A stretch of DNA of 60,297 nt, taken from contig JABMQS010000002.1 of NCBI GenBank assembly GCA_013202525.1, positions 1-60,297 on the forward strand. Direction: 5' to 3'. A program made the translations under genes and the position numbers. This document shows positions 1-60,297 of this stretch, one piece after another; the first letter of the stretch is position 1, and every line of letters starts with the position of its first letter. Source of the DNA: Candidatus Omnitrophota bacterium. Its GTDB lineage: Bacteria > Omnitrophota > Gorgyraeia > JABMRG01. Below the pieces are notes generated by a model. That model had not been told where the DNA came from. It saw only the letters and a list, made by a program, of their open reading frames with translations, and did no database searches.

Positions 1-2082
1 GAGATCGCTTCCTGCCTCCCGGACTATTACATGTGGACCCAGTGGATCTTCCTGAAGCTGTTTGAGAAAGGGCTTGCCTATAAGAAGAAGGCCGCTGTCA
101 ACTGGTGCCCTTCATGCAAGACGGTACTTGCAAACGAGCAGGTCGTGGACTCAGGATGCGAACGCTGCGATACAAAGGTGGTTGAAAAGGATCTGGAGCA
201 GTGGTTCTTTAAGATAACCGATTATGCCCAGAGGCTTCTGGATGATATCTCGCTGCTTGAGGGCTGGCCCTCTAAGGTCAAGATCATGCAGACCAACTGG
301 ATCGGCAGGAGCACGGGCGTTAATATAGATTTTCCCATCGACGGCAAAGATCAGAAACTCACCTGCTATACCACAAGGGTGGATACTATATTCGGCGCAA
401 CATATATGGTCCTTGCGCCCGAACATCCGATGATAAGAGAGCTTATAGAGAAAAGCCCTGAGAAGGAGAAGATATCTTCTTTCATAGAAAAGGCAAAGGC
501 ACAGGCAAAGGCCGACAGGGCGGCTGCGGAGGCTGAGAAGGAAGGCGTATTTACAGGCTGCTATGTCATAAACCCGGTCAACGAAAGAAAGATACCTCTG
601 TGGATCGCCAACTATGTTCTTATGGAGTACGGTACAGGCGCGGTCATGGCAGTGCCTGCGCATGATCAGAGGGATTTTGAATTTGCCAAAAAATACGATC
701 TGCCAATAGAGGTTGTTATTGATGACCCGAAGGAGCCCCTCGATGCATCAAAGATGGAGTGCGCCTATATCGAAGACGGGGTCATGGTAAATTCCGATCA
801 GTTTGACGGACTGGGCAACCGTGAAGCAATGGAGAAAATAGCAGACTGGATGGAGAAGGAACAGATCGGCAAGCGCGCTGTGCATTACAGGCTGCGCGAC
901 TGGCTCATCTCCCGCCAGAGATATTGGGGCGCGCCGATTCCGATTCTTTATTGTGAAAAGTGCGGCGTCGTTGCTGTACCTGAGAAGGACCTGCCGGTTC
1001 TTCTGCCTGAGGCAATAAAGTTTAAGCCATACGGCCAGTCTCCGTTGGCAGACTGCAAGGATTTTGTAAATACAAAGTGCCCTAAGTGCAAAGGCCCGGC
1101 CAGGCGCGAGATAGATACCATGGATACCTTTGTCGATTCCAGCTGGTATTATCTCCGTTACCTGTCGCCAAAGGATGAGAGAGAGGCCTTTGATCGTGAG
1201 CTGGTCAACAAGTGGCTTCCCGTAGACCAGTATATCGGCGGGGTGGAACATGCCATACTGCACCTTCTATATTCCAGGTTTATAACAAAGGTATTGAACG
1301 ATCTGGGATACATAGATTTTAAAGAGCCGTTCGGTTCCCTGTTTACCCAGGGCATGATAATAAAGAATGGCGCAAAGATGTCGAAGTCGAAAGGCAATGT
1401 GGTCTCGCCGGATGCGCTTATAGAAAGATACGGAGCAGATACAGTGAGGCTCTATACCCTCTTTATCGGTCCGCCGGAGAAGGATGCGGAGTGGAACGAC
1501 AGGGCAGTAGAGGGCTCCTATCGTTTTCTGGGAAGGCTATGGAGGCTGGTGGATAAAGTCAGTCATCAGCCATCAGGCACCAGTGCTCAGAACGCAGAAG
1601 AGAAGGCACTCGAGAGAAAGATCCACCAGACCATAAGAAAGGTGACCAGAGATATCGAGGGTGACTTTAAATTCAATACAGCAATAAGCGCGGTGATGGA
1701 GCTTGTCAACGCCGCATATAATGTAGTAGACAAGGGTGCCTCGTCCGTTGTCCGCGAGGCTGCTCAGACAGCGGTGCTTCTTTTGAGCCCGTTCGTTCCC
1801 CATATAACAGAGGAGCTCTGGGAGAAGCTGGGCAAGGAGCCGAGTATCTTTAACCAGCAATGGCCTGCCTATGATGAGGCAAAGGCCCAGGAGCAGGAGC
1901 TTATCTTTCCTGTCCAGATAAACGGAAAACTCCGCGCAAAGGTAGAGGCCCCGCTGGATATTTCTGAGGAGGATCTTAAGGAAAAGGTCCTTTCTGATGA
2001 AAAGGTCAAGGGTTGGATAAATGACAAGCCCATAAGAAAATTTATCGTTGTACCTAAAAAACTGATTAACATAGTAGTATAG
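1..2082 (+). CDS. leuS: Leucine--tRNA ligase, 5'-truncated at the window edge
   Basis: The reading frame is open from nt 1. It shows class I LeuRS features: a CPSC...CERC zinc motif, the editing-domain region, and the KMSKS loop (GAKMSKSKGN). The C-terminal anticodon-binding region is intact. Confidence 0.95.
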   Translation, partial: EIASCLPDYYMWTQWIFLKLFEKGLAYKKKAAVNWCPSCKTVLANEQVVDSGCERCDTKVVEKDLEQWFFKITDYAQRLLDDISLLEGWPSKVKIMQTNWIGRSTGVNIDFPIDGKDQKLTCYTTRVDTIFGATYMVLAPEHPMIRELIEKSPEKEKISSFIEKAKAQAKADRAAAEAEKEGVFTGCYVINPVNERKIPLWIANYVLMEYGTGAVMAVPAHDQRDFEFAKKYDLPIEVVIDDPKEPLDASKMECAYIEDGVMVNSDQFDGLGNREAMEKIADWMEKEQIGKRAVHYRLRDWLISRQRYWGAPIPILYCEKCGVVAVPEKDLPVLLPEAIKFKPYGQSPLADCKDFVNTKCPKCKGPARREIDTMDTFVDSSWYYLRYLSPKDEREAFDRELVNKWLPVDQYIGGVEHAILHLLYSRFITKVLNDLGYIDFKEPFGSLFTQGMIIKNGAKMSKSKGNVVSPDALIERYGADTVRLYTLFIGPPEKDAEWNDRAVEGSYRFLGRLWRLVDKVSHQPSGTSAQNAEEKALERKIHQTIRKVTRDIEGDFKFNTAISAVMELVNAAYNVVDKGASSVVREAAQTAVLLLSPFVPHITEELWEKLGKEPSIFNQQWPAYDEAKAQEQELIFPVQINGKLRAKVEAPLDISEEDLKEKVLSDEKVKGWINDKPIRKFIVVPKKLINIVV

Positions 2083-2095
2083 AGAGGAGACTCGC

Positions 2096-4645
2096 ATGGC
2101 AAAGAAAAAGTCAAAGAAGAACGTAGCAAAGAAGGCAAGGCCCAAGGCCAAGCCCAAGAAGAAGACCGCGCCGCTCAGGAAACCACAGGCAAAAAAGGCA
2201 AAGGTCAAAAAGCCAAAGGCCAAACCCGGGAAGGCCCCTGCCCCTGCCAGGCGTAAGAAGGAGAAGGTAACGCCCATGGCGCGCCTGCTTCTTCCTCTCG
2301 GAAAGGTCAAGGAGGTATTTCGCACAAGATACGGATTCTTCTTATACGACGGTTCAGAGTTTGTAATAAATACCCCCGAGACCCCTGCCCCGTGGTGCAA
2401 TATTATTACCAATGGTGACTATGGCATGATCGTATCGCAGGCAGGAAGCGGTATGAGCTTTAAAGGCGGCATGCGCAACCGGATAACCCGGTGGCATCAG
2501 GACATGAGAGGTGACAGCCTGGGAAAATTTGTATATATAAGGGATAACCAGACCCAGGATTTCTGGTCCGCCACGTGGAAGCCTGTATGCAAGCAGCCGG
2601 AGTTCTATGAGGTGAGGCAGGGCGTGGGCTATACTAATATAAGCTCAAGGAACAACGGTATCATATCAAGTCTTATCTATTATGTCGCCGCTGACGAACC
2701 AGTCGAGATCTGGCAGATGCGTATAAGGAATGTTACCGATGAGGAGAGGTTCTTGAGTGTATTCAGTTATCTCGAGTGGGAATTCGGCAAACCCTCGGGA
2801 AACAGGGAGTATGACAGGTTCTTCGTGGACACGTCCTTTAATCAGGATCTCTCAGCGGCCTTTGCAAAGACACCGAGCTCAGAATATGCGTTTCACTCTG
2901 TAAACCATAAGGTATCTACATTTACCTGCGGCAGGGAGTTCTTTATCGGCGCATACCGCGATGCCTCAAACCCGCGCTGCGTTGAAAAAGGGATGTGTTT
3001 CGGAGAGAAGGGTAGGTATTATGACCCTGCAGCAGCCCTGCAGATTGAGATAGAATTGCCGCCACACGGCGAGAAGGAACTTTTGTTTACGGTCGGTGCC
3101 TGCGGCGAGCTCAAGGATGCGGAGAGGATAATTAAGAAGTATAAGAACGCCAAGGTCGTGGAGGAGGAGTTTTCAAGGGCAGGACACCGCTGGACCATGC
3201 GTTTTAATGGATATAATATAATGACACCCGATGAGGGCGCAAATATATTGAGCAACAAATGGTTCAGATACCAGGCGATATCCGCAGGGCTATCAAGCCA
3301 CGGTTCTTATAACAGCCCTGATAACAAAGTGAGTTTTGATAAATATATGATAAACGGTCTCACATTCTTATCGATCAACCCAAAGCGCCACCGCGAATTG
3401 CTTTTGAATTGCGCGGAGAAGCAGTTTGAGGATGGGTCGGTCATAGACGGATGGGACCCCAAGACGCAGGAGGGCCAGAGGTCGGAATCGGTCACAGCCC
3501 CATTGTGGCTTGCGTACTCGGTATGTGAATACCTTAAGGAGACAAAGGACCTTTCTGTCCTGGATGAGGATGTGCGATTTCAGGATGTGCCAAAAGGGGA
3601 TCTCTTTTTGCATTGCACAAAGGCAATAGACAGGGCGTTTGAGTCGATCGGCAAGAAGGGCCTTCCGTCTATATCCGGTACCGATTATATGAGAAGCCTG
3701 GACGGACCTTTCAGGCAGGAGAAGGGAGAGTCTATTTGGCTCGGCCAGTTCCTGGTCTATGTTCTTTCGGAGTTTCTCGCTGTATGCCGGCTGAAGAATG
3801 CCAGCAATATAGCCGCAGACTATGAGGCCAAACTAAAGAAACTCAAGGAGAAGTTGACGAAGATATGCTGGAATGAGGATAGGTTTATAAGGGCGATATC
3901 TCAAAATGGCAGGTCCATAGGTATTGCAAATGGCAAGAACGCACGCCTGTTTCTGGATACGCAGGTCTGGGCTATACTCTCAGGCCTTTGCGAAGGCGAT
4001 GAGGCGCGCGCGCTTATGGACAATGTAAAATCACAGCTATACCAGGCCCACGGTCCTGCTGCGCTTTCGCCTTCCTATACAGAACTCGACGAAGAGGCCG
4101 GTACCATAAGCAAACTGCCGCCCGGAGTAATGGAGAATGGCGGTATAAGCCTTGAAACAGCCTATTGGGCCATATGGGCAGAGGCCAAGCTCGGCCGTGC
4201 AAACAATGCCTGGTCCATGTTTACCAGGCTAAACCCTGTCGATAGGTCCCACAAGTCCGATATATATGGACTGGAGCCTTATGTCTCCTGCGAATATGTG
4301 GATGGGGCAGATTCTCCTACAGATGGCAGCGCCAGAAACTCCTGGTATAACTGCGCCGGCTACTGGATGTTCAAGGTGATGACAGAAGAGATACTCGGCA
4401 TAAAACCCACCCTGGACGGTCTGCTCATATCCCCCTGTATCCCAAATCGATGGAGACTCTTTAAGGTGAGAAGGACCTTCCGCAATGCCTACTATACTAT
4501 TGAGGTCGTGAACCCGCGGTATGTTTCTACCGGGGTTGCTGAGATCACAGTAGACGGCAAAAAGCTGAAGTCAAATATCGTCCCTGCCTTCAGCGATGAT
4601 AAACGTCACCACGTCAAGGTAATAATGGGAAAACCAAAGTCATAA
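2096..4645 (+). CDS. GH94-like glycoside phosphorylase (cellobiose/chitobiose phosphorylase family) with a 60-aa Lys/Ala/Pro-rich N-terminal tail
   Basis: After the tail, RYGFFLYDGSEFVINTPETPAPWCNIITNG resembles the N-terminus of GH94 phosphorylases, and the ~790-aa core has the expected size. A GAGGAG Shine-Dalgarno lies 6 nt upstream of ATG 2096. An alternative in-frame start exists at 2276. Confidence 0.6.
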   Translation: MAKKKSKKNVAKKARPKAKPKKKTAPLRKPQAKKAKVKKPKAKPGKAPAPARRKKEKVTPMARLLLPLGKVKEVFRTRYGFFLYDGSEFVINTPETPAPWCNIITNGDYGMIVSQAGSGMSFKGGMRNRITRWHQDMRGDSLGKFVYIRDNQTQDFWSATWKPVCKQPEFYEVRQGVGYTNISSRNNGIISSLIYYVAADEPVEIWQMRIRNVTDEERFLSVFSYLEWEFGKPSGNREYDRFFVDTSFNQDLSAAFAKTPSSEYAFHSVNHKVSTFTCGREFFIGAYRDASNPRCVEKGMCFGEKGRYYDPAAALQIEIELPPHGEKELLFTVGACGELKDAERIIKKYKNAKVVEEEFSRAGHRWTMRFNGYNIMTPDEGANILSNKWFRYQAISAGLSSHGSYNSPDNKVSFDKYMINGLTFLSINPKRHRELLLNCAEKQFEDGSVIDGWDPKTQEGQRSESVTAPLWLAYSVCEYLKETKDLSVLDEDVRFQDVPKGDLFLHCTKAIDRAFESIGKKGLPSISGTDYMRSLDGPFRQEKGESIWLGQFLVYVLSEFLAVCRLKNASNIAADYEAKLKKLKEKLTKICWNEDRFIRAISQNGRSIGIANGKNARLFLDTQVWAILSGLCEGDEARALMDNVKSQLYQAHGPAALSPSYTELDEEAGTISKLPPGVMENGGISLETAYWAIWAEAKLGRANNAWSMFTRLNPVDRSHKSDIYGLEPYVSCEYVDGADSPTDGSARNSWYNCAGYWMFKVMTEEILGIKPTLDGLLISPCIPNRWRLFKVRRTFRNAYYTIEVVNPRYVSTGVAEITVDGKKLKSNIVPAFSDDKRHHVKVIMGKPKS

Positions 4646-4658
4646 GTTTCGTTTACTA

Positions 4659-5384
4659 ATGACATACCAGCCCCGCACCTACAGGAGATATGTAAGATCA
4701 AAGGACCTGGTCTCTTTCAGGGTTACCCTGATAGAGACCGATCTGTTCATTTCTGCTGATAAGGACCTGAAGAAAGAGGCCCTCTCCTGCATTGAAAAGC
4801 TCAGGGTGGTCTTACATGCTTATATCAAGAATCATCCCGGTTTTGAGAAGAGCCTTAAGCCTGTTATATTAAAACCAAAAGCATCCCTTATCATAAAGGA
4901 TATGGCACGCTCGGGAAAGGCCTGTGGTGTCGGGCCCATGGCAGCAGTAGCGGGCGCGGTTGCCGAAGGAGTTGGCAGGCAGCTTCTGAAACACTGTTCG
5001 CAGGTTATCGTTGAGAACGGCGGTGATATATTTATCTCGTCAAAGAAGCCGCGCATTGTCGGTATATATGCGGGCAGTTCTAAATTCAGCAAAAAGATAG
5101 CCATTGAGATATCAGCAGAGGATACGCCCTGCGGCATATGTACCTCAAGCGGCACGGTCGGGCACAGCCTCAGTTTTGGCAAGGCCGATTGCGTTGTTGT
5201 TCTATCGAAATCCACTTCCCTGGCTGATGCAGCCGCAACCTCTATATGCAATAAGGTCAAGACAGGCAAAGATGTTGACAAGGCGATCAGGTACGGGAGG
5301 GGCATAAAGGGCATAAACGGTATCCTGATAGCTGTCGATGATACCCTCGGCGCCTGGGGAAATATAAAATTAGTTGATATATAA
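4659..5384 (+). CDS. UPF0280 / ApbE-like family protein
   Basis: GPMAAVAGAVAE and VENGGDIF motifs and a ~240-aa size are typical of the UPF0280 (ApbE-superfamily) proteins of anaerobes. These are usually adjacent to a NIL-ferredoxin, as here. Confidence 0.6.
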   Translation: MTYQPRTYRRYVRSKDLVSFRVTLIETDLFISADKDLKKEALSCIEKLRVVLHAYIKNHPGFEKSLKPVILKPKASLIIKDMARSGKACGVGPMAAVAGAVAEGVGRQLLKHCSQVIVENGGDIFISSKKPRIVGIYAGSSKFSKKIAIEISAEDTPCGICTSSGTVGHSLSFGKADCVVVLSKSTSLADAAATSICNKVKTGKDVDKAIRYGRGIKGINGILIAVDDTLGAWGNIKLVDI

Positions 5385-5408
5385 TATAGTGCGAGGTATA
5401 ATAAGGCC

Positions 5409-5816
5409 ATGAAGAAAAAGAGGATCGTATTACATTTTCCGTACAAGCTTATAGATAAGCCGATAGCCTATCATCTGGTCAAGGAGTATGACCTTGTCTT
5501 CAATATACTGCAGGCAAAGATCATGCCCAACGAAGAAGGGGTTATGGTTCTTGAGCTGAGCGGCAAGGATAAGCAGTATGCCCAGGGCATAAAGTTTCTC
5601 CAGGATCAGGGCATCAAGGTCCAGACCCTAAGCCGTGATGTCAAGAGAAACGAAAAGCGCTGCACCCATTGCGGTGCCTGTGTAACCATCTGCCCTACGG
5701 ATGCGCTGTATGTCGACAGGAAGACCATGGAAGTGATATTTGATATTGATAAATGCATCGCCTGTGAACTGTGTGTTCCTGCCTGCCCTCCGCGCGCTAT
5801 GGAAGTGAAGTTGTAA
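5409..5816 (+). CDS. NIL-domain protein fused to a 2x[4Fe-4S] ferredoxin
   Basis: The N-terminal ~75 aa look like a NIL domain (LVKEYDLVFNILQAKI...LELSG). The C-terminus has CxxCxxCxxxCP twice (CTHCGACVTICP, CIACELCVPACP). Confidence 0.75.
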   Translation: MKKKRIVLHFPYKLIDKPIAYHLVKEYDLVFNILQAKIMPNEEGVMVLELSGKDKQYAQGIKFLQDQGIKVQTLSRDVKRNEKRCTHCGACVTICPTDALYVDRKTMEVIFDIDKCIACELCVPACPPRAMEVKL

Positions 5817-5817
5817 T

Positions 5818-6528
5818 ATGCCGAAGAAAAAATCAAAGACCCTCCCATATAAGAAGCATATAGAGACCTTATCCAAGGTAAGTGAAGCGGTAACCTCATC
5901 GCTCTATCTTGAGGATATACTCAAGCTTATAGTGACGCTCACCGCAGAGGTCATGCATTCAAAGATATGCTCCCTGATGCTCATCGACGAAAAGAAGGGC
6001 ACCCTCGATGTCAAGGCAACGCAGTCTATGAGTGAGGCATATAACAAAAAGCCAAGCCTGAAGATGGGTGAGGGTATTGCCGGCAAGGTTGTTATGACCG
6101 GTAAGCATATCATCGTCAGGGATGTAAAAAAAGACCCGCAGTACAGGAATCTTAGCATTGCGAAGAAAGAGAAGCTCTGCTCGCTCTTGTGTATTCCGCT
6201 AAGGGTGAAGGACAAGGTCATAGGGGCGCTAAACCTTTACACATCAAGGCCGCACAAGTTTACCAAATCCGAGATAAGTCTCCTTGCTGCCGTGGCAAAT
6301 CAGGCAGCTATCGTTATAGAGAATGCGCACCTCATGGTGCGGACGAAGGTCATCCAGGAGGAGCTGGCGTCACGTAAACTCACAGAACGCGCCAAGGGCA
6401 TCCTGATGAAGACGCATGGATTGAGCGAAGACATGGCCTTTCGCAGGATACAGAAACTGGCCATGGATACCAGGCGCACGATGAGAGAGATAGCCGAAGC
6501 CATAATCTTAGCCCAAAATGTCGGGTAG
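5818..6528 (+). CDS. GAF-domain / ANTAR-domain RNA-binding antitermination regulator
   Basis: There is an N-terminal GAF-like fold (GEGIAGKVVMTGKHIIVRDV...LCIPL). The C-terminal ANTAR signature is ELASRKLTERAKGILMKTHGLSEDMAFRRIQKLAMDTRRTMREIAEAI. Confidence 0.8.
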   Translation: MPKKKSKTLPYKKHIETLSKVSEAVTSSLYLEDILKLIVTLTAEVMHSKICSLMLIDEKKGTLDVKATQSMSEAYNKKPSLKMGEGIAGKVVMTGKHIIVRDVKKDPQYRNLSIAKKEKLCSLLCIPLRVKDKVIGALNLYTSRPHKFTKSEISLLAAVANQAAIVIENAHLMVRTKVIQEELASRKLTERAKGILMKTHGLSEDMAFRRIQKLAMDTRRTMREIAEAIILAQNVG

Positions 6529-6533
6529 GAAAT

Positions 6534-6644
6534 AGAGACGTTTACCAAACCAAGCACGAACCTGCCTGTCCTCCGAAGCCCGACCGTATATTCTGCGCAA
6601 AAAGGGCGTAGGGGGATCCCAGATTTGTTCGGGAACCTGTCCCC
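6534..6644. repeat. Repeat family A, long form (copy A1)
   Basis: The sequence AGAGACGTTTACCAA...CCAAGCACGAACCTGCCTGTCCTCCG...GGGGGATCCCAGATTTGTTCGGGAACCTGTCCCC aligns along its length with 38584-38726. It is the reverse complement of the short forms at 30158-30243 and 35344-35401. Confidence 0.85.
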
Positions 6645-6662
6645 ACCAATCCAATTTAAATT

Positions 6663-8513
6663 ATGAAGAGATACGATGTGGTTGTTATAGGTGCCGGCCA
6701 CGCGGGCTGTGAAGCAGCCCTGGCATCTGCGCGTATGGGCGCTAAGACGCTCCTTATTACTATGCGCATAGACACGATAGGCCACATGTCCTGCAACCCG
6801 TCTATCGGCGGGGTAGGAAAGGGCCAGCTCGTAAAGGAGATAGATGCCCTCGGCGGCGAGATGGCAAAGGCGGCAGACGCAACCGGCATACACTTCAGGG
6901 TGTTGAACAAGGGCCGGGGGCCTGCGGTATGGTCATCACGCGCCCAGGCGGACAGGCATAGATATTCTGAATATATGCGTTCCTGCGTCATCTCACAAAA
7001 GAACCTGGATCTCCTGGAGGATGAGGTCGTAGATATAGTAGTCAAAGGCGGCAAGGCAGACGCGGTAAAGACAAAGAACTCAGGCCTTATCTGCGCCGGT
7101 GCCTTTGTAGTTACGCCGGGTACATTTCTTAACGGGCTTATACATATAGGCCTTGAGCACACGCCGGGCGGAAGATTCGGAGAGCCGGCATCGATAGGCT
7201 TGAGCAAGTCTTTAAAGGCCTTAGGGTTTGAGATAGCAACGCTGAAGACAGGCACAACACCGCGCCTCAAGAAAGAGACGATAGATTTTAGCAAGTTGAA
7301 GCCCCAGCCCGGGGATGAGAAGCCGCTGCCTTTTTCATTTTCAACCAAAAAGAAACTTGAGAACAAACTGCTCTGCTATATTACCCACACCAACCCTGCT
7401 ACGCATTCTATTATCCGTGATAATCTGGACCGCTCGCCATTATACACCGGCATCATCACCTCGACAGGCGTGAGGTATTGCCCGTCCATAGAGGATAAGA
7501 TAGTGAAGTTTTCCGGCAGAGACAGGCACCAGATATTTCTTGAGCCGGAGGGCCTTGATACAGAGTGGTATTATCCGAACGGGCTTTCCACAAGCCTGCC
7601 GATAGATGTACAGGAGAAGATAGTCCATTCCATCGAGGGCCTTGAGAATGCCCAGATCCTCAGGCCCGGTTATGGTATCGAATATGAGTTTATTCAGCCC
7701 AGAGAACTTTTACCGACATTGGAGACAAAAAGAATAGGCCGGCTCTATCTTGCAGGTCAGATCAATGGCACCACAGGATATGAAGAGGCTGCTGCGCAGG
7801 GCCTTATAGCAGGTGTCAATGCCGCGCTAAAGATAAAGGGGAATGAGCCCTTGATCCTCGACAGGTCGATGGGCTATATAGGCGTCCTTATTGATGACCT
7901 GATAACAAAGGGGACCGATGAGCCTTATCGGATGTTTACATCGAGGGTCGAGTACCGCCTGATGCTGCGTGAGGACAATGCAGACCTGCGGTTAAGGAGC
8001 CATGGCCACAGGATAGGGCTCATAGACAAGAAACAGCTTCAGGAGACACAGGAGAAGAAGAGAAGGATAGACGAGGCCATAAAGGAATTGGATACTGTGA
8101 AGGTCAAGCCCGGCAAGGATATAAACCAGGAATTGGAGAAGTTGGGCACCTCCGCCTTGAAGGGGGTGGCTACTGCATCCGAACTTTTGCGCAGGCCCCA
8201 GGTAAGATATGCCGACCTATGTCGGTTGAGGATCATTACCGATTCCCTGCCGGTTGAATACGGTGAGGCGGTCCAGCTGTTGGTAAAGTACGAGGGTTTT
8301 ATAAAGAGGCAGATCGCCGATGTCAGAAGGATGCAGGATGTAGATAAGATAAGGGTCCCCAAGGCCCTGGATTTTTCCACTATCTCAGGCCTGTCAAAGG
8401 AGATAGTCGAGAAACTCGATAAGGTAAGACCGCTCTCCCTGGGCCAGGCCTCAAGGATCTCCGGTGTTACTCCCGCCGCCATCATGATCCTCATGGTCTA
8501 CCTCAAGAAATAG
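6663..8513 (+). CDS. mnmG: tRNA uridine 5-carboxymethylaminomethyl modification enzyme MnmG (GidA)
   Basis: An FAD-binding N-terminus ([23 protein letters not shown]), the SCNPSIGG motif and full-length collinearity with MnmG support the call. Confidence 0.95.
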
Positions 8514-8553
8514 TGTACCGTTTGCGATTCCCTGCCTGCCGGCAGGCGTGCGC
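8511..8553. repeat. Repeat family B (copy B1): a stop-codon-containing GC-rich palindromic element
   Basis: TAGTGTACCGTTTGCGATTCCCTGCCTGCCGGCAGGC is identical over 37 nt to 35250-35286. It contains the palindrome GCCTGCCGGCAGGC and begins with the mnmG stop codon. Confidence 0.85.
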
Positions 8554-8599
8554 AACCCGGTCCCAAAATCGTTCTTAAAGGTGCCCCCCCTCATTGCGC

Positions 8600-8628
8600 T
8601 TGACAGCAACAGTCCTTACTTATATAAT
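8600..8628 (+). promoter_or_regulatory. Consensus sigma-70-type promoter (TTGACA-17 nt-TATAAT) driving a leaderless or near-leaderless mRNA
   Basis: TTGACA is at 8600-8605 and TATAAT at 8623-8628 with a 17-nt spacer. The ATG of the next gene is at 8637, only 9 nt after the -10 box, and there is no Shine-Dalgarno. Confidence 0.6.
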
Positions 8629-8636
8629 ATAATGCT

Positions 8637-9566
8637 ATGATTTTAGACTTAGTATTATTTATAGTGGGTATTGGATTGCTCTACATCGGCGGCGAGCTCT
8701 TTATCAAGGGCTCTTCGAGCGCTGCGCGTATATTTGGCATAAAGCCGCTCATTATCGGCGTTGTAGTCGTGGCATTTGCCACCTCATCCCCTGAGTTCTG
8801 CGTGAGTATACTGGCTGCCATAAGAAAGAGCAAGGATCTGGCATTAGGTAACGTTGTCGGAAGCTGTATTGCCAACATAGGCCTTGTGCTGGGACTGTCG
8901 GCATTGATCAAACCGATCAGCATAAAGGCAAACCTTTTGCGGCGCGAAGTGCCGATACTCTTTGTAGTCACAATAGGCTTTTTTATAATATGCGCTGATC
9001 TCAGGATAACAAAACCAGAGGCAGCTATACTCCTTGTGTCCCTTGCCGCCTTTATATTCTATTGTATAAGGCATGCAAAAGAAGAGGCCCCGGTGGAGAA
9101 GTCCGATGGTTTCAGGACCTATTCAAAACAGAAGTCCTTTATCTTTCTGTTGATAGGCCTGGCAGGGCTTGCATACGGAGCCAATCTCATAGTAGGTTCA
9201 GCCATAAGCTTGGCAAGGCATTTTGGCATTCGAGAAGTGGTCATAGGCCTGACAGCCGTTGCCATAGGTACCTCCTTGCCTGAACTGGCCGCATCGCTTA
9301 TAGCATCAAGACACGGAGAGGGTGATATAAGCGTCGGCAATGTTATCGGAAGCAATATATTCAATATCCTGGGCGTGATAGGGGTCGTCTGTCTTATAAG
9401 GCCTATAGCGGTTGAGCCGAATATATTGTATTTCAGCCTGCCGCTCCTGCTCTTGTATACATTTGCGCTGGCCCCTATACTGAAGACCGGCCTTAGGATC
9501 AGCAGGTTTGAAGGCGCTATCCTGCTGGTGAGTTACTTTTTTTACCTATACCTTATATTTAGATGA
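8637..9566 (+). CDS. Ca2+/Na+ antiporter, CaCA (YrbG-like) family
   Basis: The protein has ~10 predicted TM segments with two alpha-repeat signatures (GNVVGSCIANIGLVLG and GNVIGSNIFNILGVIG). Confidence 0.85.
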   Translation: MILDLVLFIVGIGLLYIGGELFIKGSSSAARIFGIKPLIIGVVVVAFATSSPEFCVSILAAIRKSKDLALGNVVGSCIANIGLVLGLSALIKPISIKANLLRREVPILFVVTIGFFIICADLRITKPEAAILLVSLAAFIFYCIRHAKEEAPVEKSDGFRTYSKQKSFIFLLIGLAGLAYGANLIVGSAISLARHFGIREVVIGLTAVAIGTSLPELAASLIASRHGEGDISVGNVIGSNIFNILGVIGVVCLIRPIAVEPNILYFSLPLLLLYTFALAPILKTGLRISRFEGAILLVSYFFYLYLIFR

Positions 9567-10561
9567 CGAATACATGTGAACATAAAGATTGTAAGCGGCG
9601 GCCATTGAGCCTTTCGGATTTCTGCTGGAGGCATATAGAGGATAAGAATGCCTACCGGCAGGAGCTTACCGATTATATCAGCACATCAGGTTCCATAAAG
9701 GATTTCTGCCTTCGCCGTCTGGAGTTTCCTGAGGCAGAATGGCAGAGCATAGATGCCGAAGGCGCAGATCTGGGCCTTGCTGATCTCGCCGGCGCAGATC
9801 TTACTGCCGCAAACCTGAAGGGTTCAAATCTTATCGGTGCAAATCTCCAGCAGGCGAATATGGCAAGCGTCGATCTGGAAGGCGCGCATCTTTTAAAAGC
9901 AGACCTGTCCGGCGCGCGCCTTTGGAACGCGCATATAAAGGACGCGACACTTGCAGAGGCAAATTTTCAAGAAGCCGACTTCTTAAAGGCGACACTCTCC
10001 GGAGTGCGGTTCTGGCATGTAAAGCTTGAGAAGGCAAAGTTCCTTACAAGGCATAATTTCATAGGCGATAAACCCATAGATGAGAAGGGCCTTCTGTCCG
10101 CGGGCGAGGCATATCGCAACCTGAAACAGCATTTTATGTCGGAGGGGAGGTATGATGATGCAAGCTGGGCTTCTTTTAAGGAGAAGCAGCTCGAGAGAAG
10201 GCAGCTCTTCAAAAGCAGGAAGCTGGCCTATATACCTTCGCTTCTTATGGCTGGACTGTGCGGTTACGGCGAGAAGCCCTATCGGGTAGTCATCTCTTCA
10301 GCGGTTCTCATATCATTATACAGCTTCGTCTATATCAGTTTAGGAGTACTGCATATTCCGGAAAGCTATGTACGCGGCGGCCTCAACTTTTGGGACTACT
10401 TGTATTTTAGTATTGTCACCTTTACGACAGTAGGCTTTGGAGATCTGGTACCTGTGCCTGTGCCCCTTTTTCAGATGCTTGTGGGCTCCGAGGCATTTAT
10501 AGGCGTCTTTATGATGGGCCTGTTTATATTTACCCTGGCGCGTAAGCATGCCGCGCGGTAA
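9563..10561 (+). CDS. Pentapeptide-repeat protein fused to a two-TM K+ channel pore
   Basis: The N-terminus has a Cys/His cluster (CEHKDCKRR...CWRH). Residues ~65-160 are A(D/N)LxG-type pentapeptide repeats. The C-terminal pore has the selectivity filter TTVGFGD. The ATGA start/stop overlap with the antiporter gene indicates translational coupling. Confidence 0.8.
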   Translation: MTNTCEHKDCKRRPLSLSDFCWRHIEDKNAYRQELTDYISTSGSIKDFCLRRLEFPEAEWQSIDAEGADLGLADLAGADLTAANLKGSNLIGANLQQANMASVDLEGAHLLKADLSGARLWNAHIKDATLAEANFQEADFLKATLSGVRFWHVKLEKAKFLTRHNFIGDKPIDEKGLLSAGEAYRNLKQHFMSEGRYDDASWASFKEKQLERRQLFKSRKLAYIPSLLMAGLCGYGEKPYRVVISSAVLISLYSFVYISLGVLHIPESYVRGGLNFWDYLYFSIVTFTTVGFGDLVPVPVPLFQMLVGSEAFIGVFMMGLFIFTLARKHAAR

Positions 10562-10583
10562 TGCTAACTAAAGGAGGACCCAG

Positions 10584-11069
10584 ATGTTAAAAGAGAGAAT
10601 AGACAATGAACTGAAAGAGGCGATGAAGGGCAAGGATGCTGTTAAGGTATCCACATTGCGTCTGTTAAAGGCGGCAATGTGTAATGACGAGATAGCAAAA
10701 AAAGAAGATCTCACAGATGATGATATCATGGCGGCGATAAAGAGGCAGATCAGTCAGCGCAAGGACTCCATAGAGGGCTTTGAGAAAGGCGGCCGTCAGG
10801 ACCTCGTTGAGAAAGAGAAGAAGGAACTCGAGATCCTCAAGGCCTATATGCCCGAGGAGATAGACCCGGGAGAACTGCTCGCCATAGTAAAAGAGGCCGT
10901 TGCCGAGACAGGCGCTGTCTCACCCAGGGAGATGGGTAAGGTCATGAAGGTTGTAATGGGCAAGGTAAAGAACAGGGCCGATGGAAAGACTATCAGCGCG
11001 CTTGTAAATAAAGAACTTGCCAAAAACACCCCGCCGCAGGAAGAAGATTCCCCAAAAGAGGGATCGTAA
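10584..11069 (+). CDS. GatB/YqeY domain-containing protein
   Basis: The N-terminus MLKERIDNELKEAMKGKDAVKVSTLRLLKAA and the ~150-aa size are typical of the YqeY family. An AGGAGG Shine-Dalgarno lies upstream. Confidence 0.85.
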   Translation: MLKERIDNELKEAMKGKDAVKVSTLRLLKAAMCNDEIAKKEDLTDDDIMAAIKRQISQRKDSIEGFEKGGRQDLVEKEKKELEILKAYMPEEIDPGELLAIVKEAVAETGAVSPREMGKVMKVVMGKVKNRADGKTISALVNKELAKNTPPQEEDSPKEGS

Positions 11070-11088
11070 TAATAGCCCGAGAGTTTAT

Positions 11089-11892
11089 ATGATAGCGACT
11101 GCGACTAAAAAGGCCCCCAGGCCAACAAAGCTTGAGTACTTCTTTTCAAAGAAGGTCGGCAAGGCCATCGCCATATATGATATGATACAGGACAATGATA
11201 AGATACTTGTCGGGATCTCCGGCGGAAAGGACAGCCTCTCGCTGCTCAAAACCCTGAAGTATAAACAGAAGAGACTCCCCATAAATTTTGATATAGTAGC
11301 ATGCTATGTGGATCTGGGTCTCGATGATGAGCGCTGCAGGGTTCTTGATGATTATCTTAAGGCGAGCGCATGTGATTATACTATAGAAAAGTCAAGGATG
11401 TGGGAGAGCAAAAAATCAAAGAACGAAAAGATGAGCCCCGCCCTTTCTGGAAATGGTAACGCAGAAGAAAGAAAGGGCGGGGTAAGCTGTTTCTGGTGTG
11501 CCTTCAACAGGCGCAAGCGCCTCTTCCAGACAGCTGAGAGGCTCGGCTGTAACAAGGTAGCGCTCGGCCACCACAAGGATGATATAGCAGAGACGTTTCT
11601 TCTCAATCTCTTCTTCCATGGTGAGATAAGCACGATGCTGCCAAAGCAGTCCCTCTTTGACGGCAGGCTTCATATAATAAGGCCCCTGGCGTTATGCGAC
11701 GAGAGGTACGTTGTAAGTTATGCAAAGGCGGCTGATTTTCCCATATTTAAAGACAAATGCCCCAATTCAGCAACATCAAAGCGCGTGCTTATGAAGAATA
11801 TTCTGCGCCAGGCCTCAAAGGCAAACAAAGATGTAAAGACAAATATATTTCGAAGCATGAAGAGGATAAAATCCGACTATCTAATCCGGTGA
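11089..11892 (+). CDS. ttcA: tRNA 2-thiocytidine biosynthesis protein TtcA-like PP-loop ATPase
   Basis: A PP-loop SGGKDS and Cys motifs (CFWCAFNRRKRL, KCPN) are present. The start is placed at ATG 11089 rather than ORF-track 11017, which would overlap the yqeY-like gene by 53 nt. Confidence 0.75.
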   Translation: MIATATKKAPRPTKLEYFFSKKVGKAIAIYDMIQDNDKILVGISGGKDSLSLLKTLKYKQKRLPINFDIVACYVDLGLDDERCRVLDDYLKASACDYTIEKSRMWESKKSKNEKMSPALSGNGNAEERKGGVSCFWCAFNRRKRLFQTAERLGCNKVALGHHKDDIAETFLLNLFFHGEISTMLPKQSLFDGRLHIIRPLALCDERYVVSYAKAADFPIFKDKCPNSATSKRVLMKNILRQASKANKDVKTNIFRSMKRIKSDYLIR

Positions 11893-11901
11893 GGTAAAAA
11901 T

Positions 11902-12900
11902 ATGGATACAGAGAAGAAGAAAGATAACAGTCCAAAAGGTTTTTCCGATGTATGGATGTTTGTAGCATGCGCCTCCTGCGTTTGTTTCTTTGTTAATTGG
12001 CTCAGGGTAAGCAGGGGCATGTCGATACCGGGCTTTATCGCTCCTTTTGTTATCGGCTTACTGGCCTTTTTCTTCCAGGCCTTTATGCATCAAAGGCCGC
12101 TTATCGAGCTCTATTCAAAAAGCCATCCTTATCGCAAACTGAAACCCTACGGTGTCATCAGCGCATTTTTATTATTTGAGTTTCTTCTTATGTGGGGCCT
12201 TTATACAAAGCAGATCGTTACAACAGGCACAGGCCTTTGCCTTATAAATCTTGTGTTTATCGGATTGATAGTCTACTACCATGCCTTTGTCAGAATGAAG
12301 GTAAGTTTGAGATTTCTGTTTTTGGCAATATTTATACCAATACTGGCGGGCGGCGCGGCACTGGGCCTGGGCAGCTATTTTATGATATTGAAATTTGTTG
12401 TGCCGGCACAGAAGGTAGGCAATGCGGTCTTCTTTAACACTCTCTACTGGATATTGTTCAGCATATTCCTGCAGATGATATGCGAGGAGCCCGCGTTCAG
12501 GGGATATCTCATGCAGAGACTGCTTGAGAAAGGTGAGATCTTTGCCATCGCGTTATCCGCTTCTCTGTTTGCCGCCTGGCGTATCTCTTTTATCATGTTT
12601 ACCGAGCTCAGCATGTCTTTTGTGCTTGTCATGTTCTGCGCGAACCTTATAATGGGCGCCATATTCGCGCTTCTATTTATAAAGTCAAGAAACCTCCTTG
12701 TGGCCATACTCTGTCATGGCCTTATAAACGGTTTCTTCAACAGTCTCTTTGCCCACAGCGCCAATCCGGGCATGAGGGAGTATGTCGAGTTTCTCATCCC
12801 GCAGGGCCAGGGCTATCTTGTCGTGCTTTGGTCTGGCTGTCTCTTTGTGGGTTTGATCCTGCTTACAATTATACCGCGCAAAAAATTTCATGCCTACTAA
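11902..12900 (+). CDS. CPBP-family intramembrane glutamic endopeptidase (CAAX protease-like)
   Basis: This is a polytopic membrane protein with the EEPAFRGY motif, a later FAAWR motif and a HGLINGF motif. Confidence 0.75.
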   Translation: MDTEKKKDNSPKGFSDVWMFVACASCVCFFVNWLRVSRGMSIPGFIAPFVIGLLAFFFQAFMHQRPLIELYSKSHPYRKLKPYGVISAFLLFEFLLMWGLYTKQIVTTGTGLCLINLVFIGLIVYYHAFVRMKVSLRFLFLAIFIPILAGGAALGLGSYFMILKFVVPAQKVGNAVFFNTLYWILFSIFLQMICEEPAFRGYLMQRLLEKGEIFAIALSASLFAAWRISFIMFTELSMSFVLVMFCANLIMGAIFALLFIKSRNLLVAILCHGLINGFFNSLFAHSANPGMREYVEFLIPQGQGYLVVLWSGCLFVGLILLTIIPRKKFHAY

Positions 12901-13525
12901 AGCCGTTATATTCGATATGGACGGGGTCCTGGTCGACAGCATGCGCTATCATGTCCTGGCCTGGCAGAAGACCTTCAGGCCGCTCGGTGTGGATATAACA
13001 GACCATGAGATCTATGCCAGAGAAGGTGAGGCATGGCACAAAAGCACAAAGGACTTCTTAAGGATGGGCGGGTACAGGCCCACGAGACCTTTGGTGGAGA
13101 AGGTCTTTAAGGAAAGGTGCAGGATATTCAAGGAGATATTCAGGCCCAGGATATTTCGCGGCGCAAAAGGCCTGCTGCGGTCATTGAAAAGAGAAGGTTT
13201 TAAATTGGGCCTGGTCACCGCGACTCCGGGTTGGGATGTGAAGAAGATGCTTACGCCCGCTATGATAGAGTTATTCGATGTTATGGTATGCGGGGGCGAT
13301 ACAAAAAAAGGAAAACCTCATCCTGAACCGTATCTCAAGGCATTAAAGAGGCTGAAGATAAAGCCGGAAGAGGCGGTAGTCATAGAGAACGCACCCTATG
13401 GCATAACTTCATGTAAATTAGCAGGGACAAGATGTATTGCTGTCACAACCTCCCTGCCTAAGAAATACCTCAAAGGCGCAGACGTGGTTGTCGATTCGCT
13501 CGCAGAAGTCGCGGATTTGGTTTAG
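12890..13525 (+). CDS. HAD-superfamily hydrolase (beta-phosphoglucomutase-like subfamily IA)
   Basis: Motif I is FDMDGVLVDS, motif II is VTAT, and a late KGKPHPEPY plus a C-terminal acidic motif region are present. Confidence 0.8.
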   Translation: MPTKAVIFDMDGVLVDSMRYHVLAWQKTFRPLGVDITDHEIYAREGEAWHKSTKDFLRMGGYRPTRPLVEKVFKERCRIFKEIFRPRIFRGAKGLLRSLKREGFKLGLVTATPGWDVKKMLTPAMIELFDVMVCGGDTKKGKPHPEPYLKALKRLKIKPEEAVVIENAPYGITSCKLAGTRCIAVTTSLPKKYLKGADVVVDSLAEVADLV

Positions 13526-13548
13526 CGTAACGCTTGCGATAAAAAGCA

Positions 13549-13577
13549 TTGCATGGTTTATGGATTTATTGTATTAT
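13549..13577 (+). promoter_or_regulatory. Candidate sigma-70 promoter for pckG
   Basis: TTGCAT (13549-13554), a 17-nt spacer and TATTAT (13572-13577) are present, with an overlapping TATAAT at 13575-13580. The element lies ~35 nt upstream of ATG 13616. Confidence 0.4.
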
Positions 13578-13615
13578 AATATACTTAATTTTCTAAAAGA
13601 AAGGGAATGTGACGT

Positions 13616-15391
13616 ATGACAGATCATAAGAAGCTCAAGGCATGGGTTAAGAAGTGTGCAGCGCTTTGCAGGCCCGATAAGATCGTATGGATAGATGGTT
13701 CCGCGGCCCAGAGAGCGCGTCTGGAAAAAGAGTCTATTGCCGCAGGTGAGATCCACAGGTTAAATCGGAAGAAGCTGCCCGGATGTTTTCTGCACCGCAC
13801 AGCCATAAATGATGTTGCACGCACAGAAGGCCTTACCTTTATATGCACGCCCACAAAGAAGGATGCCGGCCCCACAAATAACTGGATGGCACCGGATAAG
13901 GCATATGAGAAGGCCGGTGACATATTCCGCGGCTCTATGAAGGGCCGCACCATGTACGTGATACCCTTTTCCATGGGGCCCGTCGGTTCGCCTTTCAGTA
14001 AGATCGGTATTGAACTTACCGACAGCATATATGTTGTGTTGAATATGCTTATTATGACCAGGGCAGGGGATAAGGTCTTGAAACAGCTCGGGACAAATGG
14101 TGAGTTTACAAAATGTCTGCACAGCAAGGCAGACCTCGATATAAACCGCCGCCTTATCATGCACTTCCCGCAGGATAATACCATATGGAGCGTAGGCTCC
14201 GGGTATGGCGGAAATGTACTACTTGGTAAGAAATGCCTGGCTTTGCGCGTAGCCAGCTATCAGGCAAATCAGGAAGGCTGGATGGCAGAGCATATGCTGA
14301 TCATGGGTATAGAGGAGCCAGACGGCCGTATCCAATATATAGCGGCAGCTTTCCCAAGCGCATGCGGCAAGACGAATCTTGCCATGATGCTTCCGCCCAA
14401 GGGGCTCAAGAAAAAAGGCTACAAGATATGGACGGTCGGTGATGATATAGCCTGGATGCGTGTTGACTCAGACGGCAGGCTCTGGGCAATAAATCCTGAA
14501 TCGGGTTTCTTCGGTGTTGCCCCCGGCACAAATTCAAAGACAAACCCCAACGCCATGGCCACAGTAAACAGGAATACGATCTTTACCAACGTCCTGCTTA
14601 AACCGGATAATACAATATGGTGGGAAGACGGCGATGAGTCGGCTCCGCCAGAGGGCATAGACTGGAGAGGCGTACCCTGGAAGCCGGGTATGGTCGATGA
14701 TGAGGGAAAGACAATAAAGGGCGCACACCCAAACAGCCGTTTTACAGCCCCAGCAAAGCAGTGCCCAACAATATCTTACCGGTTAGAGCACCATCATGGC
14801 GTGCCTATATCTGCTATAATATTTGGCGGACGCCGGGCACATGTGGCCCCTTTGGTCTATGAGGCCTTTAATTGGGAACACGGTGTCTATGTCGGCGCGA
14901 CCATGGCATCAGAACGGACCGCTGCGCAGTTTGGAAAGCAGGGTGAGGTGCGCCGCGACCCCATGGCGATGCTGCCGTTCTGCGGTTATAATATGGCACG
15001 GTATTTCCGGCACTGGCTTGATATGGAGAAGAAGTTAGATAAAGCCCCGAAGATTTTCCACGTGAATTGGTTCAGGCAGGATAAGGACGGAAAGTTCTTA
15101 TGGCCGGGCTTTGGTGAAAACCTGAGGATCCTTGAATGGGTCCTGGACCGCTGCAATGATAAGGCCGGCGCGCGCAAGACACCCATCGGCTTTGTCCCCA
15201 ATCCTACTGATATCGACATGACAGGTTTAAAGCTCAGCAATGATAAGATGCGCGAGCTTCTTCTTGTCGATAAGAAGGAGTGGAAGCAGGAGCTTAAGGG
15301 CCAGAAGGAGTTTTTGAGCAGGTTCGAGAAGGACCTTCCGCAGGGTATAAAGAGGCAGTACCTGCTGCTTAAGAAGCGTCTCGGGGTCTGA
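13616..15391 (+). CDS. pckG: Phosphoenolpyruvate carboxykinase (GTP)
   Basis: The protein is full-length collinear with GTP-type PEPCK and has the kinase-1a loop FPSACGKTNLAM and the GDDIAWM motif. Confidence 0.95.
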   Translation: MTDHKKLKAWVKKCAALCRPDKIVWIDGSAAQRARLEKESIAAGEIHRLNRKKLPGCFLHRTAINDVARTEGLTFICTPTKKDAGPTNNWMAPDKAYEKAGDIFRGSMKGRTMYVIPFSMGPVGSPFSKIGIELTDSIYVVLNMLIMTRAGDKVLKQLGTNGEFTKCLHSKADLDINRRLIMHFPQDNTIWSVGSGYGGNVLLGKKCLALRVASYQANQEGWMAEHMLIMGIEEPDGRIQYIAAAFPSACGKTNLAMMLPPKGLKKKGYKIWTVGDDIAWMRVDSDGRLWAINPESGFFGVAPGTNSKTNPNAMATVNRNTIFTNVLLKPDNTIWWEDGDESAPPEGIDWRGVPWKPGMVDDEGKTIKGAHPNSRFTAPAKQCPTISYRLEHHHGVPISAIIFGGRRAHVAPLVYEAFNWEHGVYVGATMASERTAAQFGKQGEVRRDPMAMLPFCGYNMARYFRHWLDMEKKLDKAPKIFHVNWFRQDKDGKFLWPGFGENLRILEWVLDRCNDKAGARKTPIGFVPNPTDIDMTGLKLSNDKMRELLLVDKKEWKQELKGQKEFLSRFEKDLPQGIKRQYLLLKKRLGV

Positions 15392-15409
15392 AAATAAGAG
15401 GATTAGCAT

Positions 15410-15883
15410 ATGGCCATATTAGAGATAAGGAAGTATCCCGATAAGATACTACGCACAAGGTGCAAAGAAGTCGATCTGGTTGACGGGGAGATAAGAAGGC
15501 TGCTCGATGATATGGCTCAGACGATGTATGCTGTAAGCGGACTGGGCCTTGCGGCGCCGCAGGTCGGGCTTGACATGCGGCTGGCTACAATAGATGTGGG
15601 TGAGGGCCTTATCAAACTCGTAAACCCGGAGATCACGTCTAAGGAAGGAACTTCTGTTCTTGAAGAAGGCTGCCTGTCTCTGCCCAATGTACAGGTCAAT
15701 GTAAAGAGGGCGGCCAAGGTAACGGTCACAGCAATTGATACGGACAATAAGCCCGTGATGATCAAGGCGGATGGCCTTCTTGCGCATGCCCTGCAGCAGG
15801 AGATAGACCACTTAAACGGCAAGCTGATAATAGACTTCTTACCCTTCTACAAGAAGTTGTTTATCGAGAGACGCACCCGATGA
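15410..15883 (+). CDS. def: Peptide deformylase-like protein with a non-canonical metal motif
   Basis: Motif 1 [10 protein letters not shown] and motif 2 EEGCLSLP are present. Motif 3 reads QQEIDHLNG instead of QHExxH (see findings). Confidence 0.8.
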
Positions 15884-15899
15884 TGAAAGGAAGGGCAAA

Positions 15900-16673
15900 A
15901 TGGCACTGGATGAAGTAAAGATTTCAAAGGCGATCATAGAAAACTACACAAAGAAGCTTCTGGATGCCCTGGATGTTGATGTAGCGATTGCCGGAGCAGG
16001 TCCTGCGGGTATCTGTTGTGCCTACTACCTTGCAAAGGCAGGTAAAAAAATAGCTCTGTTTGAAAGAAAGCTATCCGTGGGCGGCGGGATGTGGGGCGGC
16101 GGCATAATGTTTAATGAGATAGTTATTCAGCCGGAAGCGAAGAAGCTCCTCGATGAATTCGGAGTCAATACAAGGTTGTATGAAAAAGGCTATTATACGG
16201 CAGATTCTATTGAAGCCGTTTCTACGCTCTGCTCAAAGACTGTCAAGGCAGGGGCCAGGATATTTAACCTTGTTAGCGCAGAGGATGTTATGGTCAGGCA
16301 GAAACGTGTATGCGGCCTCGTGCTAAACTGGACATCGGTCGAGATGGCGAAGCTGCACGTTGACCCTATAACTATGCGGGCGCGGTTTGTTATCGATGCC
16401 ACCGGCCACGCCGCAGAGGTTGTGCGTATTGTCGAAAGAAAGTCGGGCATGAAACTTAACACAAAGACCGGGAAGATAGTCGGTGAGGGCTCTATGTGGG
16501 CAGAGGTCGCTGAGAGTACTACCGTTGATAATTCAAAGGAGGTCTGCAAAGGCCTTTATGTCACCGGCATGTCAGCAAATGCAGTATTCGGCGGGCCCAG
16601 GATGGGCCCGATATTCGGGGGTATGCTATTATCCGGAAAGAAGGTTGCTAAAGAGCTGATCAAAAGACTTTAA
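15900..16673 (+). CDS. thi4: Thiazole synthase Thi4 (archaeal-type, sulfide-dependent class)
   Basis: A dinucleotide-binding motif [18 protein letters not shown] and [12 protein letters not shown] are present. [10 protein letters not shown] has His where suicide-type eukaryotic Thi4 carries the donor Cys. Confidence 0.9.
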
Positions 16674-16697
16674 AGGCTGTAAAGCCGGGCATTCTTC

Positions 16698-16751
16698 AGG
16701 CAGGGGCCGATAGGCATAGATACTTATTCTATCAGTCCCTGCCTTATTTTA
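16698..16751 (+). terminator. Candidate intrinsic terminator after thi4
   Basis: AGGCAGGG (16698-16705) pairs with CCCTGCCT (16737-16744), with an inner GATAG/CTATC stem, followed by TATTTTAT. Confidence 0.4.
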
Positions 16752-16851
16752 TACCAGCTCTATTTTTTTATAGCAGATATAATTATAATATGTTATAGTA
16801 ATTGTAACTGAAATACTTAAAAAGAAGCTTAGCTAGCAGTGCGGAGAAGAT

Positions 16852-18420
16852 ATGAAGGTATGCCCTAAGTGTTCTGCGCAATATCCTGATATGTGGAATA
16901 TATGCGAAGCCTGCAAGGTCTCACTCAAGAAGGAGGGGCTTTTGCGAAAGGTCTTTGCCAAGCCCCGGCCGTGTCAGGTATCCACGCTCTCCTTGCTTGA
17001 AAATGTTATAGAGCAGTCTGATATAGTATTCCTTTATATCGATAAAGATAAGAGGCCGATGATAGGCAATCAGGCCGTGGAAGATATCCTTGGTTATGGC
17101 AGGGAGGAGCTTTTTAGAGATGACTGGCTCGACCTGCTTTTCAAGGATAAGGCCGCAAGGAAACTCATGTTTAAGGCTTTTCTCGATAGCTGCTTAAGGA
17201 GTATCAAATCGAGAGTTTATGAGTGCAGCGTCATGAAAAAAGACGGCGGGGAGTGCATCTTATCATGGCGAAACGCCGCCGTTACCGATTCATCCGGGGA
17301 TATCTCAGGGATAATATGTACCGCTTTTGATATAACCGAAGAGAAGAGTTCCGAAGATGATGTTGCCATACACTCTGAGCGCTTAAGGAATATCTTTGCC
17401 AGCATAAAGGATTATGCCCTTTTAACAACCAACCTCGAGGGAAAGATAACATATTATGGTAAGGGTACAGCTGAGCTGTTTGGCTGGAAGCAGGATATGA
17501 CCCTTAATGATATAGACCTGATATTTCCGGATGAGGTCAGGCAGAAGACGGCAGAGAGGCTAAAGAAGTCCATCGAGGAATACGGCAAGTTTGAGGGAGA
17601 GGCCATCTTATCGCGTAACAGCCAGGGGAATTTTCCTGCTGAACTTACGGTTACGGGATTACTGGATACGAGGGGCGAGAGAGTCGGTTATATATACGTA
17701 TCAAGGGATATAACCAGGAGAAAAGAGCTGGAGGAGCAGATGGTGCAGTCTGAAAAATTGGCAGCGATAGGCCAGCTCGCCGCCGGTGTGGCCCACGAGA
17801 TAAACAATCCGCTGCTGGTGATCTCGGGCAGGCTCGAGATGCTCACCATGAAGAATGATGATTTTCCCGACGATATCAAGCGTACGCTGGATACCATAAA
17901 GGGCCAGACAGAACGCATGAGGATCATTGTCGACAGACTGCTTTCTTATTCGCGCAGAAAGACGCCGCACATGGATGCGGTGGATGTAAATGAGATATTA
18001 AAGACGGTTTCGCCGCTCCTTGCCTATCACCCTGAGTTTAAGGGCATAACCTGGAAGGAAGAGCATGGAAAAGATCTTCCAAAGATCCACGGTGATTTTA
18101 ATCAGTTGCAGGAGCTGTTTTTGAATATCGGCCTCAATGCGTGCCAGGCCATGCAGAAGAAGGGGGCACTGGCCATAGTCTCCGAGGAGAAAAAGGACGG
18201 TTTTGTAGAGGTGAGGATCAAGGATACAGGGCCCGGTATCAAGAAAGAGGATATGGAGAAGATCTTTAATCCATTTTTTACTACAAAAGATAGCGGAACA
18301 GGTTTAGGGCTTGCCATATGCAATAGCATCATGAATGCCCATGGCGGCAAAATGGATGTTGTGAGTGAGCTTGGTAAAGGAACTACATTTAAACTGTCGT
18401 TTCCTGTTAAAAAGGAGTAA
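16852..18420 (+). CDS. Sensor histidine kinase (zinc-ribbon N-terminus, two PAS domains, HisKA, HATPase)
   Basis: The features are CPKCSAQYPDMWNICEAC, two PAS-like segments, the H-box AAGVAHEINNPL, the N-box LNIGLNACQAM and G-boxes DTGPGI / GTGLGLAI. No TM segment is seen, so it is probably cytoplasmic. Confidence 0.85.
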   Translation: MKVCPKCSAQYPDMWNICEACKVSLKKEGLLRKVFAKPRPCQVSTLSLLENVIEQSDIVFLYIDKDKRPMIGNQAVEDILGYGREELFRDDWLDLLFKDKAARKLMFKAFLDSCLRSIKSRVYECSVMKKDGGECILSWRNAAVTDSSGDISGIICTAFDITEEKSSEDDVAIHSERLRNIFASIKDYALLTTNLEGKITYYGKGTAELFGWKQDMTLNDIDLIFPDEVRQKTAERLKKSIEEYGKFEGEAILSRNSQGNFPAELTVTGLLDTRGERVGYIYVSRDITRRKELEEQMVQSEKLAAIGQLAAGVAHEINNPLLVISGRLEMLTMKNDDFPDDIKRTLDTIKGQTERMRIIVDRLLSYSRRKTPHMDAVDVNEILKTVSPLLAYHPEFKGITWKEEHGKDLPKIHGDFNQLQELFLNIGLNACQAMQKKGALAIVSEEKKDGFVEVRIKDTGPGIKKEDMEKIFNPFFTTKDSGTGLGLAICNSIMNAHGGKMDVVSELGKGTTFKLSFPVKKE

Positions 18421-18426
18421 GAGGAG

Positions 18427-18810
18427 ATGGAAGGCAAGATAAAGATTTTGGTAGTCGATGATGAGACTGATGCACTGGAACTGTTTAAGGACCTATTTGC
18501 CTCAAAGGGATACGAGGTGGAATGCGCTCCAGGCGGGATGGAGGCGCTTGCCCTTGTGGAGAAGTCGAATATCGATGTGGTACTCCTCGATATAAACATG
18601 CCGGTAATAGACGGCATCGAGACCCTGGCAAAACTGAAGCAGAAGAAGCCCGATCTCCCAGTGGTCATGCTTACTGCCTATGGCTATGATGAGGAACTTG
18701 TAAATAAGGCCTTAGGGCTCGGCGCTTCGGGGTATATCAGCAAGAATCTTCCACTTGCGCAGATCGTCCACACCTTCAAGACCGTCTTGAGCACAATCCA
18801 CCGCAAATAA
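18427..18810 (+). CDS. Single-domain response regulator (CheY-like receiver)
   Basis: LVVDDE, the phospho-acceptor context VVLLDINMP, LTAYG and the K in YISKN are present. There is no output domain. Confidence 0.9.
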   Translation: MEGKIKILVVDDETDALELFKDLFASKGYEVECAPGGMEALALVEKSNIDVVLLDINMPVIDGIETLAKLKQKKPDLPVVMLTAYGYDEELVNKALGLGASGYISKNLPLAQIVHTFKTVLSTIHRK

Positions 18811-18846
18811 GAAGGCACATCTGTGATAAGGGTTGTTTTCAGGATA

Positions 18847-18933
18847 TGGTGCAGAAGGGGGGAGTTGAACCCCCATGAGGTTGCCCCCACTAGGTCCTGA
18901 ACCTAGCGCGTCTGCCAATTCCGCCACTTCTGC
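18847..18933 (-). tRNA. tRNA-Leu (anticodon CAG), type II with a long variable arm and an encoded CCA
   Basis: The reverse complement reads GCAGAAGTGGCGGAATTGGCAGACGCGCTAGGTTCAGGACCTAGTGGGGGCAACCTCATGGGGGTTCAACTCCCCCCTTCTGCACCA. It has a 7-bp acceptor stem, an anticodon stem CTAGG/CCTAG with loop TTCAGGA, and a T-arm GGGGG TTCAACT CCCCC. Confidence 0.9.
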
Positions 18934-19014
18934 ATTAGGGTAGTAGTAAGTATACTAAAAACCTTACCTATCTGTCAATATATTAAAGTCGAATATTCCA
19001 GTATCTTTAAAAAC

Positions 19015-19043
19015 TTGCCATATATAACACTTTATGTTATACT
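19015..19043 (+). promoter_or_regulatory. Strong sigma-70-type promoter for smpB-ssrA with a very short leader
   Basis: TTGCCA (19015-19020), a 17-nt spacer and TATACT (19038-19043) preceded by TGT (extended -10) are present. ATG 19056 lies 13 nt after the -10 box and has no Shine-Dalgarno. Confidence 0.55.
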
Positions 19044-19055
19044 ATTGCGCCTCTG

Positions 19056-19505
19056 ATGAAGAATAATAATATTGCCCAGAATAAGAAAGCACACTTTGAT
19101 TATATCCTCCTTGACAGGTTTGAGGCCGGAGTAGAGCTCCAAGGCCCGGAGGTGAAGTCTATACGCGACAGGAAGGTCAGCATAAAAGAGAGCTTTGTGC
19201 GGATAGACGGGGGGCAGGCCTACATCCTTGGTATGCATATAAGCCCTTATAAACAGAGCGGGCAGTTTGCGCCTGATCCCACCAGGACAAGGAGGCTTTT
19301 GCTGCATAAAGCCGAGATAAAGAAACTGGAAGGCCTTACTGCGCAAAAAGGCCACACCGTAGTACCTACAAGGCTCTATTTTAGGAAGGGTTTTACCAAG
19401 ATCGAGATAGCCGTTGCCAAAGGCAAGAGGCTCTTTGATAAGAGACAGAAGCTGCGCTGCCAGACCGTTGAACGAGAAATGCGGCGTTCCCTTAAGTCAC
19501 GTTGA
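19056..19505 (+). CDS. smpB: SsrA-binding protein SmpB
   Basis: AQNKKAHFDY, GxEVKS (GPEVKSIR), the HISPY motif and a basic C-terminal tail are typical of SmpB. Confidence 0.95.
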   Translation: MKNNNIAQNKKAHFDYILLDRFEAGVELQGPEVKSIRDRKVSIKESFVRIDGGQAYILGMHISPYKQSGQFAPDPTRTRRLLLHKAEIKKLEGLTAQKGHTVVPTRLYFRKGFTKIEIAVAKGKRLFDKRQKLRCQTVEREMRRSLKSR

Positions 19506-19511
19506 CAGTTG

Positions 19512-19920
19512 GGGGGCGATTTGGGTTCGACTTAATGTATGGTGGCAATGAGGAGCATGCCGAGGTTGGTCAGTTGGCCTCGTTAAAAGCTGACCAAAAA
19601 CTAAGTGCAGAAAAACTACGCACAAAGGTCATGGAAGTCGTTCCTATTAACACAGGAATGGTTTCTGTGATGCCGTTAGCCGCCTAAAAGCGCGGCTACC
19701 GTCACCTGGCCCTGCCTGCAGGGCCGGATGTGACGCCATTAGCAGGCTAGTCCTGGATCCTTGGCTTTTGGGGTGTAGGATCAAATCTTAAAAAGCTGCG
19801 CCTTCTGACGATCCCTCCTGTGGGAGCCCGGAAGGCTAAGACCAAAACGCAGGATAAGCATGTAGCTTGCCTCTTGCTGTGTACTTAAGGACGAGGGTTC
19901 GATTCCCTCCGCCTCCACCA
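19512..19920 (+). ncRNA. ssrA: tmRNA (SsrA)
   Basis: The 5' end GGGGGCGATTTGGGTTCGAC pairs with the 3' end CGCCTCCACCA, including the G3:U wobble. The T-arm is GAGGGTTCGATTCCCTC. An internal tag ORF ends in ...PLAA-TAA (19685-19687). The gene begins 6 nt after smpB. Confidence 0.9.
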
Positions 19921-19997
19921 TCCTACGCCTCGAAATGTAAGAAGTCCATGGAAGCAGGCTGCGGATGGCAAGCCAATGAGAAGTTAACATTTTAGAT

Positions 19998-21143
19998 ATG
20001 AAAATTTCAAAAAAATATAAGACAAGCCTTGTCTTTCTTGTGCTGTTTATGATCGCGGGATGTACTACAACCCCGCCTGTAAGCCATAGGACCTCAAGGC
20101 AGAGAAAACCTATAAAGGGTGTGACATACAATATAGGCAAGAAGGAGTATGTCCCGCTGGCGTCCGTTTTGGCCACATATGGCGCGGACTATGATTGGGA
20201 TTCCATAGGCAAGAAACTCACTATTTACCGCGACGACAATAAGGTCACAGTCTGCCTGGGCAGCAGGGTCGCCATGCTCAATAAATCCCAGACAACATTG
20301 AGTGCACCGGTCAGGATGTATAAGAGCTTAATAGTCTTTCCCAGCGATTTCGTATCCGAATCCCTCGCCGACTTTTTCTCAGAGAGACGCAGACCTTCAG
20401 TACCAAGGAAGAAGAAGGTTATCCAGCCTGCCCCTGAGTATGCCATAAGAAGGGTGGTTATCGATTCGGGTCATGGCGGAAGGGATCCCGGCGCCATAGG
20501 GGAGTTTGGAGTACGGGAGAAGAAGATAACGCTCGATATCGCCAAGAGGCTAAAACACTACCTGGAAGGCTCAGGCATAAAGGTGGTCCTTACGCGTGAC
20601 AGGGATACATTTATATCTTTATGGAAGAGGGCAAACGTTGCCAACAAGCAGAATGCGGATTTCTTCATAAGCATACATGCCAATGCCTCCCGCTCTAAGT
20701 ATGTCAAAGGTTTTGAGATCTTTTATCTCTCCGAGGCCGTAGATGACAACGCAAGGGCAATAGCAGCCGCGGAGAATGCCTCGCTCAAATATGAAAGTTC
20801 CTCTTTTGGCGACAGGAGGCCGTCCAACAGCTTAGAGGCCACCATATGGGATCTGAAGTACAGCGAAAACAGAAGGGTCTCCATAGAATTGGCAGACTGC
20901 ATAGCAAAGGCCGCTTACAGGAGGCTGGGCGTAAGGAACAGGGGTGTTAAGGCGGCGAGGTTCTATGTATTAAAAGGTGCGGAGATGCCCTCGGTGCTGA
21001 TAGAAGTTGGATTCCTATCCAACCGGCAGGAGGCAGCGAAGCTCAATACCAGTAAGTACCGCGAAAAGGTTGCCAAGGCCATAGCAACAGGTATCCTGGA
21101 TTATAAGCAGATATACGAGGAATCGGAGGCCTTTACAAAGTGA
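19998..21143 (+). CDS. N-acetylmuramoyl-L-alanine amidase (Amidase_3 family) lipoprotein
   Basis: A lipobox-like LFMIAGC is present. The N-terminal region looks like a copper-amine-oxidase-N-like stalk. The catalytic region has IDSGHGGRDPGA, SIHANA and VLIEVGFLSN. Confidence 0.85.
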   Translation: MKISKKYKTSLVFLVLFMIAGCTTTPPVSHRTSRQRKPIKGVTYNIGKKEYVPLASVLATYGADYDWDSIGKKLTIYRDDNKVTVCLGSRVAMLNKSQTTLSAPVRMYKSLIVFPSDFVSESLADFFSERRRPSVPRKKKVIQPAPEYAIRRVVIDSGHGGRDPGAIGEFGVREKKITLDIAKRLKHYLEGSGIKVVLTRDRDTFISLWKRANVANKQNADFFISIHANASRSKYVKGFEIFYLSEAVDDNARAIAAAENASLKYESSSFGDRRPSNSLEATIWDLKYSENRRVSIELADCIAKAAYRRLGVRNRGVKAARFYVLKGAEMPSVLIEVGFLSNRQEAAKLNTSKYREKVAKAIATGILDYKQIYEESEAFTK

Positions 21144-21973
21144 GTATAGACAGGCGGCCTATAGGCATTTTCGACTCTGGTATCGGCGGACTTACGGTTG
21201 TAAAGGAACTGGTAAGACAGCTGCCCGGCGAGGACATCGTCTATTTTGGAGACACCGCGCGGGTTCCCTACGGCGTGAAGTCACGCGACACAGTAGTAAA
21301 ATTTTCAATAGAGAACACGCTTTTTCTTTTAAAAAATAAGGTAAAGCTGGTAATAGCCGCGTGCAATACTTCATCCAGCGTAGCGTTGACTACCCTGAAG
21401 AGGAATTTCAAGGTGCCGGTCATAGGCGTTATAGCTCCCGGCGCAAGGGACGCGGTCTTATCCAGCAGAAGCGGCAGGATCGGTGTCATCGGGACATCTA
21501 CTACCATAAGCAGCAAGGCCTACGAAAAACAGATCTTGAAAAATAAGGGCTTATTTAAGCCTGCCCGCGGTAGGTCCATAAAGGTATTTTCCAGGAGCTG
21601 TCCGTTATTCGTACCACTGGTGGAAGAGGGGTGGCTGGCCAGTAAGGTGACGGATAATGTTATCAGGCAGTATCTCTCGTCACTTAAGAACAAAGATATC
21701 GATACCTTGATACTCGGGTGCACGCACTACCCTCTTCTCAAGAGCGGCATAAGAAAGGTCATGGGAAAAAAGGTTACCCTGGTAGATTCCGCGGTCTCTA
21801 CAGCAAAGGCAGCCAGGGAGTTTATAGAAGCCAGGGGCATAGCCAACAGCCCCGGGCGCAGGGCTGCTTTACGGTTTTTTGTGAGTGATGAAGCGCAGCG
21901 TTTCAAGAAGGTAGGAGAGAGTTTTTTAGGCAGGCGGTTGTCTTCCGTCGTGAGGGTCAAGCATGGGATATAG
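21140..21973 (+). CDS. murI: Glutamate racemase
   Basis: FDSGIGGLTV, AACNTSS and GCTHYPLL motifs are present. The GTG start overlaps the amidase stop codon. Confidence 0.95.
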   Translation: MSIDRRPIGIFDSGIGGLTVVKELVRQLPGEDIVYFGDTARVPYGVKSRDTVVKFSIENTLFLLKNKVKLVIAACNTSSSVALTTLKRNFKVPVIGVIAPGARDAVLSSRSGRIGVIGTSTTISSKAYEKQILKNKGLFKPARGRSIKVFSRSCPLFVPLVEEGWLASKVTDNVIRQYLSSLKNKDIDTLILGCTHYPLLKSGIRKVMGKKVTLVDSAVSTAKAAREFIEARGIANSPGRRAALRFFVSDEAQRFKKVGESFLGRRLSSVVRVKHGI

Positions 21974-22337
21974 CATAATAGTAGAGGCGCATTTCAGCGC
22001 AGCGCACAGGTTAAAGGGTTACCGTGGACGGTGCGAGACACAGCATGGGCATAACTGGAAGGTAGAGGTTACCATCTCGGGTGAGAAACTGGATAAGATA
22101 GGTATGGTCATGGATTTTAAGGTGGCAAAGAGGATTCTTAGCAATATACTTTCATCGCTCGATCATAAGGATCTCAACAAGACACCCCCCTTCAAAAAAC
22201 AAAATCCCACCTCAGAGCTTATCGCAGAGTTTATATTCAACAGATATCAGAAGAGATTAAAGGCACCCCTCAGGCTAAAGAAGGTTATGGTGTGGGAGAC
22301 GCCTACCTCATCCGCCACCTTTTCACTGGACGATTGA
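21963..22337 (+). CDS. queD: 6-carboxy-5,6,7,8-tetrahydropterin synthase
   Basis: The CETQHGHNWKVEV motif, a ~120-aa size and its position in a que cluster support the call. Confidence 0.9.
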   Translation: MGYSIIVEAHFSAAHRLKGYRGRCETQHGHNWKVEVTISGEKLDKIGMVMDFKVAKRILSNILSSLDHKDLNKTPPFKKQNPTSELIAEFIFNRYQKRLKAPLRLKKVMVWETPTSSATFSLDD

Positions 22338-22340
22338 CAT

Positions 22341-23093
22341 ATGAACCCCGTAAGAAATTTAAGACATAGCAGGGACTCAAAGATTTCTCACGGGGCAAGC
22401 CCCGTAAGAAATTCAGGACATAGCAGGGACTCAAAGATTTCTCACGGGGCAAGGGCAGTGATTCTTCTTTCAGGAGGCATCGATTCAGGGGCAACATTAT
22501 ATTATGCAAGGCAGAAGGGGTATAAGGTCTTCTGCCTTACCTTTGATTATGGCCAAAGACACAACAGGGAGATAGATTCAGCGCGCAGACTGGCAGAGGC
22601 ATGCGGCGCAGACTGGCGCCTGTTAAAGATCAGCCTGCCCTGGAAGGGAAGCGCCCTGCTTGAGAAAGGAAGAAGGCTGCCGAAGGGTAAGCTCGCGCGA
22701 AAAGATATACCGAGTACTTATGTGCCTGGCCGCAATATCATATTTTTGAGTTATGCGGTCTCGTATGCAGAGGCCATCAAGGCAGAGGCAGTATTTATAG
22801 GCGCCAATCAGATCGACTACAGCGGGTATCCGGACTGCAGGGATTCTTTCCTGAGGGCGTTCGGCGCTGCTGTTAAAAGAGGTACAAAGAAGGGCGTAAG
22901 CGGCCGCGGCATAAGAATAAAGGCGCCATTTATCAATAAGACCAAGTCCCAGATCGTTGCGGCTGCGCTTAAAATGAAGGTACCGATTGAAACCACATGG
23001 TCCTGTTACAGAGGCGGCAGACGCCCGTGCGGCGTTTGTGATTCCTGCCTGATCCGCACAAGGGCCTTTAAGGAGGCAGGTATTTATGGCTAG
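22341..23093 (+). CDS. queC: 7-cyano-7-deazaguanine synthase; the start codon is uncertain
   Basis: The conserved core starts at AVILLSGGIDS, and the C-terminal zinc cluster is CYRGG..PCGVCDSC. The first 39 codons from ATG 22341 are the translated tandem repeat. The in-frame GTG at 22458 would give a canonical-length QueC. Confidence 0.9.
   Translation: MNPVRNLRHSRDSKISHGASPVRNSGHSRDSKISHGARAVILLSGGIDSGATLYYARQKGYKVFCLTFDYGQRHNREIDSARRLAEACGADWRLLKISLPWKGSALLEKGRRLPKGKLARKDIPSTYVPGRNIIFLSYAVSYAEAIKAEAVFIGANQIDYSGYPDCRDSFLRAFGAAVKRGTKKGVSGRGIRIKAPFINKTKSQIVAAALKMKVPIETTWSCYRGGRRPCGVCDSCLIRTRAFKEAGIYG
22346..22453. repeat. Tandem 2 x 54-nt hairpin repeat at the queD/queC junction
   Basis: Copies at 22346-22399 and 22400-22453 differ at 2 positions. 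Each can form a 13-bp stem with one mismatch (CCCCGTAAGAAAT / ATTTCTCACGGGG) around a 24-nt loop. Confidence 0.9.
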
Positions 23094-23787
23094 ACACCGA
23101 AAGGCAAAGATGGTAGAGATCTTCTCCTCGATACAGGGCGAAGGCCTGCGTATAGGCGAGAGGCAGATATTTATCAGGTTCCACGGATGCAATCTGAAGT
23201 GCGGATTCTGTGATGTCAATAAACGGAAGAGGCCGGTTAGCGTCGACGCAAAGAAGGTCCTAAAGGATATAGACTCCCTGAATGCCGGCCATACCCATAA
23301 TACGGTCTCGATAACAGGGGGCGAGCCGCTCCTGCACAGTGATTTTTTGAAAAATCTCCTGCCGGAGATCGCGGAGAGGGGCCTTAAGGTATACCTTGAG
23401 ACCAATGCAACCCTGGTCGATGAGCTTAAAGAGACGATCAAGCATGTGGATATGATCTCTGTGGATATCAAACTTCCAAGTGTAAGTGGAAATGCACCCT
23501 GCTGGCAGCAGCACCGTAAGTTTTTAAGGGCAGCGTTTAAGAAGGAGTTCTTTGTGAAGATCGTCGTCTCAAAAAATCTTGATATATCAGAATTTGATGA
23601 GGCCGTTAAACTTATGAGAAGTATAAGTTTTGATCTGCCCTTTGTTATTCAGCCCGAGACAAAAAAGAACTCCCGCAGCCTGAATATAAGCGCCAAGAAG
23701 CTTTTGGAACTGCAGGAGAGGGCGCTCAAATCGCTCAACCATGTACTTGTGATACCGCAGGCGCATAAGATGCTGGGGGTAAGATAG
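23086..23787 (+). CDS. queE: 7-carboxy-7-deazaguanine synthase (radical SAM)
   Basis: EIFSSIQGEG, the cluster motif CNLKCGFCD and ITGGEPLL are present. The gene overlaps the queC stop by 8 nt. Confidence 0.9.
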   Translation: MARHRKAKMVEIFSSIQGEGLRIGERQIFIRFHGCNLKCGFCDVNKRKRPVSVDAKKVLKDIDSLNAGHTHNTVSITGGEPLLHSDFLKNLLPEIAERGLKVYLETNATLVDELKETIKHVDMISVDIKLPSVSGNAPCWQQHRKFLRAAFKKEFFVKIVVSKNLDISEFDEAVKLMRSISFDLPFVIQPETKKNSRSLNISAKKLLELQERALKSLNHVLVIPQAHKMLGVR

Positions 23788-24189
23788 ATGCCCGGAAAAA
23801 AGAGTTCATATAAGGGCCTGCAGGAGGATGTGCGCAGAATCAAGACTCCGAAGATCGACGTATGGCGGAATAAGTATCCTGACAAGGACTATACTGTTTG
23901 TGTCGAGACATCGGAATTTACCTGCATCTGCCCTAAGACAGGCCTGCCTGACTTTGCAAGTATCCGGATAGAATATGTCCCTGATAAGTTCTGCATCGAG
24001 CTCAAGTCATTTAAGCTATACCTTGTTTCGTACCGCAGCGTCGGGATATTTCATGAACATGTTATTAACAGGATCCTCGATGATTTTATAGCCGCCTGCA
24101 GGCCGCGCTGTGCCGATATTACAGGCGAGTTTGGACTTCGCGGTGGTATAAAGACGACGGTCAGCAGGCATTATGGCGGGAAGCGATAG
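23788..24189 (+). CDS. queF: NADPH-dependent 7-cyano-7-deazaguanine reductase (unimodular type)
   Basis: The catalytic Cys context is EFTCICPKTGLPDF, and the QueF motif is ELKSFKLYLVSYR. Confidence 0.9.
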   Translation: MPGKKSSYKGLQEDVRRIKTPKIDVWRNKYPDKDYTVCVETSEFTCICPKTGLPDFASIRIEYVPDKFCIELKSFKLYLVSYRSVGIFHEHVINRILDDFIAACRPRCADITGEFGLRGGIKTTVSRHYGGKR

Positions 24190-24202
24190 GAGCGGGATTA
24201 AG

Positions 24203-25042
24203 ATGAGAAAGATATCTTCTGATAAGATCAGAAATGCGGTGGCTGAATTGGCCGTCAGGGCAAACGTATCATTGCGAAAGGATATATTAGAGGCATTAAA
24301 GAAGGCGCAGCGCTCTGAAACCAAACCCCTCGCAAAAAAGACCCTCGCCCTTCTTATAGAAAACGCGAAGATCGCAGAAAGCGAATTCATCCCCATATGC
24401 CAGGACACAGGCATGGCAGTGGTCTCCTGCGAGATAGGCCAGGATGTGCATGTTAAGGGGGATTTGACAAAGGCGATAAACGAGGGTATAAAACAGGGGT
24501 ATAAAAAAGGACATCTGCGCAAGTCGGTGGTCTCCGACCCCCTGATCAGGAAGAACACAAAGACCAATACGCCTTGCGTCATACACTTTAAGATTGTAAG
24601 TGGAGGGGCCCTTAAGCTGACGGTCCTGCCAAAGGGTTTTGGCAGTGAAAACAAGAGCAGGTTGATCATGCTAAAACCCACAGACACCGATAAAGAGATT
24701 ATAGGTTTTGTCATATCTGTTGTAAAGGCGGCTGGCGCAGATGCCTGCCCGCCGTTTATCCTGGGCATTGGCATAGGCGGCACATTGGATAAGGCTGCAC
24801 ACCTGGCAAAAGAGGCGACCCTGCGCCCGATACACAAGCCCAACCCCAAGAGCCACCTTGGCCGCATAGAGAAACAGATACTCTCTGCAGCCAATAAGAC
24901 CGGGATAGGCCCTGCCGGCTTGGGCGGAAAGACGACATGTCTCGGCGTGAATATATTGAGTTTTCCAACCCATATTGCCGGCCTTCCGGTATGCGTTAAT
25001 ATAAGCTGCCATGCGATGCGCAGCGCAAGCGCTGTGATATAA
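24203..25042 (+). CDS. Fe-S hydro-lyase alpha subunit (class I fumarate hydratase / tartrate dehydratase type)
   Basis: IPICQDTGMAVV and the overall similarity to the alpha subunit of two-subunit class I fumarases support the call. The start is placed at ATG 24203 (MRKISS...) rather than 24173, which overlaps queF. Confidence 0.85.
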   Translation: MRKISSDKIRNAVAELAVRANVSLRKDILEALKKAQRSETKPLAKKTLALLIENAKIAESEFIPICQDTGMAVVSCEIGQDVHVKGDLTKAINEGIKQGYKKGHLRKSVVSDPLIRKNTKTNTPCVIHFKIVSGGALKLTVLPKGFGSENKSRLIMLKPTDTDKEIIGFVISVVKAAGADACPPFILGIGIGGTLDKAAHLAKEATLRPIHKPNPKSHLGRIEKQILSAANKTGIGPAGLGGKTTCLGVNILSFPTHIAGLPVCVNISCHAMRSASAVI

Positions 25043-25043
25043 G

Positions 25044-25583
25044 ATGAAATATATTAATCTGCCGCTGACCAAGGATATAAGAAAGAGCCTTAAGCCCGGA
25101 GAGGAGCTTCTCCTGACAGGCAAGATATACACCGCCCGGGACCAGGCACACAAGCGGTTCTGCGAGAGCTTAAAGAAGGGTGAGAGATTGCCCATTTCCT
25201 TAAAGGACAATGTGATCTTTTACTGCGGCCCGGCGCCCACAAGGCCCGGCGACGCAATAGGCTCCTGCGGGCCTACCACATCGAGCCGCATGGATACCTT
25301 TACACCACAGCTGCTATCTAAGGGGTTGGCTGCCATGATAGGAAAGGGCAGGCGTTCGGAAAGGGTAAAGTCCGCTATCAAAAGGCACGGTGCGGTTTAC
25401 CTTATAGCTATAGGCGGTGCAGGCGCTTATCTTGCAAGGAGAGTAAAGAAGGCAAGGCCTATCGCTTATAAGGATCTGGGGACTGAGGCAATTCATGAAT
25501 TATGGGTTGAGGATTTCCCGGTTATAGTTGCGATCGATTCGAAGGGTAAGAGCATATTCAAACGAGGGGGTAAAGATGCGTAG
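25044..25583 (+). CDS. Fe-S hydro-lyase beta subunit (class I fumarate hydratase / tartrate dehydratase type)
   Basis: [18 protein letters not shown] and GPTTSSRMD motifs are present. The gene starts 1 nt after the alpha subunit stop. Confidence 0.85.
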
Positions 25584-26292
25584 TGACGGTAGAACAGATG
25601 ATGCCATGAGAAAGGTCAAAATAAAGAGGAACTTTTCAAAATATGCAGAGGGCTCCTGCCTGATAGAGTTCAACAATACAAAGGTCATATGCACAGCATC
25701 GTTGGAAGAGGGCGTGCCTCCTTTCTTAAGGGGTAAGGGCAGGGGCTGGATTACAGCAGAGTATAGCATGCTTCCGCGCTCCTGCAAAAAGAGAACGCCG
25801 CGGGAATCATCCCGTGGTAAGGTAGGGGGAAGGACGCATGAGATCCAGCGTCTTATCGGAAGATCCCTGAGGACCGCCTGCGACATGAAGGTTCTGGGCG
25901 AGCGTACTATATGGATAGACTGTGATGTTATGCAGGGCGACGGCGGCACACGCACCGCGGCCATAACCGGAGCATTCGTGGCGCTCGTAGAGGCATTGAA
26001 GAAGATAAAAAAGGCCGGTATTATCCGGGAGATGCCGATCAAGCACTATGTTGCAGCCGTAAGTGTAGGCATTGTTAAGGGCAAGGCCGTACTCGACCTC
26101 GATTATGAAGAGGATGTAAATGCAGAGGTCGATATGAATGTTGTAATGACCTCCAAGGGTGAATTTATCGAGGTCCAGGGCACAGCTGAAGGTGAGCCTT
26201 TTAGCAGACCACAGATGAAGAAGCTTGTCGACCTTGCCGAGAAGGGTATAAAGTCTCTTATAGAGACACAGAAGGGCATACTGAAGATTTAA
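25576..26292 (+). CDS. rph: Ribonuclease PH
   Basis: [16 protein letters not shown]...[19 protein letters not shown] and TAEYSMLP motifs are present. The start is at ATG 25576 and overlaps the preceding gene by 8 nt. Confidence 0.95.
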
Positions 26293-26316
26293 AATATTGA
26301 CTTACCATCCGGATAG

Positions 26317-26367
26317 GCGGGACTTTCTAGTCCCGCATTTAAAAGCCGGGACAGGAATGTCCCGGCT
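26317..26367 (+). promoter_or_regulatory. Two tandem GC-rich hairpins, each with a hexaloop, between rph and rdgB
   Basis: The first is GCGGGAC-TTTCTA-GTCCCGC (26317-26336) and the second AGCCGGGAC-AGGAAT-GTCCCGGCT (26344-26367). No clear U-tract follows, so the function (terminator, processing or antitermination site) is uncertain. Confidence 0.35.
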
Positions 26368-26392
26368 ATCCAAATAAAGAGAATATCTAATC

Positions 26393-26998
26393 ATGAAAAA
26401 ATTGGTAGTAGCGACAAGGAACAGCAAGAAGCTTATTGAGATAAAGAGGCTTCTCAGAGGCACAGGCATAAGGGCCTTATCCCTTGATGAATTTGATAAT
26501 CTACCCAAGGTCAAGGAGGATGGCGCTACATTCAGGGCCAATGCCAAGAAGAAGGCGCTTGAGATATCGCGCCGCATAGATCTTCCTGTCCTGGCAGATG
26601 ACTCAGGCCTCGAGGTGCCTGCACTCAAAAACGCGCCAGGAATAAACTCCGCCAGATACGCGGGCCCTTCCCAGAATGATAAGAGAAATATCGCAAAACT
26701 TCTTAAGAGTATGCACACCCTTACCGGCAGAAAGAGAAGAGCGCGTTTTAGGTGTGTCATAGCTATATCCAGAGGCGCAAGGGTAGTTGGTATCGCAGAG
26801 GGAAAGGTCGAAGGCAGGATAAGTACGCAGACTGAAGGGGACCTTGGCTTTGGCTATGACCCCGTATTTGTGCCGTATGGTTTTAAGAAGACGTTTGCCG
26901 AGTTTAGTTCAAGGGCCAAGGACCGGATAAGCCACCGGGGACGGGCCTTGAGAGAGTCAAAGAAGATCATTCGCCGATATTTCCAAAGATATCCTTGA
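26393..26998 (+). CDS. rdgB: dITP/XTP pyrophosphatase (RdgB/HAM1 family)
   Basis: VVATRNSKKLIEI, DDSGLEV, FGYDPVF and SHRG motifs are present. The 3' end overlaps the convergent AsmA-like gene by 32 nt. Confidence 0.9.
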   Translation: MKKLVVATRNSKKLIEIKRLLRGTGIRALSLDEFDNLPKVKEDGATFRANAKKKALEISRRIDLPVLADDSGLEVPALKNAPGINSARYAGPSQNDKRNIAKLLKSMHTLTGRKRRARFRCVIAISRGARVVGIAEGKVEGRISTQTEGDLGFGYDPVFVPYGFKKTFAEFSSRAKDRISHRGRALRESKKIIRRYFQRYP

Positions 26999-29903
26999 TC
27001 TTATCTACCACCTTCTCCCTCAATATCCTCTTTACCGGGAAGGGTATGATCTGATACTTAGGTTTAGCCAGTGTTCCCCCCAGCCTGATCTCCATTATAA
27101 GGTCACCGGCTTCACGCAGTATAGCAGATGCTATCTTTCCGGGCTGAGTGGTCTGCTTTGCGATGTCTTCCGCAAACCTGCCTGTTATGTTAAAGTCGAG
27201 GGTCCCGTCAAATCCGAGCGAACCGACCCAAAGAAGAGAGGCGACCTTGGATAACATCTTGAAGTCTTCTGTGTATATCCTGTTATTTTCCAGAGCGAAG
27301 TTGCCGAAGGCGTCTGTCAGGGTTATATATTCAGGGGGCATCCCGAATACGATCTCAACCATTCCTCTCATCACAGGAAATTCCCATAGGTAGCCATCGG
27401 CGATTTGCAGCCAGCCCCGCCCTTTCAGAGAATCCTTTTGGCCGAGATAACCGTTTAAGACGACTTGCCCACCAAAGGCGCCTTTTATCTTCTTCTCTTC
27501 AAGCTCCGTATCTTCTACGAGCTGGCGGAGGTCTATATCCTTTACATCTATATTTATTATATATGGTTTGTCTTTGGTGTTTAAGTTTATGCGCGCATCT
27601 ATATTTACCACGCCGTTATAGGGATAGGCAGCAGCCACCGGTATATCTATGAACCGGTCCTTCATGCGCAAGTCTATGTACAGGTCTTTCAGTTTAAGGC
27701 CGCAGATGTATATGCTCTCTGACGTTGCTTCCAGGGACAGCCGCCACTCGGGAAAATCTTTCAACGGGCCGCTCATATCGAATTTTACCCTTACTGCACC
27801 GGCAGGCTTAAGCCTGGTCAATCTATCCTTCTGCGATGTGAATATATGGGGCGTATCCTTCATGTCCAGGTTTACGCTCCCCGCGATAACAGCATAGGGA
27901 TTCTTTATGTTCGATATCTTGCCGTTGGCGGAGAAGGAGGAGCCACGGTAGCTTCCCTTGCATTTTAATATGCTTATGATCTTATCCTCTATCTCGATCT
28001 CAGCGATGGCCTTGGTATATTCGGATTCGAGGGTTATCGATATCTTCGGCTTCTTAAAATCGATGAGTTTTCCGTAGGAGTGGTATTTTGTCCCTCTTAT
28101 ATCCAGATTGAGGTCGCGCCACAAGATCTCATCTTTGGTGAATTGCACGTCGCAGTCTATATCGGTTATCTTCTTTGGCCAGTGTGGCATATTGACCGAG
28201 CAGCCTTTAAGCAGGAGCCGCCCTTCATAGTCGAAGGCTTCTAGCTTTTTACCTGTGCCGTTGAATTTCAGATCTAAAGAGCAGAGGCCGTCGGCCTCTA
28301 TTCCTGAGAACCTTGCCCCTATCTCCTCAGGCAGGCTCGAGAGGAACTTGGCGAGAGAGAGGTTATCGGCCACAAGCCTCATATTGATTGCAGGTTCCTT
28401 TGCCTTGTAGCCTATGTCACCGCTCAATCTTATGGTAGAATCCGCGGCAGTGCCTGTTAAGTTTTTTATGGTCATGCGTTTTGTGTCGAAAGCTGCTTCA
28501 CCGGATGCATCCGATATGAGCGGAAGGGATTCTACGCCTTCTATCTTTACATTTGCAAAATCGATAACCCCTTTGTATTGAAGTGACTCCCAATCCCCTG
28601 CCGTGCCGGATGAGTCCCCGTTTATTATGAAGTCGCCGCTTATGATGGTGTCTTTCTGAAAGAGCGTGAGGTCTGCGATCTGTGATCTTGCGCTGATATT
28701 AAAGGTCCCGTCTTTTCTGTAGGTGACCCTCGTCTTTATTTTTGCATCTCCGCTTTCTATGTCCATATTGACAGCATCCGCGATATTTTTAAGGGCCATA
28801 TCAGATGATATCTCGGCATTGATTATAAAGTCCTTATCCGGGCGGGTAACATTCCCGGTTATTATAGACGGGGAACCGTAGATTGAGCAGGAAAGCTTTT
28901 TTGTGGACCAGTTCTCATCCGATAAAGAAATGAGACCGTATATGTTGCCTATCTCCTTGAACGCTTTTTTGGTGGTTGTTACCTTTGCCCCTTCGGCCCC
29001 CAGCTTTAAATCGTATCCAGCTATGCTGAAGTCCTTCAGATCGAGTTTTGCACTACCCTCTAAGGTATAGTTACCGCTTATTGCCATATCTCTTATGTCT
29101 GCGTTCAGATCCTGAAGGTTTAGACTGCCCCTTACCTTGGCATCCTGAAAATTTATGACCTCTGCTTTTATCCGGCCCCCGCAGATCCCGGAGTAGAGCC
29201 CTATTCTGTCTTTGAAATAGGCGTTACAGTAATCGGCCAGCGCGAGATTATCTGCCTCAAGTTCTATTGAGAGCTGCTTCTGGACAGGGTGAAACCTGGA
29301 GCCTATCTTTATCAGGGCCTTATCGATATTACCCGAGCAATCTAAGGTGAGGAGATCCGGAAAGGAGAGCCCGGCGCTTCCCTTTAGGCCGATGAGACTC
29401 TTCTGAAAGTGCCTTTTCTGGTATTGATCCCTAAAGTCTACCCCGCCGCTATCAAAGGTGACGGCCTTTACGATGATGCGGAAGCGAGAGGCCTTTTTTT
29501 CTTTCTTCCCAAGCAGGGATGGAGGGATATTCCAGTCTCCGGTTTCAGATCTCTGCAGGTTAAGGTAGGGCCCCTTAAGATTCAGGTGCGGGATTATCAA
29601 GTGATAGTTTTTGATGGATGGTATGAATATGATACCAAAGGATATCTCATCGGCCTTAAACAGGTATTTATCGTTTTTGACTGTGTCTTCATAGATCCTG
29701 GTGTTGGTAAGTATAAAACCTTTAGTAATACTAAACTGCAGTTTATCTATTTCGACATCTCTCTGGAGTTGTTCCTCGAGATTCTTTACCAGGAAGTGCT
29801 TAAGCCTGACCGGAATAAACGTGCGGTTCAGATATGATATCGAGGCATAGGATAGCACCAACAATATTGCCACCCCAATCAAAATCTTATATCGTACTTT
29901 CAT
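26967..29903 (-). CDS. AsmA/TamB-like envelope biogenesis protein (N-terminal anchor, long beta-rich body)
   Basis: It has a single N-terminal TM segment (ILIGVAILLVLSYASI) and a 950-aa repetitive beta-strand-like sequence. The C-terminus ...IRLGGTLAKPKYQIIP is typical of AsmA-like/TamB C-terminal regions. A GAGGGG Shine-Dalgarno precedes the ATG. Confidence 0.6.
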   Translation of the reverse strand: MKVRYKILIGVAILLVLSYASISYLNRTFIPVRLKHFLVKNLEEQLQRDVEIDKLQFSITKGFILTNTRIYEDTVKNDKYLFKADEISFGIIFIPSIKNYHLIIPHLNLKGPYLNLQRSETGDWNIPPSLLGKKEKKASRFRIIVKAVTFDSGGVDFRDQYQKRHFQKSLIGLKGSAGLSFPDLLTLDCSGNIDKALIKIGSRFHPVQKQLSIELEADNLALADYCNAYFKDRIGLYSGICGGRIKAEVINFQDAKVRGSLNLQDLNADIRDMAISGNYTLEGSAKLDLKDFSIAGYDLKLGAEGAKVTTTKKAFKEIGNIYGLISLSDENWSTKKLSCSIYGSPSIITGNVTRPDKDFIINAEISSDMALKNIADAVNMDIESGDAKIKTRVTYRKDGTFNISARSQIADLTLFQKDTIISGDFIINGDSSGTAGDWESLQYKGVIDFANVKIEGVESLPLISDASGEAAFDTKRMTIKNLTGTAADSTIRLSGDIGYKAKEPAINMRLVADNLSLAKFLSSLPEEIGARFSGIEADGLCSLDLKFNGTGKKLEAFDYEGRLLLKGCSVNMPHWPKKITDIDCDVQFTKDEILWRDLNLDIRGTKYHSYGKLIDFKKPKISITLESEYTKAIAEIEIEDKIISILKCKGSYRGSSFSANGKISNIKNPYAVIAGSVNLDMKDTPHIFTSQKDRLTRLKPAGAVRVKFDMSGPLKDFPEWRLSLEATSESIYICGLKLKDLYIDLRMKDRFIDIPVAAAYPYNGVVNIDARINLNTKDKPYIINIDVKDIDLRQLVEDTELEEKKIKGAFGGQVVLNGYLGQKDSLKGRGWLQIADGYLWEFPVMRGMVEIVFGMPPEYITLTDAFGNFALENNRIYTEDFKMLSKVASLLWVGSLGFDGTLDFNITGRFAEDIAKQTTQPGKIASAILREAGDLIMEIRLGGTLAKPKYQIIPFPVKRILREKVVDKIKDIFGNIGE

Positions 29904-29913
29904 AACACCCCTC

Positions 29914-29959
29914 TAAGACAGTCTTGCAGCACGAAGGTCCGTGCTTAAAGACTGTCTTA
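29914..29959 (-). promoter_or_regulatory. Nested palindrome / 5'-terminal stem-loop of the AsmA-like mRNA
   Basis: TAAGACAGTCTT (29914-29925) is a perfect inverted repeat of AAGACTGTCTTA (29948-29959). They enclose GCACG-AAGGTC-CGTGC. The element sits between the predicted -10 box and the RBS. Confidence 0.5.
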
Positions 29960-29965
29960 CAGACC

Positions 29966-29994
29966 ATTATAGTTTTATGCATGGGGATTTGCAA
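29966..29994 (-). promoter_or_regulatory. Sigma-70-type promoter for the AsmA-like gene (minus strand)
   Basis: On the minus strand the sequence reads TTGCAA (29994-29989), a 17-nt spacer, then TATAAT (29971-29966). The predicted +1 falls at about the first base of the 29959-29914 hairpin. Confidence 0.55.
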
Positions 29995-30025
29995 TAGAAA
30001 ATGGAATGGCTGGGCGATTTTTTCT

Positions 30026-30054
30026 TTGACACAGGATGTATTTTGTGTTATATT
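30026..30054 (+). promoter_or_regulatory. Near-consensus sigma-70 promoter with an extended -10 box for the fused glycine-cleavage gene
   Basis: TTGACA (30026-30031), a 17-nt spacer and TATATT (30049-30054) preceded by TGT are present. This implies a ~190-nt 5' leader before ATG 30255. Confidence 0.6.
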
Positions 30055-30157
30055 ATAAATACCTTTATAAATGGTACACCTTTGTTTCTCACCAAAAACT
30101 CACCTGGCCAATGCGTTTACGTGTTGAGCTATATCTATGTTCAAAAATTATTCAGAA

Positions 30158-30243
30158 GACAGGTTCGTGCTTGGAAACAGGACAGGTTCCCGAACAAATT
30201 GGTAAACGTCTCCAACTGTTAACTACAACTGCTAAAGAATGAG
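30158..30243. repeat. Repeat family A, short form (copy A3), inside the 5' leader
   Basis: GACAGGTTCGTGCTTGGAAACAGGACAGGTTCCCGAACAAATTGGTAAACGTCTCCAACTGTTAACTA...CTGCTAAAGAATGA is present. About 47 nt are near-identical to 35344-35390. It is the reverse complement of parts of 6534-6644 and 38584-38726. Confidence 0.85.
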
Positions 30244-30254
30244 GAGAGTAGGGT

Positions 30255-33200
30255 ATGTTTAAGGTAACTGCGGTTATTACAGCATTAATATTTAGTATAA
30301 CAAGCGTACCAGGGCCGAGCTACATATATAATGATGCGCTTCGAGACATGGCCACTGGAAATGCTGATGGCGCAGGCTCATCAGTGGAAAGAGCGCTGAA
30401 GTCTTCTTCGCAGGGTGATCCCAAGGAGACGGTGCTCCATGACTGGCATGTAACACAAGGTGCAGCCATGGCTGCCTTTGGTGGTTGGGATATGCCGAGC
30501 GTATATACAGACGCCAGAGAAGAGAACCTTAATACTAGAAGGGGTGTCTCTATATTTGATGAGAGCCACATGGGCTTGATAGAGATAACAGGTCCTGATG
30601 CTGCCAGGTTTCTTGCTCACATTTCATCTCCCAATGTTGACCCAGACGGGAGCATAAGAGAATTTAATGACGGGGATGTGCAGTACAGGTTCTTATTTAA
30701 TGAGAGAGGAATACAGATAGATGATATACAGGTTGTAAGGATCGCAGAAGACCATTTCAGGTTAGTGGTAAATGCCTGCAACACAGATAAGGTGGAGCGC
30801 TGGTTAGATGATAACTCCAGTGGTTATGACTGCAGTATTAGAGACCTGCGTTATGTACCCGATCAGACTGAGCAGCGTGTAATATTGGCTGTTCAGGGCA
30901 CCAATGGGGCACAGGATATATTGCAGCTGCTTACTCCTCATGATCTAGACAGCATCGACTATTTTCAGGCTGCTGAAATAGATCTCTTTATCGGCAGGGT
31001 AATACCGCGCGGGCCTGGCGGAAAGCCAAAGTATACGGGAAAGGTCGTGAAATGTCTTGTGCAGAGAACAGGTTATACTGGCGAGGATGGTTTTGAGATA
31101 CACCTTCACCCTGATGATGTGCTGCTTTTCTGGGAAAGTGTTATCAAGCTTGGCGCAAGGCCCGCAGCCCTTCAGGCAAGGGATACATTAAGGGGAGAGG
31201 CAGGCCTTCCTCTTAATGGCCATGAGTGGACAGACGATGATGATGGCCCCATGCCGTGGGAATATAAGTATGCCTTTACAGTAGATACCAGCGAGTCTGC
31301 ATCCTATATAGGGGCAGAGGCGCTACGGAAGAAAAGAGCTAAATCGACAAAGGCATTGGTGGGCATAAGGTTGTCTGATAGGCAGTCGAGGCTGCATGAA
31401 GGGCATAAAGTATTTAATGATGAAGGTAAAGAGATAGGCTATGTAACGAGCGGCTTTTTTTCACCGACACTCGACAGGGGCATAGGCCTGGTCTATATAG
31501 ATAAAGAATTTGCAAATATAGGTACAAAGTTGATAGTGCGGCCTTCACCTGACAGGATGCTTTTTGCAAAGGCTGTAAGGACACCTTTTATAAGCCATAT
31601 CATATCCAGTAGGGGCAGGGATCCAAGAGAGAATGCGCCAAATTATATACCAGGCGGCGATGAGGAAAGGGCACAGAAGCTCGCTCTTGTTAAGAAGAGA
31701 TTTGGTGCTGATTCAATAGAGGCTCTTTTCGGAGACCTGCAGCAGTATTTCCATCAAGGTGAATTGGACCTGCCTGAGCCGGCAGTTAATAACAGGGCGC
31801 TCTTTAGATTGATGTACGGATTGAGCCTTGAAAACAATACCGACCTCTTATCCTTTCGCGGAGCCGGCTGCTACGCTGAAGAGCCTTCTGATCTTGTCGA
31901 TTATCTGATGACGTTAGATGGTTTCGTAACATCATATACCCCGTACCAGCCTGAAGTAAGCCAGGGAACCTTAAGGCTCATGTTTGCCTATCAGTCTCTT
32001 ATGGCAGATCTGCTTAATATGGATGTTGTAAATGCCTCTGTCTATGAAGGGGCAAATGCCCTGGTAGAAGGCGCACGCATGGCAACCAGTATAACCGAAA
32101 AAGACAGGATAGTCGTAGTCGGCGCTATAAATCCCCGCCACAAAGAAGTCCTTGATGAATATGCAAAAAATCTTGGCATCAATGTCTCATATGTTGATCC
32201 TATTGCAGAGACAGGCAGGGTTGATTTAAGAGGGCTAAAGGATGAGATAGATAATGAGACCGCTTCTGTAATCGTGCAGCAGCCAAACTTCCTCGGCATC
32301 GTCGAGGAAGAGATAGACAATATAGCAGATATCGCAAGGGAAAATGGGGCGCTTCTTCATATACACTCAAATGACCCGATGCAATTTGTGTTTCTAAAGA
32401 CCCCTGGAAATCATGGAGCTGATATTGCTACAGCAGAAGCCCAGGCCTTTGTAGGTGAACATTTTTTTGGAGGCACTAATCTCGGTATCGTTGCATGCAA
32501 AAGGAAGCATTTAAGATATATACCAGGACGCTTAGCTGGCCAGACCGTTGATCAAGATGGCAATGATGCCTTTGCCCTGGCATTGGCCCGCAGAGAACAG
32601 TTTGCTGCCCGAAAAAGGGCCACATCCAATATATGCACAAATGTTGCCTTACACGCGGCCCGCGCCGCTGTCTACATGCTCGATAAAGGAACCCAGGGGC
32701 TGAGGTCATCATTAATTCGTTCCGGTGGACATGCGGTATGGTTTGCAGGGCAGGTGCACGATGGCAAGATACCGGGTTTCAGGCTTTTCAGTAATGCCCC
32801 GTATGCACGTGAGATAGTAGTTGAAACAACTATCTCTGCTAAGGAATTACAGCAAGAACTGCTAAAGAGAGGTATCGATGCAGGCACTGATGTAAAAAGC
32901 TACGACTCTTTTAAAAGCAGAAGACATCTCATACAGTTCTCATTCACAACTGCACATACCAGCACCGATAGAAAGGCATTGGCAGATGCCCTTAGGGACA
33001 TATCAAAGGAGCGCAGCCTCAAAGATCTTGATGAATCGCATGCCCAAATGACAGGTGGATCACGCGATCAATTTCGGCAGGATGCACTCAATATACCTGA
33101 GATAGAAGAACCAGATCTAAGAGCGGCATTAAAGGTTTTAAGCGAGCAGAATTTTTGCGTTGAGAAACACCCATATCCTCTCGGCTCCTGCACAATGAAA

Positions 33201-35252
33201 AAGACCCCTAAGGTTAGTTTAAAAGCAGCAAGCGAACGCGGGTTTGCCAGAGTCCATCCCCATGCATTGCCTGAGACAGCTCAAGCGACACTTCAGATTC
33301 ATCATGAGCTTGGTGAATATCTTAAGGAGATAACAGGCATGGACGCAGTATCTCTTAATCCTTCGGCAGGCGCACATGGTGAGCTTGTGGGCATTACAGC
33401 AATATTCAGGTATTTTGAAGACAAGGGTGAGGCCAAACGCAACGTGATTATTACCACAGACTCTTCTCATGGTACAAACCCTGCCAGCGCTGCTATACTC
33501 GAGGCAGAGATAGTACAGGTCAAGACAGATATGGCAACAGGACGCCTGGACATGGCTTCACTTCGGCAAGTCCTTGCTGATCCTAAATACAAAGGCAGGG
33601 TTGCGGCTATAATGCTGACAGAACCCAATACACTTGGGGTGTTTGAGGATTTGGAAGAGGCGGCCCGTTTAGTTCATGAGGAAGGCGGTATGGTCTACAT
33701 GGACGGCGCAAATCTAAATGCCATAGCAGGATGGATCATGCCAGCGGATTTAGGCGTAGATGTCATGCATTTTAATCTCCATAAGACATTCAGCGCGCCG
33801 CACGGCGGAGGCGGACCCGGCGCAGGCCCGGTCGGTGTAAGCGATAGGCGTTACAAGCTATCGGAATTTTTGCCAAACCCAGAGGTGGTTTTGAGAGATG
33901 GCGAATATGCTCTTGCGGATAGAGCACACGGTACAGACATGGGAACCTTTCTTGGCAATACAGCGGTTTCATTGATAGCATATGCTTATATAAGAAGACT
34001 TGGCCCGGAAGGCCTAAAGCAGGCTATCGGGGATGCTCTATTGAATGCAAATTATCTCAAGGCGCGCCTTATGGATGAGTTTGATATGGTCCCTGCTACC
34101 GGTGAGCTTGCGATGCATGAGTTTGTCATATCTTTGGCAAAAATAAAGAAAGAGACAGGATGCACTGCCGATGATTTTAGCAAGGTATTGGAGAACTTTG
34201 GGATACATCCGCCTACTATATATTTTCCTCTGATAGTATTAGAGGCGATGATGTTTGAGCCGACAGAGAGTTTGAGCATAGAAGACCTTGACCGTATAGC
34301 AGACGCGATGATAGCTATAAAGAATCTCGCTTATGCTAATCCGAAGGTGGTAAAAGGCGCACCGTACAGTTCTCCTGAGGCCCTTCGTCACGGACTTACA
34401 GCTGCTCTTATGCAGACACGCCAGTCAGATTATAAGGATGCCAAGGCGCTGTATGCTCACCTGCAGCCAACACCAGTAAGCAGGGTTATTATGGATCCTG
34501 TAAATGACCTTCAGGGTGTTGTTTTAAAGCAAAATAATGTGGCTGCCATTCTTGGTATCAGTGATGAAAGGCTCGTTAGGGAGGCACCTACTGCACCTGA
34601 AACCCCCGAAGAAGAGCTTGAGTACAGAGATCCTGCTGAGGGCTGGAATTCAGATCCAGGGCAGTCTATACCAGTATTTTTCAATCCTAAATATGAGGAG
34701 TTTGACGATTGGTACAGGATAGTGGAAGGCCCTGATGGCAAAAGAATCGCTGTTATAGGTATTCTTAAAAGGAGTTCTGATCTTCTATCCATTGCTGAAA
34801 TAATTTTCGAAAAAAATGTAGGAGAAGAAGTCAATAGAGGTGAGGTATGCTTAGAGTTTGAAGGGGATAAAGCAGATATTGAATTTGAATCTCCTGTAAG
34901 CGGCAAGGTTATAGCAAGGAATGAAGCTGCTGTAGAATATCTGGGTAAAGATAAGGCAGAGCAAGGCACGGATGACCCCTATGGCAGAGGCTGGCTGTTT
35001 GCTATTGAGCTTACCGAGGAGCCAGAGCCTGGAATAGATGTTTTAACTGCTGCTGCGTATGACGAGGCTTTAGAAAAGGCATCCATGCCCGGCGAGGTAA
35101 AATCTGGCCTTGAGATAGCCACAGATACAATAAAGTACCACGCATTTAATGCGGCAAGATACGGCCCTCTAGGCAGTGGCGGGCGCAAAGCCGCCAGCCC
35201 CGGCACTCCTGCACCAGCAGCCGTATCTAAAGCAATCTTATCAGGAGCATAG
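30255..35252 (+). CDS. Fused glycine cleavage system polyprotein: GcvT-GcvPA-GcvPB-GcvH in one 1665-aa ORF with a hydrophobic N-terminal segment
   Basis: The T domain spans ~aa 58-447 (LHDWH..GA.M..FGGW.MP, FDESHMG). PA spans ~aa 462-915 (NYIPGG..., SYTPYQPEVSQGTL). PB spans ~aa 965-1400 (GSCTMK, HGTNPASA, NLHKTF with K1177, PHGGGGPGAGPVGV). H spans ~aa 1476-1612 (EFEGDKADIEFESPVSGKV with K1539, DPYGRGWLF, LTAAAYDEALEK). A GAGGAGAG Shine-Dalgarno lies 6 nt before the ATG. Confidence 0.85.
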   Translation: MFKVTAVITALIFSITSVPGPSYIYNDALRDMATGNADGAGSSVERALKSSSQGDPKETVLHDWHVTQGAAMAAFGGWDMPSVYTDAREENLNTRRGVSIFDESHMGLIEITGPDAARFLAHISSPNVDPDGSIREFNDGDVQYRFLFNERGIQIDDIQVVRIAEDHFRLVVNACNTDKVERWLDDNSSGYDCSIRDLRYVPDQTEQRVILAVQGTNGAQDILQLLTPHDLDSIDYFQAAEIDLFIGRVIPRGPGGKPKYTGKVVKCLVQRTGYTGEDGFEIHLHPDDVLLFWESVIKLGARPAALQARDTLRGEAGLPLNGHEWTDDDDGPMPWEYKYAFTVDTSESASYIGAEALRKKRAKSTKALVGIRLSDRQSRLHEGHKVFNDEGKEIGYVTSGFFSPTLDRGIGLVYIDKEFANIGTKLIVRPSPDRMLFAKAVRTPFISHIISSRGRDPRENAPNYIPGGDEERAQKLALVKKRFGADSIEALFGDLQQYFHQGELDLPEPAVNNRALFRLMYGLSLENNTDLLSFRGAGCYAEEPSDLVDYLMTLDGFVTSYTPYQPEVSQGTLRLMFAYQSLMADLLNMDVVNASVYEGANALVEGARMATSITEKDRIVVVGAINPRHKEVLDEYAKNLGINVSYVDPIAETGRVDLRGLKDEIDNETASVIVQQPNFLGIVEEEIDNIADIARENGALLHIHSNDPMQFVFLKTPGNHGADIATAEAQAFVGEHFFGGTNLGIVACKRKHLRYIPGRLAGQTVDQDGNDAFALALARREQFAARKRATSNICTNVALHAARAAVYMLDKGTQGLRSSLIRSGGHAVWFAGQVHDGKIPGFRLFSNAPYAREIVVETTISAKELQQELLKRGIDAGTDVKSYDSFKSRRHLIQFSFTTAHTSTDRKALADALRDISKERSLKDLDESHAQMTGGSRDQFRQDALNIPEIEEPDLRAALKVLSEQNFCVEKHPYPLGSCTMKKTPKVSLKAASERGFARVHPHALPETAQATLQIHHELGEYLKEITGMDAVSLNPSAGAHGELVGITAIFRYFEDKGEAKRNVIITTDSSHGTNPASAAILEAEIVQVKTDMATGRLDMASLRQVLADPKYKGRVAAIMLTEPNTLGVFEDLEEAARLVHEEGGMVYMDGANLNAIAGWIMPADLGVDVMHFNLHKTFSAPHGGGGPGAGPVGVSDRRYKLSEFLPNPEVVLRDGEYALADRAHGTDMGTFLGNTAVSLIAYAYIRRLGPEGLKQAIGDALLNANYLKARLMDEFDMVPATGELAMHEFVISLAKIKKETGCTADDFSKVLENFGIHPPTIYFPLIVLEAMMFEPTESLSIEDLDRIADAMIAIKNLAYANPKVVKGAPYSSPEALRHGLTAALMQTRQSDYKDAKALYAHLQPTPVSRVIMDPVNDLQGVVLKQNNVAAILGISDERLVREAPTAPETPEEELEYRDPAEGWNSDPGQSIPVFFNPKYEEFDDWYRIVEGPDGKRIAVIGILKRSSDLLSIAEIIFEKNVGEEVNRGEVCLEFEGDKADIEFESPVSGKVIARNEAAVEYLGKDKAEQGTDDPYGRGWLFAIELTEEPEPGIDVLTAAAYDEALEKASMPGEVKSGLEIATDTIKYHAFNAARYGPLGSGGRKAASPGTPAPAAVSKAILSGA

Positions 35253-35295
35253 TGTACCGTTTGCGATTCCCTGCCTGCCGGCAGGCAGGCGTGCT
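35250..35295. repeat. Repeat family B (copy B2), containing the stop codon of the fused GCS gene
   Basis: TAGTGTACCGTTTGCGATTCCCTGCCTGCCGGCAGGC is identical to 8511-8547. Here the palindrome is extended to CCTGCCTGCCGGCAGGCAGG. Confidence 0.85.
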
Positions 35296-35300
35296 CAAAT

Positions 35301-35336
35301 AAGATTAACGCTGTCCCCGGGGACACTGTTAATCTT
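35301..35336 (+). promoter_or_regulatory. Long imperfect hairpin between the two large genes
   Basis: AAGATTAACGCTGTCCCC pairs with GGGGACACTGTTAATCTT, giving an 18-bp stem with 2 mismatches and no loop spacer. No U-tract follows, so it may be a processing or stabilising element, or a terminator. Confidence 0.4.
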
Positions 35337-35343
35337 GTAAAAA

Positions 35344-35401
35344 GGGACAGGTTCCCGAACAAGTTGGTAAACGTCTCCAACTGTTAACTAGCTGGTAAAG
35401 A
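35344..35401. repeat. Repeat family A, short form (copy A4), immediately upstream of the 1057-aa gene
   Basis: GGGACAGGTTCCCGAACAAGTTGGTAAACGTCTCCAACTGTTAACTAGCTGGTAAAGA matches 30180-30238 with a few substitutions and one small indel. Confidence 0.85.
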
Positions 35402-38400
35402 ATGATGAGAAAGATAATTGTATACTTAATAACGCTTATTTTTGCGCTTAACACCACATGGACAGGGCATGCTGTAGAGCATGCCCTGAGTCATCGCGGG
35501 ACTCTGCGCCCACTTGCTACGGCAAGGAGCCCTTTGGCATTTTTAGACAGGACTATGAGCGAGGCAGCAGCAGCGGCTATATCTGCTGAAACCGGGATAA
35601 GTCAGGCCGTTATACTAAGGCTAACTGAGATAAAACTCCTCTACATTGATGAGATGGGCGGCATATCTGATGAAGATACAAAGCTACTTAAAGATGTGTC
35701 AGAAGAGTGGCCGGATGAGCTTATCAAGCTCATAAGAGTCAGGGATTATCTTGGGTTCAGTAAGACCAGACTGAGAAGATGTAAAGCAGCCTTGGGCATA
35801 GTCTATGCAGGAATAGAAGATCGAATTGCATTGGTCAAGAAAGATGTTGCACATGACCTGTTGCTAAGGGAGCTTCTTTACAGGGCGCATATGTACACAC
35901 GGAAAGAAGTTGCCGATTTGTTTGGTTATAAGCAGGCTGTGGAGCGACTTATTAACAATGGCCAGCTTCCCAAATTTGAGGATGAGATCAACAGGGGGTA
36001 CTTCAAGAGAGTGGTGGATAGACTGGTGAGTGAAAGAAGAGATGGTGTGCGCCAGCTTATTCCAAGCGGGTGGCTATTGGCCAGGGATATATTGGCAAGG
36101 ATCAATTCGAAATTTCCAGACGTTACCAAGGTACAGATGGAAGGTGTCTTAGGAGAGACGGAAGCCAGCCTTAAGGTAGGGGTGAAGGACCCGTATATAA
36201 GAAAGACACGGTGCGGGTATCATCCATCAGTAGCAGAGCATTGCATGGATGTATTTGAAGTAAGGGATATAGAGACCTCAGGCCCCGCTGGTCTTGCCAG
36301 GGTAAAAGAAGATGTTTATTATAAAATATCGTGGGCTGCAAAGGCACTGGGCATCAATCACATTACATTGTTACAGCGATATCACAGCGGAAAGCTGATA
36401 GGTAAAGGAGGCGGAAGGGCTGGAGCAACCATACGCATAAAGGGCAGTGAGATACAGAGGCTTCGTGGCATAAACCTGGAGCAAGCAAGATTACTAAAGG
36501 CCGGAGAGCTTCATACTGCCTATGGGTTGTGCAATGCCTATAGGATAAATAAGGATACAGAAATGGCTATCTATAAGATGCCTATAAGGAGGGTAAGGCC
36601 GGGATATGCACTGCTCAGATTTGGGAATAGGTGGATTCCTATTTTTGAGGACTACCTGGATCTTATTCATATACCAGAAAGTTCTGTCGCTCTATTGCAG
36701 GGAGTAGAGAGGTTTATTTTGCCGACAGAGATAGCAGAGTATACAGGGCATGAATACGCAGAGATCTGCAGGCTTGCAGAAACCAGGGGCATACTTTTGA
36801 GAGAAGGCAGGAGTGAACCTGAGATCAGAGATTATACTCTGGGCGCTCTATTTATGGAAGACGAAAACGGGAGAGACCCAGCCTCAGAGAACTTCAGCCA
36901 GTTTTGCGATAGCGAGAAAGAGGCCTTTTTAAAGAGATATCCATTTATGGCAGAGGTATTGACCAAAGCTGTAAAACCCGATCTTTATAGGACAATACCG
37001 CTCTCCCTGACAGGCCTTGACAGCAATATCGAGAGATTGCGCATGCTCAGTATCTATGAGGAGGCCATAAGAAGAGGAGAAGTGGGCATGTCGCATACTA
37101 TCTCCTTATATATGAGTCAGCTGGCAATGGTAAGGGAGCTTATCCGTTTTGGTTATGTGACCAGGGCTGATTTACGCGATATAGAACATCAGCTCGCCCT
37201 GGATCGCATTGAGGAGATTTTTGCGGACATATATGAGTTGATGAAGGGGGATATCAGTCGAGTCAAACCAAGAGACCTGTATACCTTGTGTGAACGCTAT
37301 TACTTTACACCGCAACGGCTTGATGCTTTAGTCCATAAGGCGTCCCGGGTAGATAGAGTACTCGAGGCTCAAGAAGCATATGCGGGTTTTAGGGTCTCTA
37401 ACGGTAATGTGGTGATAATAGCAGAAGACGGGGCAACGACTGAAATACCACTTAACGGGAATGGGACTGCAGGAAACAATGCATCTGCGGACAGGCCCGC
37501 TTCAGACGCCAGTGTAACGATAAAGTCAGGCACCGCTGCCCCCCTGAAAACAGCGAGTGCAGGGGATGTTGCAGAACAGATCTGGGGCGGCAAGCTCGAA
37601 CCTGTCTGGGCTGAGAATATAGATATATCTGTGTTTGTTAAACTGCTCGAGCTCTGCCAGTGTGATGTGCTAGACCTTCAATCTGGCAAGTTTAAAGGAA
37701 ATCAGTTATATACACAGATAGAAGACAGACTTGCCCAGATATTTGTGGTCTCTATTGTCAATGCAGCCAGAAGAGATGAGAGATTTGCGCACCTTGACCT
37801 TGATCTTATCGAAAGAATATTATGCGCAAGGGGCCTTTGGGGCACACGCCCTGATGAGATGGCTGACTATTTGAATGGATTGGCGCAGAGCGCGGCTGAG
37901 GCCGACGAAAATGCCAGCGCCGCTCTTTCAGAGATGAGCGAATTTATTCGATTTGCCTTGAGCATAAAGTATCAAGCCAAGATCTACACGCAGAGGAATC
38001 GGGAGAGGTATAACCATATAGGTATTCCGAATATCCTTAATTCTATCTTGTGCTCTACCTTTTACAACTTAAGATTGGATACCAATGGTTTTCCAGGGGC
38101 ATTCGATGGGATCGATAGTGTGGTAGATGATGTAAAGGTCGCCGATGAGATTGTAGAAAGTGTCAGTAATCTTTGGAAGAAGGTTGATAGAGGCGGTGTG
38201 GTGGATAATGCCAGCAAAAAGTTCGGATATAAACGCCTGTTGGCGCTCTGGCCGTATTATTTTGAGATTGTCGAGGCCCAGATGAGGGGGTTGCGTGGAC
38301 AAAGAAGCATTATGGCCGCGAAATATTTAGATAGCCATTTTAGTTATAATCCTACCCTAGCGGAAGAGCCGCTGCATCGGGAAGGAAGATTAGAGCATTT

Positions 38401-38575
38401 CAATCTTGAACCCCTGTTGCAATGTGACTGCCTGCTTGCATTTGGCTGGGGCCCGGTATATGCCGGGGCTTATGAAGCAACCCCCCGCAAGGCTTTAGCT
38501 GCAAGAGACATGCCCAGCACCCCCTTATCATGTGGTTCCCCAACAACCCATCGCGCCATCCTATCCGCTGCGTAA
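35402..38575 (+). CDS. Large hypothetical protein (1057 aa) with a hydrophobic N-terminus and several degenerate HTH-like (excisionase/MerR-type) segments
   Basis: This is a long uninterrupted ORF. The N-terminus MMRKIIVYLITLIFALNTTWTGHA looks like a signal peptide or anchor. Recurring segments have the form xTxxExAxxLGhxxxxhxRhxxxGxL (for example YTRKEVADLFGYKQAVERLINNGQLP and YKISWAAKALGINHITLLQRYHSGKL). I recognise no catalytic family. Confidence 0.5.
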   Translation: MMRKIIVYLITLIFALNTTWTGHAVEHALSHRGTLRPLATARSPLAFLDRTMSEAAAAAISAETGISQAVILRLTEIKLLYIDEMGGISDEDTKLLKDVSEEWPDELIKLIRVRDYLGFSKTRLRRCKAALGIVYAGIEDRIALVKKDVAHDLLLRELLYRAHMYTRKEVADLFGYKQAVERLINNGQLPKFEDEINRGYFKRVVDRLVSERRDGVRQLIPSGWLLARDILARINSKFPDVTKVQMEGVLGETEASLKVGVKDPYIRKTRCGYHPSVAEHCMDVFEVRDIETSGPAGLARVKEDVYYKISWAAKALGINHITLLQRYHSGKLIGKGGGRAGATIRIKGSEIQRLRGINLEQARLLKAGELHTAYGLCNAYRINKDTEMAIYKMPIRRVRPGYALLRFGNRWIPIFEDYLDLIHIPESSVALLQGVERFILPTEIAEYTGHEYAEICRLAETRGILLREGRSEPEIRDYTLGALFMEDENGRDPASENFSQFCDSEKEAFLKRYPFMAEVLTKAVKPDLYRTIPLSLTGLDSNIERLRMLSIYEEAIRRGEVGMSHTISLYMSQLAMVRELIRFGYVTRADLRDIEHQLALDRIEEIFADIYELMKGDISRVKPRDLYTLCERYYFTPQRLDALVHKASRVDRVLEAQEAYAGFRVSNGNVVIIAEDGATTEIPLNGNGTAGNNASADRPASDASVTIKSGTAAPLKTASAGDVAEQIWGGKLEPVWAENIDISVFVKLLELCQCDVLDLQSGKFKGNQLYTQIEDRLAQIFVVSIVNAARRDERFAHLDLDLIERILCARGLWGTRPDEMADYLNGLAQSAAEADENASAALSEMSEFIRFALSIKYQAKIYTQRNRERYNHIGIPNILNSILCSTFYNLRLDTNGFPGAFDGIDSVVDDVKVADEIVESVSNLWKKVDRGGVVDNASKKFGYKRLLALWPYYFEIVEAQMRGLRGQRSIMAAKYLDSHFSYNPTLAEEPLHREGRLEHFNLEPLLQCDCLLAFGWGPVYAGAYEATPRKALAARDMPSTPLSCGSPTTHRAILSAA

Positions 38576-38583
38576 TCTAATCT

Positions 38584-38726
38584 GGAGATGTTTACCAATC
38601 CAAGCACGAACCTGCCTGTCCTCCGTAGCCCCACCGGAGAATCCGCATGATAGGGCGCAGGGGGATCCAGAATTTGTTCGGGAAACTGTCCCGTTTCCAA
38701 GCACGAAACTGTCTGGTCTCCTGTCC
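38584..38726. repeat. Repeat family A, long form (copy A2), directly after the 1057-aa gene
   Basis: GGAGATGTTTACCAA-[74-nt insert CCAAGCACGAACCTGCCTGTCCTCCG...GGGGGATCCAGAA]-TTTGTTCGGGAAACTGTCCCGTTTCCAAGCACGAAACTGTC is present. Its flanks are the reverse complement of A3, and its insert matches A1. Confidence 0.85.
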
Positions 38727-38784
38727 GAGTAGTTCTTCAACCAGCCTGTTTTCTGCAAAAAATCCTTTAATATATAGTAAATTT

Positions 38785-38793
38785 TGGTATAAT
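38785..38793 (+). promoter_or_regulatory. Candidate extended -10 promoter (TGGTATAAT)
   Basis: TGGTATAAT is at 38785-38793 with only a weak -35 box. It lies ~45 nt upstream of ATG 38840. Confidence 0.35.
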
Positions 38794-38839
38794 ATTATAC
38801 TAAGATTAGATTATGACTATAAAAATGGAGGGAACTCTC

Positions 38840-39571
38840 ATGAGAGATAACTTAAGATTTGGGATGTTGGTTTTAGTTATGGCCTTAAGCATAACCTTTA
38901 TCTGCACAGGCTTTGCGCATGCTTATGACATGAGGGAATACTACCCTTTAAATGTGGGTGACGAATGGAAATATAATATTGTGGAAAAAGATATCGTTGA
39001 GGAGGAAGGGATAGAGGTTTTTTCTGAAGAGATCTTTGAAAGTTGGGATTTTGTGGTGAAGGGAAAAGATATTATAGGCAAAGCCACGGTCTACATGATA
39101 GCAGAAGGAGATGAGGTTGTATACGAGGCAGTTGAGTCTGAGGTGGTAAAAAGGTTTAAGCGCATAGAAGGGTCCGATATTGTTAAATTTGACCCGCCTA
39201 AACCTTTATTTTTGAATCTGGAAGTAGGGGAAAGCAATAAATTTTCGTTAAAGAATTTATACTACAATGCAGATATCAACAAAACTTGGACAAACAAGGA
39301 GCAGGTAGAACTAGGCCTTGAGTCTATTGAGGACGTAATAGTGCCTGCAGGCAAATTCTCCGGCTGTCTCAAGTTTCGTATAGTTTCAAAAAAGCGCACC
39401 CATGCAGAGTCTAGATACGTTGAAGAGGAAAACATTATATGGCTTGCAAAGGGTGTCGGCATAGTAAAGACAGTCCACACAAAGCGGGATGTTATTGATG
39501 CTTCTAATGCTGAGATAGAACAATCTTTGTCTGTTCTTGCCTCGGCGGTCATAGATGGAAAGAAGATATAA
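38840..39571 (+). CDS. Hypothetical secreted protein (~243 aa)
   Basis: The start is placed at ATG 38840 (GGAGGGA Shine-Dalgarno 7 nt upstream) rather than 38813. The signal-peptide-like N-terminus is MRDNLRFGMLVLVMALSITFICTGFAHA/YD. The rest is acidic and beta-rich, and I recognise no family. Confidence 0.55.
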   Translation: MRDNLRFGMLVLVMALSITFICTGFAHAYDMREYYPLNVGDEWKYNIVEKDIVEEEGIEVFSEEIFESWDFVVKGKDIIGKATVYMIAEGDEVVYEAVESEVVKRFKRIEGSDIVKFDPPKPLFLNLEVGESNKFSLKNLYYNADINKTWTNKEQVELGLESIEDVIVPAGKFSGCLKFRIVSKKRTHAESRYVEEENIIWLAKGVGIVKTVHTKRDVIDASNAEIEQSLSVLASAVIDGKKI

Positions 39572-39642
39572 TAACCTAGCGATACCAACGCCCGCATTTC
39601 TCCACTATAAAAGGTATCGTCTCTATTAATATTGCATAGACA

Positions 39643-41175
39643 ATGAGCCGAAAGAAGATCGATTGGATATTCTTTTTAATCCTGGCGCTGGCAGCAGCGT
39701 TAAGGTTATATAATTTAGGGGCAGAGAGCATATGGTATGACGAGATAAGCGTTGTCAACAGGATGACAAGAGGCTTGTCTTATCTATTGTACGGCGGCCA
39801 CCAGGGCCCCCCCCATTTTTTGGTTATGCGCCTTTTTACAGGTGTGTTTGGTGTCTCTGCTGCAGCATTGAGGCTGCCATCGGTAATCTTCTCACTCTTA
39901 TCGCTGGCGCTTATTTATAAACTCGCTTTCCGTCTTTTTAACGAGAAGACGGCGCTGGTCAGCGCTCTGTTGTTTGCAATCTCACCTTTTAATATATTCT
40001 ATTCCCAGGACGCCTCTTACTACAGCCTCTATCTGTTTTTGGCTCTCTTGTCTGTGTGGTTGTTCGTGAAGATCCTGTATGAGGATGAATCAGGCTATGC
40101 AGGAGCCATTGGTTATGTGATAGTCAGTATCCTTGCATGTCTTACGAGCGTCTTATCCATTCTGATCATTTTTGTACAGAACATCATTTTTTTCCTGAGG
40201 AAGAAGACCTTTTCCAGAAGGTGGATTTTTCTCCAGCTCGTCATCTTTTTGTCCGTGGTGATATGGTTTACCGTAATGTCAGGGGCCTATTTTACCAGAG
40301 AGACGGAATTCTTTCATGCCAGGACAGGATGGATCCAGATGCCTGATTCGGCGTCATTGATAGATACCTTCAAGACATTTTGCTATGGGGGTGAGAGATA
40401 CGGCGGCAGCGACGTTACTGTCAGCCTGACGCCTGCCTGGATACCCATAGCCCTGTCGTCAATCTTGACGGTCTTCTTTTTTATCGGATTGTTGCGCAGC
40501 AAGGACTATACGAAGGCATTGCTGCTGCTTTTATGGATAGTGGTTCCGATATCGGTCCTGTACGTATATTCTGTCCTCGTAAGGCCGCTGTATGTGATAC
40601 GCTATCTCATATACTGCGTGCCGGCATTCTACATTACCGTCGGAATAGGAATAGCTGACATAAGGAACCGCTATTTAAGGTTGGGTATGGTTTTGGCTAT
40701 AGTTCTTATGATGGCGGTGCCTCTGCAGGCATACTATGCCCAGGATCTGAAGATACCCTGGAGAGATATAATAGCAGATATAAACAGCCAGTCGCGCAAA
40801 GGGGACCTGGTGATTGTGTCAGAAGCAAAGCAGGTGCAGCTATTCGGCTATTACGGTGAGGATGGAGCCCTCTATTTCGGGAAGGCCCCGGAGGCACTAG
40901 GCGCAAACCTTGATCTGATCAGGGGCGGGACTATACACCAGCTTGGCAAGTACAGCCTTGTGGGCGTGAATGATGCCAGCCAGTTATCTTCGGTTCCAAT
41001 CCGCACCTTTATCGAAAACAATAATAGATTATGGCTCCTCCTGACCCGGTGGTCCAGGAACTCAGAATCCATAAAGGCCTATATAGAAGATCGCCGCCCC
41101 TTAAGATTATACAGGCGCTATGACGGCGCTGCGCTTTATTATTGTCCCGCCACTGACGCGGACAGAAAAGGATAG
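39643..41175 (+). CDS. GT-C membrane glycosyltransferase, ArnT/PMT_2-like (family 39-like)
   Basis: The protein is polytopic. It has an N-terminal LRLYNLGAESIWYDE loop motif (DE acidic pair), an H..PP motif (GHQGPPHFL) and a C-terminal soluble domain. Confidence 0.65.
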   Translation: MSRKKIDWIFFLILALAAALRLYNLGAESIWYDEISVVNRMTRGLSYLLYGGHQGPPHFLVMRLFTGVFGVSAAALRLPSVIFSLLSLALIYKLAFRLFNEKTALVSALLFAISPFNIFYSQDASYYSLYLFLALLSVWLFVKILYEDESGYAGAIGYVIVSILACLTSVLSILIIFVQNIIFFLRKKTFSRRWIFLQLVIFLSVVIWFTVMSGAYFTRETEFFHARTGWIQMPDSASLIDTFKTFCYGGERYGGSDVTVSLTPAWIPIALSSILTVFFFIGLLRSKDYTKALLLLLWIVVPISVLYVYSVLVRPLYVIRYLIYCVPAFYITVGIGIADIRNRYLRLGMVLAIVLMMAVPLQAYYAQDLKIPWRDIIADINSQSRKGDLVIVSEAKQVQLFGYYGEDGALYFGKAPEALGANLDLIRGGTIHQLGKYSLVGVNDASQLSSVPIRTFIENNNRLWLLLTRWSRNSESIKAYIEDRRPLRLYRRYDGAALYYCPATDADRKG

Positions 41176-41178
41176 GAT

Positions 41179-42948
41179 GTGGGTATAAGGAAGTCACTGT
41201 TACTGCCGCTTCTTGTATTTATCATCGCCACAGTCATATTTTGTCTCCCTCTATTTGGAGCTTTTAGTTATCTGGGGCAGATGGATTGGGACCAGTTTAC
41301 TTTCTGGAACGCTGCTTCAAGAATCACCTTGCTGAGATATCATCAGTTTCCTTTATGGAATCCGTATGTTAACGGGGGAAATGTATTGCTGGCCCACCCC
41401 CACTCATCCTTCCTGAGCCCATTATATATATTGGTGCTCTTGTTTGGTTCGGTCGCAGGCCTGAAGCTTCAGGTAATGCTCTACTTATTTTTTGGTTTAA
41501 TCGGCATGTATCTCTTGTCCGTTTATAAGAAATTAAGCCGCCCGGCATCTTACCTTACATCATTTGTCTTCATGCTTTGCTCTGTATATGTGCTGCATAT
41601 GACAGAAGGCCACGCATCGTGGATGCCGATGGCATTGATCCCGTGGTTTTTTCTCCTCTTTCTAAAAAGCATAGAGCAGAGGCGCTATATCCCATTGTCG
41701 GTTATTGTTCTCGGGCTCATCGCTTTTGCAGGCAGCGTGGATGTATTTGCTATTTTGGTCTTTTTTGTGTTTATCTATGCGCTGTTTTCCTCGATCCAGG
41801 AGAGACGCTTTTTGCCCCTGGGCCTGTTTCTTCTTATATGCGCGGCCACCTTCCTGGTATGCGCTGTTAAGCTTTTGCCTATGCTTGAGTTCCTGCGCCA
41901 AAGCAGCCGCACGACACTTGAGTCATCAGGAATGTCGTTTCCGGTCCTCTGCAAGATACTGCTATCCAGGAGCCAGGACTATTATGACATGCTTAACAAG
42001 GGTGTTAATATTGCATTAGGTATAAGCGGCGAATGGCATGAATACGGGGCCTACATAGGTATTTTGCCTTTAGCCCTTGGATGCATAGGAGCAGTGAGAC
42101 GCCTTAAGGCAGACTGGCCTTTGATATTGACGGGGGCAATATGCCTATTAATAGTATTGTCAGGGGCGCTGCCTTTTAATCTCTGGAATATGCTTAGCAA
42201 AGCGCCTGTTTATAATGCGCTTAGCTGCCCTTCACGCTTTATCGTGGGCTTCATATTCTCTTTTGCCCTTTTGGCAGGGTTTGGGTTTGATTATCTGCGG
42301 CAGTCTTTAAAGAAACTCACTCCAGGCCCGAGAGGGATCTTTTGCATAAATACATTGTTCCTGCTGATGGTTCTGTTTGTATTCTTTGATCTCTTCAGTG
42401 TAAACTCGCGCATATTTAAACATGCCTTTGTAATACCTCCGGCCGAGGTTACGGAAAGGGAAGACTTCCAGCAGAGATACGGGCGCGTCAATCTTTACGG
42501 CAGTGATATCAGCCGTAGCTCTGTCTACCCGATCATGTTGAGCAACAGTGGCATCCTGGATGGATATGAGGTGTTGTTTATCAAAAGGGGAGGTGTGGAG
42601 GTAGCCTCTTCCCGAAGATACAAGGGTGAGGCATATCTGGCAGATGATAGCGGTATTGTAACTATAGACTATTTTTCGCCGAACAAGATAGTAGTAACTA
42701 CACAGGCAAAGAAGGATTCGATGCTGGTTTTAAATCAGAACTATTACAGCGGTTGGTGGGTAGTAAAGGATGGCCGATGTGTTAGGGCCGAGGCCTATGA
42801 TGGTTTGATCGCGACAAAGGTATCTGCAGGCAAGACCAGGGCAACCTTCTTCTTCCTGCCGATCAGTTTCCTGCTGGGCGCGGCCATATCTATCTCTACC
42901 ATCACAGCCATTGCCGTTTATGCATATAGAGCGCGTACACCTCGTTAG
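41179..42948 (+). CDS. YfhO-like polytopic membrane protein (putative GT-C glycosyltransferase)
   Basis: It has a GTG start. The motif YHQFPLWNPYVNGGNVLLAHPHSSFLSP is YfhO-like. It has ~12 TM segments, a C-terminal beta-rich domain and a final TM. It is a paralogue of 46565-48304. Confidence 0.45.
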   Translation: MGIRKSLLLPLLVFIIATVIFCLPLFGAFSYLGQMDWDQFTFWNAASRITLLRYHQFPLWNPYVNGGNVLLAHPHSSFLSPLYILVLLFGSVAGLKLQVMLYLFFGLIGMYLLSVYKKLSRPASYLTSFVFMLCSVYVLHMTEGHASWMPMALIPWFFLLFLKSIEQRRYIPLSVIVLGLIAFAGSVDVFAILVFFVFIYALFSSIQERRFLPLGLFLLICAATFLVCAVKLLPMLEFLRQSSRTTLESSGMSFPVLCKILLSRSQDYYDMLNKGVNIALGISGEWHEYGAYIGILPLALGCIGAVRRLKADWPLILTGAICLLIVLSGALPFNLWNMLSKAPVYNALSCPSRFIVGFIFSFALLAGFGFDYLRQSLKKLTPGPRGIFCINTLFLLMVLFVFFDLFSVNSRIFKHAFVIPPAEVTEREDFQQRYGRVNLYGSDISRSSVYPIMLSNSGILDGYEVLFIKRGGVEVASSRRYKGEAYLADDSGIVTIDYFSPNKIVVTTQAKKDSMLVLNQNYYSGWWVVKDGRCVRAEAYDGLIATKVSAGKTRATFFFLPISFLLGAAISISTITAIAVYAYRARTPR

Positions 42949-42979
42949 TTTGCGCGTCCTTACAATATGAGGGGTCAGG

Positions 42980-44074
42980 TTGAGAGAGGCTATAAGGAAT
43001 TGCACAGATTACGCCGGAATGGCGAAGAGGATTTTTATCAAACAGGGCATGCCCCTGCATATCGTATTTTTCGTAACCTCAAGATGCAGCCTAAGGTGCA
43101 GGCACTGCTATTATTCAAACAGGCTGAATAATTCAGACCAGGAGCTCACCATTGATGAGATCGCAAAGATCGCAAGGTCACTGCCGCACCTGCTCTCTAT
43201 ATCTTTTTCAGGGGGCGAACCCTTTGCCAGAAAAGATCTTTACAGGATCGTGGAGCTTTTCCTAACGCACTGCAGGCCTAAGTATATTCAGTTTCCGACA
43301 AACGGTCTCTTGACCGCTGATATCATAGCGACCCTGGAGAAGGTGCTTGAGGCCTCCGGTAGTGCGCGGGTCATCGTCAATCTTTCGATAGACGGCACAG
43401 AAGATATCCATGACGCGATAAGGGGCAGGAAGGGCTCTTTCAAGAAATGCCTTGAGACGATGGATGCGCTGAAACGGCTCAAGAGACGCTACCCGGCCTT
43501 GTCTATCTATACTGCCACGACATGTATGAGCGAAAATGAGAATAACCTGCAAGAGCTCTTTGATCTTATAGTAAAGGATATGGAGCCGGAGAACATCGGA
43601 ATCAATCTGGTAAGGAGCCCGGTGGCAGAGGAGGCCCTAAAAGACCTGGATATAAATAATTACAAGAGGTTTTATGAGAGCAAAAGAAGGTACATGAAGA
43701 GCCGCCGCCTGGGATTAAGGGAGCGGATAGTATTGGCAAAGGAGTTGATGGAATCAGAGTTTATAGCAGATGCCTATTCCAAAGGTGAGTATTCGACCCC
43801 ATGCTATGCGGCAAACCTTTTTGGCCTGATCGATGAGAAGGGAGAGGTCTTCCCGTGTCTCTTGAGAGATAATTCGCTGGGCAGCCTGCGAGATCCGGAT
43901 ATAGGATACGACATGAAGCGGATATGGTCTTCTAAAAGAGCCTCAAAAGAACGCGAAGATATCCGTAAGCAGCGCTGTTATTGTACATACGAGTGTTGCA
44001 TGACCACCTCTATACTTTTTAACATCAAAAACCTTAGCCGCCTGGCCTTCGGCCTGGCGAGGATCAGATTTTGA
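42980..44074 (+). CDS. Radical SAM enzyme with a Cys-rich SPASM/twitch-like C-terminus
   Basis: The motifs are CSLRCRHC (CxxxCxxC), SGGEPF, and C-terminal PCYA...GEVFPC...CYCTYECC. The start is uncertain (TTG 42980 or ATG 43019). Confidence 0.8.
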   Translation: MREAIRNCTDYAGMAKRIFIKQGMPLHIVFFVTSRCSLRCRHCYYSNRLNNSDQELTIDEIAKIARSLPHLLSISFSGGEPFARKDLYRIVELFLTHCRPKYIQFPTNGLLTADIIATLEKVLEASGSARVIVNLSIDGTEDIHDAIRGRKGSFKKCLETMDALKRLKRRYPALSIYTATTCMSENENNLQELFDLIVKDMEPENIGINLVRSPVAEEALKDLDINNYKRFYESKRRYMKSRRLGLRERIVLAKELMESEFIADAYSKGEYSTPCYAANLFGLIDEKGEVFPCLLRDNSLGSLRDPDIGYDMKRIWSSKRASKEREDIRKQRCYCTYECCMTTSILFNIKNLSRLAFGLARIRF

Positions 44075-44075
44075 T

Positions 44076-45074
44076 ATGAGAGCCCCAAGACTGGATAAGA
44101 TTGCCTCAAAGACTACTCTGGCTTTTGAACTGTTAGGGTCCAGGTTTTTCAGTACAGCACGCCCCCTGGTAGTAGGCTGGAGGCTTACGCACAGGTGTAA
44201 TATGCGTTGTGCCAATTGCCACCTGTGGATGAATAAGGGTGGTGAGCTTTCGGCAGATGGTCTTAAGGGGATGATAGATAGATTATTTGAGCAAGGTATG
44301 AGGGCCGTTACCTTTACAGGAGGCGAACCATTATTAAGGGATGACATAGAGGATATCGTTACATATACAAGATCAAAAGGTATATCGACAGCGCTTAATA
44401 CAAACGGGGCTTTGTTGAAGGAGAAGAAGGCTTGTTTGAAGAACCTGGATAGGCTCCATTTAAGTCTGGATGGGCCGGAGGAGATCAATGATTCCTTGCG
44501 CGCCAAAGGCGCATTTAAGGCTACGTGCCAGGCCGTAGATATGGCAAAAGAAGAAGGTGTGCCCGTTATTCTTACAGCCTTGCTTACACGGAAGAATCTG
44601 GACTGCGTAGATTTCTTACTGGATTTTGCCAGGAGGCATAAGGTGAAGATAGGTTTTCAGCCAGCCTCGGGGAATTATCTGGGTTCTGACGAAGCAAATC
44701 CTCATTCGCCGCAAGGCGCAGATTACCAACAGGCGATCGCAATCTTAGAAAGAGCCAAACGCTCAGAGGGTAGGCATATTATTAACTCATCCACAGGATT
44801 AAGGCATATCAAGAGATTTCCGGAAGGCGAGCTTTCCGATTGCCTTGCGGGACGCTTGATCTTCAGGGTGGAACCTGATGGAAGGATGTACTCCTGCAGT
44901 TGGTCCGATGCAGGCCAGCAGGGAGGGCCCATCGATATAGACAATGTATCTAAGAGCTGTCTCCGCAAAGCCGCAACCTGCACTTCGTGCTGGAGATTTT
45001 TACCGATAGAATTAAACTCTATAGCATCCTTAAGGCCTGAACCTGTATTAAACGCTTTTTTTGCGTGGATATAA
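44076..45074 (+). CDS. Radical SAM enzyme with a Cys-containing auxiliary C-terminus
   Basis: The motifs are CNMRCANC, TGGEPLL, and C-terminal CLAG...GRMYSC...CTSC. It resembles 52649-53662. Confidence 0.8.
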   Translation: MRAPRLDKIASKTTLAFELLGSRFFSTARPLVVGWRLTHRCNMRCANCHLWMNKGGELSADGLKGMIDRLFEQGMRAVTFTGGEPLLRDDIEDIVTYTRSKGISTALNTNGALLKEKKACLKNLDRLHLSLDGPEEINDSLRAKGAFKATCQAVDMAKEEGVPVILTALLTRKNLDCVDFLLDFARRHKVKIGFQPASGNYLGSDEANPHSPQGADYQQAIAILERAKRSEGRHIINSSTGLRHIKRFPEGELSDCLAGRLIFRVEPDGRMYSCSWSDAGQQGGPIDIDNVSKSCLRKAATCTSCWRFLPIELNSIASLRPEPVLNAFFAWI

Positions 45075-45093
45075 TCTACAACCACGGTGAAAG

Positions 45094-46551
45094 ATGCAAA
45101 AGACAAAAACAGAAGAGATGACAAAAAAGAGAGTGCTATTTATCCGCACGGACTTTCTGGGTAAGAGTGAGTTTAGGCACCCACTGCATTTTACTCCTCC
45201 CCTGATGCTGAAGAGTGCGGAGAACCTCTTAAGGTCAGGGGGCGGCTATGAGACGAGACTAATCGATTGCTCTGTTGAGAGGGCCTCTGTAGATGCAGTT
45301 GTGCGAGAAGTGGTATCTTTTGCACCTGATGCTGTAGTTATCTCATTTTCAACCTATAATGCTCAGAAGGCCTGGGACCTCGCCTCAGAATTGAAGAAAA
45401 GAGACAACATGGTATTGACGATCGCGGTAGGCCATGGCGCCACCTCAAGGTATACTGAATACTTAACGAAGGAGAGCCCTTTTGATATTGTTTTGCGGGG
45501 TGAAGCTGGCAAGGAGATCGTTAGGACAATTCATAAATTATCTGATTTTAAATCCCCGGCTGAATCCAGGGAATATCTTCGCAGCAGAGGCGAAACGGGT
45601 GAGACATTTGCGCATAAAGACCTGGATGAGTTTTTATTTCCGGAGTATAGCAGTGATGAGCTGAAAAAATACCAGTTTATATATCCGGTAAGATTGAATA
45701 AGAGAGTGGTAAGCGGATATATACTATCCTCGTGCGGCTGTGTGCACAGTTGCATCTTCTGCACGCAGACCGTGCGAAAGAGCTATACGAAGGAGATAAG
45801 GTGCCAGCCGGCATCCAGGGTGGTAGATGAGATCTGCCGCCAGAAAGAGATAGGCGCAAACTTCATCTTTTTCCTGGATGATAATTTTTCATCTTCAAGA
45901 GAACACGTTATATCTGTATGCGATGAGATCATAAGCAGGGGTGTAGATATAGCCTGGTCTGCCTCAGCCAGGGTCGATGAATTGGACTCAAGCCTGCTTA
46001 AGCGCATGGCCGAGGCCGGATGCACTTTGTTGCTGCTAAGCGTGGAGTCAGGCCTTGAGAGGATAATCAAGATGCTCAACAAGACAGAGCATTCCCATGA
46101 ATGGGCCGCGAAGGCAAAAGAGGTATTTGCGGCCTGCCGGGAGTCTGGCATAGGGACCTGCGCGCTCTTTATGGTGGGTTGCCCGACGGAGACAAGAGAC
46201 GATATCGCCCATAGCATAGAACTGGCACATAGCTTAAATCCGGATTTTATCAAGGTCCATTCTTTCACCCCCTATCCGGGCACGGTATTTTATGAGAGGA
46301 ATAGGGATAAGATCCAGGTTGAGCTTCTGGACAGGATGCATCATTACCTGCCTCCACTCATTAATTTTTCCGGGATGGATATGAAGCTTCTTAGAAGCAG
46401 CCAGCGTTATTTTTACAGGAGCTTCTTGTCCAGGCCGCGCTACATAATAGGCCATCTCAGGAGATATTTTCTTTTTTACATGAATAATCCCGCCACCGCT
46501 GTGAAGCTTTTCTCATCAGCCCTTCGCATGATGTGGCCGAACGGTAAATAG
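45094..46551 (+). CDS. B12-binding-domain radical SAM enzyme (class B-like)
   Basis: The N-terminus has a Rossmann-like B12-binding-type region (VLFIRTD...PDAVVISFST...IAVGHGAT), followed by CVHSCIFC. Confidence 0.75.
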   Translation: MQKTKTEEMTKKRVLFIRTDFLGKSEFRHPLHFTPPLMLKSAENLLRSGGGYETRLIDCSVERASVDAVVREVVSFAPDAVVISFSTYNAQKAWDLASELKKRDNMVLTIAVGHGATSRYTEYLTKESPFDIVLRGEAGKEIVRTIHKLSDFKSPAESREYLRSRGETGETFAHKDLDEFLFPEYSSDELKKYQFIYPVRLNKRVVSGYILSSCGCVHSCIFCTQTVRKSYTKEIRCQPASRVVDEICRQKEIGANFIFFLDDNFSSSREHVISVCDEIISRGVDIAWSASARVDELDSSLLKRMAEAGCTLLLLSVESGLERIIKMLNKTEHSHEWAAKAKEVFAACRESGIGTCALFMVGCPTETRDDIAHSIELAHSLNPDFIKVHSFTPYPGTVFYERNRDKIQVELLDRMHHYLPPLINFSGMDMKLLRSSQRYFYRSFLSRPRYIIGHLRRYFLFYMNNPATAVKLFSSALRMMWPNGK

Positions 46552-46564
46552 AAACAGGATCTTT

Positions 46565-48304
46565 ATGACGGATATGGAATTCAAAAAGACAGACCTGCTC
46601 CTTCTTTTGATAGTATCCCTGGGCATTCTTCTTTTCGATATGGGGCTCTTTAAGAACCTGGGTTACTATTTAGCCAATGATGATTGGCTCGAACATATGA
46701 GTTACCACAGGTTCTTCAGGCAGAGCGTGCTGAATGATGGCCAGTTTCCGCTATGGTGTCCGTATTTCGGCGGCGGCTATCCCATATTCTCATACCCGAG
46801 CTTCCCGGCCTTAAACCCGCTGATATTGATTACGCTTCTTTTCGGTGAAGTGATAGCGCTCAAGTTAGATATATTATTAGCCGGCCTTATATGCGCAATA
46901 GGCACCTATTGCCTTGCGCGCTACGCGCTTAAATGCTCGCGCATAGCCGCTGCTTTTGCAACAGGCCTGGTCGTCTTTAGCAACTGGCTCCCCTTACGTG
47001 TCCTTGAGGGCAATTTTACCGAATTCTGGTTTTTTCTATTTCCGCTGCTTTTATATCTTTTCGTAAGGAGCAGAGAAGACTACCGTTACAGGATTGCCGC
47101 TGCTGTATATTTTTCATTTGCCTTGATGTCAGCAAGCATATCATATGCGGTCTTTGTTTTTTTCCTGGTAATGCTTACAACAGTTAATATCATATTTGAC
47201 GGAAGGCGCCTTAATGCCGGTAAAGAGATCAGAAATCTTTTTTTGATAGTAGGGCTCTCACTCGTATACGGCATGGTAAAGATCCTGCCCATGCTTGAGC
47301 TGCTATCTATAAACAGCAGGGCATCTGGGCCGTACCCACTTGGCTCTTTTTCATTTGAAGGCTTTGGTTACATTCTGTATTCTGTATATGGCAGGATTGG
47401 CTTGCTGCAGGCCTTACTCTGTATCGCAGCCCTGATCTTTATCAGGAGAGATACCTTGAAATGGCTATCTATATTTATTGTTTGCGTCTTTATAGCGGCC
47501 ACCTATAATTCACCTGTAGACCTTTCTGCGCTGTTGTCACATCTGCCTGTCTTTAGGTCCATCCAGCAGGGCGGCTGGGAGAAGTATTTTGATTTTTTCC
47601 TGCTGCTTTTACCCGCCCTTCTTTGCGGAAGGGCACTTACATTTTTTTCTGAGCGCATAAAGGCCAAAAGGCTAAGATACATATTTGTCGGAATCATGTT
47701 TATTTTTGGGCCGGTGCTGTTATTTTCCCGTAATGTCGGTTTACAGCAGGAAGTATTTGCTGAACCTCTTCCACGGATAGAAAAAGCAGCAAACCTTTAC
47801 CATGTAAAGGGTGTCGGTATGCCGAGGGATGAGCTCAGGACACCGCTTAGCCTCGGGTATTTTAATCTCTTAAGGGGCGTGGGGACGATCGATTTCTATA
47901 CCGAGCTTCCTATAGGAGAATATGCGGCTTGCAGGTATTTTGTGGATACTAAAAACAACGTTTATGAAAATCGAGCCTACAGAGGAGAGGTCTATTGCCT
48001 GGATAAGGCCAACAGCGCGCAGATCGATTTTATCAAGCCAAATACGATAGGCCTCAAGCTCAATATCAAAAAGCCTGGCAAGGTGGTAATCAATCAGAAC
48101 TATAGCAGGTACTGGCAATGTGATGGAGTCCGGATAGAGAATCACCAGGGGCTTCTGGCCCTTGATGTCAAAGATACCGGTGCTTATTTGCTCAGGTTAT
48201 CCTATAGGCCGGTATCGTTCTATATAGGCCTGTTTATAACGTGCATTGCTTTTCTACTGACACTTGTCTGCAGCCTAAAGAAAAGATCTTATAGGAGGCG
48301 GTGA
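46565..48304 (+). CDS. YfhO-like polytopic membrane protein (putative GT-C glycosyltransferase), paralogue of 41179-42948
   Basis: The shared motif is DGQFPLWCPYFGGGYPIFSYPSFPALNP. The architecture is the same, including KILPMLE(L/F)L and the C-terminal beta domain plus terminal TM. Confidence 0.45.
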   Translation: MTDMEFKKTDLLLLLIVSLGILLFDMGLFKNLGYYLANDDWLEHMSYHRFFRQSVLNDGQFPLWCPYFGGGYPIFSYPSFPALNPLILITLLFGEVIALKLDILLAGLICAIGTYCLARYALKCSRIAAAFATGLVVFSNWLPLRVLEGNFTEFWFFLFPLLLYLFVRSREDYRYRIAAAVYFSFALMSASISYAVFVFFLVMLTTVNIIFDGRRLNAGKEIRNLFLIVGLSLVYGMVKILPMLELLSINSRASGPYPLGSFSFEGFGYILYSVYGRIGLLQALLCIAALIFIRRDTLKWLSIFIVCVFIAATYNSPVDLSALLSHLPVFRSIQQGGWEKYFDFFLLLLPALLCGRALTFFSERIKAKRLRYIFVGIMFIFGPVLLFSRNVGLQQEVFAEPLPRIEKAANLYHVKGVGMPRDELRTPLSLGYFNLLRGVGTIDFYTELPIGEYAACRYFVDTKNNVYENRAYRGEVYCLDKANSAQIDFIKPNTIGLKLNIKKPGKVVINQNYSRYWQCDGVRIENHQGLLALDVKDTGAYLLRLSYRPVSFYIGLFITCIAFLLTLVCSLKKRSYRRR

Positions 48305-48317
48305 TACCGGTCTTTAG

Positions 48318-49514
48318 ATGAATTCTAAATTAGTTCTTGTCCTGGTATTGGTGATATTGATAATCGGTTTTTGCCTGCGTCTTTATGCCGCATATTTTAT
48401 GCCGCTGGTCGAGGATGAAGCTGTACTCATTGGGCTTGCAGCGGAGCCGATGCCCGAAGAAGAGACCGTTTCCTACGATGATTACGACAGCCTTACAATG
48501 AACTACTTTTTTCTATTGCCGCAGATTGCAAAGGCAGGGTATAGTATCTTCAGATATCGCATAGTGCCCTTTCGCATATTGTCCGTTCTCCTTGGCACCT
48601 TGAGCCTCTTATTTTTCTATAAGCTGGTTGCGCAGATGTTGGGGCAAGAGACTGCGCTGATCGCTTTATGTCTTTTGACCTTCAGCCAGTACCATATAGG
48701 GGCAAATTCCCTGTTCCACGAGGAGAGCCTCCTTCTTTTTTTCTTATCGCTTGCGGTATATTTCTTCTTTAAGTCTTTAGACGGCAGTCCGGACTGGCTC
48801 TACGCCTTCGGGGCGAGCGTAGTCCTGGGGTGTGTCTCAAGCTCTTTGATGTTTATGATTATACCTGTATTTTTTATCTTTTTGCTTATCGATCGAAAGA
48901 GAAGGCTCATCTTTAGACGTAAGACTATCTATATATGCCTGCTTTATGCCTTTTTTTTGATCCTGCCCTATTTTCTTTTATGCAGCAGAGAGATCTTTTG
49001 TAAACTCTTCTTGACGGAGGACGTCTTAAATATCGGGTTTAGTCTGCGTGGGTTCTACATGTATTTTGCCGAGATAGTAGAGTTTGCCTCAGACAAAGGC
49101 CGCTTCTTTTGCGTAGATAATGTCCTCCAGGTCGTATCCAGGCGCATAAACGACGGCAGTATGAGATTTTTAAGTACAATAAGCAATGAGTTTGTGTGGG
49201 CGCACTGGATGATGGGCCTTCTGGTATTTACGGGATTCTTCCGGTGCCTTAAAAAGCAATGCAGACAGAGGGAGCTGATACTATTTTCACTTATCATGTT
49301 TGCCTTTATCCTGCTTACGGTGAGTATCCTTGCAGGAGGCACATCTCTTTTTGATGACCACTGGTGGGCCGGCATGAGCCTGTTTCCGGGTATAATACTC
49401 GCTTCGTATATGCTTAATGAGTTAAGGGCAAGAGGCAAGGCCTTTAATACTGCGGTTATTACACTCATTGCCTATTTTGGGTTTCATTCTCTTTATTATA
49501 TATTCACGCTGTAA
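48318..49514 (+). CDS. Polytopic membrane protein, small ArnT/PMT_2-like GT-C candidate
   Basis: The N-terminus LRLYAAYFMPLVEDEA has a first-loop acidic DE pair. About 10 TM segments are predicted. Confidence 0.4.
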   Translation: MNSKLVLVLVLVILIIGFCLRLYAAYFMPLVEDEAVLIGLAAEPMPEEETVSYDDYDSLTMNYFFLLPQIAKAGYSIFRYRIVPFRILSVLLGTLSLLFFYKLVAQMLGQETALIALCLLTFSQYHIGANSLFHEESLLLFFLSLAVYFFFKSLDGSPDWLYAFGASVVLGCVSSSLMFMIIPVFFIFLLIDRKRRLIFRRKTIYICLLYAFFLILPYFLLCSREIFCKLFLTEDVLNIGFSLRGFYMYFAEIVEFASDKGRFFCVDNVLQVVSRRINDGSMRFLSTISNEFVWAHWMMGLLVFTGFFRCLKKQCRQRELILFSLIMFAFILLTVSILAGGTSLFDDHWWAGMSLFPGIILASYMLNELRARGKAFNTAVITLIAYFGFHSLYYIFTL

Positions 49515-49537
49515 CCTGAGTTAGAGCGGATATTACT

Positions 49538-51382
49538 ATGGCCGATCATAATACAACAAGTAAAAGAAGCCGACGCTTGCTATATGAGGTCGTATTTTCT
49601 AATATCGTCTTCTTCCTGTATCTTATTCATTACCTAAAGCCTTTCAGTCCCTTTGCTCTCTTTTCTATTATAGCGCTTTTGGTCTTTGTTCTTCCCGGGT
49701 TGGCATGGGCGAATATGTTTTCAGACAAACTCAGAAATCCGGCCGCCTATATCTTTGCGGTTATCTTTTTATCTACGGTGTGGGGATTATGCAGTTATGT
49801 ATCCCACTTTCTGACGGGTTTTGATATAAACAGCCAGACGCACGCGGCATTCCTATTTTTGGTTACCAACGCAGGGTTTCTGATTGCCTTCCGGAAGGTT
49901 GGCAGGAGAGGCAAGGCCGGGGAGAGAAGCGGTACCGGGAAGTTGATTTTGAGCAGGGCAGCTGTTTTTTCGATGCTCCTGATATTTTTGTGCGCCTATT
50001 TATTCTTATATTGGTTCAGTCTGAATTTTGTGCCTGCATTGGAAGATAATGATTTTGAACTTGGAGGCACGGCATACGGGCTCACCAGCCAGCTTAAGCC
50101 GCATCTTCTTTCTGATAGAAAGACTACTCTTTATTTTGCGCATCCGCCTCTCATACACCTCTACGCGGCAGACTTCTTTCTCCTGTCAGATAAGATCGAT
50201 GAGGCGAGGCCTTATTATGATATCGCAAGGTTAGCCCAGCGCTATCAGAAAAAGCAGTTACAGCCCAAAGAGCGTATAACACTCTATGGCCCTGAGTCCG
50301 GATACAAAAGATATGAGATCGAGAGCATCGCCGATGGAAAGGTTATGCTCGATAAACCATTGCGCGATGGCGTCAAGATAGATTATGGCAGATATCTGGA
50401 AAAGGGGCGCAGGATATTCGAGTCTTCGCAGATCAGGGATGCGATGCTCTGGGCTTTGATAGAAAGGGAGTATGCTGTTTTTGCCGCAAGGCCTAATCTT
50501 ATCGTAACGCGTATATCCAATATATTCCTGGGTGCGTTGACATGCGCACTGATATTCTACTGCATATATATTCTACTCGGTTCGGTCTTGTGGGCTTTTT
50601 TAGCAGCAGTGCTGTATCTATCTTTTCCGACAATAGTCGTGCTTACAGTCGGTGAGATATACTATTCCATATCATCCTTTGCGATGATATCGATCTTCTG
50701 CGCGTATATCGATAGAGTCGAGTGGCCTCGTGATGCAGTGGTGTTTTGGATGGGTATCTTCGCAGGGTTATCAAACCACAAGATCTTCATGCTGCCCTTG
50801 GCGTTGTTTCTGGTATACCTATTACAGTGCAGGCATAGGCCCAGGCCCTCTTTTAAAGAAGCCATCTCTGACAATGCCGTTGTTTTAGGTTATCTTGCCG
50901 GGATAGCACTTTTTTGGATGTATGGTCTGTGTGTTGATAGCGGGACATTTCTTGTGGATCACTTCAGGCATCATCTGCTCGACCGCGTATTGCATAAGAA
51001 TGTACTCGGTTACACAGGATATTATAGTGTCTTTGGTATGTGGAAGAATTTTTTGAACTGGCCGTTTCTTCTACTTTGCATAATGGCGATCTGGCAATTG
51101 CGAAAGAAGATAAGGTGTGAGGCGATAGCACAGATACTCTTCTTATGGGCCTTGATAGGCGCCTTAGCGTATTCTATAGTAGACTGGCGGGAGATGGGTC
51201 ATATATCATTGATAACGCTGCCCCTTCTCATAACAGTATTCTATGCATTATCGGATGCGGGCAGGAGAAGGTCTTATATCTTTGCTGCTTTTGTATCTGT
51301 AATTATAATCATCAATCTCGTGTTCTTTTATAGCGCTACAGGTGACTTTACGTTGATACTGAATAAACTCGGCTGGTTATAG
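49538..51382 (+). CDS. GT-C membrane glycosyltransferase, ArnT/PMT_2-like
   Basis: The first-loop motif is PALEDNDFELGGTAYGL, followed by YFAHPPLIHLY (an HPPL motif). There are many TM segments. Confidence 0.55.
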   Translation: MADHNTTSKRSRRLLYEVVFSNIVFFLYLIHYLKPFSPFALFSIIALLVFVLPGLAWANMFSDKLRNPAAYIFAVIFLSTVWGLCSYVSHFLTGFDINSQTHAAFLFLVTNAGFLIAFRKVGRRGKAGERSGTGKLILSRAAVFSMLLIFLCAYLFLYWFSLNFVPALEDNDFELGGTAYGLTSQLKPHLLSDRKTTLYFAHPPLIHLYAADFFLLSDKIDEARPYYDIARLAQRYQKKQLQPKERITLYGPESGYKRYEIESIADGKVMLDKPLRDGVKIDYGRYLEKGRRIFESSQIRDAMLWALIEREYAVFAARPNLIVTRISNIFLGALTCALIFYCIYILLGSVLWAFLAAVLYLSFPTIVVLTVGEIYYSISSFAMISIFCAYIDRVEWPRDAVVFWMGIFAGLSNHKIFMLPLALFLVYLLQCRHRPRPSFKEAISDNAVVLGYLAGIALFWMYGLCVDSGTFLVDHFRHHLLDRVLHKNVLGYTGYYSVFGMWKNFLNWPFLLLCIMAIWQLRKKIRCEAIAQILFLWALIGALAYSIVDWREMGHISLITLPLLITVFYALSDAGRRRSYIFAAFVSVIIIINLVFFYSATGDFTLILNKLGWL

Positions 51383-51411
51383 AAAGTTTTAACAATAGAG
51401 AGGCGGTTATA

Positions 51412-52632
51412 ATGCTTTTAAAGAAGATACCCAAGAGAAATATCCTGATGTATCCCGGTGAACTAAAGGATGTGTTTAGCCTGGTAAGATCCGGAGACAT
51501 TCTTGAAGGCCCGTTTATCGAGGAGTTCGAGGAGGCCTTTAAGGCCTTTACGGGTGCGAAAGAGGCCGTTGCTGTCTCATCCGGAAGATTTGCCATGGAT
51601 CTTATTCTTAAAGAACTCGGGCTTAAGAAGGGGGACGGTGTAATCATCTCGGCGTATAATTTTAAAGGTGTGCCGAGGATTCTTTCGCAGGAGGGACTGG
51701 AGCTTCAGTTTATCGATGCCGATAAAGATACATACCAGATCGATATAGATCAGATAGAGCCTGCGATTAACGGGAAGACAAAGGCGATAATAGTCACCCA
51801 TCTTTTTGGACAGCTCTGCGATATGGACAGGATAAGCCAGATAGCTTCGCGGCATAACCTGCTGGTAATAGAGGATGCGGCACACGCCCTTGGCAGTTAT
51901 TATAAAGGTGCACATGCCGGGACCATAGGACGTGCCGGTTTTTTCAGTTTTTCAGGCAGCAAGACTCTCAACACCTCGTTCGGGGGCATGCTGGTCACCT
52001 CTGATAAAGCCCTGGCAGAATCCATAAGGGACAAACTCCGCGATTTCCCGTTTCCTGACAAAAAAGATCTATTGCGCGAGATCCCGAAGAAGTGGATATA
52101 TACACTTCTGACCAAAAGGGTTTTTTATAGCCTTACGGAATATCCTCTCACACTGCTTATGAGTCTGTTTGGAGAGGATCCGCTAGAGGTGTATAAGAAG
52201 ATCAAGGGCCCTGAGATAGGCGACAGGAAGATGAGGTTTACCAATCTGCAGGCAATGGTGGGGAAGAGGCAGCTTGGATATGTTAAGGATATTATTGAAG
52301 GGAGAAGACGCGTAGCTGAGAAACTTATGGAAAAGATAAGGCCCTTTATAACCCTGCAGAAGATACCCTCCGACGGTAAGGCAAGTTATTTTATGTTCTG
52401 CCTTAAGGCGAAAGATAAGATGACGGTATTCAAAAAACTGCTTTATAAAGGCATAGATTCCAATCTGGCCTATGCCTCTGACTGTTCTTATATGGCAGGG
52501 GATAAGAGATTCCAGAATGCCAGTGAGCTGGACGGGTCCGTAATAACATTCAACCTCCCCTATGACCTTGGCGAAAAAGAGATATTCTATATAGCGGGTA
52601 CCTTGAAGGGGATGAAGGAGTTGTTGTGCTGA
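51412..52632 (+). CDS. DegT/DnrJ/EryC1/StrS-family PLP-dependent aminotransferase
   Basis: GPFIEEFEEAF..FTG, VIEDAAHALGS and FSFSGSKTLNT (PLP lysine context) are present. Confidence 0.85.
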   Translation: MLLKKIPKRNILMYPGELKDVFSLVRSGDILEGPFIEEFEEAFKAFTGAKEAVAVSSGRFAMDLILKELGLKKGDGVIISAYNFKGVPRILSQEGLELQFIDADKDTYQIDIDQIEPAINGKTKAIIVTHLFGQLCDMDRISQIASRHNLLVIEDAAHALGSYYKGAHAGTIGRAGFFSFSGSKTLNTSFGGMLVTSDKALAESIRDKLRDFPFPDKKDLLREIPKKWIYTLLTKRVFYSLTEYPLTLLMSLFGEDPLEVYKKIKGPEIGDRKMRFTNLQAMVGKRQLGYVKDIIEGRRRVAEKLMEKIRPFITLQKIPSDGKASYFMFCLKAKDKMTVFKKLLYKGIDSNLAYASDCSYMAGDKRFQNASELDGSVITFNLPYDLGEKEIFYIAGTLKGMKELLC

Positions 52633-52648
52633 ATTATTCGGAGAGCAT

Positions 52649-53662
52649 ATGATACCGCTTAAAGAACTGCGCTGCCTCTTAAAGTCAGCGGTACAGGCGA
52701 TGTTGCTAAGAAGAAATTCACCTTTTGCCTTTAGGTGGAATATTACAGAGAGGTGTCTGCGAACGTGCGTCTACTGCAATGTAGATACTTCTAAAGAGAC
52801 AGATGAGCTGGATACAAAACAAGCGAAGGCGCTTATCGATCAAATAGCATCGAATATAATCTACATTACCATAAGCGGCGGCGAGCCTATGTTGAGGCAG
52901 GATATCGGTGAGATCATAGGATATGCACGGGATAGGGGCATAAGGCATATACAGATGGTTTCTTCCGGTCATGATATCAGCAAGAGGATCGATGAACTGA
53001 GCCGTGTGAGCAGGCTCGTCTTGAGCATAGAAGGTAGTGAGGCTGTCCATGATATGCTGCGGGGTGAGGGTTCCTACAGTGAGGTCATTGAGGCTGCGGG
53101 CGCTGCCTCAAAGCACGGCATAAAGGTCTGCCTTAATGCAGTGCTGATGAAGCAGAATCTAGGTGAGATACCGTTTCTTGTAAAGCTCTCTTCACGCATT
53201 AAGGCGCCGATCACATTTGAACCTATTTTTCAGGCCACAGGTTCAAAGGATATGGCGCCCTTTTATCCTTCATCTGCCGAATACAGTAAGGCGATAGAAG
53301 AGATCACCAGGATTAAGAATGCAGATGGGGCCCTGATAAGTAATTCTGAGGGGTCTTTGGAATTTATAAAGAGCTGGCCGGAATATGCGCCTATGCGTTG
53401 TGCCGCGGGCAGGCTATTCTGCATTATACGTTCTGACGGAAGCCTGCAGAGTTGCGATCATATAAATTATGCGGATATGGCCTCTGAGACACAAGGCCTT
53501 AATATATTGAATGCCGGATTTGATAAGGCAGTGGCAGCCATAAAAAGTCCTATTTGCAAAGGGTGCGGATGCGAAGGTTCACTTCAGCTCTCCAGGATCA
53601 TGAACCTTAGCCCGAGCTTTTTATCTGATACGCGTTCTGAACTCGCTAGATTAAGGGAATAG
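52649..53662 (+). CDS. Radical SAM enzyme with a Cys-rich auxiliary C-terminus (SPASM/twitch-like)
   Basis: The motifs are CLRTCVYC, SGGEPML, and C-terminal CAAG...GSLQSC...CKGCGCEG. Confidence 0.8.
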   Translation: MIPLKELRCLLKSAVQAMLLRRNSPFAFRWNITERCLRTCVYCNVDTSKETDELDTKQAKALIDQIASNIIYITISGGEPMLRQDIGEIIGYARDRGIRHIQMVSSGHDISKRIDELSRVSRLVLSIEGSEAVHDMLRGEGSYSEVIEAAGAASKHGIKVCLNAVLMKQNLGEIPFLVKLSSRIKAPITFEPIFQATGSKDMAPFYPSSAEYSKAIEEITRIKNADGALISNSEGSLEFIKSWPEYAPMRCAAGRLFCIIRSDGSLQSCDHINYADMASETQGLNILNAGFDKAVAAIKSPICKGCGCEGSLQLSRIMNLSPSFLSDTRSELARLRE

Positions 53663-53692
53663 CCGCCTTCGATAGGAGATTATAATAACGAC

Positions 53693-54925
53693 ATGTTTAC
53701 TGCTATACCAAGGCTTACTATAGATTATTCAAAGGAAGAGTTCGCCGCTATCTTCAGGACGTTGATCAAAGGTCAGGCCCTGGAAGGAGAAGCGCTCTGT
53801 CAGTTTGAGACCGAGTTCGCTAAATATATAGGAGCAAAGTATGCAGTGCTCATATCTTCCGGAAGATCGGCCCTGTTCCATATATTAAAGACCTTGGATT
53901 ATAAACCTGATGATGAGATTGTCCTTTCCTCATACAACTATTATGTTGTTCCGGAGGTAATAAGACTTTGCGGGCTGAGACCCGTCTTTTGTGATATTGA
54001 ATTGAGCGACTATAATATCAGCACAAAGGCTATCGAATCGGCTATTACCCGCAGGACCAGGGCGATAATAGCAACACACATGTATGGCCACCCCTGTGAT
54101 ATGGAGGGCATATATAGTTTGGCAAAGAGGCACAACCTGGATATAATAGAGGATTGCGCTCATTCCTGCGGCTCGGAATATAAAGGCATTAAGACAGGGG
54201 CATTGGGACGGGTGGCCCTTTTTAGCTTCAGTATGCCAAAGGCCTTGACTACATTCAGGGGAGGAGCTATTACCACAGATGATAAGAGGATCTACGATTC
54301 TATAAAAAGATTGAATGACGGTTCAGACCATAATGCCAGAGAGACCTTCAGCGATCTTACCTTTGGCCTGGCAGGGTATCTTTTCTTTAAGCCATGGTTC
54401 TTTGCCTGCGCCTCTTACCCGGTTTTACTCCTTATGAGGCGTATGGCCCCAGATCTATTGAGTAAGCTTTTTGACAATGAACCGAAGAGGTTGACCAAAG
54501 GTTCTATTCATTCCCGGGCGAAGTTTAATAACCTGAAGGCCTCGGTGGGTATGGCTCAGCTCAGAAGGCTCGATTCGATGATAGAAAAGAGAAGAAGGGT
54601 TTCCGAGCTTTTAATTGAAAATCTCGAGTCGATAAATGGTATTTCACTGCCGCGGGAGCTTCCGGGCGCAAGGCATAACTATCTATATTTCAATATACTG
54701 TTTGATAACCCAAAACTTTTGTCAGACAGACTGTATCTAAAAGGCGTAGATACCGAGAGTTCTGATTTTCGGGATTGTTCGAGCCTTGAAATATTCAAGC
54801 GATATTATTCTGATTCGCCCAACGCTCAATATGCAAGCAGTCATATTTTAAGGATTCCTAATTTTTCCGTTCTTGCGGAGAAAAAAATATCATATGTAGC
54901 AGAATCTATCAGAAGGTGCCTTTGA
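53693..54925 (+). CDS. DegT/DnrJ/EryC1/StrS-family PLP-dependent aminotransferase (second copy)
   Basis: CQFETEFAKYIG, IIEDCAHSCGS and FSFSMPKALTT are present. Confidence 0.85.
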   Translation: MFTAIPRLTIDYSKEEFAAIFRTLIKGQALEGEALCQFETEFAKYIGAKYAVLISSGRSALFHILKTLDYKPDDEIVLSSYNYYVVPEVIRLCGLRPVFCDIELSDYNISTKAIESAITRRTRAIIATHMYGHPCDMEGIYSLAKRHNLDIIEDCAHSCGSEYKGIKTGALGRVALFSFSMPKALTTFRGGAITTDDKRIYDSIKRLNDGSDHNARETFSDLTFGLAGYLFFKPWFFACASYPVLLLMRRMAPDLLSKLFDNEPKRLTKGSIHSRAKFNNLKASVGMAQLRRLDSMIEKRRRVSELLIENLESINGISLPRELPGARHNYLYFNILFDNPKLLSDRLYLKGVDTESSDFRDCSSLEIFKRYYSDSPNAQYASSHILRIPNFSVLAEKKISYVAESIRRCL

Positions 54926-57321
54926 TTTTTATGAAGAAAGACAGATTTTATAAGATTCTTATATTCTTTGCTTTGCTCTATCTCTTATCCAGGGTAGCCT
55001 TATTGTTTTTTCCCGCGGATGAGATTCTTTCCGTGTGGGAGTGGGATGATGCGCTATACCCGGGTGTTATAGCAAATGAGCTGATATGCGGTCTGAAAAT
55101 GCCATTCTTTGATCATATCCAGCTTCCGCATACTTCAGATACATTGATATGCGGCCTGTTAGTCGCGCCTTTCTTTTGGCTATTCGGCGAATCGCTTTTT
55201 ATGGTTAATCTTGTAAGCATACTTTTCTCACTAGGGACATTGATATTGTGGTATCTGTTCTTTGGTTACTGGGTCAACAAAAGAGCCGGTATTTTAATGG
55301 GGTTATTTTTGCTTTTTGCACCCCCTGTTTTTTTGGGCCATTCTCTTGTATTGACCGGTGGTCAGAATGAGACCATGTTCTTTGATACGTTGATAATCTT
55401 TTTGTTTTTCAAATCCTTCTTCGTTAAGAAACAAGTAGATCCTGTGCGGACAGGGCCCTGCCTCCAGGCACGCAGGTCATTTACCCCGGCCTGGGTCATG
55501 CTTTGCGGTATTGTTACAGGCATTGCCCTTTGGTTCGACTATTCTGTGCTGATAAGCGTTGTGACTTGTTTGATATTTTCACTTGTTGTCGGTATAAAAA
55601 AAGAGACGGCAAGGTATCTACTCGTATATTTTTTGTTTTGTATCTTGGGCCTTATCCCATGGTTCTGGTATAACATATCACGCTTTTGGAGCGCAGCACA
55701 CATATATGATGTTAGCGCCTATCGCTGGTTCCATTTTGATATCGGGTATTTTCTGCATAAGATAAAAGGGATCTTTACGGGGGATCTCCAGGCAAGCTTA
55801 TATTTCATGGATTATTCTATAATAAAGAAAGAGATCTTATCTTTTAGCTATGCCCTTATTCTGTTGCTGGGATTTATGATATTATTATTTACTGTGATTA
55901 GACGATTCTTATCCAGATCGTTCGCAAATCTTATAAGCAGGCCATTATGGAAAAATCTAGACACTTTTTTCCTGATATATATATTTGTCTTTGCGCTATC
56001 CTACGGATTTAGCAGGTTCGATATCTTCACCAAAGATGAAAGTTTTTTTGCCTACCGCTACCTTTTGCTTTTACAGATTCTACTTCTGGCAGTCCTTGCT
56101 CTAGCCATAGACCATCTATGGAGATCAAGGCGGATTAAGGCAGCAGTGCCGGTATTTATGGCCGGCACTATCTTGATCTGTAGTCTATTTGGATTCTTGA
56201 GTTTATTCTCGGCCAAAAATGCGTATGCCATCTTTTGTCTTGATGCGTACGACTACTCATACTTAGGAGACGCATTGTACAACAATAATGGAAAGAGTAT
56301 GGAAAGAGTAAAGGCCAAGATATCAGACTTTGACGAAAGGCGCCACAGGGCTATAATGGCAGGCGCATTAAATGTTGCCCTTAATGACAGAACAGAGGAA
56401 GCAGAAGAGCTGTGGCATGAGAGTCTCCTGCTCAACGAAGAGATAGGTAGATATTTGAAAGACCCGCAGATTATATCTGGGCCTGCCAAAAAAGGCGGCT
56501 GCACGGAATTTCTTTTTGCGGACCGCTCTGGAAAACACTGGGATTTCAGATCCTATGCATTAAATGGGTCTTATGCGGAGGCGGGTCGCGCGGAGGCGGT
56601 AATGGCCGCTTATGGACTGGCGGAGTTGTTAGGGGTAGAGACACCCGTAACCGTTAAGTATACATTGACTGCGGGCGGCAAGAAACGTCAAGGTATTGCC
56701 TGTATTGTAATGCCGACATATGTTTCATTGAAAGAATATAAAAAACCGTTGCCGGATGAGCTTGCGGCGCAGCACAGAAGACATCTGTTTTTCGATTTTC
56801 TTATATTTGGTGAGAATCACAAAGACGGTGATTATATAGTTGACACGGAAAACAACCGAATACTGGCCGCGGAAAAATACCAGGCCTTTGTATCACATAG
56901 AATAAAAGAGCGGATCAGCGGGGATACTCAAGTTGCGGTAGTGTTTGAAGACGGCGCTGTAATCAGGGAGGCGAATTTGACAGAAGAGAGGTATCCTTTT
57001 TTTGACAGGATGAAATTGCCCCATTATCATCATGTCGGAGGAATGGTAAGCTATTTGGACGGAATAGCCGATAATGCCTTCACCGGCTATATGCAGAATT
57101 TTTATATATACCCGCAGGGCATGGATTTATTGATCAGCCTGATGCAGCAAGATATAGATAGTTTTAACAGACAATTCCTTAGTTTGGTAGACAGCCGCGG
57201 GCCTGCTTATACCAGGTATGATTTTGCAAGGGAAGGCCTGGAATATATTGATTCCGTAGTTAAAAAATTGAAAGAAAGAATAGAATTCAAGAAGGCCATT
57301 CTTGAAGACTTACGGGGATGA
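54916..57321 (+). CDS. ArnT-like GT-C membrane domain fused to a ~330-aa C-terminal soluble domain of unknown family
   Basis: The N-terminal ~470 aa are polytopic with first-loop FFPADE...WEWDD acidic motifs. From about aa 470 the sequence is soluble. An alternative start at ATG 54931 removes the 10-nt overlap with the preceding gene. Confidence 0.5.
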   Translation: MPLIFMKKDRFYKILIFFALLYLLSRVALLFFPADEILSVWEWDDALYPGVIANELICGLKMPFFDHIQLPHTSDTLICGLLVAPFFWLFGESLFMVNLVSILFSLGTLILWYLFFGYWVNKRAGILMGLFLLFAPPVFLGHSLVLTGGQNETMFFDTLIIFLFFKSFFVKKQVDPVRTGPCLQARRSFTPAWVMLCGIVTGIALWFDYSVLISVVTCLIFSLVVGIKKETARYLLVYFLFCILGLIPWFWYNISRFWSAAHIYDVSAYRWFHFDIGYFLHKIKGIFTGDLQASLYFMDYSIIKKEILSFSYALILLLGFMILLFTVIRRFLSRSFANLISRPLWKNLDTFFLIYIFVFALSYGFSRFDIFTKDESFFAYRYLLLLQILLLAVLALAIDHLWRSRRIKAAVPVFMAGTILICSLFGFLSLFSAKNAYAIFCLDAYDYSYLGDALYNNNGKSMERVKAKISDFDERRHRAIMAGALNVALNDRTEEAEELWHESLLLNEEIGRYLKDPQIISGPAKKGGCTEFLFADRSGKHWDFRSYALNGSYAEAGRAEAVMAAYGLAELLGVETPVTVKYTLTAGGKKRQGIACIVMPTYVSLKEYKKPLPDELAAQHRRHLFFDFLIFGENHKDGDYIVDTENNRILAAEKYQAFVSHRIKERISGDTQVAVVFEDGAVIREANLTEERYPFFDRMKLPHYHHVGGMVSYLDGIADNAFTGYMQNFYIYPQGMDLLISLMQQDIDSFNRQFLSLVDSRGPAYTRYDFAREGLEYIDSVVKKLKERIEFKKAILEDLRG

Positions 57322-57408
57322 TATTCCGGTGCCTAATGACTGTAATAACCCTTTTACATTTAACGGTGTCTTGCTATAAGCGCGAAGTATAATTTGTCAG
57401 GATAATTT

Positions 57409-58125
57409 ATGAAAGCAATTGAAGCTAACAATTATAGCCGCCTTAGTGTTATAGTGCCTGTTTACAATGAGGCGGGCACAATAATAGAACTCGTAGACAG
57501 GGTTCGGGATAGTGTCCCTGGAGCTGAGGTGGTAGTAGTAAACGACGGGAGCACTGATGAGACTATGTCAGTCCTTAAAACGTTAAAATGCGAAGGCATA
57601 AAGATCATCAGTGTGGGCCAGAATAGAGGTAAGGGGTTTGCGGTAAGGAGAGGTATTGAGGCTGCAAGGGGTTCTATAATGGTGCAGATCGATAGTGATC
57701 TGCAATTTTTGCCCGAAGAGATTCCGAAACTTATTAGCCCTATTTTTGGAAATGAAGCGGATATCGTTTTTGGAAGCAGGTATATATGTGACTCCGGTGC
57801 AACGGGTGCGAACGTTAGCCTATTAAAGCGTTTTGGCAGTTATGCGGTTTCCGGTATTGTGTCATTGATCTGCGGCAGGAATTATACAGATATATTTGCA
57901 GGTTTTAAGGCATGGAGGAAAGATGCCATGGAAAGGATATCTTTGGCAGAAGATGGATTTGCTTATGAAGCCGAGATTGCCATTAGGGCAAGAGACAAAG
58001 ATATAAGGATAGTGGAGCTGCCCATAGGTTATGATAGGAGGAAGTACGGGTATTCAAAACTCAGTATCCTTAAGGAAATGTTTATCTTGCCGCTTAAGTT
58101 GTTATTCCTCTGGTTCAGGACTTAA
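57409..58125 (+). CDS. GT2 glycosyltransferase, polyprenyl-phosphate sugar synthase type (DPM1/ArnC/GtrB-like)
   Basis: SVIVPVYNEAGTI, VVVNDGSTDET, QNRGKGFA and the DxD-like QIDSDLQ are present. It is a small protein with a C-terminal hydrophobic tail. Confidence 0.85.
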   Translation: MKAIEANNYSRLSVIVPVYNEAGTIIELVDRVRDSVPGAEVVVVNDGSTDETMSVLKTLKCEGIKIISVGQNRGKGFAVRRGIEAARGSIMVQIDSDLQFLPEEIPKLISPIFGNEADIVFGSRYICDSGATGANVSLLKRFGSYAVSGIVSLICGRNYTDIFAGFKAWRKDAMERISLAEDGFAYEAEIAIRARDKDIRIVELPIGYDRRKYGYSKLSILKEMFILPLKLLFLWFRT

Positions 58126-58128
58126 AGA

Positions 58129-59127
58129 ATGCCATATTATAAGATGAAGACAGCAAAATTGAGGGCCCTAAGACAATTATTCTATTTTATGCAGGCAGCT
58201 GTAAGGTCATGTATATTAAAAAAAGAGACCGTGCATGCATACCCGCTATCAATATCTGTAGAGGCCGCCTCTTCCTGCAACCTCAGATGCAGATACTGTT
58301 ATCAGGCGTCCGCAAAGGATAAGTTTGATAGGGGAGGGGGCAATATGGATTTTGGCCTTTTTGAGGAATTGATAAAAGAGATATCCGGCAAGCCATATCC
58401 TGTTAATATAAACTTTGACTTAGGCGGTGAGCCGTTTTTAAACGATAGGCTTATGGATATGGTGGAGCTCGCTTCGGCTCACAAGAGATTCACAAATATA
58501 AGCACAAACGGTACGATGCTGACGGATGAAATTATCGACAGGATACTTGATTCGGGGCTGAATAAGATCGGGTTTTCTATAGATTTTTTGCGCGGTGAGA
58601 ATATGAGAGATGGTTCCGACATCAGGGAGGTTGTATCAAATATAGATAAAATGATCTATAGACGCAATATGTCAAAAAAATCAAAACCAAGGATCATAAT
58701 CAGGAGTCTCGATCTTAAAGGGGTTTTGGTCAAAAGCCTTATAGGATTGTTTGAGAACAGGCCCGATGCGGTTTTTTTTAATCCACCGACAAACTGGGCA
58801 GGGCTTATAGATTTTCCCCGGCTAGGCGAGGCATATAATATATGCATGCTGCCGTGGCTTGAGATGGCCATGTTGCATAATGGGGAATGTATACTCTGCT
58901 GTAATGATATGCAGGGCGCATTTATGGCCGGAAAATTTCCTGATCAGAATCTGCAGGATATATGGCAGGGCAATAAGCTGAAGACAGCAAGAAGAGCGAT
59001 AATGGATAAGGACTCCTCATTCAGCGAGGGACAGAATTGCCCCAGATGCACGAGGCTAAAGAATCCCATACCGTTCAAAAATTATCTGAGGTATCTTTAT
59101 GAAGAGGCAAGGTCGTCTTTTGCATAA
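58129..59127 (+). CDS. Radical SAM enzyme with a SPASM-like C-terminus
   Basis: The motifs are CNLRCRYC, LGGEPFL, and C-terminal CMLPW...GECILCCND...CPRC. Confidence 0.8.
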   Translation: MPYYKMKTAKLRALRQLFYFMQAAVRSCILKKETVHAYPLSISVEAASSCNLRCRYCYQASAKDKFDRGGGNMDFGLFEELIKEISGKPYPVNINFDLGGEPFLNDRLMDMVELASAHKRFTNISTNGTMLTDEIIDRILDSGLNKIGFSIDFLRGENMRDGSDIREVVSNIDKMIYRRNMSKKSKPRIIIRSLDLKGVLVKSLIGLFENRPDAVFFNPPTNWAGLIDFPRLGEAYNICMLPWLEMAMLHNGECILCCNDMQGAFMAGKFPDQNLQDIWQGNKLKTARRAIMDKDSSFSEGQNCPRCTRLKNPIPFKNYLRYLYEEARSSFA

Positions 59128-59148
59128 TGATCTTTTTGGTGAGCGCCG

Positions 59149-60084
59149 ATGGCAATAGATAAGAAGAAGATCATCAAATCTGTTTTACCCATCCTTGTGA
59201 CTGTCGGCGCCTTCGCCTATATCTTCAAGAGGATTCCTGTATATGAAGTGCTGGAGTGCCTTAGAAACGCAGACCTATATCTGATTGGCGCTGCCCTGGC
59301 CCTATCTGTTATCAGCAACATATTTATTAGTGCGGTACGGTGGTGGTTAATACTCAAGAGGCTTGGGCTGAGCATTGGTTTTCGCGAGACATTATTTATA
59401 AAGTTGGCCAGCGACCCATTTGTCACTATCCTCCCCTTTAGATCAGGTGAATTGACCAAGTTTGCATATTTAAGCCGCATAAAGAATTTCTCTTACAAGA
59501 GGTCGATACTTTCAATATTATGCGGATATATCTCTTATATTTTTTCACTCCTCTGCCTTGTCCTCATAGGGCTATTTTGTTGGTTTCTGATCACAGCTGA
59601 CAAGGGCCTGGTAGGCGCAGCAGGGGTGGTTTTGGTTTTGGCAGCACTACTGGTTGGGTTGGCAAGGAATGCTTTCGGCAACTCCGGAGCCTGCGGTAGA
59701 TTTGCGAAGAAAGGAGCTGTTATTATCAGGCGATACAGAGACTCACTGCCTACCTTACCGGTCGGCGGGGGCGTGCTCATAGCCTCTTTTCTTATAGCCC
59801 TTCTGGATATACTTACTGTCTACATATTGGCACTGTCTGTCGGCCTTACCCTGCCGCTGGTTGAATTGCTGGTCCGCATGCCGGCAGCGATTATACTGGG
59901 AAGCATGCCAGTATCTATAGCCGGGCTCGGAGTAAGGGAGCCCGCATTTATATTGTTGTTTGCCAAATTGGGGCCTCCGGGATTACTCTTGTCTGCAGGC
60001 ATACTCTATTCCTTTGTCAACCATATATTCCCAACGATCCTCGGCTTCTTCTTTACAGCGCCCTTCCTGAAAAAGATGGTGTGA
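59149..60084 (+). CDS. Flippase-like membrane protein (lysylphosphatidylglycerol-synthase TM-region / UPF0104 family)
   Basis: It has ~8 TM segments, and the N-terminus KKIIKSVLPILVTVGAFAYIFKRI...RWWLILKRLG is typical of this family. The family is often paired with GT2 enzymes. Confidence 0.65.
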   Translation: MAIDKKKIIKSVLPILVTVGAFAYIFKRIPVYEVLECLRNADLYLIGAALALSVISNIFISAVRWWLILKRLGLSIGFRETLFIKLASDPFVTILPFRSGELTKFAYLSRIKNFSYKRSILSILCGYISYIFSLLCLVLIGLFCWFLITADKGLVGAAGVVLVLAALLVGLARNAFGNSGACGRFAKKGAVIIRRYRDSLPTLPVGGGVLIASFLIALLDILTVYILALSVGLTLPLVELLVRMPAAIILGSMPVSIAGLGVREPAFILLFAKLGPPGLLLSAGILYSFVNHIFPTILGFFFTAPFLKKMV

Positions 60085-60088
60085 TCTT

Positions 60089-60113
60089 ACCTGCCTGCTG
60101 TCAGGCGCAAACA
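60089..60113. repeat. Possible degenerate third copy of repeat B just after the last stop codon
   Basis: ACCTGCCTGCTGTCAGGCGCAAAC compares with CCCTGCCTGCCGGCAGGCGTGCGCAAC in B1. It forms the small hairpin GCCTG-CTGT-CAGGC. Confidence 0.4.
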
Positions 60114-60215
60114 ATACGCTTATGCAATATTAGGCCTTGCGATGTAATTTTCGCAGGATCGAAAAACTCTATTGGCGGGAGCACCCTGTGTTTGCAGCAT
60201 GTTGAAGATGCGAGC

Positions 60216-60257
60216 CCCTCGGCTCCGCTCGGGACTCGTCCCGAGTGCAATCGAGGG
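60216..60257. repeat. GC-rich nested palindrome (REP-like) at the window end
   Basis: CTCGGGAC-TC-GTCCCGAG (60228-60245) is nested within CCCTCG...CGAGGG (60216-60257). Confidence 0.5.
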
Positions 60258-60297
60258 ACGAGCGGCCATGGTTCCGCCCGATATAGGTTTTGGCGGA

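Follow-up and report, generated by a model that had tools for sequence, protein, structure and literature searches.

The window analyzed here, the complete 60,297-nucleotide contig of a Candidatus Omnitrophica MAG, carries two large neighboring genes on the plus strand, ORF1 (30255..35252; 1665 aa) and ORF2 (35402..38575; 1057 aa), together with four copies of a modular repeat, three of which occupy consecutive spacers around the two genes. Upstream of ORF1, at 30026..30054 (+), there is a predicted near-consensus sigma-70-type promoter (TTGACA, 17 nt, TATATT, with a TG) that rests on consensus match only, with 11 of 12 positions matching. It lies ~100 nt upstream of the first repeat copy, so this copy is predicted to fall inside a 5′ UTR of ~190 nt. 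Judged from its sequence, ORF1 is a T-PA-PB-H fusion of the glycine cleavage system with Pfam domains and homologues (P0003-P0007), in which a signal-like N-terminus, an LR box, and the motif LKSSSQG are followed by glycine-cleavage T, P-alpha, P-beta, and H, and by a tail ending in KAILSGA. Its Omnitrophota relatives, which add further enzymes, likewise have the signal-like N-terminus and LR box, show KASSAG at the junctions between enzyme modules, and end in a short S/T-x-A tail. ORF2 combines a signal-like N-terminus, which includes TLRP, with HTH_17-like repeats and a tail ending in RAILSAA. A word-index search for its homologues returned only ORF2 itself, and a full HMMER search gave 11 remote matches, mostly to a helical domain (approximately residues 720 to 1010) that it has in common with other large proteins. 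The AlphaFold model of this domain (all-helical, pLDDT 66) had no PDB fold match at an E value of ≤0.001 (best E = 1.3), and ORF2 had no NCBIfam match.

An earlier note on this DNA had described an element upstream of both large genes, an interrupted reverse complement after ORF2, and hence inverted flanking repeats with an internal copy. All of these copies were found in place, with ~0.03 chance matches expected, and a fourth, distant copy was found in addition. Copy 1 (30157..30212, +), in the presumed 5′ UTR of ORF1, is a solitary arm composed of units A (30158-30174), B (30180-30197), and C (30199-30212), with 23 nt from the start of A to the start of B and a DNA fold z score of -0.17. It runs into a 30-nt extension (30212..30243, +; CCAACTGTTAACTA..CTGCTAAAGAATGA) that is common only to copies 1 and 2 and carries the ATG of a 7-codon uORF (30239-30262), which overlaps the ORF1 start. 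Copy 2 (35301..35377, +) consists of a palindrome in which a diverged A unit is joined to an inverted counterpart (35301-35336), followed by B (35345-35362) and C (35364-35377); its own 30-nt extension (35377..35405, +) matches that of copy 1, and the ORF2 start codon, an ATG at 35402, falls inside it. Aligned over ~66 nt, the two copies differ by 3 mismatches and a single 2-nt indel, and the alignment goes on, more weakly, through the diverged A unit. The extension was found neither elsewhere in the window, the two reverse copies included, nor in the relatives of the repeat from other genomes.

The two reverse copies are long forms. Copy 3 (38585..38721, -) starts 10 nt past the ORF2 stop and comprises A (38697-38713), B (38674-38691), an insert of ~54 nt, A′ (38600-38616), and C (38585-38598); its arm at 38671-38714 and that of copy 1 at 30157-30200 are 93% complementary over 44 nt. 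Copy 4 (6535..6643, -), which was absent from the earlier note, has B (6625-6642), the insert, A′ (6550-6566), and C (6535-6548), and lacks the outer A. It is located 23 kb from the ORF1-ORF2 block beside unrelated genes, in the spacer that separates the stop of a GAF-ANTAR gene (6528) from the start of mnmG (6663), and is 80 to 90% identical to the copy at 38585-38692, insert included. The spacer between ORF1 and ORF2 is a mosaic in which the diverged-A palindrome and the rest of copy 2 are preceded by a member of another repeat family, 43 nt long and containing the GC hairpin CCTGCCTGCCGGCAGGCAGG (35249..35291, +), immediately past the ORF1 stop. Its twin lies past the mnmG stop, at 8510-8552.

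The modules of the repeat are the 23-nt units A (GACAGGTTCGTGCTTGG) and B (GGGGACAGGTTCCCGAACAA...), A being a diverged paralogue of B, and a terminal CGTC-containing unit C of 12 to 14 nt (TTGGWAAACGTCYC). One or two 23-nt direct units closed by C make up an arm, and two arms placed head to head make up the full element; tandem units always begin 23 nt apart, as A and B do in the window, and the insert of ~54 nt is conserved in the long-form copies. Unit B opens with GGGGACAG in copy 4 and in five related loci (L008, L015, L018, L023, and L029), and with GGGACAG or GGACAG in copies 1 to 3. CGTC is present in unit C of three of the four window copies, with CATC in the remaining one, and is kept in the relatives, where, as here, it stands at the outer arm end with no adjacent stem and no GTAG tag. 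The window copies are no more stably folded than shuffled sequences (z from -1.3 to +1.0), and the full inverted doublet at locus L018 folds into a structure of -47.9 kcal/mol (z = -11.8); solitary arms are thus not the self-folding, 20- to 40-nt imperfect palindromes of classical REPs, and only inverted doublets fold. It counts against a RAYT-type assignment that the single units, unlike classical REPs, are not palindromic, given that a Y1 transposase normally recognizes a hairpin. Two other repeat types were dismissed by eye: CRISPR, because the spacing is irregular, and the integron attC site, defined by RYYYAAC/GTTRRRY cores in an imperfect palindrome at the 3′ end of short promoterless cassettes near intI, because the units are direct repeats rather than palindromes of that type and the genes are 3 to 5 kb long with a predicted promoter of their own.

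Matches to the units in the window are far above expectation, with 4 for the 18-mer B unit at ≤3 mismatches (0.03 expected), 5 for A (0.10 expected), and 4 for C (0.28 expected), and chance therefore does not explain the copies. We found the same architecture in intergenic spacers at ~16 loci of other Omnitrophota or PVC assemblies. A scan of 185,579 genomes with the exact 18-mer gave ~35 matches at chance level and nine loci in Omnitrophota or "Planctomycetia" MAGs at which the flanks matched too (tandem B units, then GGAAACGTC(T/C)C). A metagenome scan gave nine chance matches in coding sequence and seven further true copies, a minimum, since the pattern used (GGWAAACGTC) excludes the commonest variant, GGAAACGTC. 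The clusters were intergenic in 21 of 21 cases, counting two that overlap only long computed ORFs, which we take to be spurious extensions. They occur in both orientations, also relative to codirectional neighbors, and beside unrelated genes that include housekeeping genes, such as the purL-like gene adjoining the repeat at locus L008. One related MAG has copies on four contigs, at 2 to 8 units per 8 kb. The window itself has four copies in 60 kb, all extragenic; four visible copies in one contig make "high copy number" an extrapolation.

A link to a transposase is provided by two of the relatives (loci L023 and L024), in which an ORF of 160 to 161 aa is enclosed by arms in inverted orientation, [C′ B′ B′] on one side and [B B C] on the other, which adjoin the gene so closely that the repeat even overlaps the stop codon. 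The encoded proteins match the Pfam family Y1_Tnp (E = 7e-12 and 8e-17), and their best NCBIfam match is the "REP-associated tyrosine transposase" NF047646, at 78 and 75 bits against a cutoff of 80; their sole PDB match is the TnpA-REP protein of E. coli (4ER8). Against the assignment stand these scores, just short of the curated cutoff, and, in the L023 protein, HVR instead of the HUH motif. A tblastn search with the two RAYT-like proteins found no transposase gene in the 60-kb contig, and the transposase link therefore rests on the relatives.

We consider it probable, at about 75%, that the repeat is a dispersed, modular, noncoding family of the RAYT/TIRYT type in Omnitrophota, and thus an ordinary genomic repeat rather than a dedicated regulatory leader or the boundary of a mobile cassette. 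Repeats of this kind are short DNA sequences that spread through, or together with, an IS200-like Y1 tyrosine transposase. In related Omnitrophota/PVC genomes, solitary arms or arm pairs are scattered in the spacers between transcription units. The window copies, which are solitary or rearranged arms, are located in four of the ~12 sizeable spacers. Copies 1 and 2 belong to the same subvariant (an arm plus 30 nt), and we infer that they arose by local duplication or conversion of ~65 to 90 nt involving the 5′ regions of the two neighboring genes, whose proteins may be of the same class. Transcripts probably include the copies, with copy 1 in the 5′ UTR of ORF1, copy 2 between the cistrons, and copy 3 just past the ORF2 stop, and by analogy with REP and MITE elements elsewhere, they may incidentally affect mRNA stability or translation. 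The earlier note had set a generic REP/MITE against its own proposals, and dispersed copies in both orientations are essentially what we found.

The proposal made in that note, that the arm and its 30-nt extension form a common 5′ control region, as RNA or protein-binding DNA, coupling the expression of ORF1 and ORF2, perhaps with pairing to the 3′ copy, appears unlikely. It draws on the ~66 to 90 nt common to the two upstream copies right up to the start codon, with the ORF2 ATG inside, on the near-consensus promoter that would place copy 1 in a 5′ UTR, and on the uORF; at locus L053, moreover, a pair of neighboring genes of the same protein class likewise have the RBS region and the first 15 codons in common. 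That shared stretch, however, is a sequence other than this element, and the same units are also present in reverse orientation behind stop codons and next to unrelated genes, 23 kb away in the case of copy 4. No B unit was found upstream of the ORF1 orthologues at loci L051, L052, and L053. The covariance-model check that the note had suggested, run on the whole window at the Rfam gathering threshold and in three E-value scans at the repeat sites, detected only tmRNA and one tRNA; it placed no family at the three sites and found no glycine riboswitch, and a single subthreshold match to a plant miRNA (E = 0.97) was discarded as noise. With no Rfam match, no structure of their own (z of ~0), and both orientations relative to transcription, the copies do not resemble a structured cis-regulatory RNA, and the idea of a gene-specific leader was not sustained. 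As for the panhandle suggested for the 5′ and 3′ copies, the pairing itself is strong (-91.5 kcal/mol, against -43.8 ± 4.7 for shuffled sequences), but this energy follows automatically from the copies being inverted, and a functional role of the panhandle found no backing.

The same inverted copies could be taken as the ends, at 30157 and 38721, of an 8.5-kb composite element that brought in ORF1 and ORF2, as the note's alternative of a mobilized cassette would have it. The flanking arms, 93% complementary, and the association of the family with a transposase are what such an element would show, and the latter part of the alternative stood. The polarity, however, is reversed: C units face outward around the transposase gene in the relatives and inward around ORF1-ORF2, which places both genes outside the element ends. 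There are also the internal third copy and the distant fourth, no transposase or integrase gene within the block or next to it, no flanking direct duplication seen, and a G+C content of the block equal to that of its flanks, with no compositional island in the composition profile of the window, so that we regard cassette ends here as highly improbable. ORF2 had no orthologue in the word-index search, synteny around the ORF1 orthologues is not conserved, and for these reasons no empty site was found. It seems only slightly less improbable that the repeats are immobile binding sites of a host protein (a nucleoid protein or the operator of a regulon) selected at many spacers. The strict 23-nt tandem spacing corresponds to about two helical turns, the element is located in spacers independently of orientation, and the adjacent ORF2 has the HTH_17-like repeats, a weak match (E = 2e-4) below the cutoff. 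However, ORF2 is without orthologues in the repeat-carrying genomes, the copies are rearranged, truncated, and mosaic in the manner of decaying mobile repeats, and the inverted copies flanking a Y1 transposase gene in two genomes are a hallmark of REPtrons and TIRtrons.

While the dispersed RAYT/TIRYT-type family remains our preferred reading of the repeat, the location of three of the four copies in consecutive spacers around ORF1-ORF2 and the shared 30 nt that reach the start codon and supply the ORF2 ATG leave room for local co-option. The similarity of the protein termini pointed out earlier was confirmed, both proteins having a hydrophobic start and ending in AILSGA or AILSAA, and it extends to a conserved protein-level signature. 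We therefore put forward, tentatively and as somewhat doubtful, that ORF1 and ORF2 belong to an undescribed class of Omnitrophota multienzyme "polyproteins" with a shared sorting or processing signature, and that a repeat-derived 5′ segment was co-opted for their translation start. The signature would consist of an invariant LR(P/A) box behind the signal-like N-terminus, a near-invariant K-A-S-S-A-G junction between enzyme modules as a candidate processing site, and a short tail at the C-terminus with the pattern hydrophobic-x-(S/T)-x-A, which resembles a ligand of PDZ domains or tail-specific proteases, or an ssrA-like end. A profile of nine N-terminal leaders returned nothing at an E value of ≤10 from 5.8 billion proteins, and so yielded no further members on which to check the C-terminal tail independently.

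These findings would extend RAYT/TIRYT-type repeat systems to Omnitrophota, of which we found no mention in the top-ranked literature on REP, RAYT, and REPIN elements, and they caution annotators that conserved "leaders" in compact Omnitrophota genomes can be repeat arms. The protein-end signature may be of more interest than the DNA repeat. If proteins are in fact processed at the KASSAG junctions, these would be the cleavage points whose absence has held up the analysis of giant proteins in Omnitrophota, and it would then have to be asked why an export-type signal is attached to a complete, cofactor-dependent glycine cleavage system. As far as the available parts of two preprints go (bioRxiv 10.64898/2026.06.07.730766; 10.1101/2023.11.21.568195), ORF1, a multienzyme fusion with a signal-like N-terminus, resembles the long multienzyme signal-peptide proteins described there for Omnitrophota, although ORF1 and ORF2 are far shorter than the catalogued proteins of at least 10,000 aa; in those parts we found neither the LR box nor the KASSAG junctions nor the C-terminal tail mentioned.

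Among known repeats, MITEs in 5′ and 3′ UTRs, such as the Correia/NEMIS elements of Neisseria and ERIC, are likewise short and noncoding with inverted ends, are cotranscribed with their neighbors (as is probable here), and could supply start-proximal sequence, but they are mobilized by DDE enzymes and leave target-site duplications, and we saw neither here. The repeat is closer to the REP/BIME elements with their RAYT (E. coli TnpA-REP, 4ER8) and to the REPINs of Pseudomonas, being extragenic and multicopy, often a few nucleotides from stop codons, mosaic and modular as BIMEs are, with inverted doublets that fold into long hairpins and a single-copy-type Y1 transposase gene flanked by repeats. 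It differs from REPs in that its units are not imperfect palindromes, the GTAG tag is absent, and solitary arms offer the transposase no local hairpin. The conserved CGTC at the outer arm end (ACGTCTC or ACGTCCC) recalls the CGTC-tagged REPs; published ones are stem-loops of 8 to 9 bp with the CGTC unpaired, reported without a dedicated transposase (PMC3733652), whereas the CGTC unit here lies, with no adjacent conserved stem, in an inverted repeat that flanks a tyrosine transposase gene. TIRtrons are RAYT-like tyrosine transposase genes set between long terminal inverted repeats; some of these repeats make up dispersed families of moderate abundance, and a subset has the motif GGGGWSAS (Di Nocera et al. 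2013, PMC3733652). The present family departs from them in its phylum (Omnitrophota/PVC), in an arm built of 23-nt tandem units and a CGTC-containing terminal unit, in the conserved insert of ~54 nt in its long forms, and in a transposase seen only in relatives and not in this contig. It shares with TIRtrons a Y1 transposase of ~160 aa between inverted repeats of ~58 nt in the relatives, intergenic copies that are single, dimeric, or clustered, and the GGGGWSAS motif, represented here by GGGGACAG.

The repeat is built from three units, each occurring in the window far more often than expected from dinucleotide shuffles: unit A (GACAGGTTCGTGCTTGG; 5 matches with up to 3 mismatches versus 0.10 expected), unit B (GGACAGGTTCCCGAACAA; 4 matches with up to 3 mismatches versus 0.03), and unit C (TTGGTAAACGTCTC; 4 matches with up to 2 mismatches versus 0.28). 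Copy 1 (30157-30212, plus strand, A-B-C) lies 43 nt 5′ of the start of ORF1, the fused glycine-cleavage gene. Copy 2 (35345-35377, plus strand, B-C) lies 25 nt 5′ of the start of ORF2 and follows a palindrome (35301-35336) with a diverged A unit as its right arm, and copy 3 (38585-38721, minus strand), a long form reading A-B-insert-A′-C, begins 10 nt 3′ of the ORF2 stop codon. The sequences that the earlier note described upstream of both genes, and inverted 3′ of ORF2, were therefore found where it had placed them. It did not report copy 4 (6535-6643, minus strand, B-insert-A′-C), which begins 7 nt 3′ of a GAF-ANTAR gene's stop codon, lies 20 nt 5′ of mnmG, and is 80 to 90% identical to copy 3, the approximately 54-nt insert included. 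The repeat thus extends beyond the two-gene block. Three consecutive spacers around the block hold three of the four copies, a clustering for which a plain generic repeat does not account; given some twelve spacers of more than 60 nt, we estimate it post hoc to be about a 1-in-5 event.

The B unit, an 18-mer with a single two-fold degenerate position, was searched by exact match in 185,579 genomes (596 Gb), each from a different species. This gave 50 loci versus approximately 35 expected by chance according to our own calculation; most of the loci lie in coding regions of unrelated bacteria and have dissimilar flanks. Matching flanks were found at nine loci, five in MAGs of Omnitrophota and the other four in a single "uncultured Planctomycetia" MAG, and all nine carry a tandem pair of B-like units followed by GGAAACGTC(T/C)C, often adjoined by an inverted partner arm. 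A metagenome scan yielded seven more copies. Tandem units are exactly 23 nt apart from start to start in every case, including A to B in the window. All 21 repeat clusters, found in 17 sequences, are intergenic; where the neighbouring genes are co-directional, clusters are found in either orientation. The neighbours include housekeeping genes, and clusters sometimes lie directly 3′ of a stop codon, sometimes directly 5′ of a ribosome-binding site, and sometimes upstream of a promoter.

At two loci from other assemblies, L023 and L024, inverted arms enclose an ORF of 160 to 161 aa in the order [C′ B′ B′] ORF [B B C], with the downstream arm abutting or overlapping the stop codon. Both ORFs match the Pfam family Y1_Tnp of IS200-like transposases (E = 7e-12 and 8e-17). 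Their best NCBIfam model is "REP-associated tyrosine transposase" (78 and 75 bits, just below the cut-off of 80), and their sole match among solved structures is E. coli TnpA-REP (4ER8). The L023 protein (1553-2038, minus strand) has HVR in place of the HUH motif and, judging from this substitution, may be inactive; the L024 protein retains HVH and has the tyrosine of the Y-x-x-x-N-P motif.

The earlier note had proposed that the shared upstream sequence could be a regulatory or RNA leader of the two genes. A near-consensus promoter is predicted at 30026-30054 (TTGACA, 17 nt, TATATT, with TG), from which we infer that copy 1 would lie within a roughly 190-nt 5′ UTR of ORF1. The ORF1-ORF2 spacer has no promoter-like site, and its two hairpins (z = -3.6) have no T-run, suggesting that ORF2 is probably co-transcribed with ORF1, which would place copy 2 in the intercistronic region and copy 3 at the 3′ end of the transcript. 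The occurrence of the repeat in both orientations and beside housekeeping genes argues against a gene-specific leader, as does the lack of a B unit 5′ of ORF1 orthologues on three further contigs of Omnitrophota. In the window, the copies are solitary arms with no fold of their own, folding no more stably than shuffled sequence (z from -1.3 to +1.0); the full inverted doublet of locus L018, folded as single-stranded DNA, reaches -47.9 kcal/mol (z = -11.8). Rfam scans of the three repeat sites, up to E <= 1, matched no family, and no glycine riboswitch was found by Rfam scan 5′ of ORF1. As for a panhandle, the 5′ and 3′ window copies are indeed computed to pair strongly as RNA (-91.5 kcal/mol versus -43.8 +/- 4.7 for shuffles), but this follows automatically from their being inverted and is uninformative on function. 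Neither the regulatory leader nor the panhandle is supported.

The inverted copies around the block had also been taken as possible boundaries of a mobilised cassette. The polarity of the arms speaks against this, as the C units point outward around the transposase gene but inward around ORF1-ORF2, and ORF1 and ORF2 therefore lie outside the ends of the element. No mobility gene was found with the block, and its G+C content (0.46 to 0.475) is unchanged from that beside it (0.46 to 0.47). The cassette is not supported either. Synteny around the ORF1 orthologues is not conserved. The orthologue at locus L051 is flanked by two copies of a palindromic repeat of another kind (9706-9815 and 17121-17193; CTTCAGGGACGTTG...CAACGTCCC), which has similar ends (GGGACGTTG...CAACGTCCC) and no other copy in 18.8 kb; we read this as repeats settling where long spacers, which are few, separate transcription units.

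Copies 1 and 2 have another 30 nt in common, ending with, and including, an ATG. In copy 2 this ATG serves as the start codon of ORF2; in copy 1 it opens a 7-codon uORF, MRRVGYV (30239-30262), the stop codon of which overlaps ORF1 codons 2 and 3. A plain generic repeat does not account for this extension either. We attribute it to duplication or conversion on a local scale, involving the 5′ regions of two neighbours that belong to one gene class. A parallel is seen at locus L053, where two adjacent giant genes (1849 and 2491 aa) have approximately 75 nt in common (7290-7450 and 12866-13026; MFKKFTAILVSWAFL) that span the ribosome-binding site and codons 1 to 15, which suggests 5′-end conversion among genes of the ORF1/ORF2 class. 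The repeat-derived segment at the ORF1 and ORF2 start sites may have been co-opted as a translation-initiation region.

ORF1 (30255-35252; 1665 aa) combines glycine-cleavage T, P-alpha, P-beta, and H domains in a single polypeptide with a signal-like N-terminal extension, approximately 55 residues N-terminal to the GcvT domain that are absent from GcvT proteins. A search of 5.8 billion proteins found only five relatives with comparable fusions, three of which carry the label Omnitrophota or Omnitrophica in their sources, and all five have extra glycosyltransferase, dihydrolipoyl dehydrogenase-type, alanine dehydrogenase, or PutA-type modules. All full-length members have a hydrophobic signal-like start, an invariant LR (mostly LRP or LRA), and a short C-terminal tail (e.g., AIDSAA, DIDSSA, EIDTAA, AIKAAA, and AILSGA). 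The hexamer KASSAG occurs five times at module boundaries in three proteins from three assemblies (P0004 at 258, 1915, and 2314; P0006 at 1597; P0007 at 1301) and never in 150,000 residues of other retrieved proteins. It is a candidate processing or linker motif; ORF1 has LKSSSQG at residues 48-54, directly N-terminal to GcvT.

The similarity noticed earlier between the ends of the ORF1 and ORF2 proteins holds, as both have hydrophobic N-termini, the LR pattern (...GTLRPLATA... in ORF2), and the tails AILSGA and AILSAA, respectively. ORF2 (35402-38575; HQ558_00360 in the protein collection) has no orthologue that we could find. Its 11 relatives are remote and linked to it by a helical domain in its interior, and 3 of them also have short tails of this kind. 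The N-terminal half of ORF2 contains several HTH_17-like (excisionase/MerR-type) segments and can be aligned to a repeat region in the 1337-aa protein P0125, which is unexpected given the export-type N-terminus of ORF2. The same two ends recur on four consecutive large genes of L053. In a set of 132 ORFs, none shorter than 150 aa, from 20 Omnitrophota-type loci, the N-terminal pattern goes together with the tail (6/1/3/122; Fisher p = 9e-8), although the motifs were defined post hoc and this overstates the case, and an independent profile search with the N-termini matched none of 5.8 billion proteins. Earlier preprints describe Omnitrophota proteins that combine several enzymes and have signal peptides (bioRxiv 10.64898/2026.06.07.730766; 10.1101/2023.11.21.568195), one of these preprints stating their cleavage points as unknown; the accessible portions of both mention neither the LR box, KASSAG, nor the C-terminal tail. 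That KASSAG, an LR(P/A) box after a hydrophobic N-terminus, and a short S/T-x-A tail mark a class of large Omnitrophota proteins is a lead from sequence comparison, not a result.

The window also holds a second repeat family, 43 nt long and beginning at the stop codon, at 8510-8552 (mnmG), 35249-35291 (ORF1), and possibly 60090-60106. It contains a GC hairpin (CCTGCCTGCCGGCAGGCAGG) and, having no T-run, is not a canonical terminator. Directly 5′ of a QueC-like coding region, two tandem copies of a 54-nt sequence (22346-22453; 96% identical) form one hairpin each (RNA fold -38 kcal/mol, z = -4.9), with no Rfam match, preQ1 riboswitches included. The tmRNA gene (19512-19920) encodes a long 26-residue tag (AEKLRTKVMEVVPINTGMVSVMPLAA), the end of which, ...LAA, is similar to the small-residue tails of the large proteins.

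We consider it likely, at roughly three chances in four, that the repeat belongs to a known kind of modular repeat, dispersed and linked to a transposase, with the link itself seen in its relatives. Enclosure of a transposase gene by its own repeat, as in L023 and L024, is what defines REPtrons and TIRtrons. Di Nocera et al. (PMC3733652) described RAYT-like genes with long terminal inverted repeats instead of classical REP hairpins; some of these inverted repeats form dispersed families with GGGGWSAS as a common motif. Read together with the Gs before it, the B unit (GGGGACAG) fits this TIRtron motif exactly, and on this reading a repeat of the RAYT/TIRYT type is newly seen here in the phylum Omnitrophota.

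Follow-up and report, generated by a model that had tools for sequence, protein, structure and literature searches.

The DNA analysed here is a stretch of 60,297 nucleotides from a Candidatus Omnitrophota bacterium, referred to as the window. A single open reading frame at positions 30255-35252 of its forward strand encodes a protein of 1665 amino acids, with no stop codon over 4995 nt and a Shine-Dalgarno sequence ahead of the start codon (Table 1). The GC content is uniform along the gene, at 46-47.5%. Pfam and NCBIfam profiles place four modules along the chain in the order GcvT - GcvPA - GcvPB - GcvH, each of which aligns end-to-end with solved structures, and the only hydrophobic segment is at the N-terminus. 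A first-pass annotation, made from the DNA alone, had described one unbroken frame with four modules in series, and the profile searches and structure-chain alignments bear this out. It had also called the product a whole glycine cleavage system (GCS). The T, PA, PB and H parts are indeed there, but with no L-protein in the chain the system is incomplete; judged from the sequence, T, P and H, three of the four proteins of glycine cleavage, are joined in one Omnitrophota chain.

The next gene encodes a 1057-residue orphan protein. Apart from a sub-threshold HTH_17 match it hit neither Pfam nor NCBIfam families, and a homologue search returned only the protein itself. Scanning of the ORFs on the 60-kb contig (a 179-aa ORF by the fumarase gene excluded) revealed no Lpd, LplA, LipA or LipB domain, in agreement with the earlier statement that no L-protein or lipoate ligase/synthase gene is in the window.

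Table 1. Features of the fused gene and its downstream neighbour (window coordinates)
Feature	Residues	Position (nt)	Strand	Basis or remarks
Shine-Dalgarno GAGGAG		30241..30246	+	8 nt upstream of ATG at 30255; read from sequence
Leader	1-56	30255..30422	+	sole hydrophobic segment; conserved in relatives
GcvT aminomethyltransferase module	57-447	30423..31595	+	Pfam GCV_T and GCV_T_C; NCBIfam GcvT
T-PA junction, ~15 aa	448-462	31596..31640	+	peptide conserved in six fused proteins (alignment)
GcvPA, P-protein subunit 1 module	463-916	31641..33002	+	NCBIfam NF001696; 1WYT_A
GcvPB, P-protein subunit 2 module	918-1375	33006..34379	+	NCBIfam NF003346; 1WYT_B
PB-to-H tether	1376-1478	34380..34688	+	alignment, composition, AF2 pLDDT
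GcvH lipoyl-carrier module	1479-1608	34689..35078	+	Pfam GCV_H and Biotin_lipoyl; structure alignments
C-terminal tail	1609-1665	35079..35252	+	KAASPG nt 35187-35204; ...AILSGA nt 35232-35249; stop codon
1057-aa orphan gene		35402..38575	+	same leader (…GHAVEHALSHRGTLRPLAT), internal KTASAG (aa 716), tail …AILSAA

The four modules

The T module carries the GcvT motifs FDESHMG (aa 101), IDD (D156/D157) and GYTGEDGFE (aa 273), and both the folate-binding domain and the C-terminal barrel are present (Pfam GCV_T, aa 61-328, 204 bits; GCV_T_C, aa 366-445, 64 bits). GcvT models are the top match and score more than 100 bits above each paralogue family, none of which exceeds 157 bits, and the module aligns end-to-end with 1YX2 and 1WOO (E = 1e-51). 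It falls just under the NCBIfam GcvT cutoffs (NF001567, 278 against 300 bits; TIGR00528, 227 against 236). The GcvPA module clears the 364-bit cutoff of NF001696 with 454 bits, spanning positions 3-445 of the 447 in the profile, and covers residues 10-436 of the 438 in 1WYT_A (E = 2.5e-67). The GcvPB module passes NF003346 (586 against 441 bits) and matches 1WYT_B, the beta chain of the Thermus P-protein, with E = 5e-104 and an identical NLHKTF motif. This motif contains the PLP lysine, K1177 (nt 33783-33785), and H1176-K1177 is invariant in six relatives. The PA-PB region also matches the single-chain model TIGR00461 over aa 481-1396, together with 4LGL and 6I33, yet it scores as the split type, passing the GcvPA and GcvPB cutoffs whereas the gcvP model reaches 508 bits against 859.

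Between PB and H runs an acidic tether of about 100 residues, which includes a short conserved helix, AAILGISDERLV, as well as the motif EYRDPAEGW. An AF2 model of the fused chain, built from a 6-sequence alignment and of moderate confidence (mean pLDDT 65), gives pLDDT values of 33-57 across aa ~1390-1465, a low-confidence stretch between two folded domains, and models the H module as a beta-rich domain. Pfam GCV_H matches at aa 1494-1607 (36 bits against a GA of 22), as do Pfam Biotin_lipoyl and the lipoyl domains of PDH E2. The module lies far under the NCBIfam GcvH cutoffs (NF002270, aa 1479-1608, 51 against 117 bits; TIGR00527, 36 against 116), and by these scores the H module of the fused chain is divergent. 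It aligns end-to-end with 2KA7, 1ZKO and 3A7A over about 115-125 residues (E ~1e-10), lysine on lysine; K1539 (nt 34869-34871) is in register with the lipoyl-lysine of the E. coli (ESVKAASD) and T. maritima GcvH proteins, and both K1539 and DP..GWL are invariant in the fused family. A query with the tether, H module and tail (aa 1376-1665) found no homologue at E <= 1e-3 among 8000 word-sharing candidate proteins, and an exhaustive profile search was used in its place.

These alignments also refine the first-pass module limits. The order of the modules and the coordinates of both catalytic lysines were exact, but PB starts at about aa 918-938 rather than aa 965, so that the supposed PA-PB linker is mostly the N-terminal region of PB itself. 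In place of linkers of 10-75 residues we find one of ~15 residues between T and PA and one of ~100 between PB and H.

The sub-cutoff scores of T and H against equivalog models raise the question of whether the chain is a neofunctionalised relative, in which the folds are kept for another aminomethyl- or lipoyl-dependent reaction or for a non-catalytic role. The GcvT fold also serves sarcosine oxidase, DMSP demethylase and TMAO demethylase, and the leader of the chain is unusual. We nevertheless regard such a change of function as quite improbable, given that PA and PB pass their equivalog cutoffs, that the GcvT models stand well clear of every paralogue family, that the catalytic lysines are invariant and that L-protein-like modules are fused in relatives.

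Recurrence of the fusion

The same T-PA-PB-H order and the junction peptides were found in independent assemblies at 43-52% identity, with junction peptides and catalytic lysines conserved across six fused proteins that are 45-52% identical. The fused relatives come from a single-cell genome (SAG AM-311-C11), MAGs, and Logan, ENA and JGI contigs. With one genome per species, 185,579 species yielded three full-span loci, and when 1.84 billion cluster representatives were searched, eight full-span proteins ranked in the top 150. Such sequences are already in public databases, labelled only 'GcvPB'. The search of genomes and metagenomes for this four-domain architecture thus found it to be recurrent, yet neither common nor characterised, and on these comparisons the fusion is real, rare and recurrent.

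The chain is not an assembly artefact, as independent assemblies share the order and the conserved junction peptides, and the first-pass view that the chain is not a sequencing artefact holds on the same grounds. For separate gcvT, PA, PB and H genes having been wrongly joined or miscalled we found no support; the contig comes from a metagenome assembly. Homologous junction peptides in at least six independent assemblies, one of them the single-cell genome, argue strongly against a false join or a pseudogene, as do the uniform GC content, the unbroken frame and the conserved catalytic residues, and we consider this explanation extremely improbable.

Four relatives (P0004, P0127, P0143 and P0275) carry fused L-protein-like modules, and for the first three of these the best match is TIGR01350, at 375-384 bits. 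Extra modules in some relatives include PutA, alanine dehydrogenase, a glycosyltransferase, NHL repeats and a response regulator. Glutamate dehydrogenase, PutA, alanine dehydrogenase and L occur as fused or adjacent partners in relatives, and point to oxidative amino-acid catabolism. Across five loci (L001, L002, L003, L085 and L086) the fused gene has no conserved neighbours and no adjoining lpd, lplA, lipA or lipB.

Leader, delimiters and tail

The hydrophobic N-terminus reported in the first pass is present and belongs to a leader that is conserved in relatives (P0002, P0003, P0005, P0006, P0143, P0183, P0190 and P0227). In the window protein it consists of a short n-region (K3) and an h-region of 15-17 residues (aa 2-18), followed by 'ALRD' (L29-R30), the counterpart of an LR(P/A) motif in the family, and by a delimiter-like KSSSQG at aa 49-54 (nt 30399-30416). 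Assessed by hand, the leaders of more than ten proteins carry a charge of +3 to +5 in the n-region, followed by a short h-region (15-17 aa) and by AXA-like sites, with candidate cleavage at ...ASA-N, ...AFA-F and ...GHA-V (the hyphen marking the cut). By eye the relatives thus look much like type I Sec signal peptides, for which a positively charged n-region, about 10-17 hydrophobic residues and small residues at -1/-3 are expected. The leader of the window protein is the weakest of the set by the same inspection, with an n-region charge of +1 and PGPS directly after the h-region. A class III (prepilin-type) signal was rejected, since position -1 is not G and position +5 is not E, as was a Tat signal, the twin-arginine motif being missing. 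A scan found no curated NCBIfam model for leader or tail.

The leader, the LR(P/A) motif, short delimiters such as KASSAG and Ala-rich C-terminal tails are shared by a class of proteins that includes the product of the next gene in the window. Proteins with the leader and LR(P/A) also tend to have the tail (Fisher p ~1e-6, for patterns chosen post hoc). The leader is not peculiar to the fused GCS and marks a class of Omnitrophota multi-module proteins, in which Sec-like leader, delimiter motif and Ala-rich tail form what is, on the sequence comparisons, a class-wide overlay. The tail type is common to the next gene (...AILSAA) and the relatives (...IDSAA, IDSSA, IDTAA, IKAAA). A CAAX-type tail, considered given an Rce1-like protease at 11902-12900, was rejected since the tails have no Cys. 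We also observed that the Ala-rich tail (...ILSAA) resembles the end of the tmRNA tag (...PLAA) of the same organism.

KASSAG occurs three times in P0003 and is also found in P0005 and P0006, with the form KTASAG in the next gene of the window, and P0183 holds five or six copies of (V/I)DLGMS(T/A)DGGEE. The copies of KASSAG differ in their synonymous codons, and therefore it is the peptide that is conserved; DNA-level repeats or recombination sites were rejected for the same reason. Short peptides that recur at module borders in this way could be the cutting sites of a polyprotein, a precursor cleaved at the leader, the delimiters and perhaps the junctions, which would yield conventional T, P and H as single proteins or set the GCS cassette free. 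Cleavage at ...SSA-G would fit the small -1/-3 rule of signal-peptidase-type enzymes and would leave an end that resembles the natural ...SAA termini, and proteolytic processing of Omnitrophota giant proteins has been proposed by West-Roberts et al. (bioRxiv 10.1101/2023.11.21.568195). In the family members, however, the delimiters lie on either side of the GCS cassette and none separates T, PA, PB and H, so that cleavage there could free no more than the cassette as a whole. The motifs of the window protein itself are degenerate (KSSSQG, KAASPG), P0002 and its neighbours have none, and a dedicated protease was not identified. We consider processing of this kind unlikely for the fused GCS.

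Glycine cleavage needs tetrahydrofolate, NAD+ (via L), PLP and ATP- or ACP-dependent lipoylation, all of them cytoplasmic. Export, if true, would be expected to leave the enzyme without access to NAD+, to tetrahydrofolate and to lipoylation, which argues against a cleavable Sec leader that sends the GCS, as cargo of an Omnitrophota-specific sorting system, to work in the periplasm, on the cell surface or at contact with prey or host. The conservation of the leader in more than ten proteins with a positive n-region and no other TM segments would favour such delivery, as would its association with the tail, and a 2026 preprint reads long Omnitrophota proteins as periplasmic or extracellular (bioRxiv 10.64898/2026.06.07.730766). 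The leader of the window protein is nevertheless the weakest, and leaderless fused relatives exist (P0127, P0007 and P0008), so that fusion is independent of export. Delivery outside the cytoplasm seems unlikely to us. Similarly unlikely is a broader proposal in which the GCS is one cargo of an undescribed, Omnitrophota-specific sorting and processing system, with the Sec-type leader and LR(P/A), lineage-specific delimiters (KASSAG; VDLGMSTDGGEE) at which enzyme cassettes would be recognised or cut apart, and the Ala-rich tail; cofactor-dependent 'cytoplasmic' enzymes would be placed outside the cytoplasmic membrane or delivered to host or prey, and the same grammar would underlie the giant multi-enzyme proteins of the phylum. 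The idea that repeated leader-cargo-tail units make up the giants of that preprint finds no support in the mid-size relatives, which have no internal leader-like hydrophobic segments. The most conservative reading of the leader is membrane association of the fused enzyme.

Proposed function

The reading that we favour, with a probability of roughly 60%, is that the gene is a real, translated fusion whose product would work as a glycine decarboxylase/aminomethyltransferase, H being attached through a flexible tether of ~100 residues and L acting in trans. The PA-PB part would act as a single-chain P-protein and dimerise, and the short conserved junction (~15 aa) would hold T near it. The flexible, acidic tether could then let the lipoyl-lysine visit the P site, for decarboxylation and aminomethyl loading, and subsequently the T site, for transfer to tetrahydrofolate and release of NH3, either in cis or across the dimer. 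Dihydrolipoyl-H would be re-oxidised by the L-protein, in trans here and possibly by the fused L of some relatives, and H would be lipoylated by a ligase encoded elsewhere in the genome. It is from the linker anatomy that we infer this 'assembly-line' mechanism.

In textbooks the GCS exemplifies a multi-enzyme system whose parts are linked by nothing but a lipoyl carrier that diffuses freely. Natural T-P-H chains, and L-T-P-H chains in relatives, suggest that evolution also made a tethered-carrier version, and they make it possible to test whether tethering H channels the aminomethyl intermediate or alters rate or reversibility. In engineering of the reductive glycine pathway the balancing of four GCS parts is a practical problem, for which the fused chain may offer a ready-made scaffold. 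A conserved secretion-type leader on an NAD-, THF- and lipoate-dependent enzyme also sharpens the puzzle of why many 'metabolic' multi-enzyme proteins of the Omnitrophota look exported, and to this puzzle the leader motif, delimiters and tail add concrete sequence features that are open to testing.

Comparison with known systems

In the literature searched we came upon no account of a fused GCS or of a single-chain T-PA-PB-H system. In the classical GCS, H is a free carrier, also in excess. The classical system (separate GcvT, GcvP or GcvPA and GcvPB, GcvH and Lpd; for example the P-protein of Thermus thermophilus, 1WYT, and 3A8I, a T-H complex from E. coli) has the same four folds, which align end-to-end with ours, and the likeness extends to a P-protein of two-subunit type, the identical NLHKTF and a lipoyl-lysine in register. 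Unlike it, the fused chain joins T, PA, PB and H covalently at 1:1:1:1, departing from free H, and has a conserved tether of ~100 aa N-terminal to H, a putative Sec-type leader and a C-terminal tail; L is unfused. Single-chain GcvP proteins (~950-1000 aa; Synechocystis 4LGL, human 6I33) share the alpha-then-beta order, but the fused chain scores as the split type and has T upstream and H downstream.

Swinging carriers are known from the lipoyl domains tethered to 2-oxoacid dehydrogenase E2 cores and the C-terminal biotin carrier of single-chain pyruvate carboxylase. In these multienzymes a flexibly linked carrier domain moves between two active sites, as by analogy we propose here, although their chemistry and partners differ from those of the fused GCS. 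No GCS with a tethered H came up in the literature searches.

Within the same phylum, 94% of proteins of at least 10 kAA, 'multi-enzyme metabolic clusters' included, carry a signal peptide or TM helices according to the 2026 preprint (10.64898/2026.06.07.730766). As described there and in the 2023 preprint (10.1101/2023.11.21.568195), a signal peptide also precedes chains that combine several unrelated 'cytoplasmic-type' enzymes, but those surveys concern proteins of at least 10 kAA, whereas the fused GCS has 1.7 kAA and no internal TM helices. At 1665 aa and with a single pathway cassette, against at least 10,000 aa and many distinct Pfams, it falls outside the 'multi-enzyme metabolic cluster' class; it is related in kind to the long multi-enzyme cluster proteins and is not a member as defined. 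The word 'glycine' is absent from the 2026 preprint and 'glycine cleavage' from the 2023 preprint, and the leader, LR(P/A), delimiter and tail features were not found in the available parts of either.

Other natural fusions of GCS components in public data join T to a metabolic neighbour. GcvT-SHMT fusions (about 1000-1250 aa, many in Chloroflexota) have neither H nor P, and the T-P fusions P0007 and P0008 (about 1335 aa) have neither the H carrier nor a leader. Both kinds are 28-36% identical to the window protein, over 17-26% of the chain for T-SHMT and 78% for the T-P fusions, and with T joined to a metabolic neighbour in each it follows that GCS parts tolerate fusion.

Glycine cleavage modules T, P and H on one chain

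As the first-pass annotation had proposed, a single open reading frame carries four modules of the glycine cleavage system (GCS), and profile searches place them in the order T-PA-PB-H (GcvT, the P-protein subunits GcvPA and GcvPB, and the lipoyl carrier GcvH). The GC content is even along the whole gene. For each module there is an end-to-end alignment to solved structures: 1YX2 and 1WOO for T (E = 1e-51), 1WYT_A for PA (E = 2.5e-67), 1WYT_B for PB (E = 5e-104) and 2KA7, 1ZKO and 3A7A for H (E ~1e-10). The NLHKTF motif around the PLP lysine, K1177, is identical in PB and 1WYT_B, and K1539 of H falls on the lipoyl-lysine. The residue and nucleotide coordinates of the annotation were exact on rechecking and its four modules stand, but PB starts at aa ~918-938, not 965, and the linkers, put at 10-75 aa, are a T|PA junction of ~15 aa and a PB|H segment of ~100 aa. 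The system had also been called whole, which holds for T, PA, PB and H but not for dihydrolipoyl dehydrogenase (L), which is missing.

Features of the window and of related proteins and loci
Feature	Position	Strand	Detail
GCS fusion ORF	30255-35252	+	1665 codons, uninterrupted
Shine-Dalgarno-type GAGGAG	8 nt upstream of fusion ATG	+	read from sequence
GcvT module	aa 57-447	+	Pfam GCV_T + GCV_T_C
GcvPA module	aa 463-916	+	NCBIfam 454 bits vs cutoff 364
GcvPB module	aa 918-1375	+	NCBIfam 586 bits vs cutoff 441
GcvH module	aa 1479-1608	+	Pfam 36 bits vs GA 22; NCBIfam 51 vs cutoff 117 (below)
Next gene, 1057-aa orphan (NCBI HQ558_00360)	35402-38575	+	leader …TLRPLAT; KTASAG at aa 716; tail …AILSAA
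CPBP protease gene	11902-12900	+	Rce1-like, intramembrane
tmRNA gene	19512-19920	+	26-residue tag AEKLRTKVMEVVPINTGMVSVMPLAA
QueC ORF 5' end	22341-22455	+	duplicated peptide
Envelope/glycan cluster	39643-60084	+	long, same strand
P0002			weak CN-hydrolase-like match in C-terminal extension
P0003			glycosyltransferase; single-cell genome
P0004			dihydrolipoyl-dehydrogenase-like module; N-terminus cut by contig edge
P0005			alanine dehydrogenase (AlaDH)
P0006			PutA
L-like modules	P0004 aa ~1350-1909; P0127 aa 1-560		extra Pyr_redox_dim fragment
P0127			L-T-PA-PB-H, 2070 aa, without leader
P0143, P0276			leader-X-L-T-PA-PB-H-X, about 2800 aa
P0183 delimiters	aa 136, 1573, 1912, 2263, 2510, ~2640		(V/I)DLGMS(T/A)DGGEE
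Locus L003	205-20409		four consecutive large genes
Locus L084	1-7852		context of P0127

Relatives and rarity of the fusion

NCBI holds an identical protein, from a MAG of 'Candidatus Omnitrophica', annotated only as 'GcvPB'. The T-PA-PB-H order, with extra modules, recurs in five further proteins (P0002-P0006, 43-52% identity). In an alignment of all six, no variation occurs at H1176-K1177, at K1539 or in the H signature DP..GWL, and the junction peptides 'AKVV.TPFINHI.SDR...FYIPG', 'ILGIGE.ELV' and 'EYEDP.EGW' are kept. Because these residues and peptides are conserved in the shared order, chimeric assembly is ruled out, in line with the earlier view that the gene is no artefact; at the level of sequence this means one ancestral fusion under selection.

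The architecture, sought in genomes and metagenomes, is rare. With a profile of the segment specific to the fusion (the C-terminus of PB, the tether and H), full matches occurred at at least three loci across 185,579 species, each represented by one genome; those listed are two from Omnitrophota and one on a 5.4-kb contig in an Actinomycetota bin. This contig (L005, CAYGBL010000056.1, 5396 bp) encodes a PA-PB-H chain running into NHL repeats up to the contig edge and, despite its label, shares 43% identity with the Omnitrophota family; it is probably mis-binned. An exhaustive HMMER search covered 1.84 billion cluster representatives; among its 150 best matches, eight spanned the full profile (three close clusters, five distant proteins). 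Full-text literature searches found no description of a fused GCS.

L modules occur in the distant set, to which P0127, P0143, P0276 and a further fusion, P0275, belong. Their best match is dihydrolipoyl dehydrogenase TIGR01350 at 375-384 bits, slightly below the cutoff of 408.8 and far above other flavoprotein reductases. In P0004 and P0127 a Pyr_redox_dim fragment with HPTLPE precedes the FAD/NAD domains, with a second dimerisation domain at the usual C-terminal place, an odd and possibly permuted arrangement. Other long chains (P0183, P0190, P0227) carry T-PA-PB without H. The P0127 gene adjoins ether-lipid-type genes (PcrB, two UbiA prenyltransferases, a geranylgeranyl-reductase-like gene) on a bacterium-like contig with a sigma-70 gene. 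Another natural one-carbon enzyme fusion, GcvT-serine hydroxymethyltransferase (about 1000-1250 aa), accounts for more than 100 of the matches listed (P0009-P0120); those with a source name are mostly Chloroflexota/Anaerolineae.

Leader, delimiters and tail

The hydrophobic N-terminus noted at first pass is the only hydrophobic segment of the protein and is conserved: every full-length Omnitrophota-type relative has such a leader, with an n-region charge of +3 to +5, against just +1 for the window protein, an h-region of 15-17 residues, often AXA-like sites, and an LR(P/A) motif 5-15 residues further on. From these sequence features we consider the leader real and the mark of a protein class. 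The adjacent orphan shares it, and its tail differs from the …AILSGA of the window protein by one residue; its homologue search returned only itself, and profile scans found no known domain at a significant score, their one match, to HTH_17, lying below threshold. At L003 all four genes (1369, 996, 1849 and 2491 aa, gaps of 4-48 nt) combine a signal-like leader and LR(P/A) with a tail that is short, hydrophobic and Ala-rich. They encode a HAD-like protein, a galactokinase with a deacetylase, a GCS fusion, and AlaDH with epimerase, PfkB and receiver; two of their leaders are near-identical (MFKKFTAILVSWAFL). Among 66 ORFs of Omnitrophota loci, the tail occurs in 7/8 with leader and LR(P/A) versus 3/58 others (Fisher p ~1e-6, descriptive only, as the patterns were set post hoc). 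No NCBIfam model covers leader or tail. The Rce1-like protease came into consideration for tail processing, but the tails have no CAAX cysteine. The tmRNA tag ends in …PLAA, resembling the …ILSAA/…ILSGA tails.

In the window protein, P0005 and P0006 a motif K-[AST]-[AS]-S-[ASQ]-G lies immediately before T; it is also present where unrelated enzymes meet (three copies in P0003, H|AlaDH in P0005, PutA|T in P0006). KASSAG copies inside one gene use differing synonymous codons, which means that it is the peptide that is under selection. As the window protein's own copies are degenerate (KSSSQG, KAASPG), the delimiter is a family-level observation. In P0183 (3020 aa, leader-T-PA-PB-…-receiver) a 12-residue peptide, in five or six copies, separates modules and flanks the T-PA-PB cassette, which is never interrupted; its predicted role is the same as that of KASSAG in the window's lineage.

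Elsewhere in the window, the QueC ORF begins with a duplicated peptide (…RNLRHSRDSKISHGA / RNSGHSRDSKISHGA) ahead of its Pfam match, which starts at aa 38; the duplication probably reflects a short direct repeat of the DNA in a non-coding 5' region. The envelope/glycan cluster contains five radical-SAM proteins, of which one is B12-binding and one SPASM, together with two DegT aminotransferases, two PMT_2 GT-C enzymes, a GT2, one YfhO-like protein, an LPG_synthase_TM protein and several large membrane ORFs that match no Pfam family.

Localisation and mechanism

When its features are scored by hand, the leader resembles a Sec signal, which conflicts with the need for THF, NAD+ and lipoylation; we therefore keep three readings. 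The chain may be membrane-associated with the enzyme on the cytoplasmic side, or it may be a processed polyprotein. It may also be exported or delivered, but would then lose access to THF, NAD+ and lipoylation. A 2026 preprint (bioRxiv 10.64898/2026.06.07.730766) gives signal peptides or TM helices for 94% of Omnitrophota proteins >=10 kAA, 'multi-enzyme metabolic clusters' included, and reads them as periplasmic or extracellular; it does not mention glycine. Fused relatives without a leader (P0127, P0007, P0008) show that the fusion itself is independent of a leader.

We propose that PA-PB would form a single-chain P-protein, with T held in place by the short conserved T|PA junction, and that H, on its acidic ~100-residue segment, would act as a tethered lipoyl carrier visiting first the P site, then the T site. 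The anatomy of this segment suits such a carrier: in the AlphaFold model, itself moderate (mean pLDDT 65, 6 sequences in the alignment), its confidence is low (pLDDT 33-57), and a folded domain lies on either side of it. Because lpd, lplA, lipA and lipB were all absent from the profile-scanned ORFs of the contig, as the annotation had noted, L would be supplied in trans, though some relatives have it fused. The set of partners (PutA, AlaDH, GDH, L) hints that the chain may serve oxidative amino-acid catabolism.

Overall the earlier interpretation is essentially supported, with glycine cleavage the predicted activity. Its interest is tempered by the conventional chemistry, the missing L and a function predicted from sequence. 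A class-wide grammar of leader, delimiter and tail accompanies the fusion. Multi-enzyme fusions behind signal peptides are already reported as a habit of the phylum; here known enzymes, with known chemistry predicted for them, are joined in a covalent architecture that is undescribed and recurrent in this poorly known phylum.
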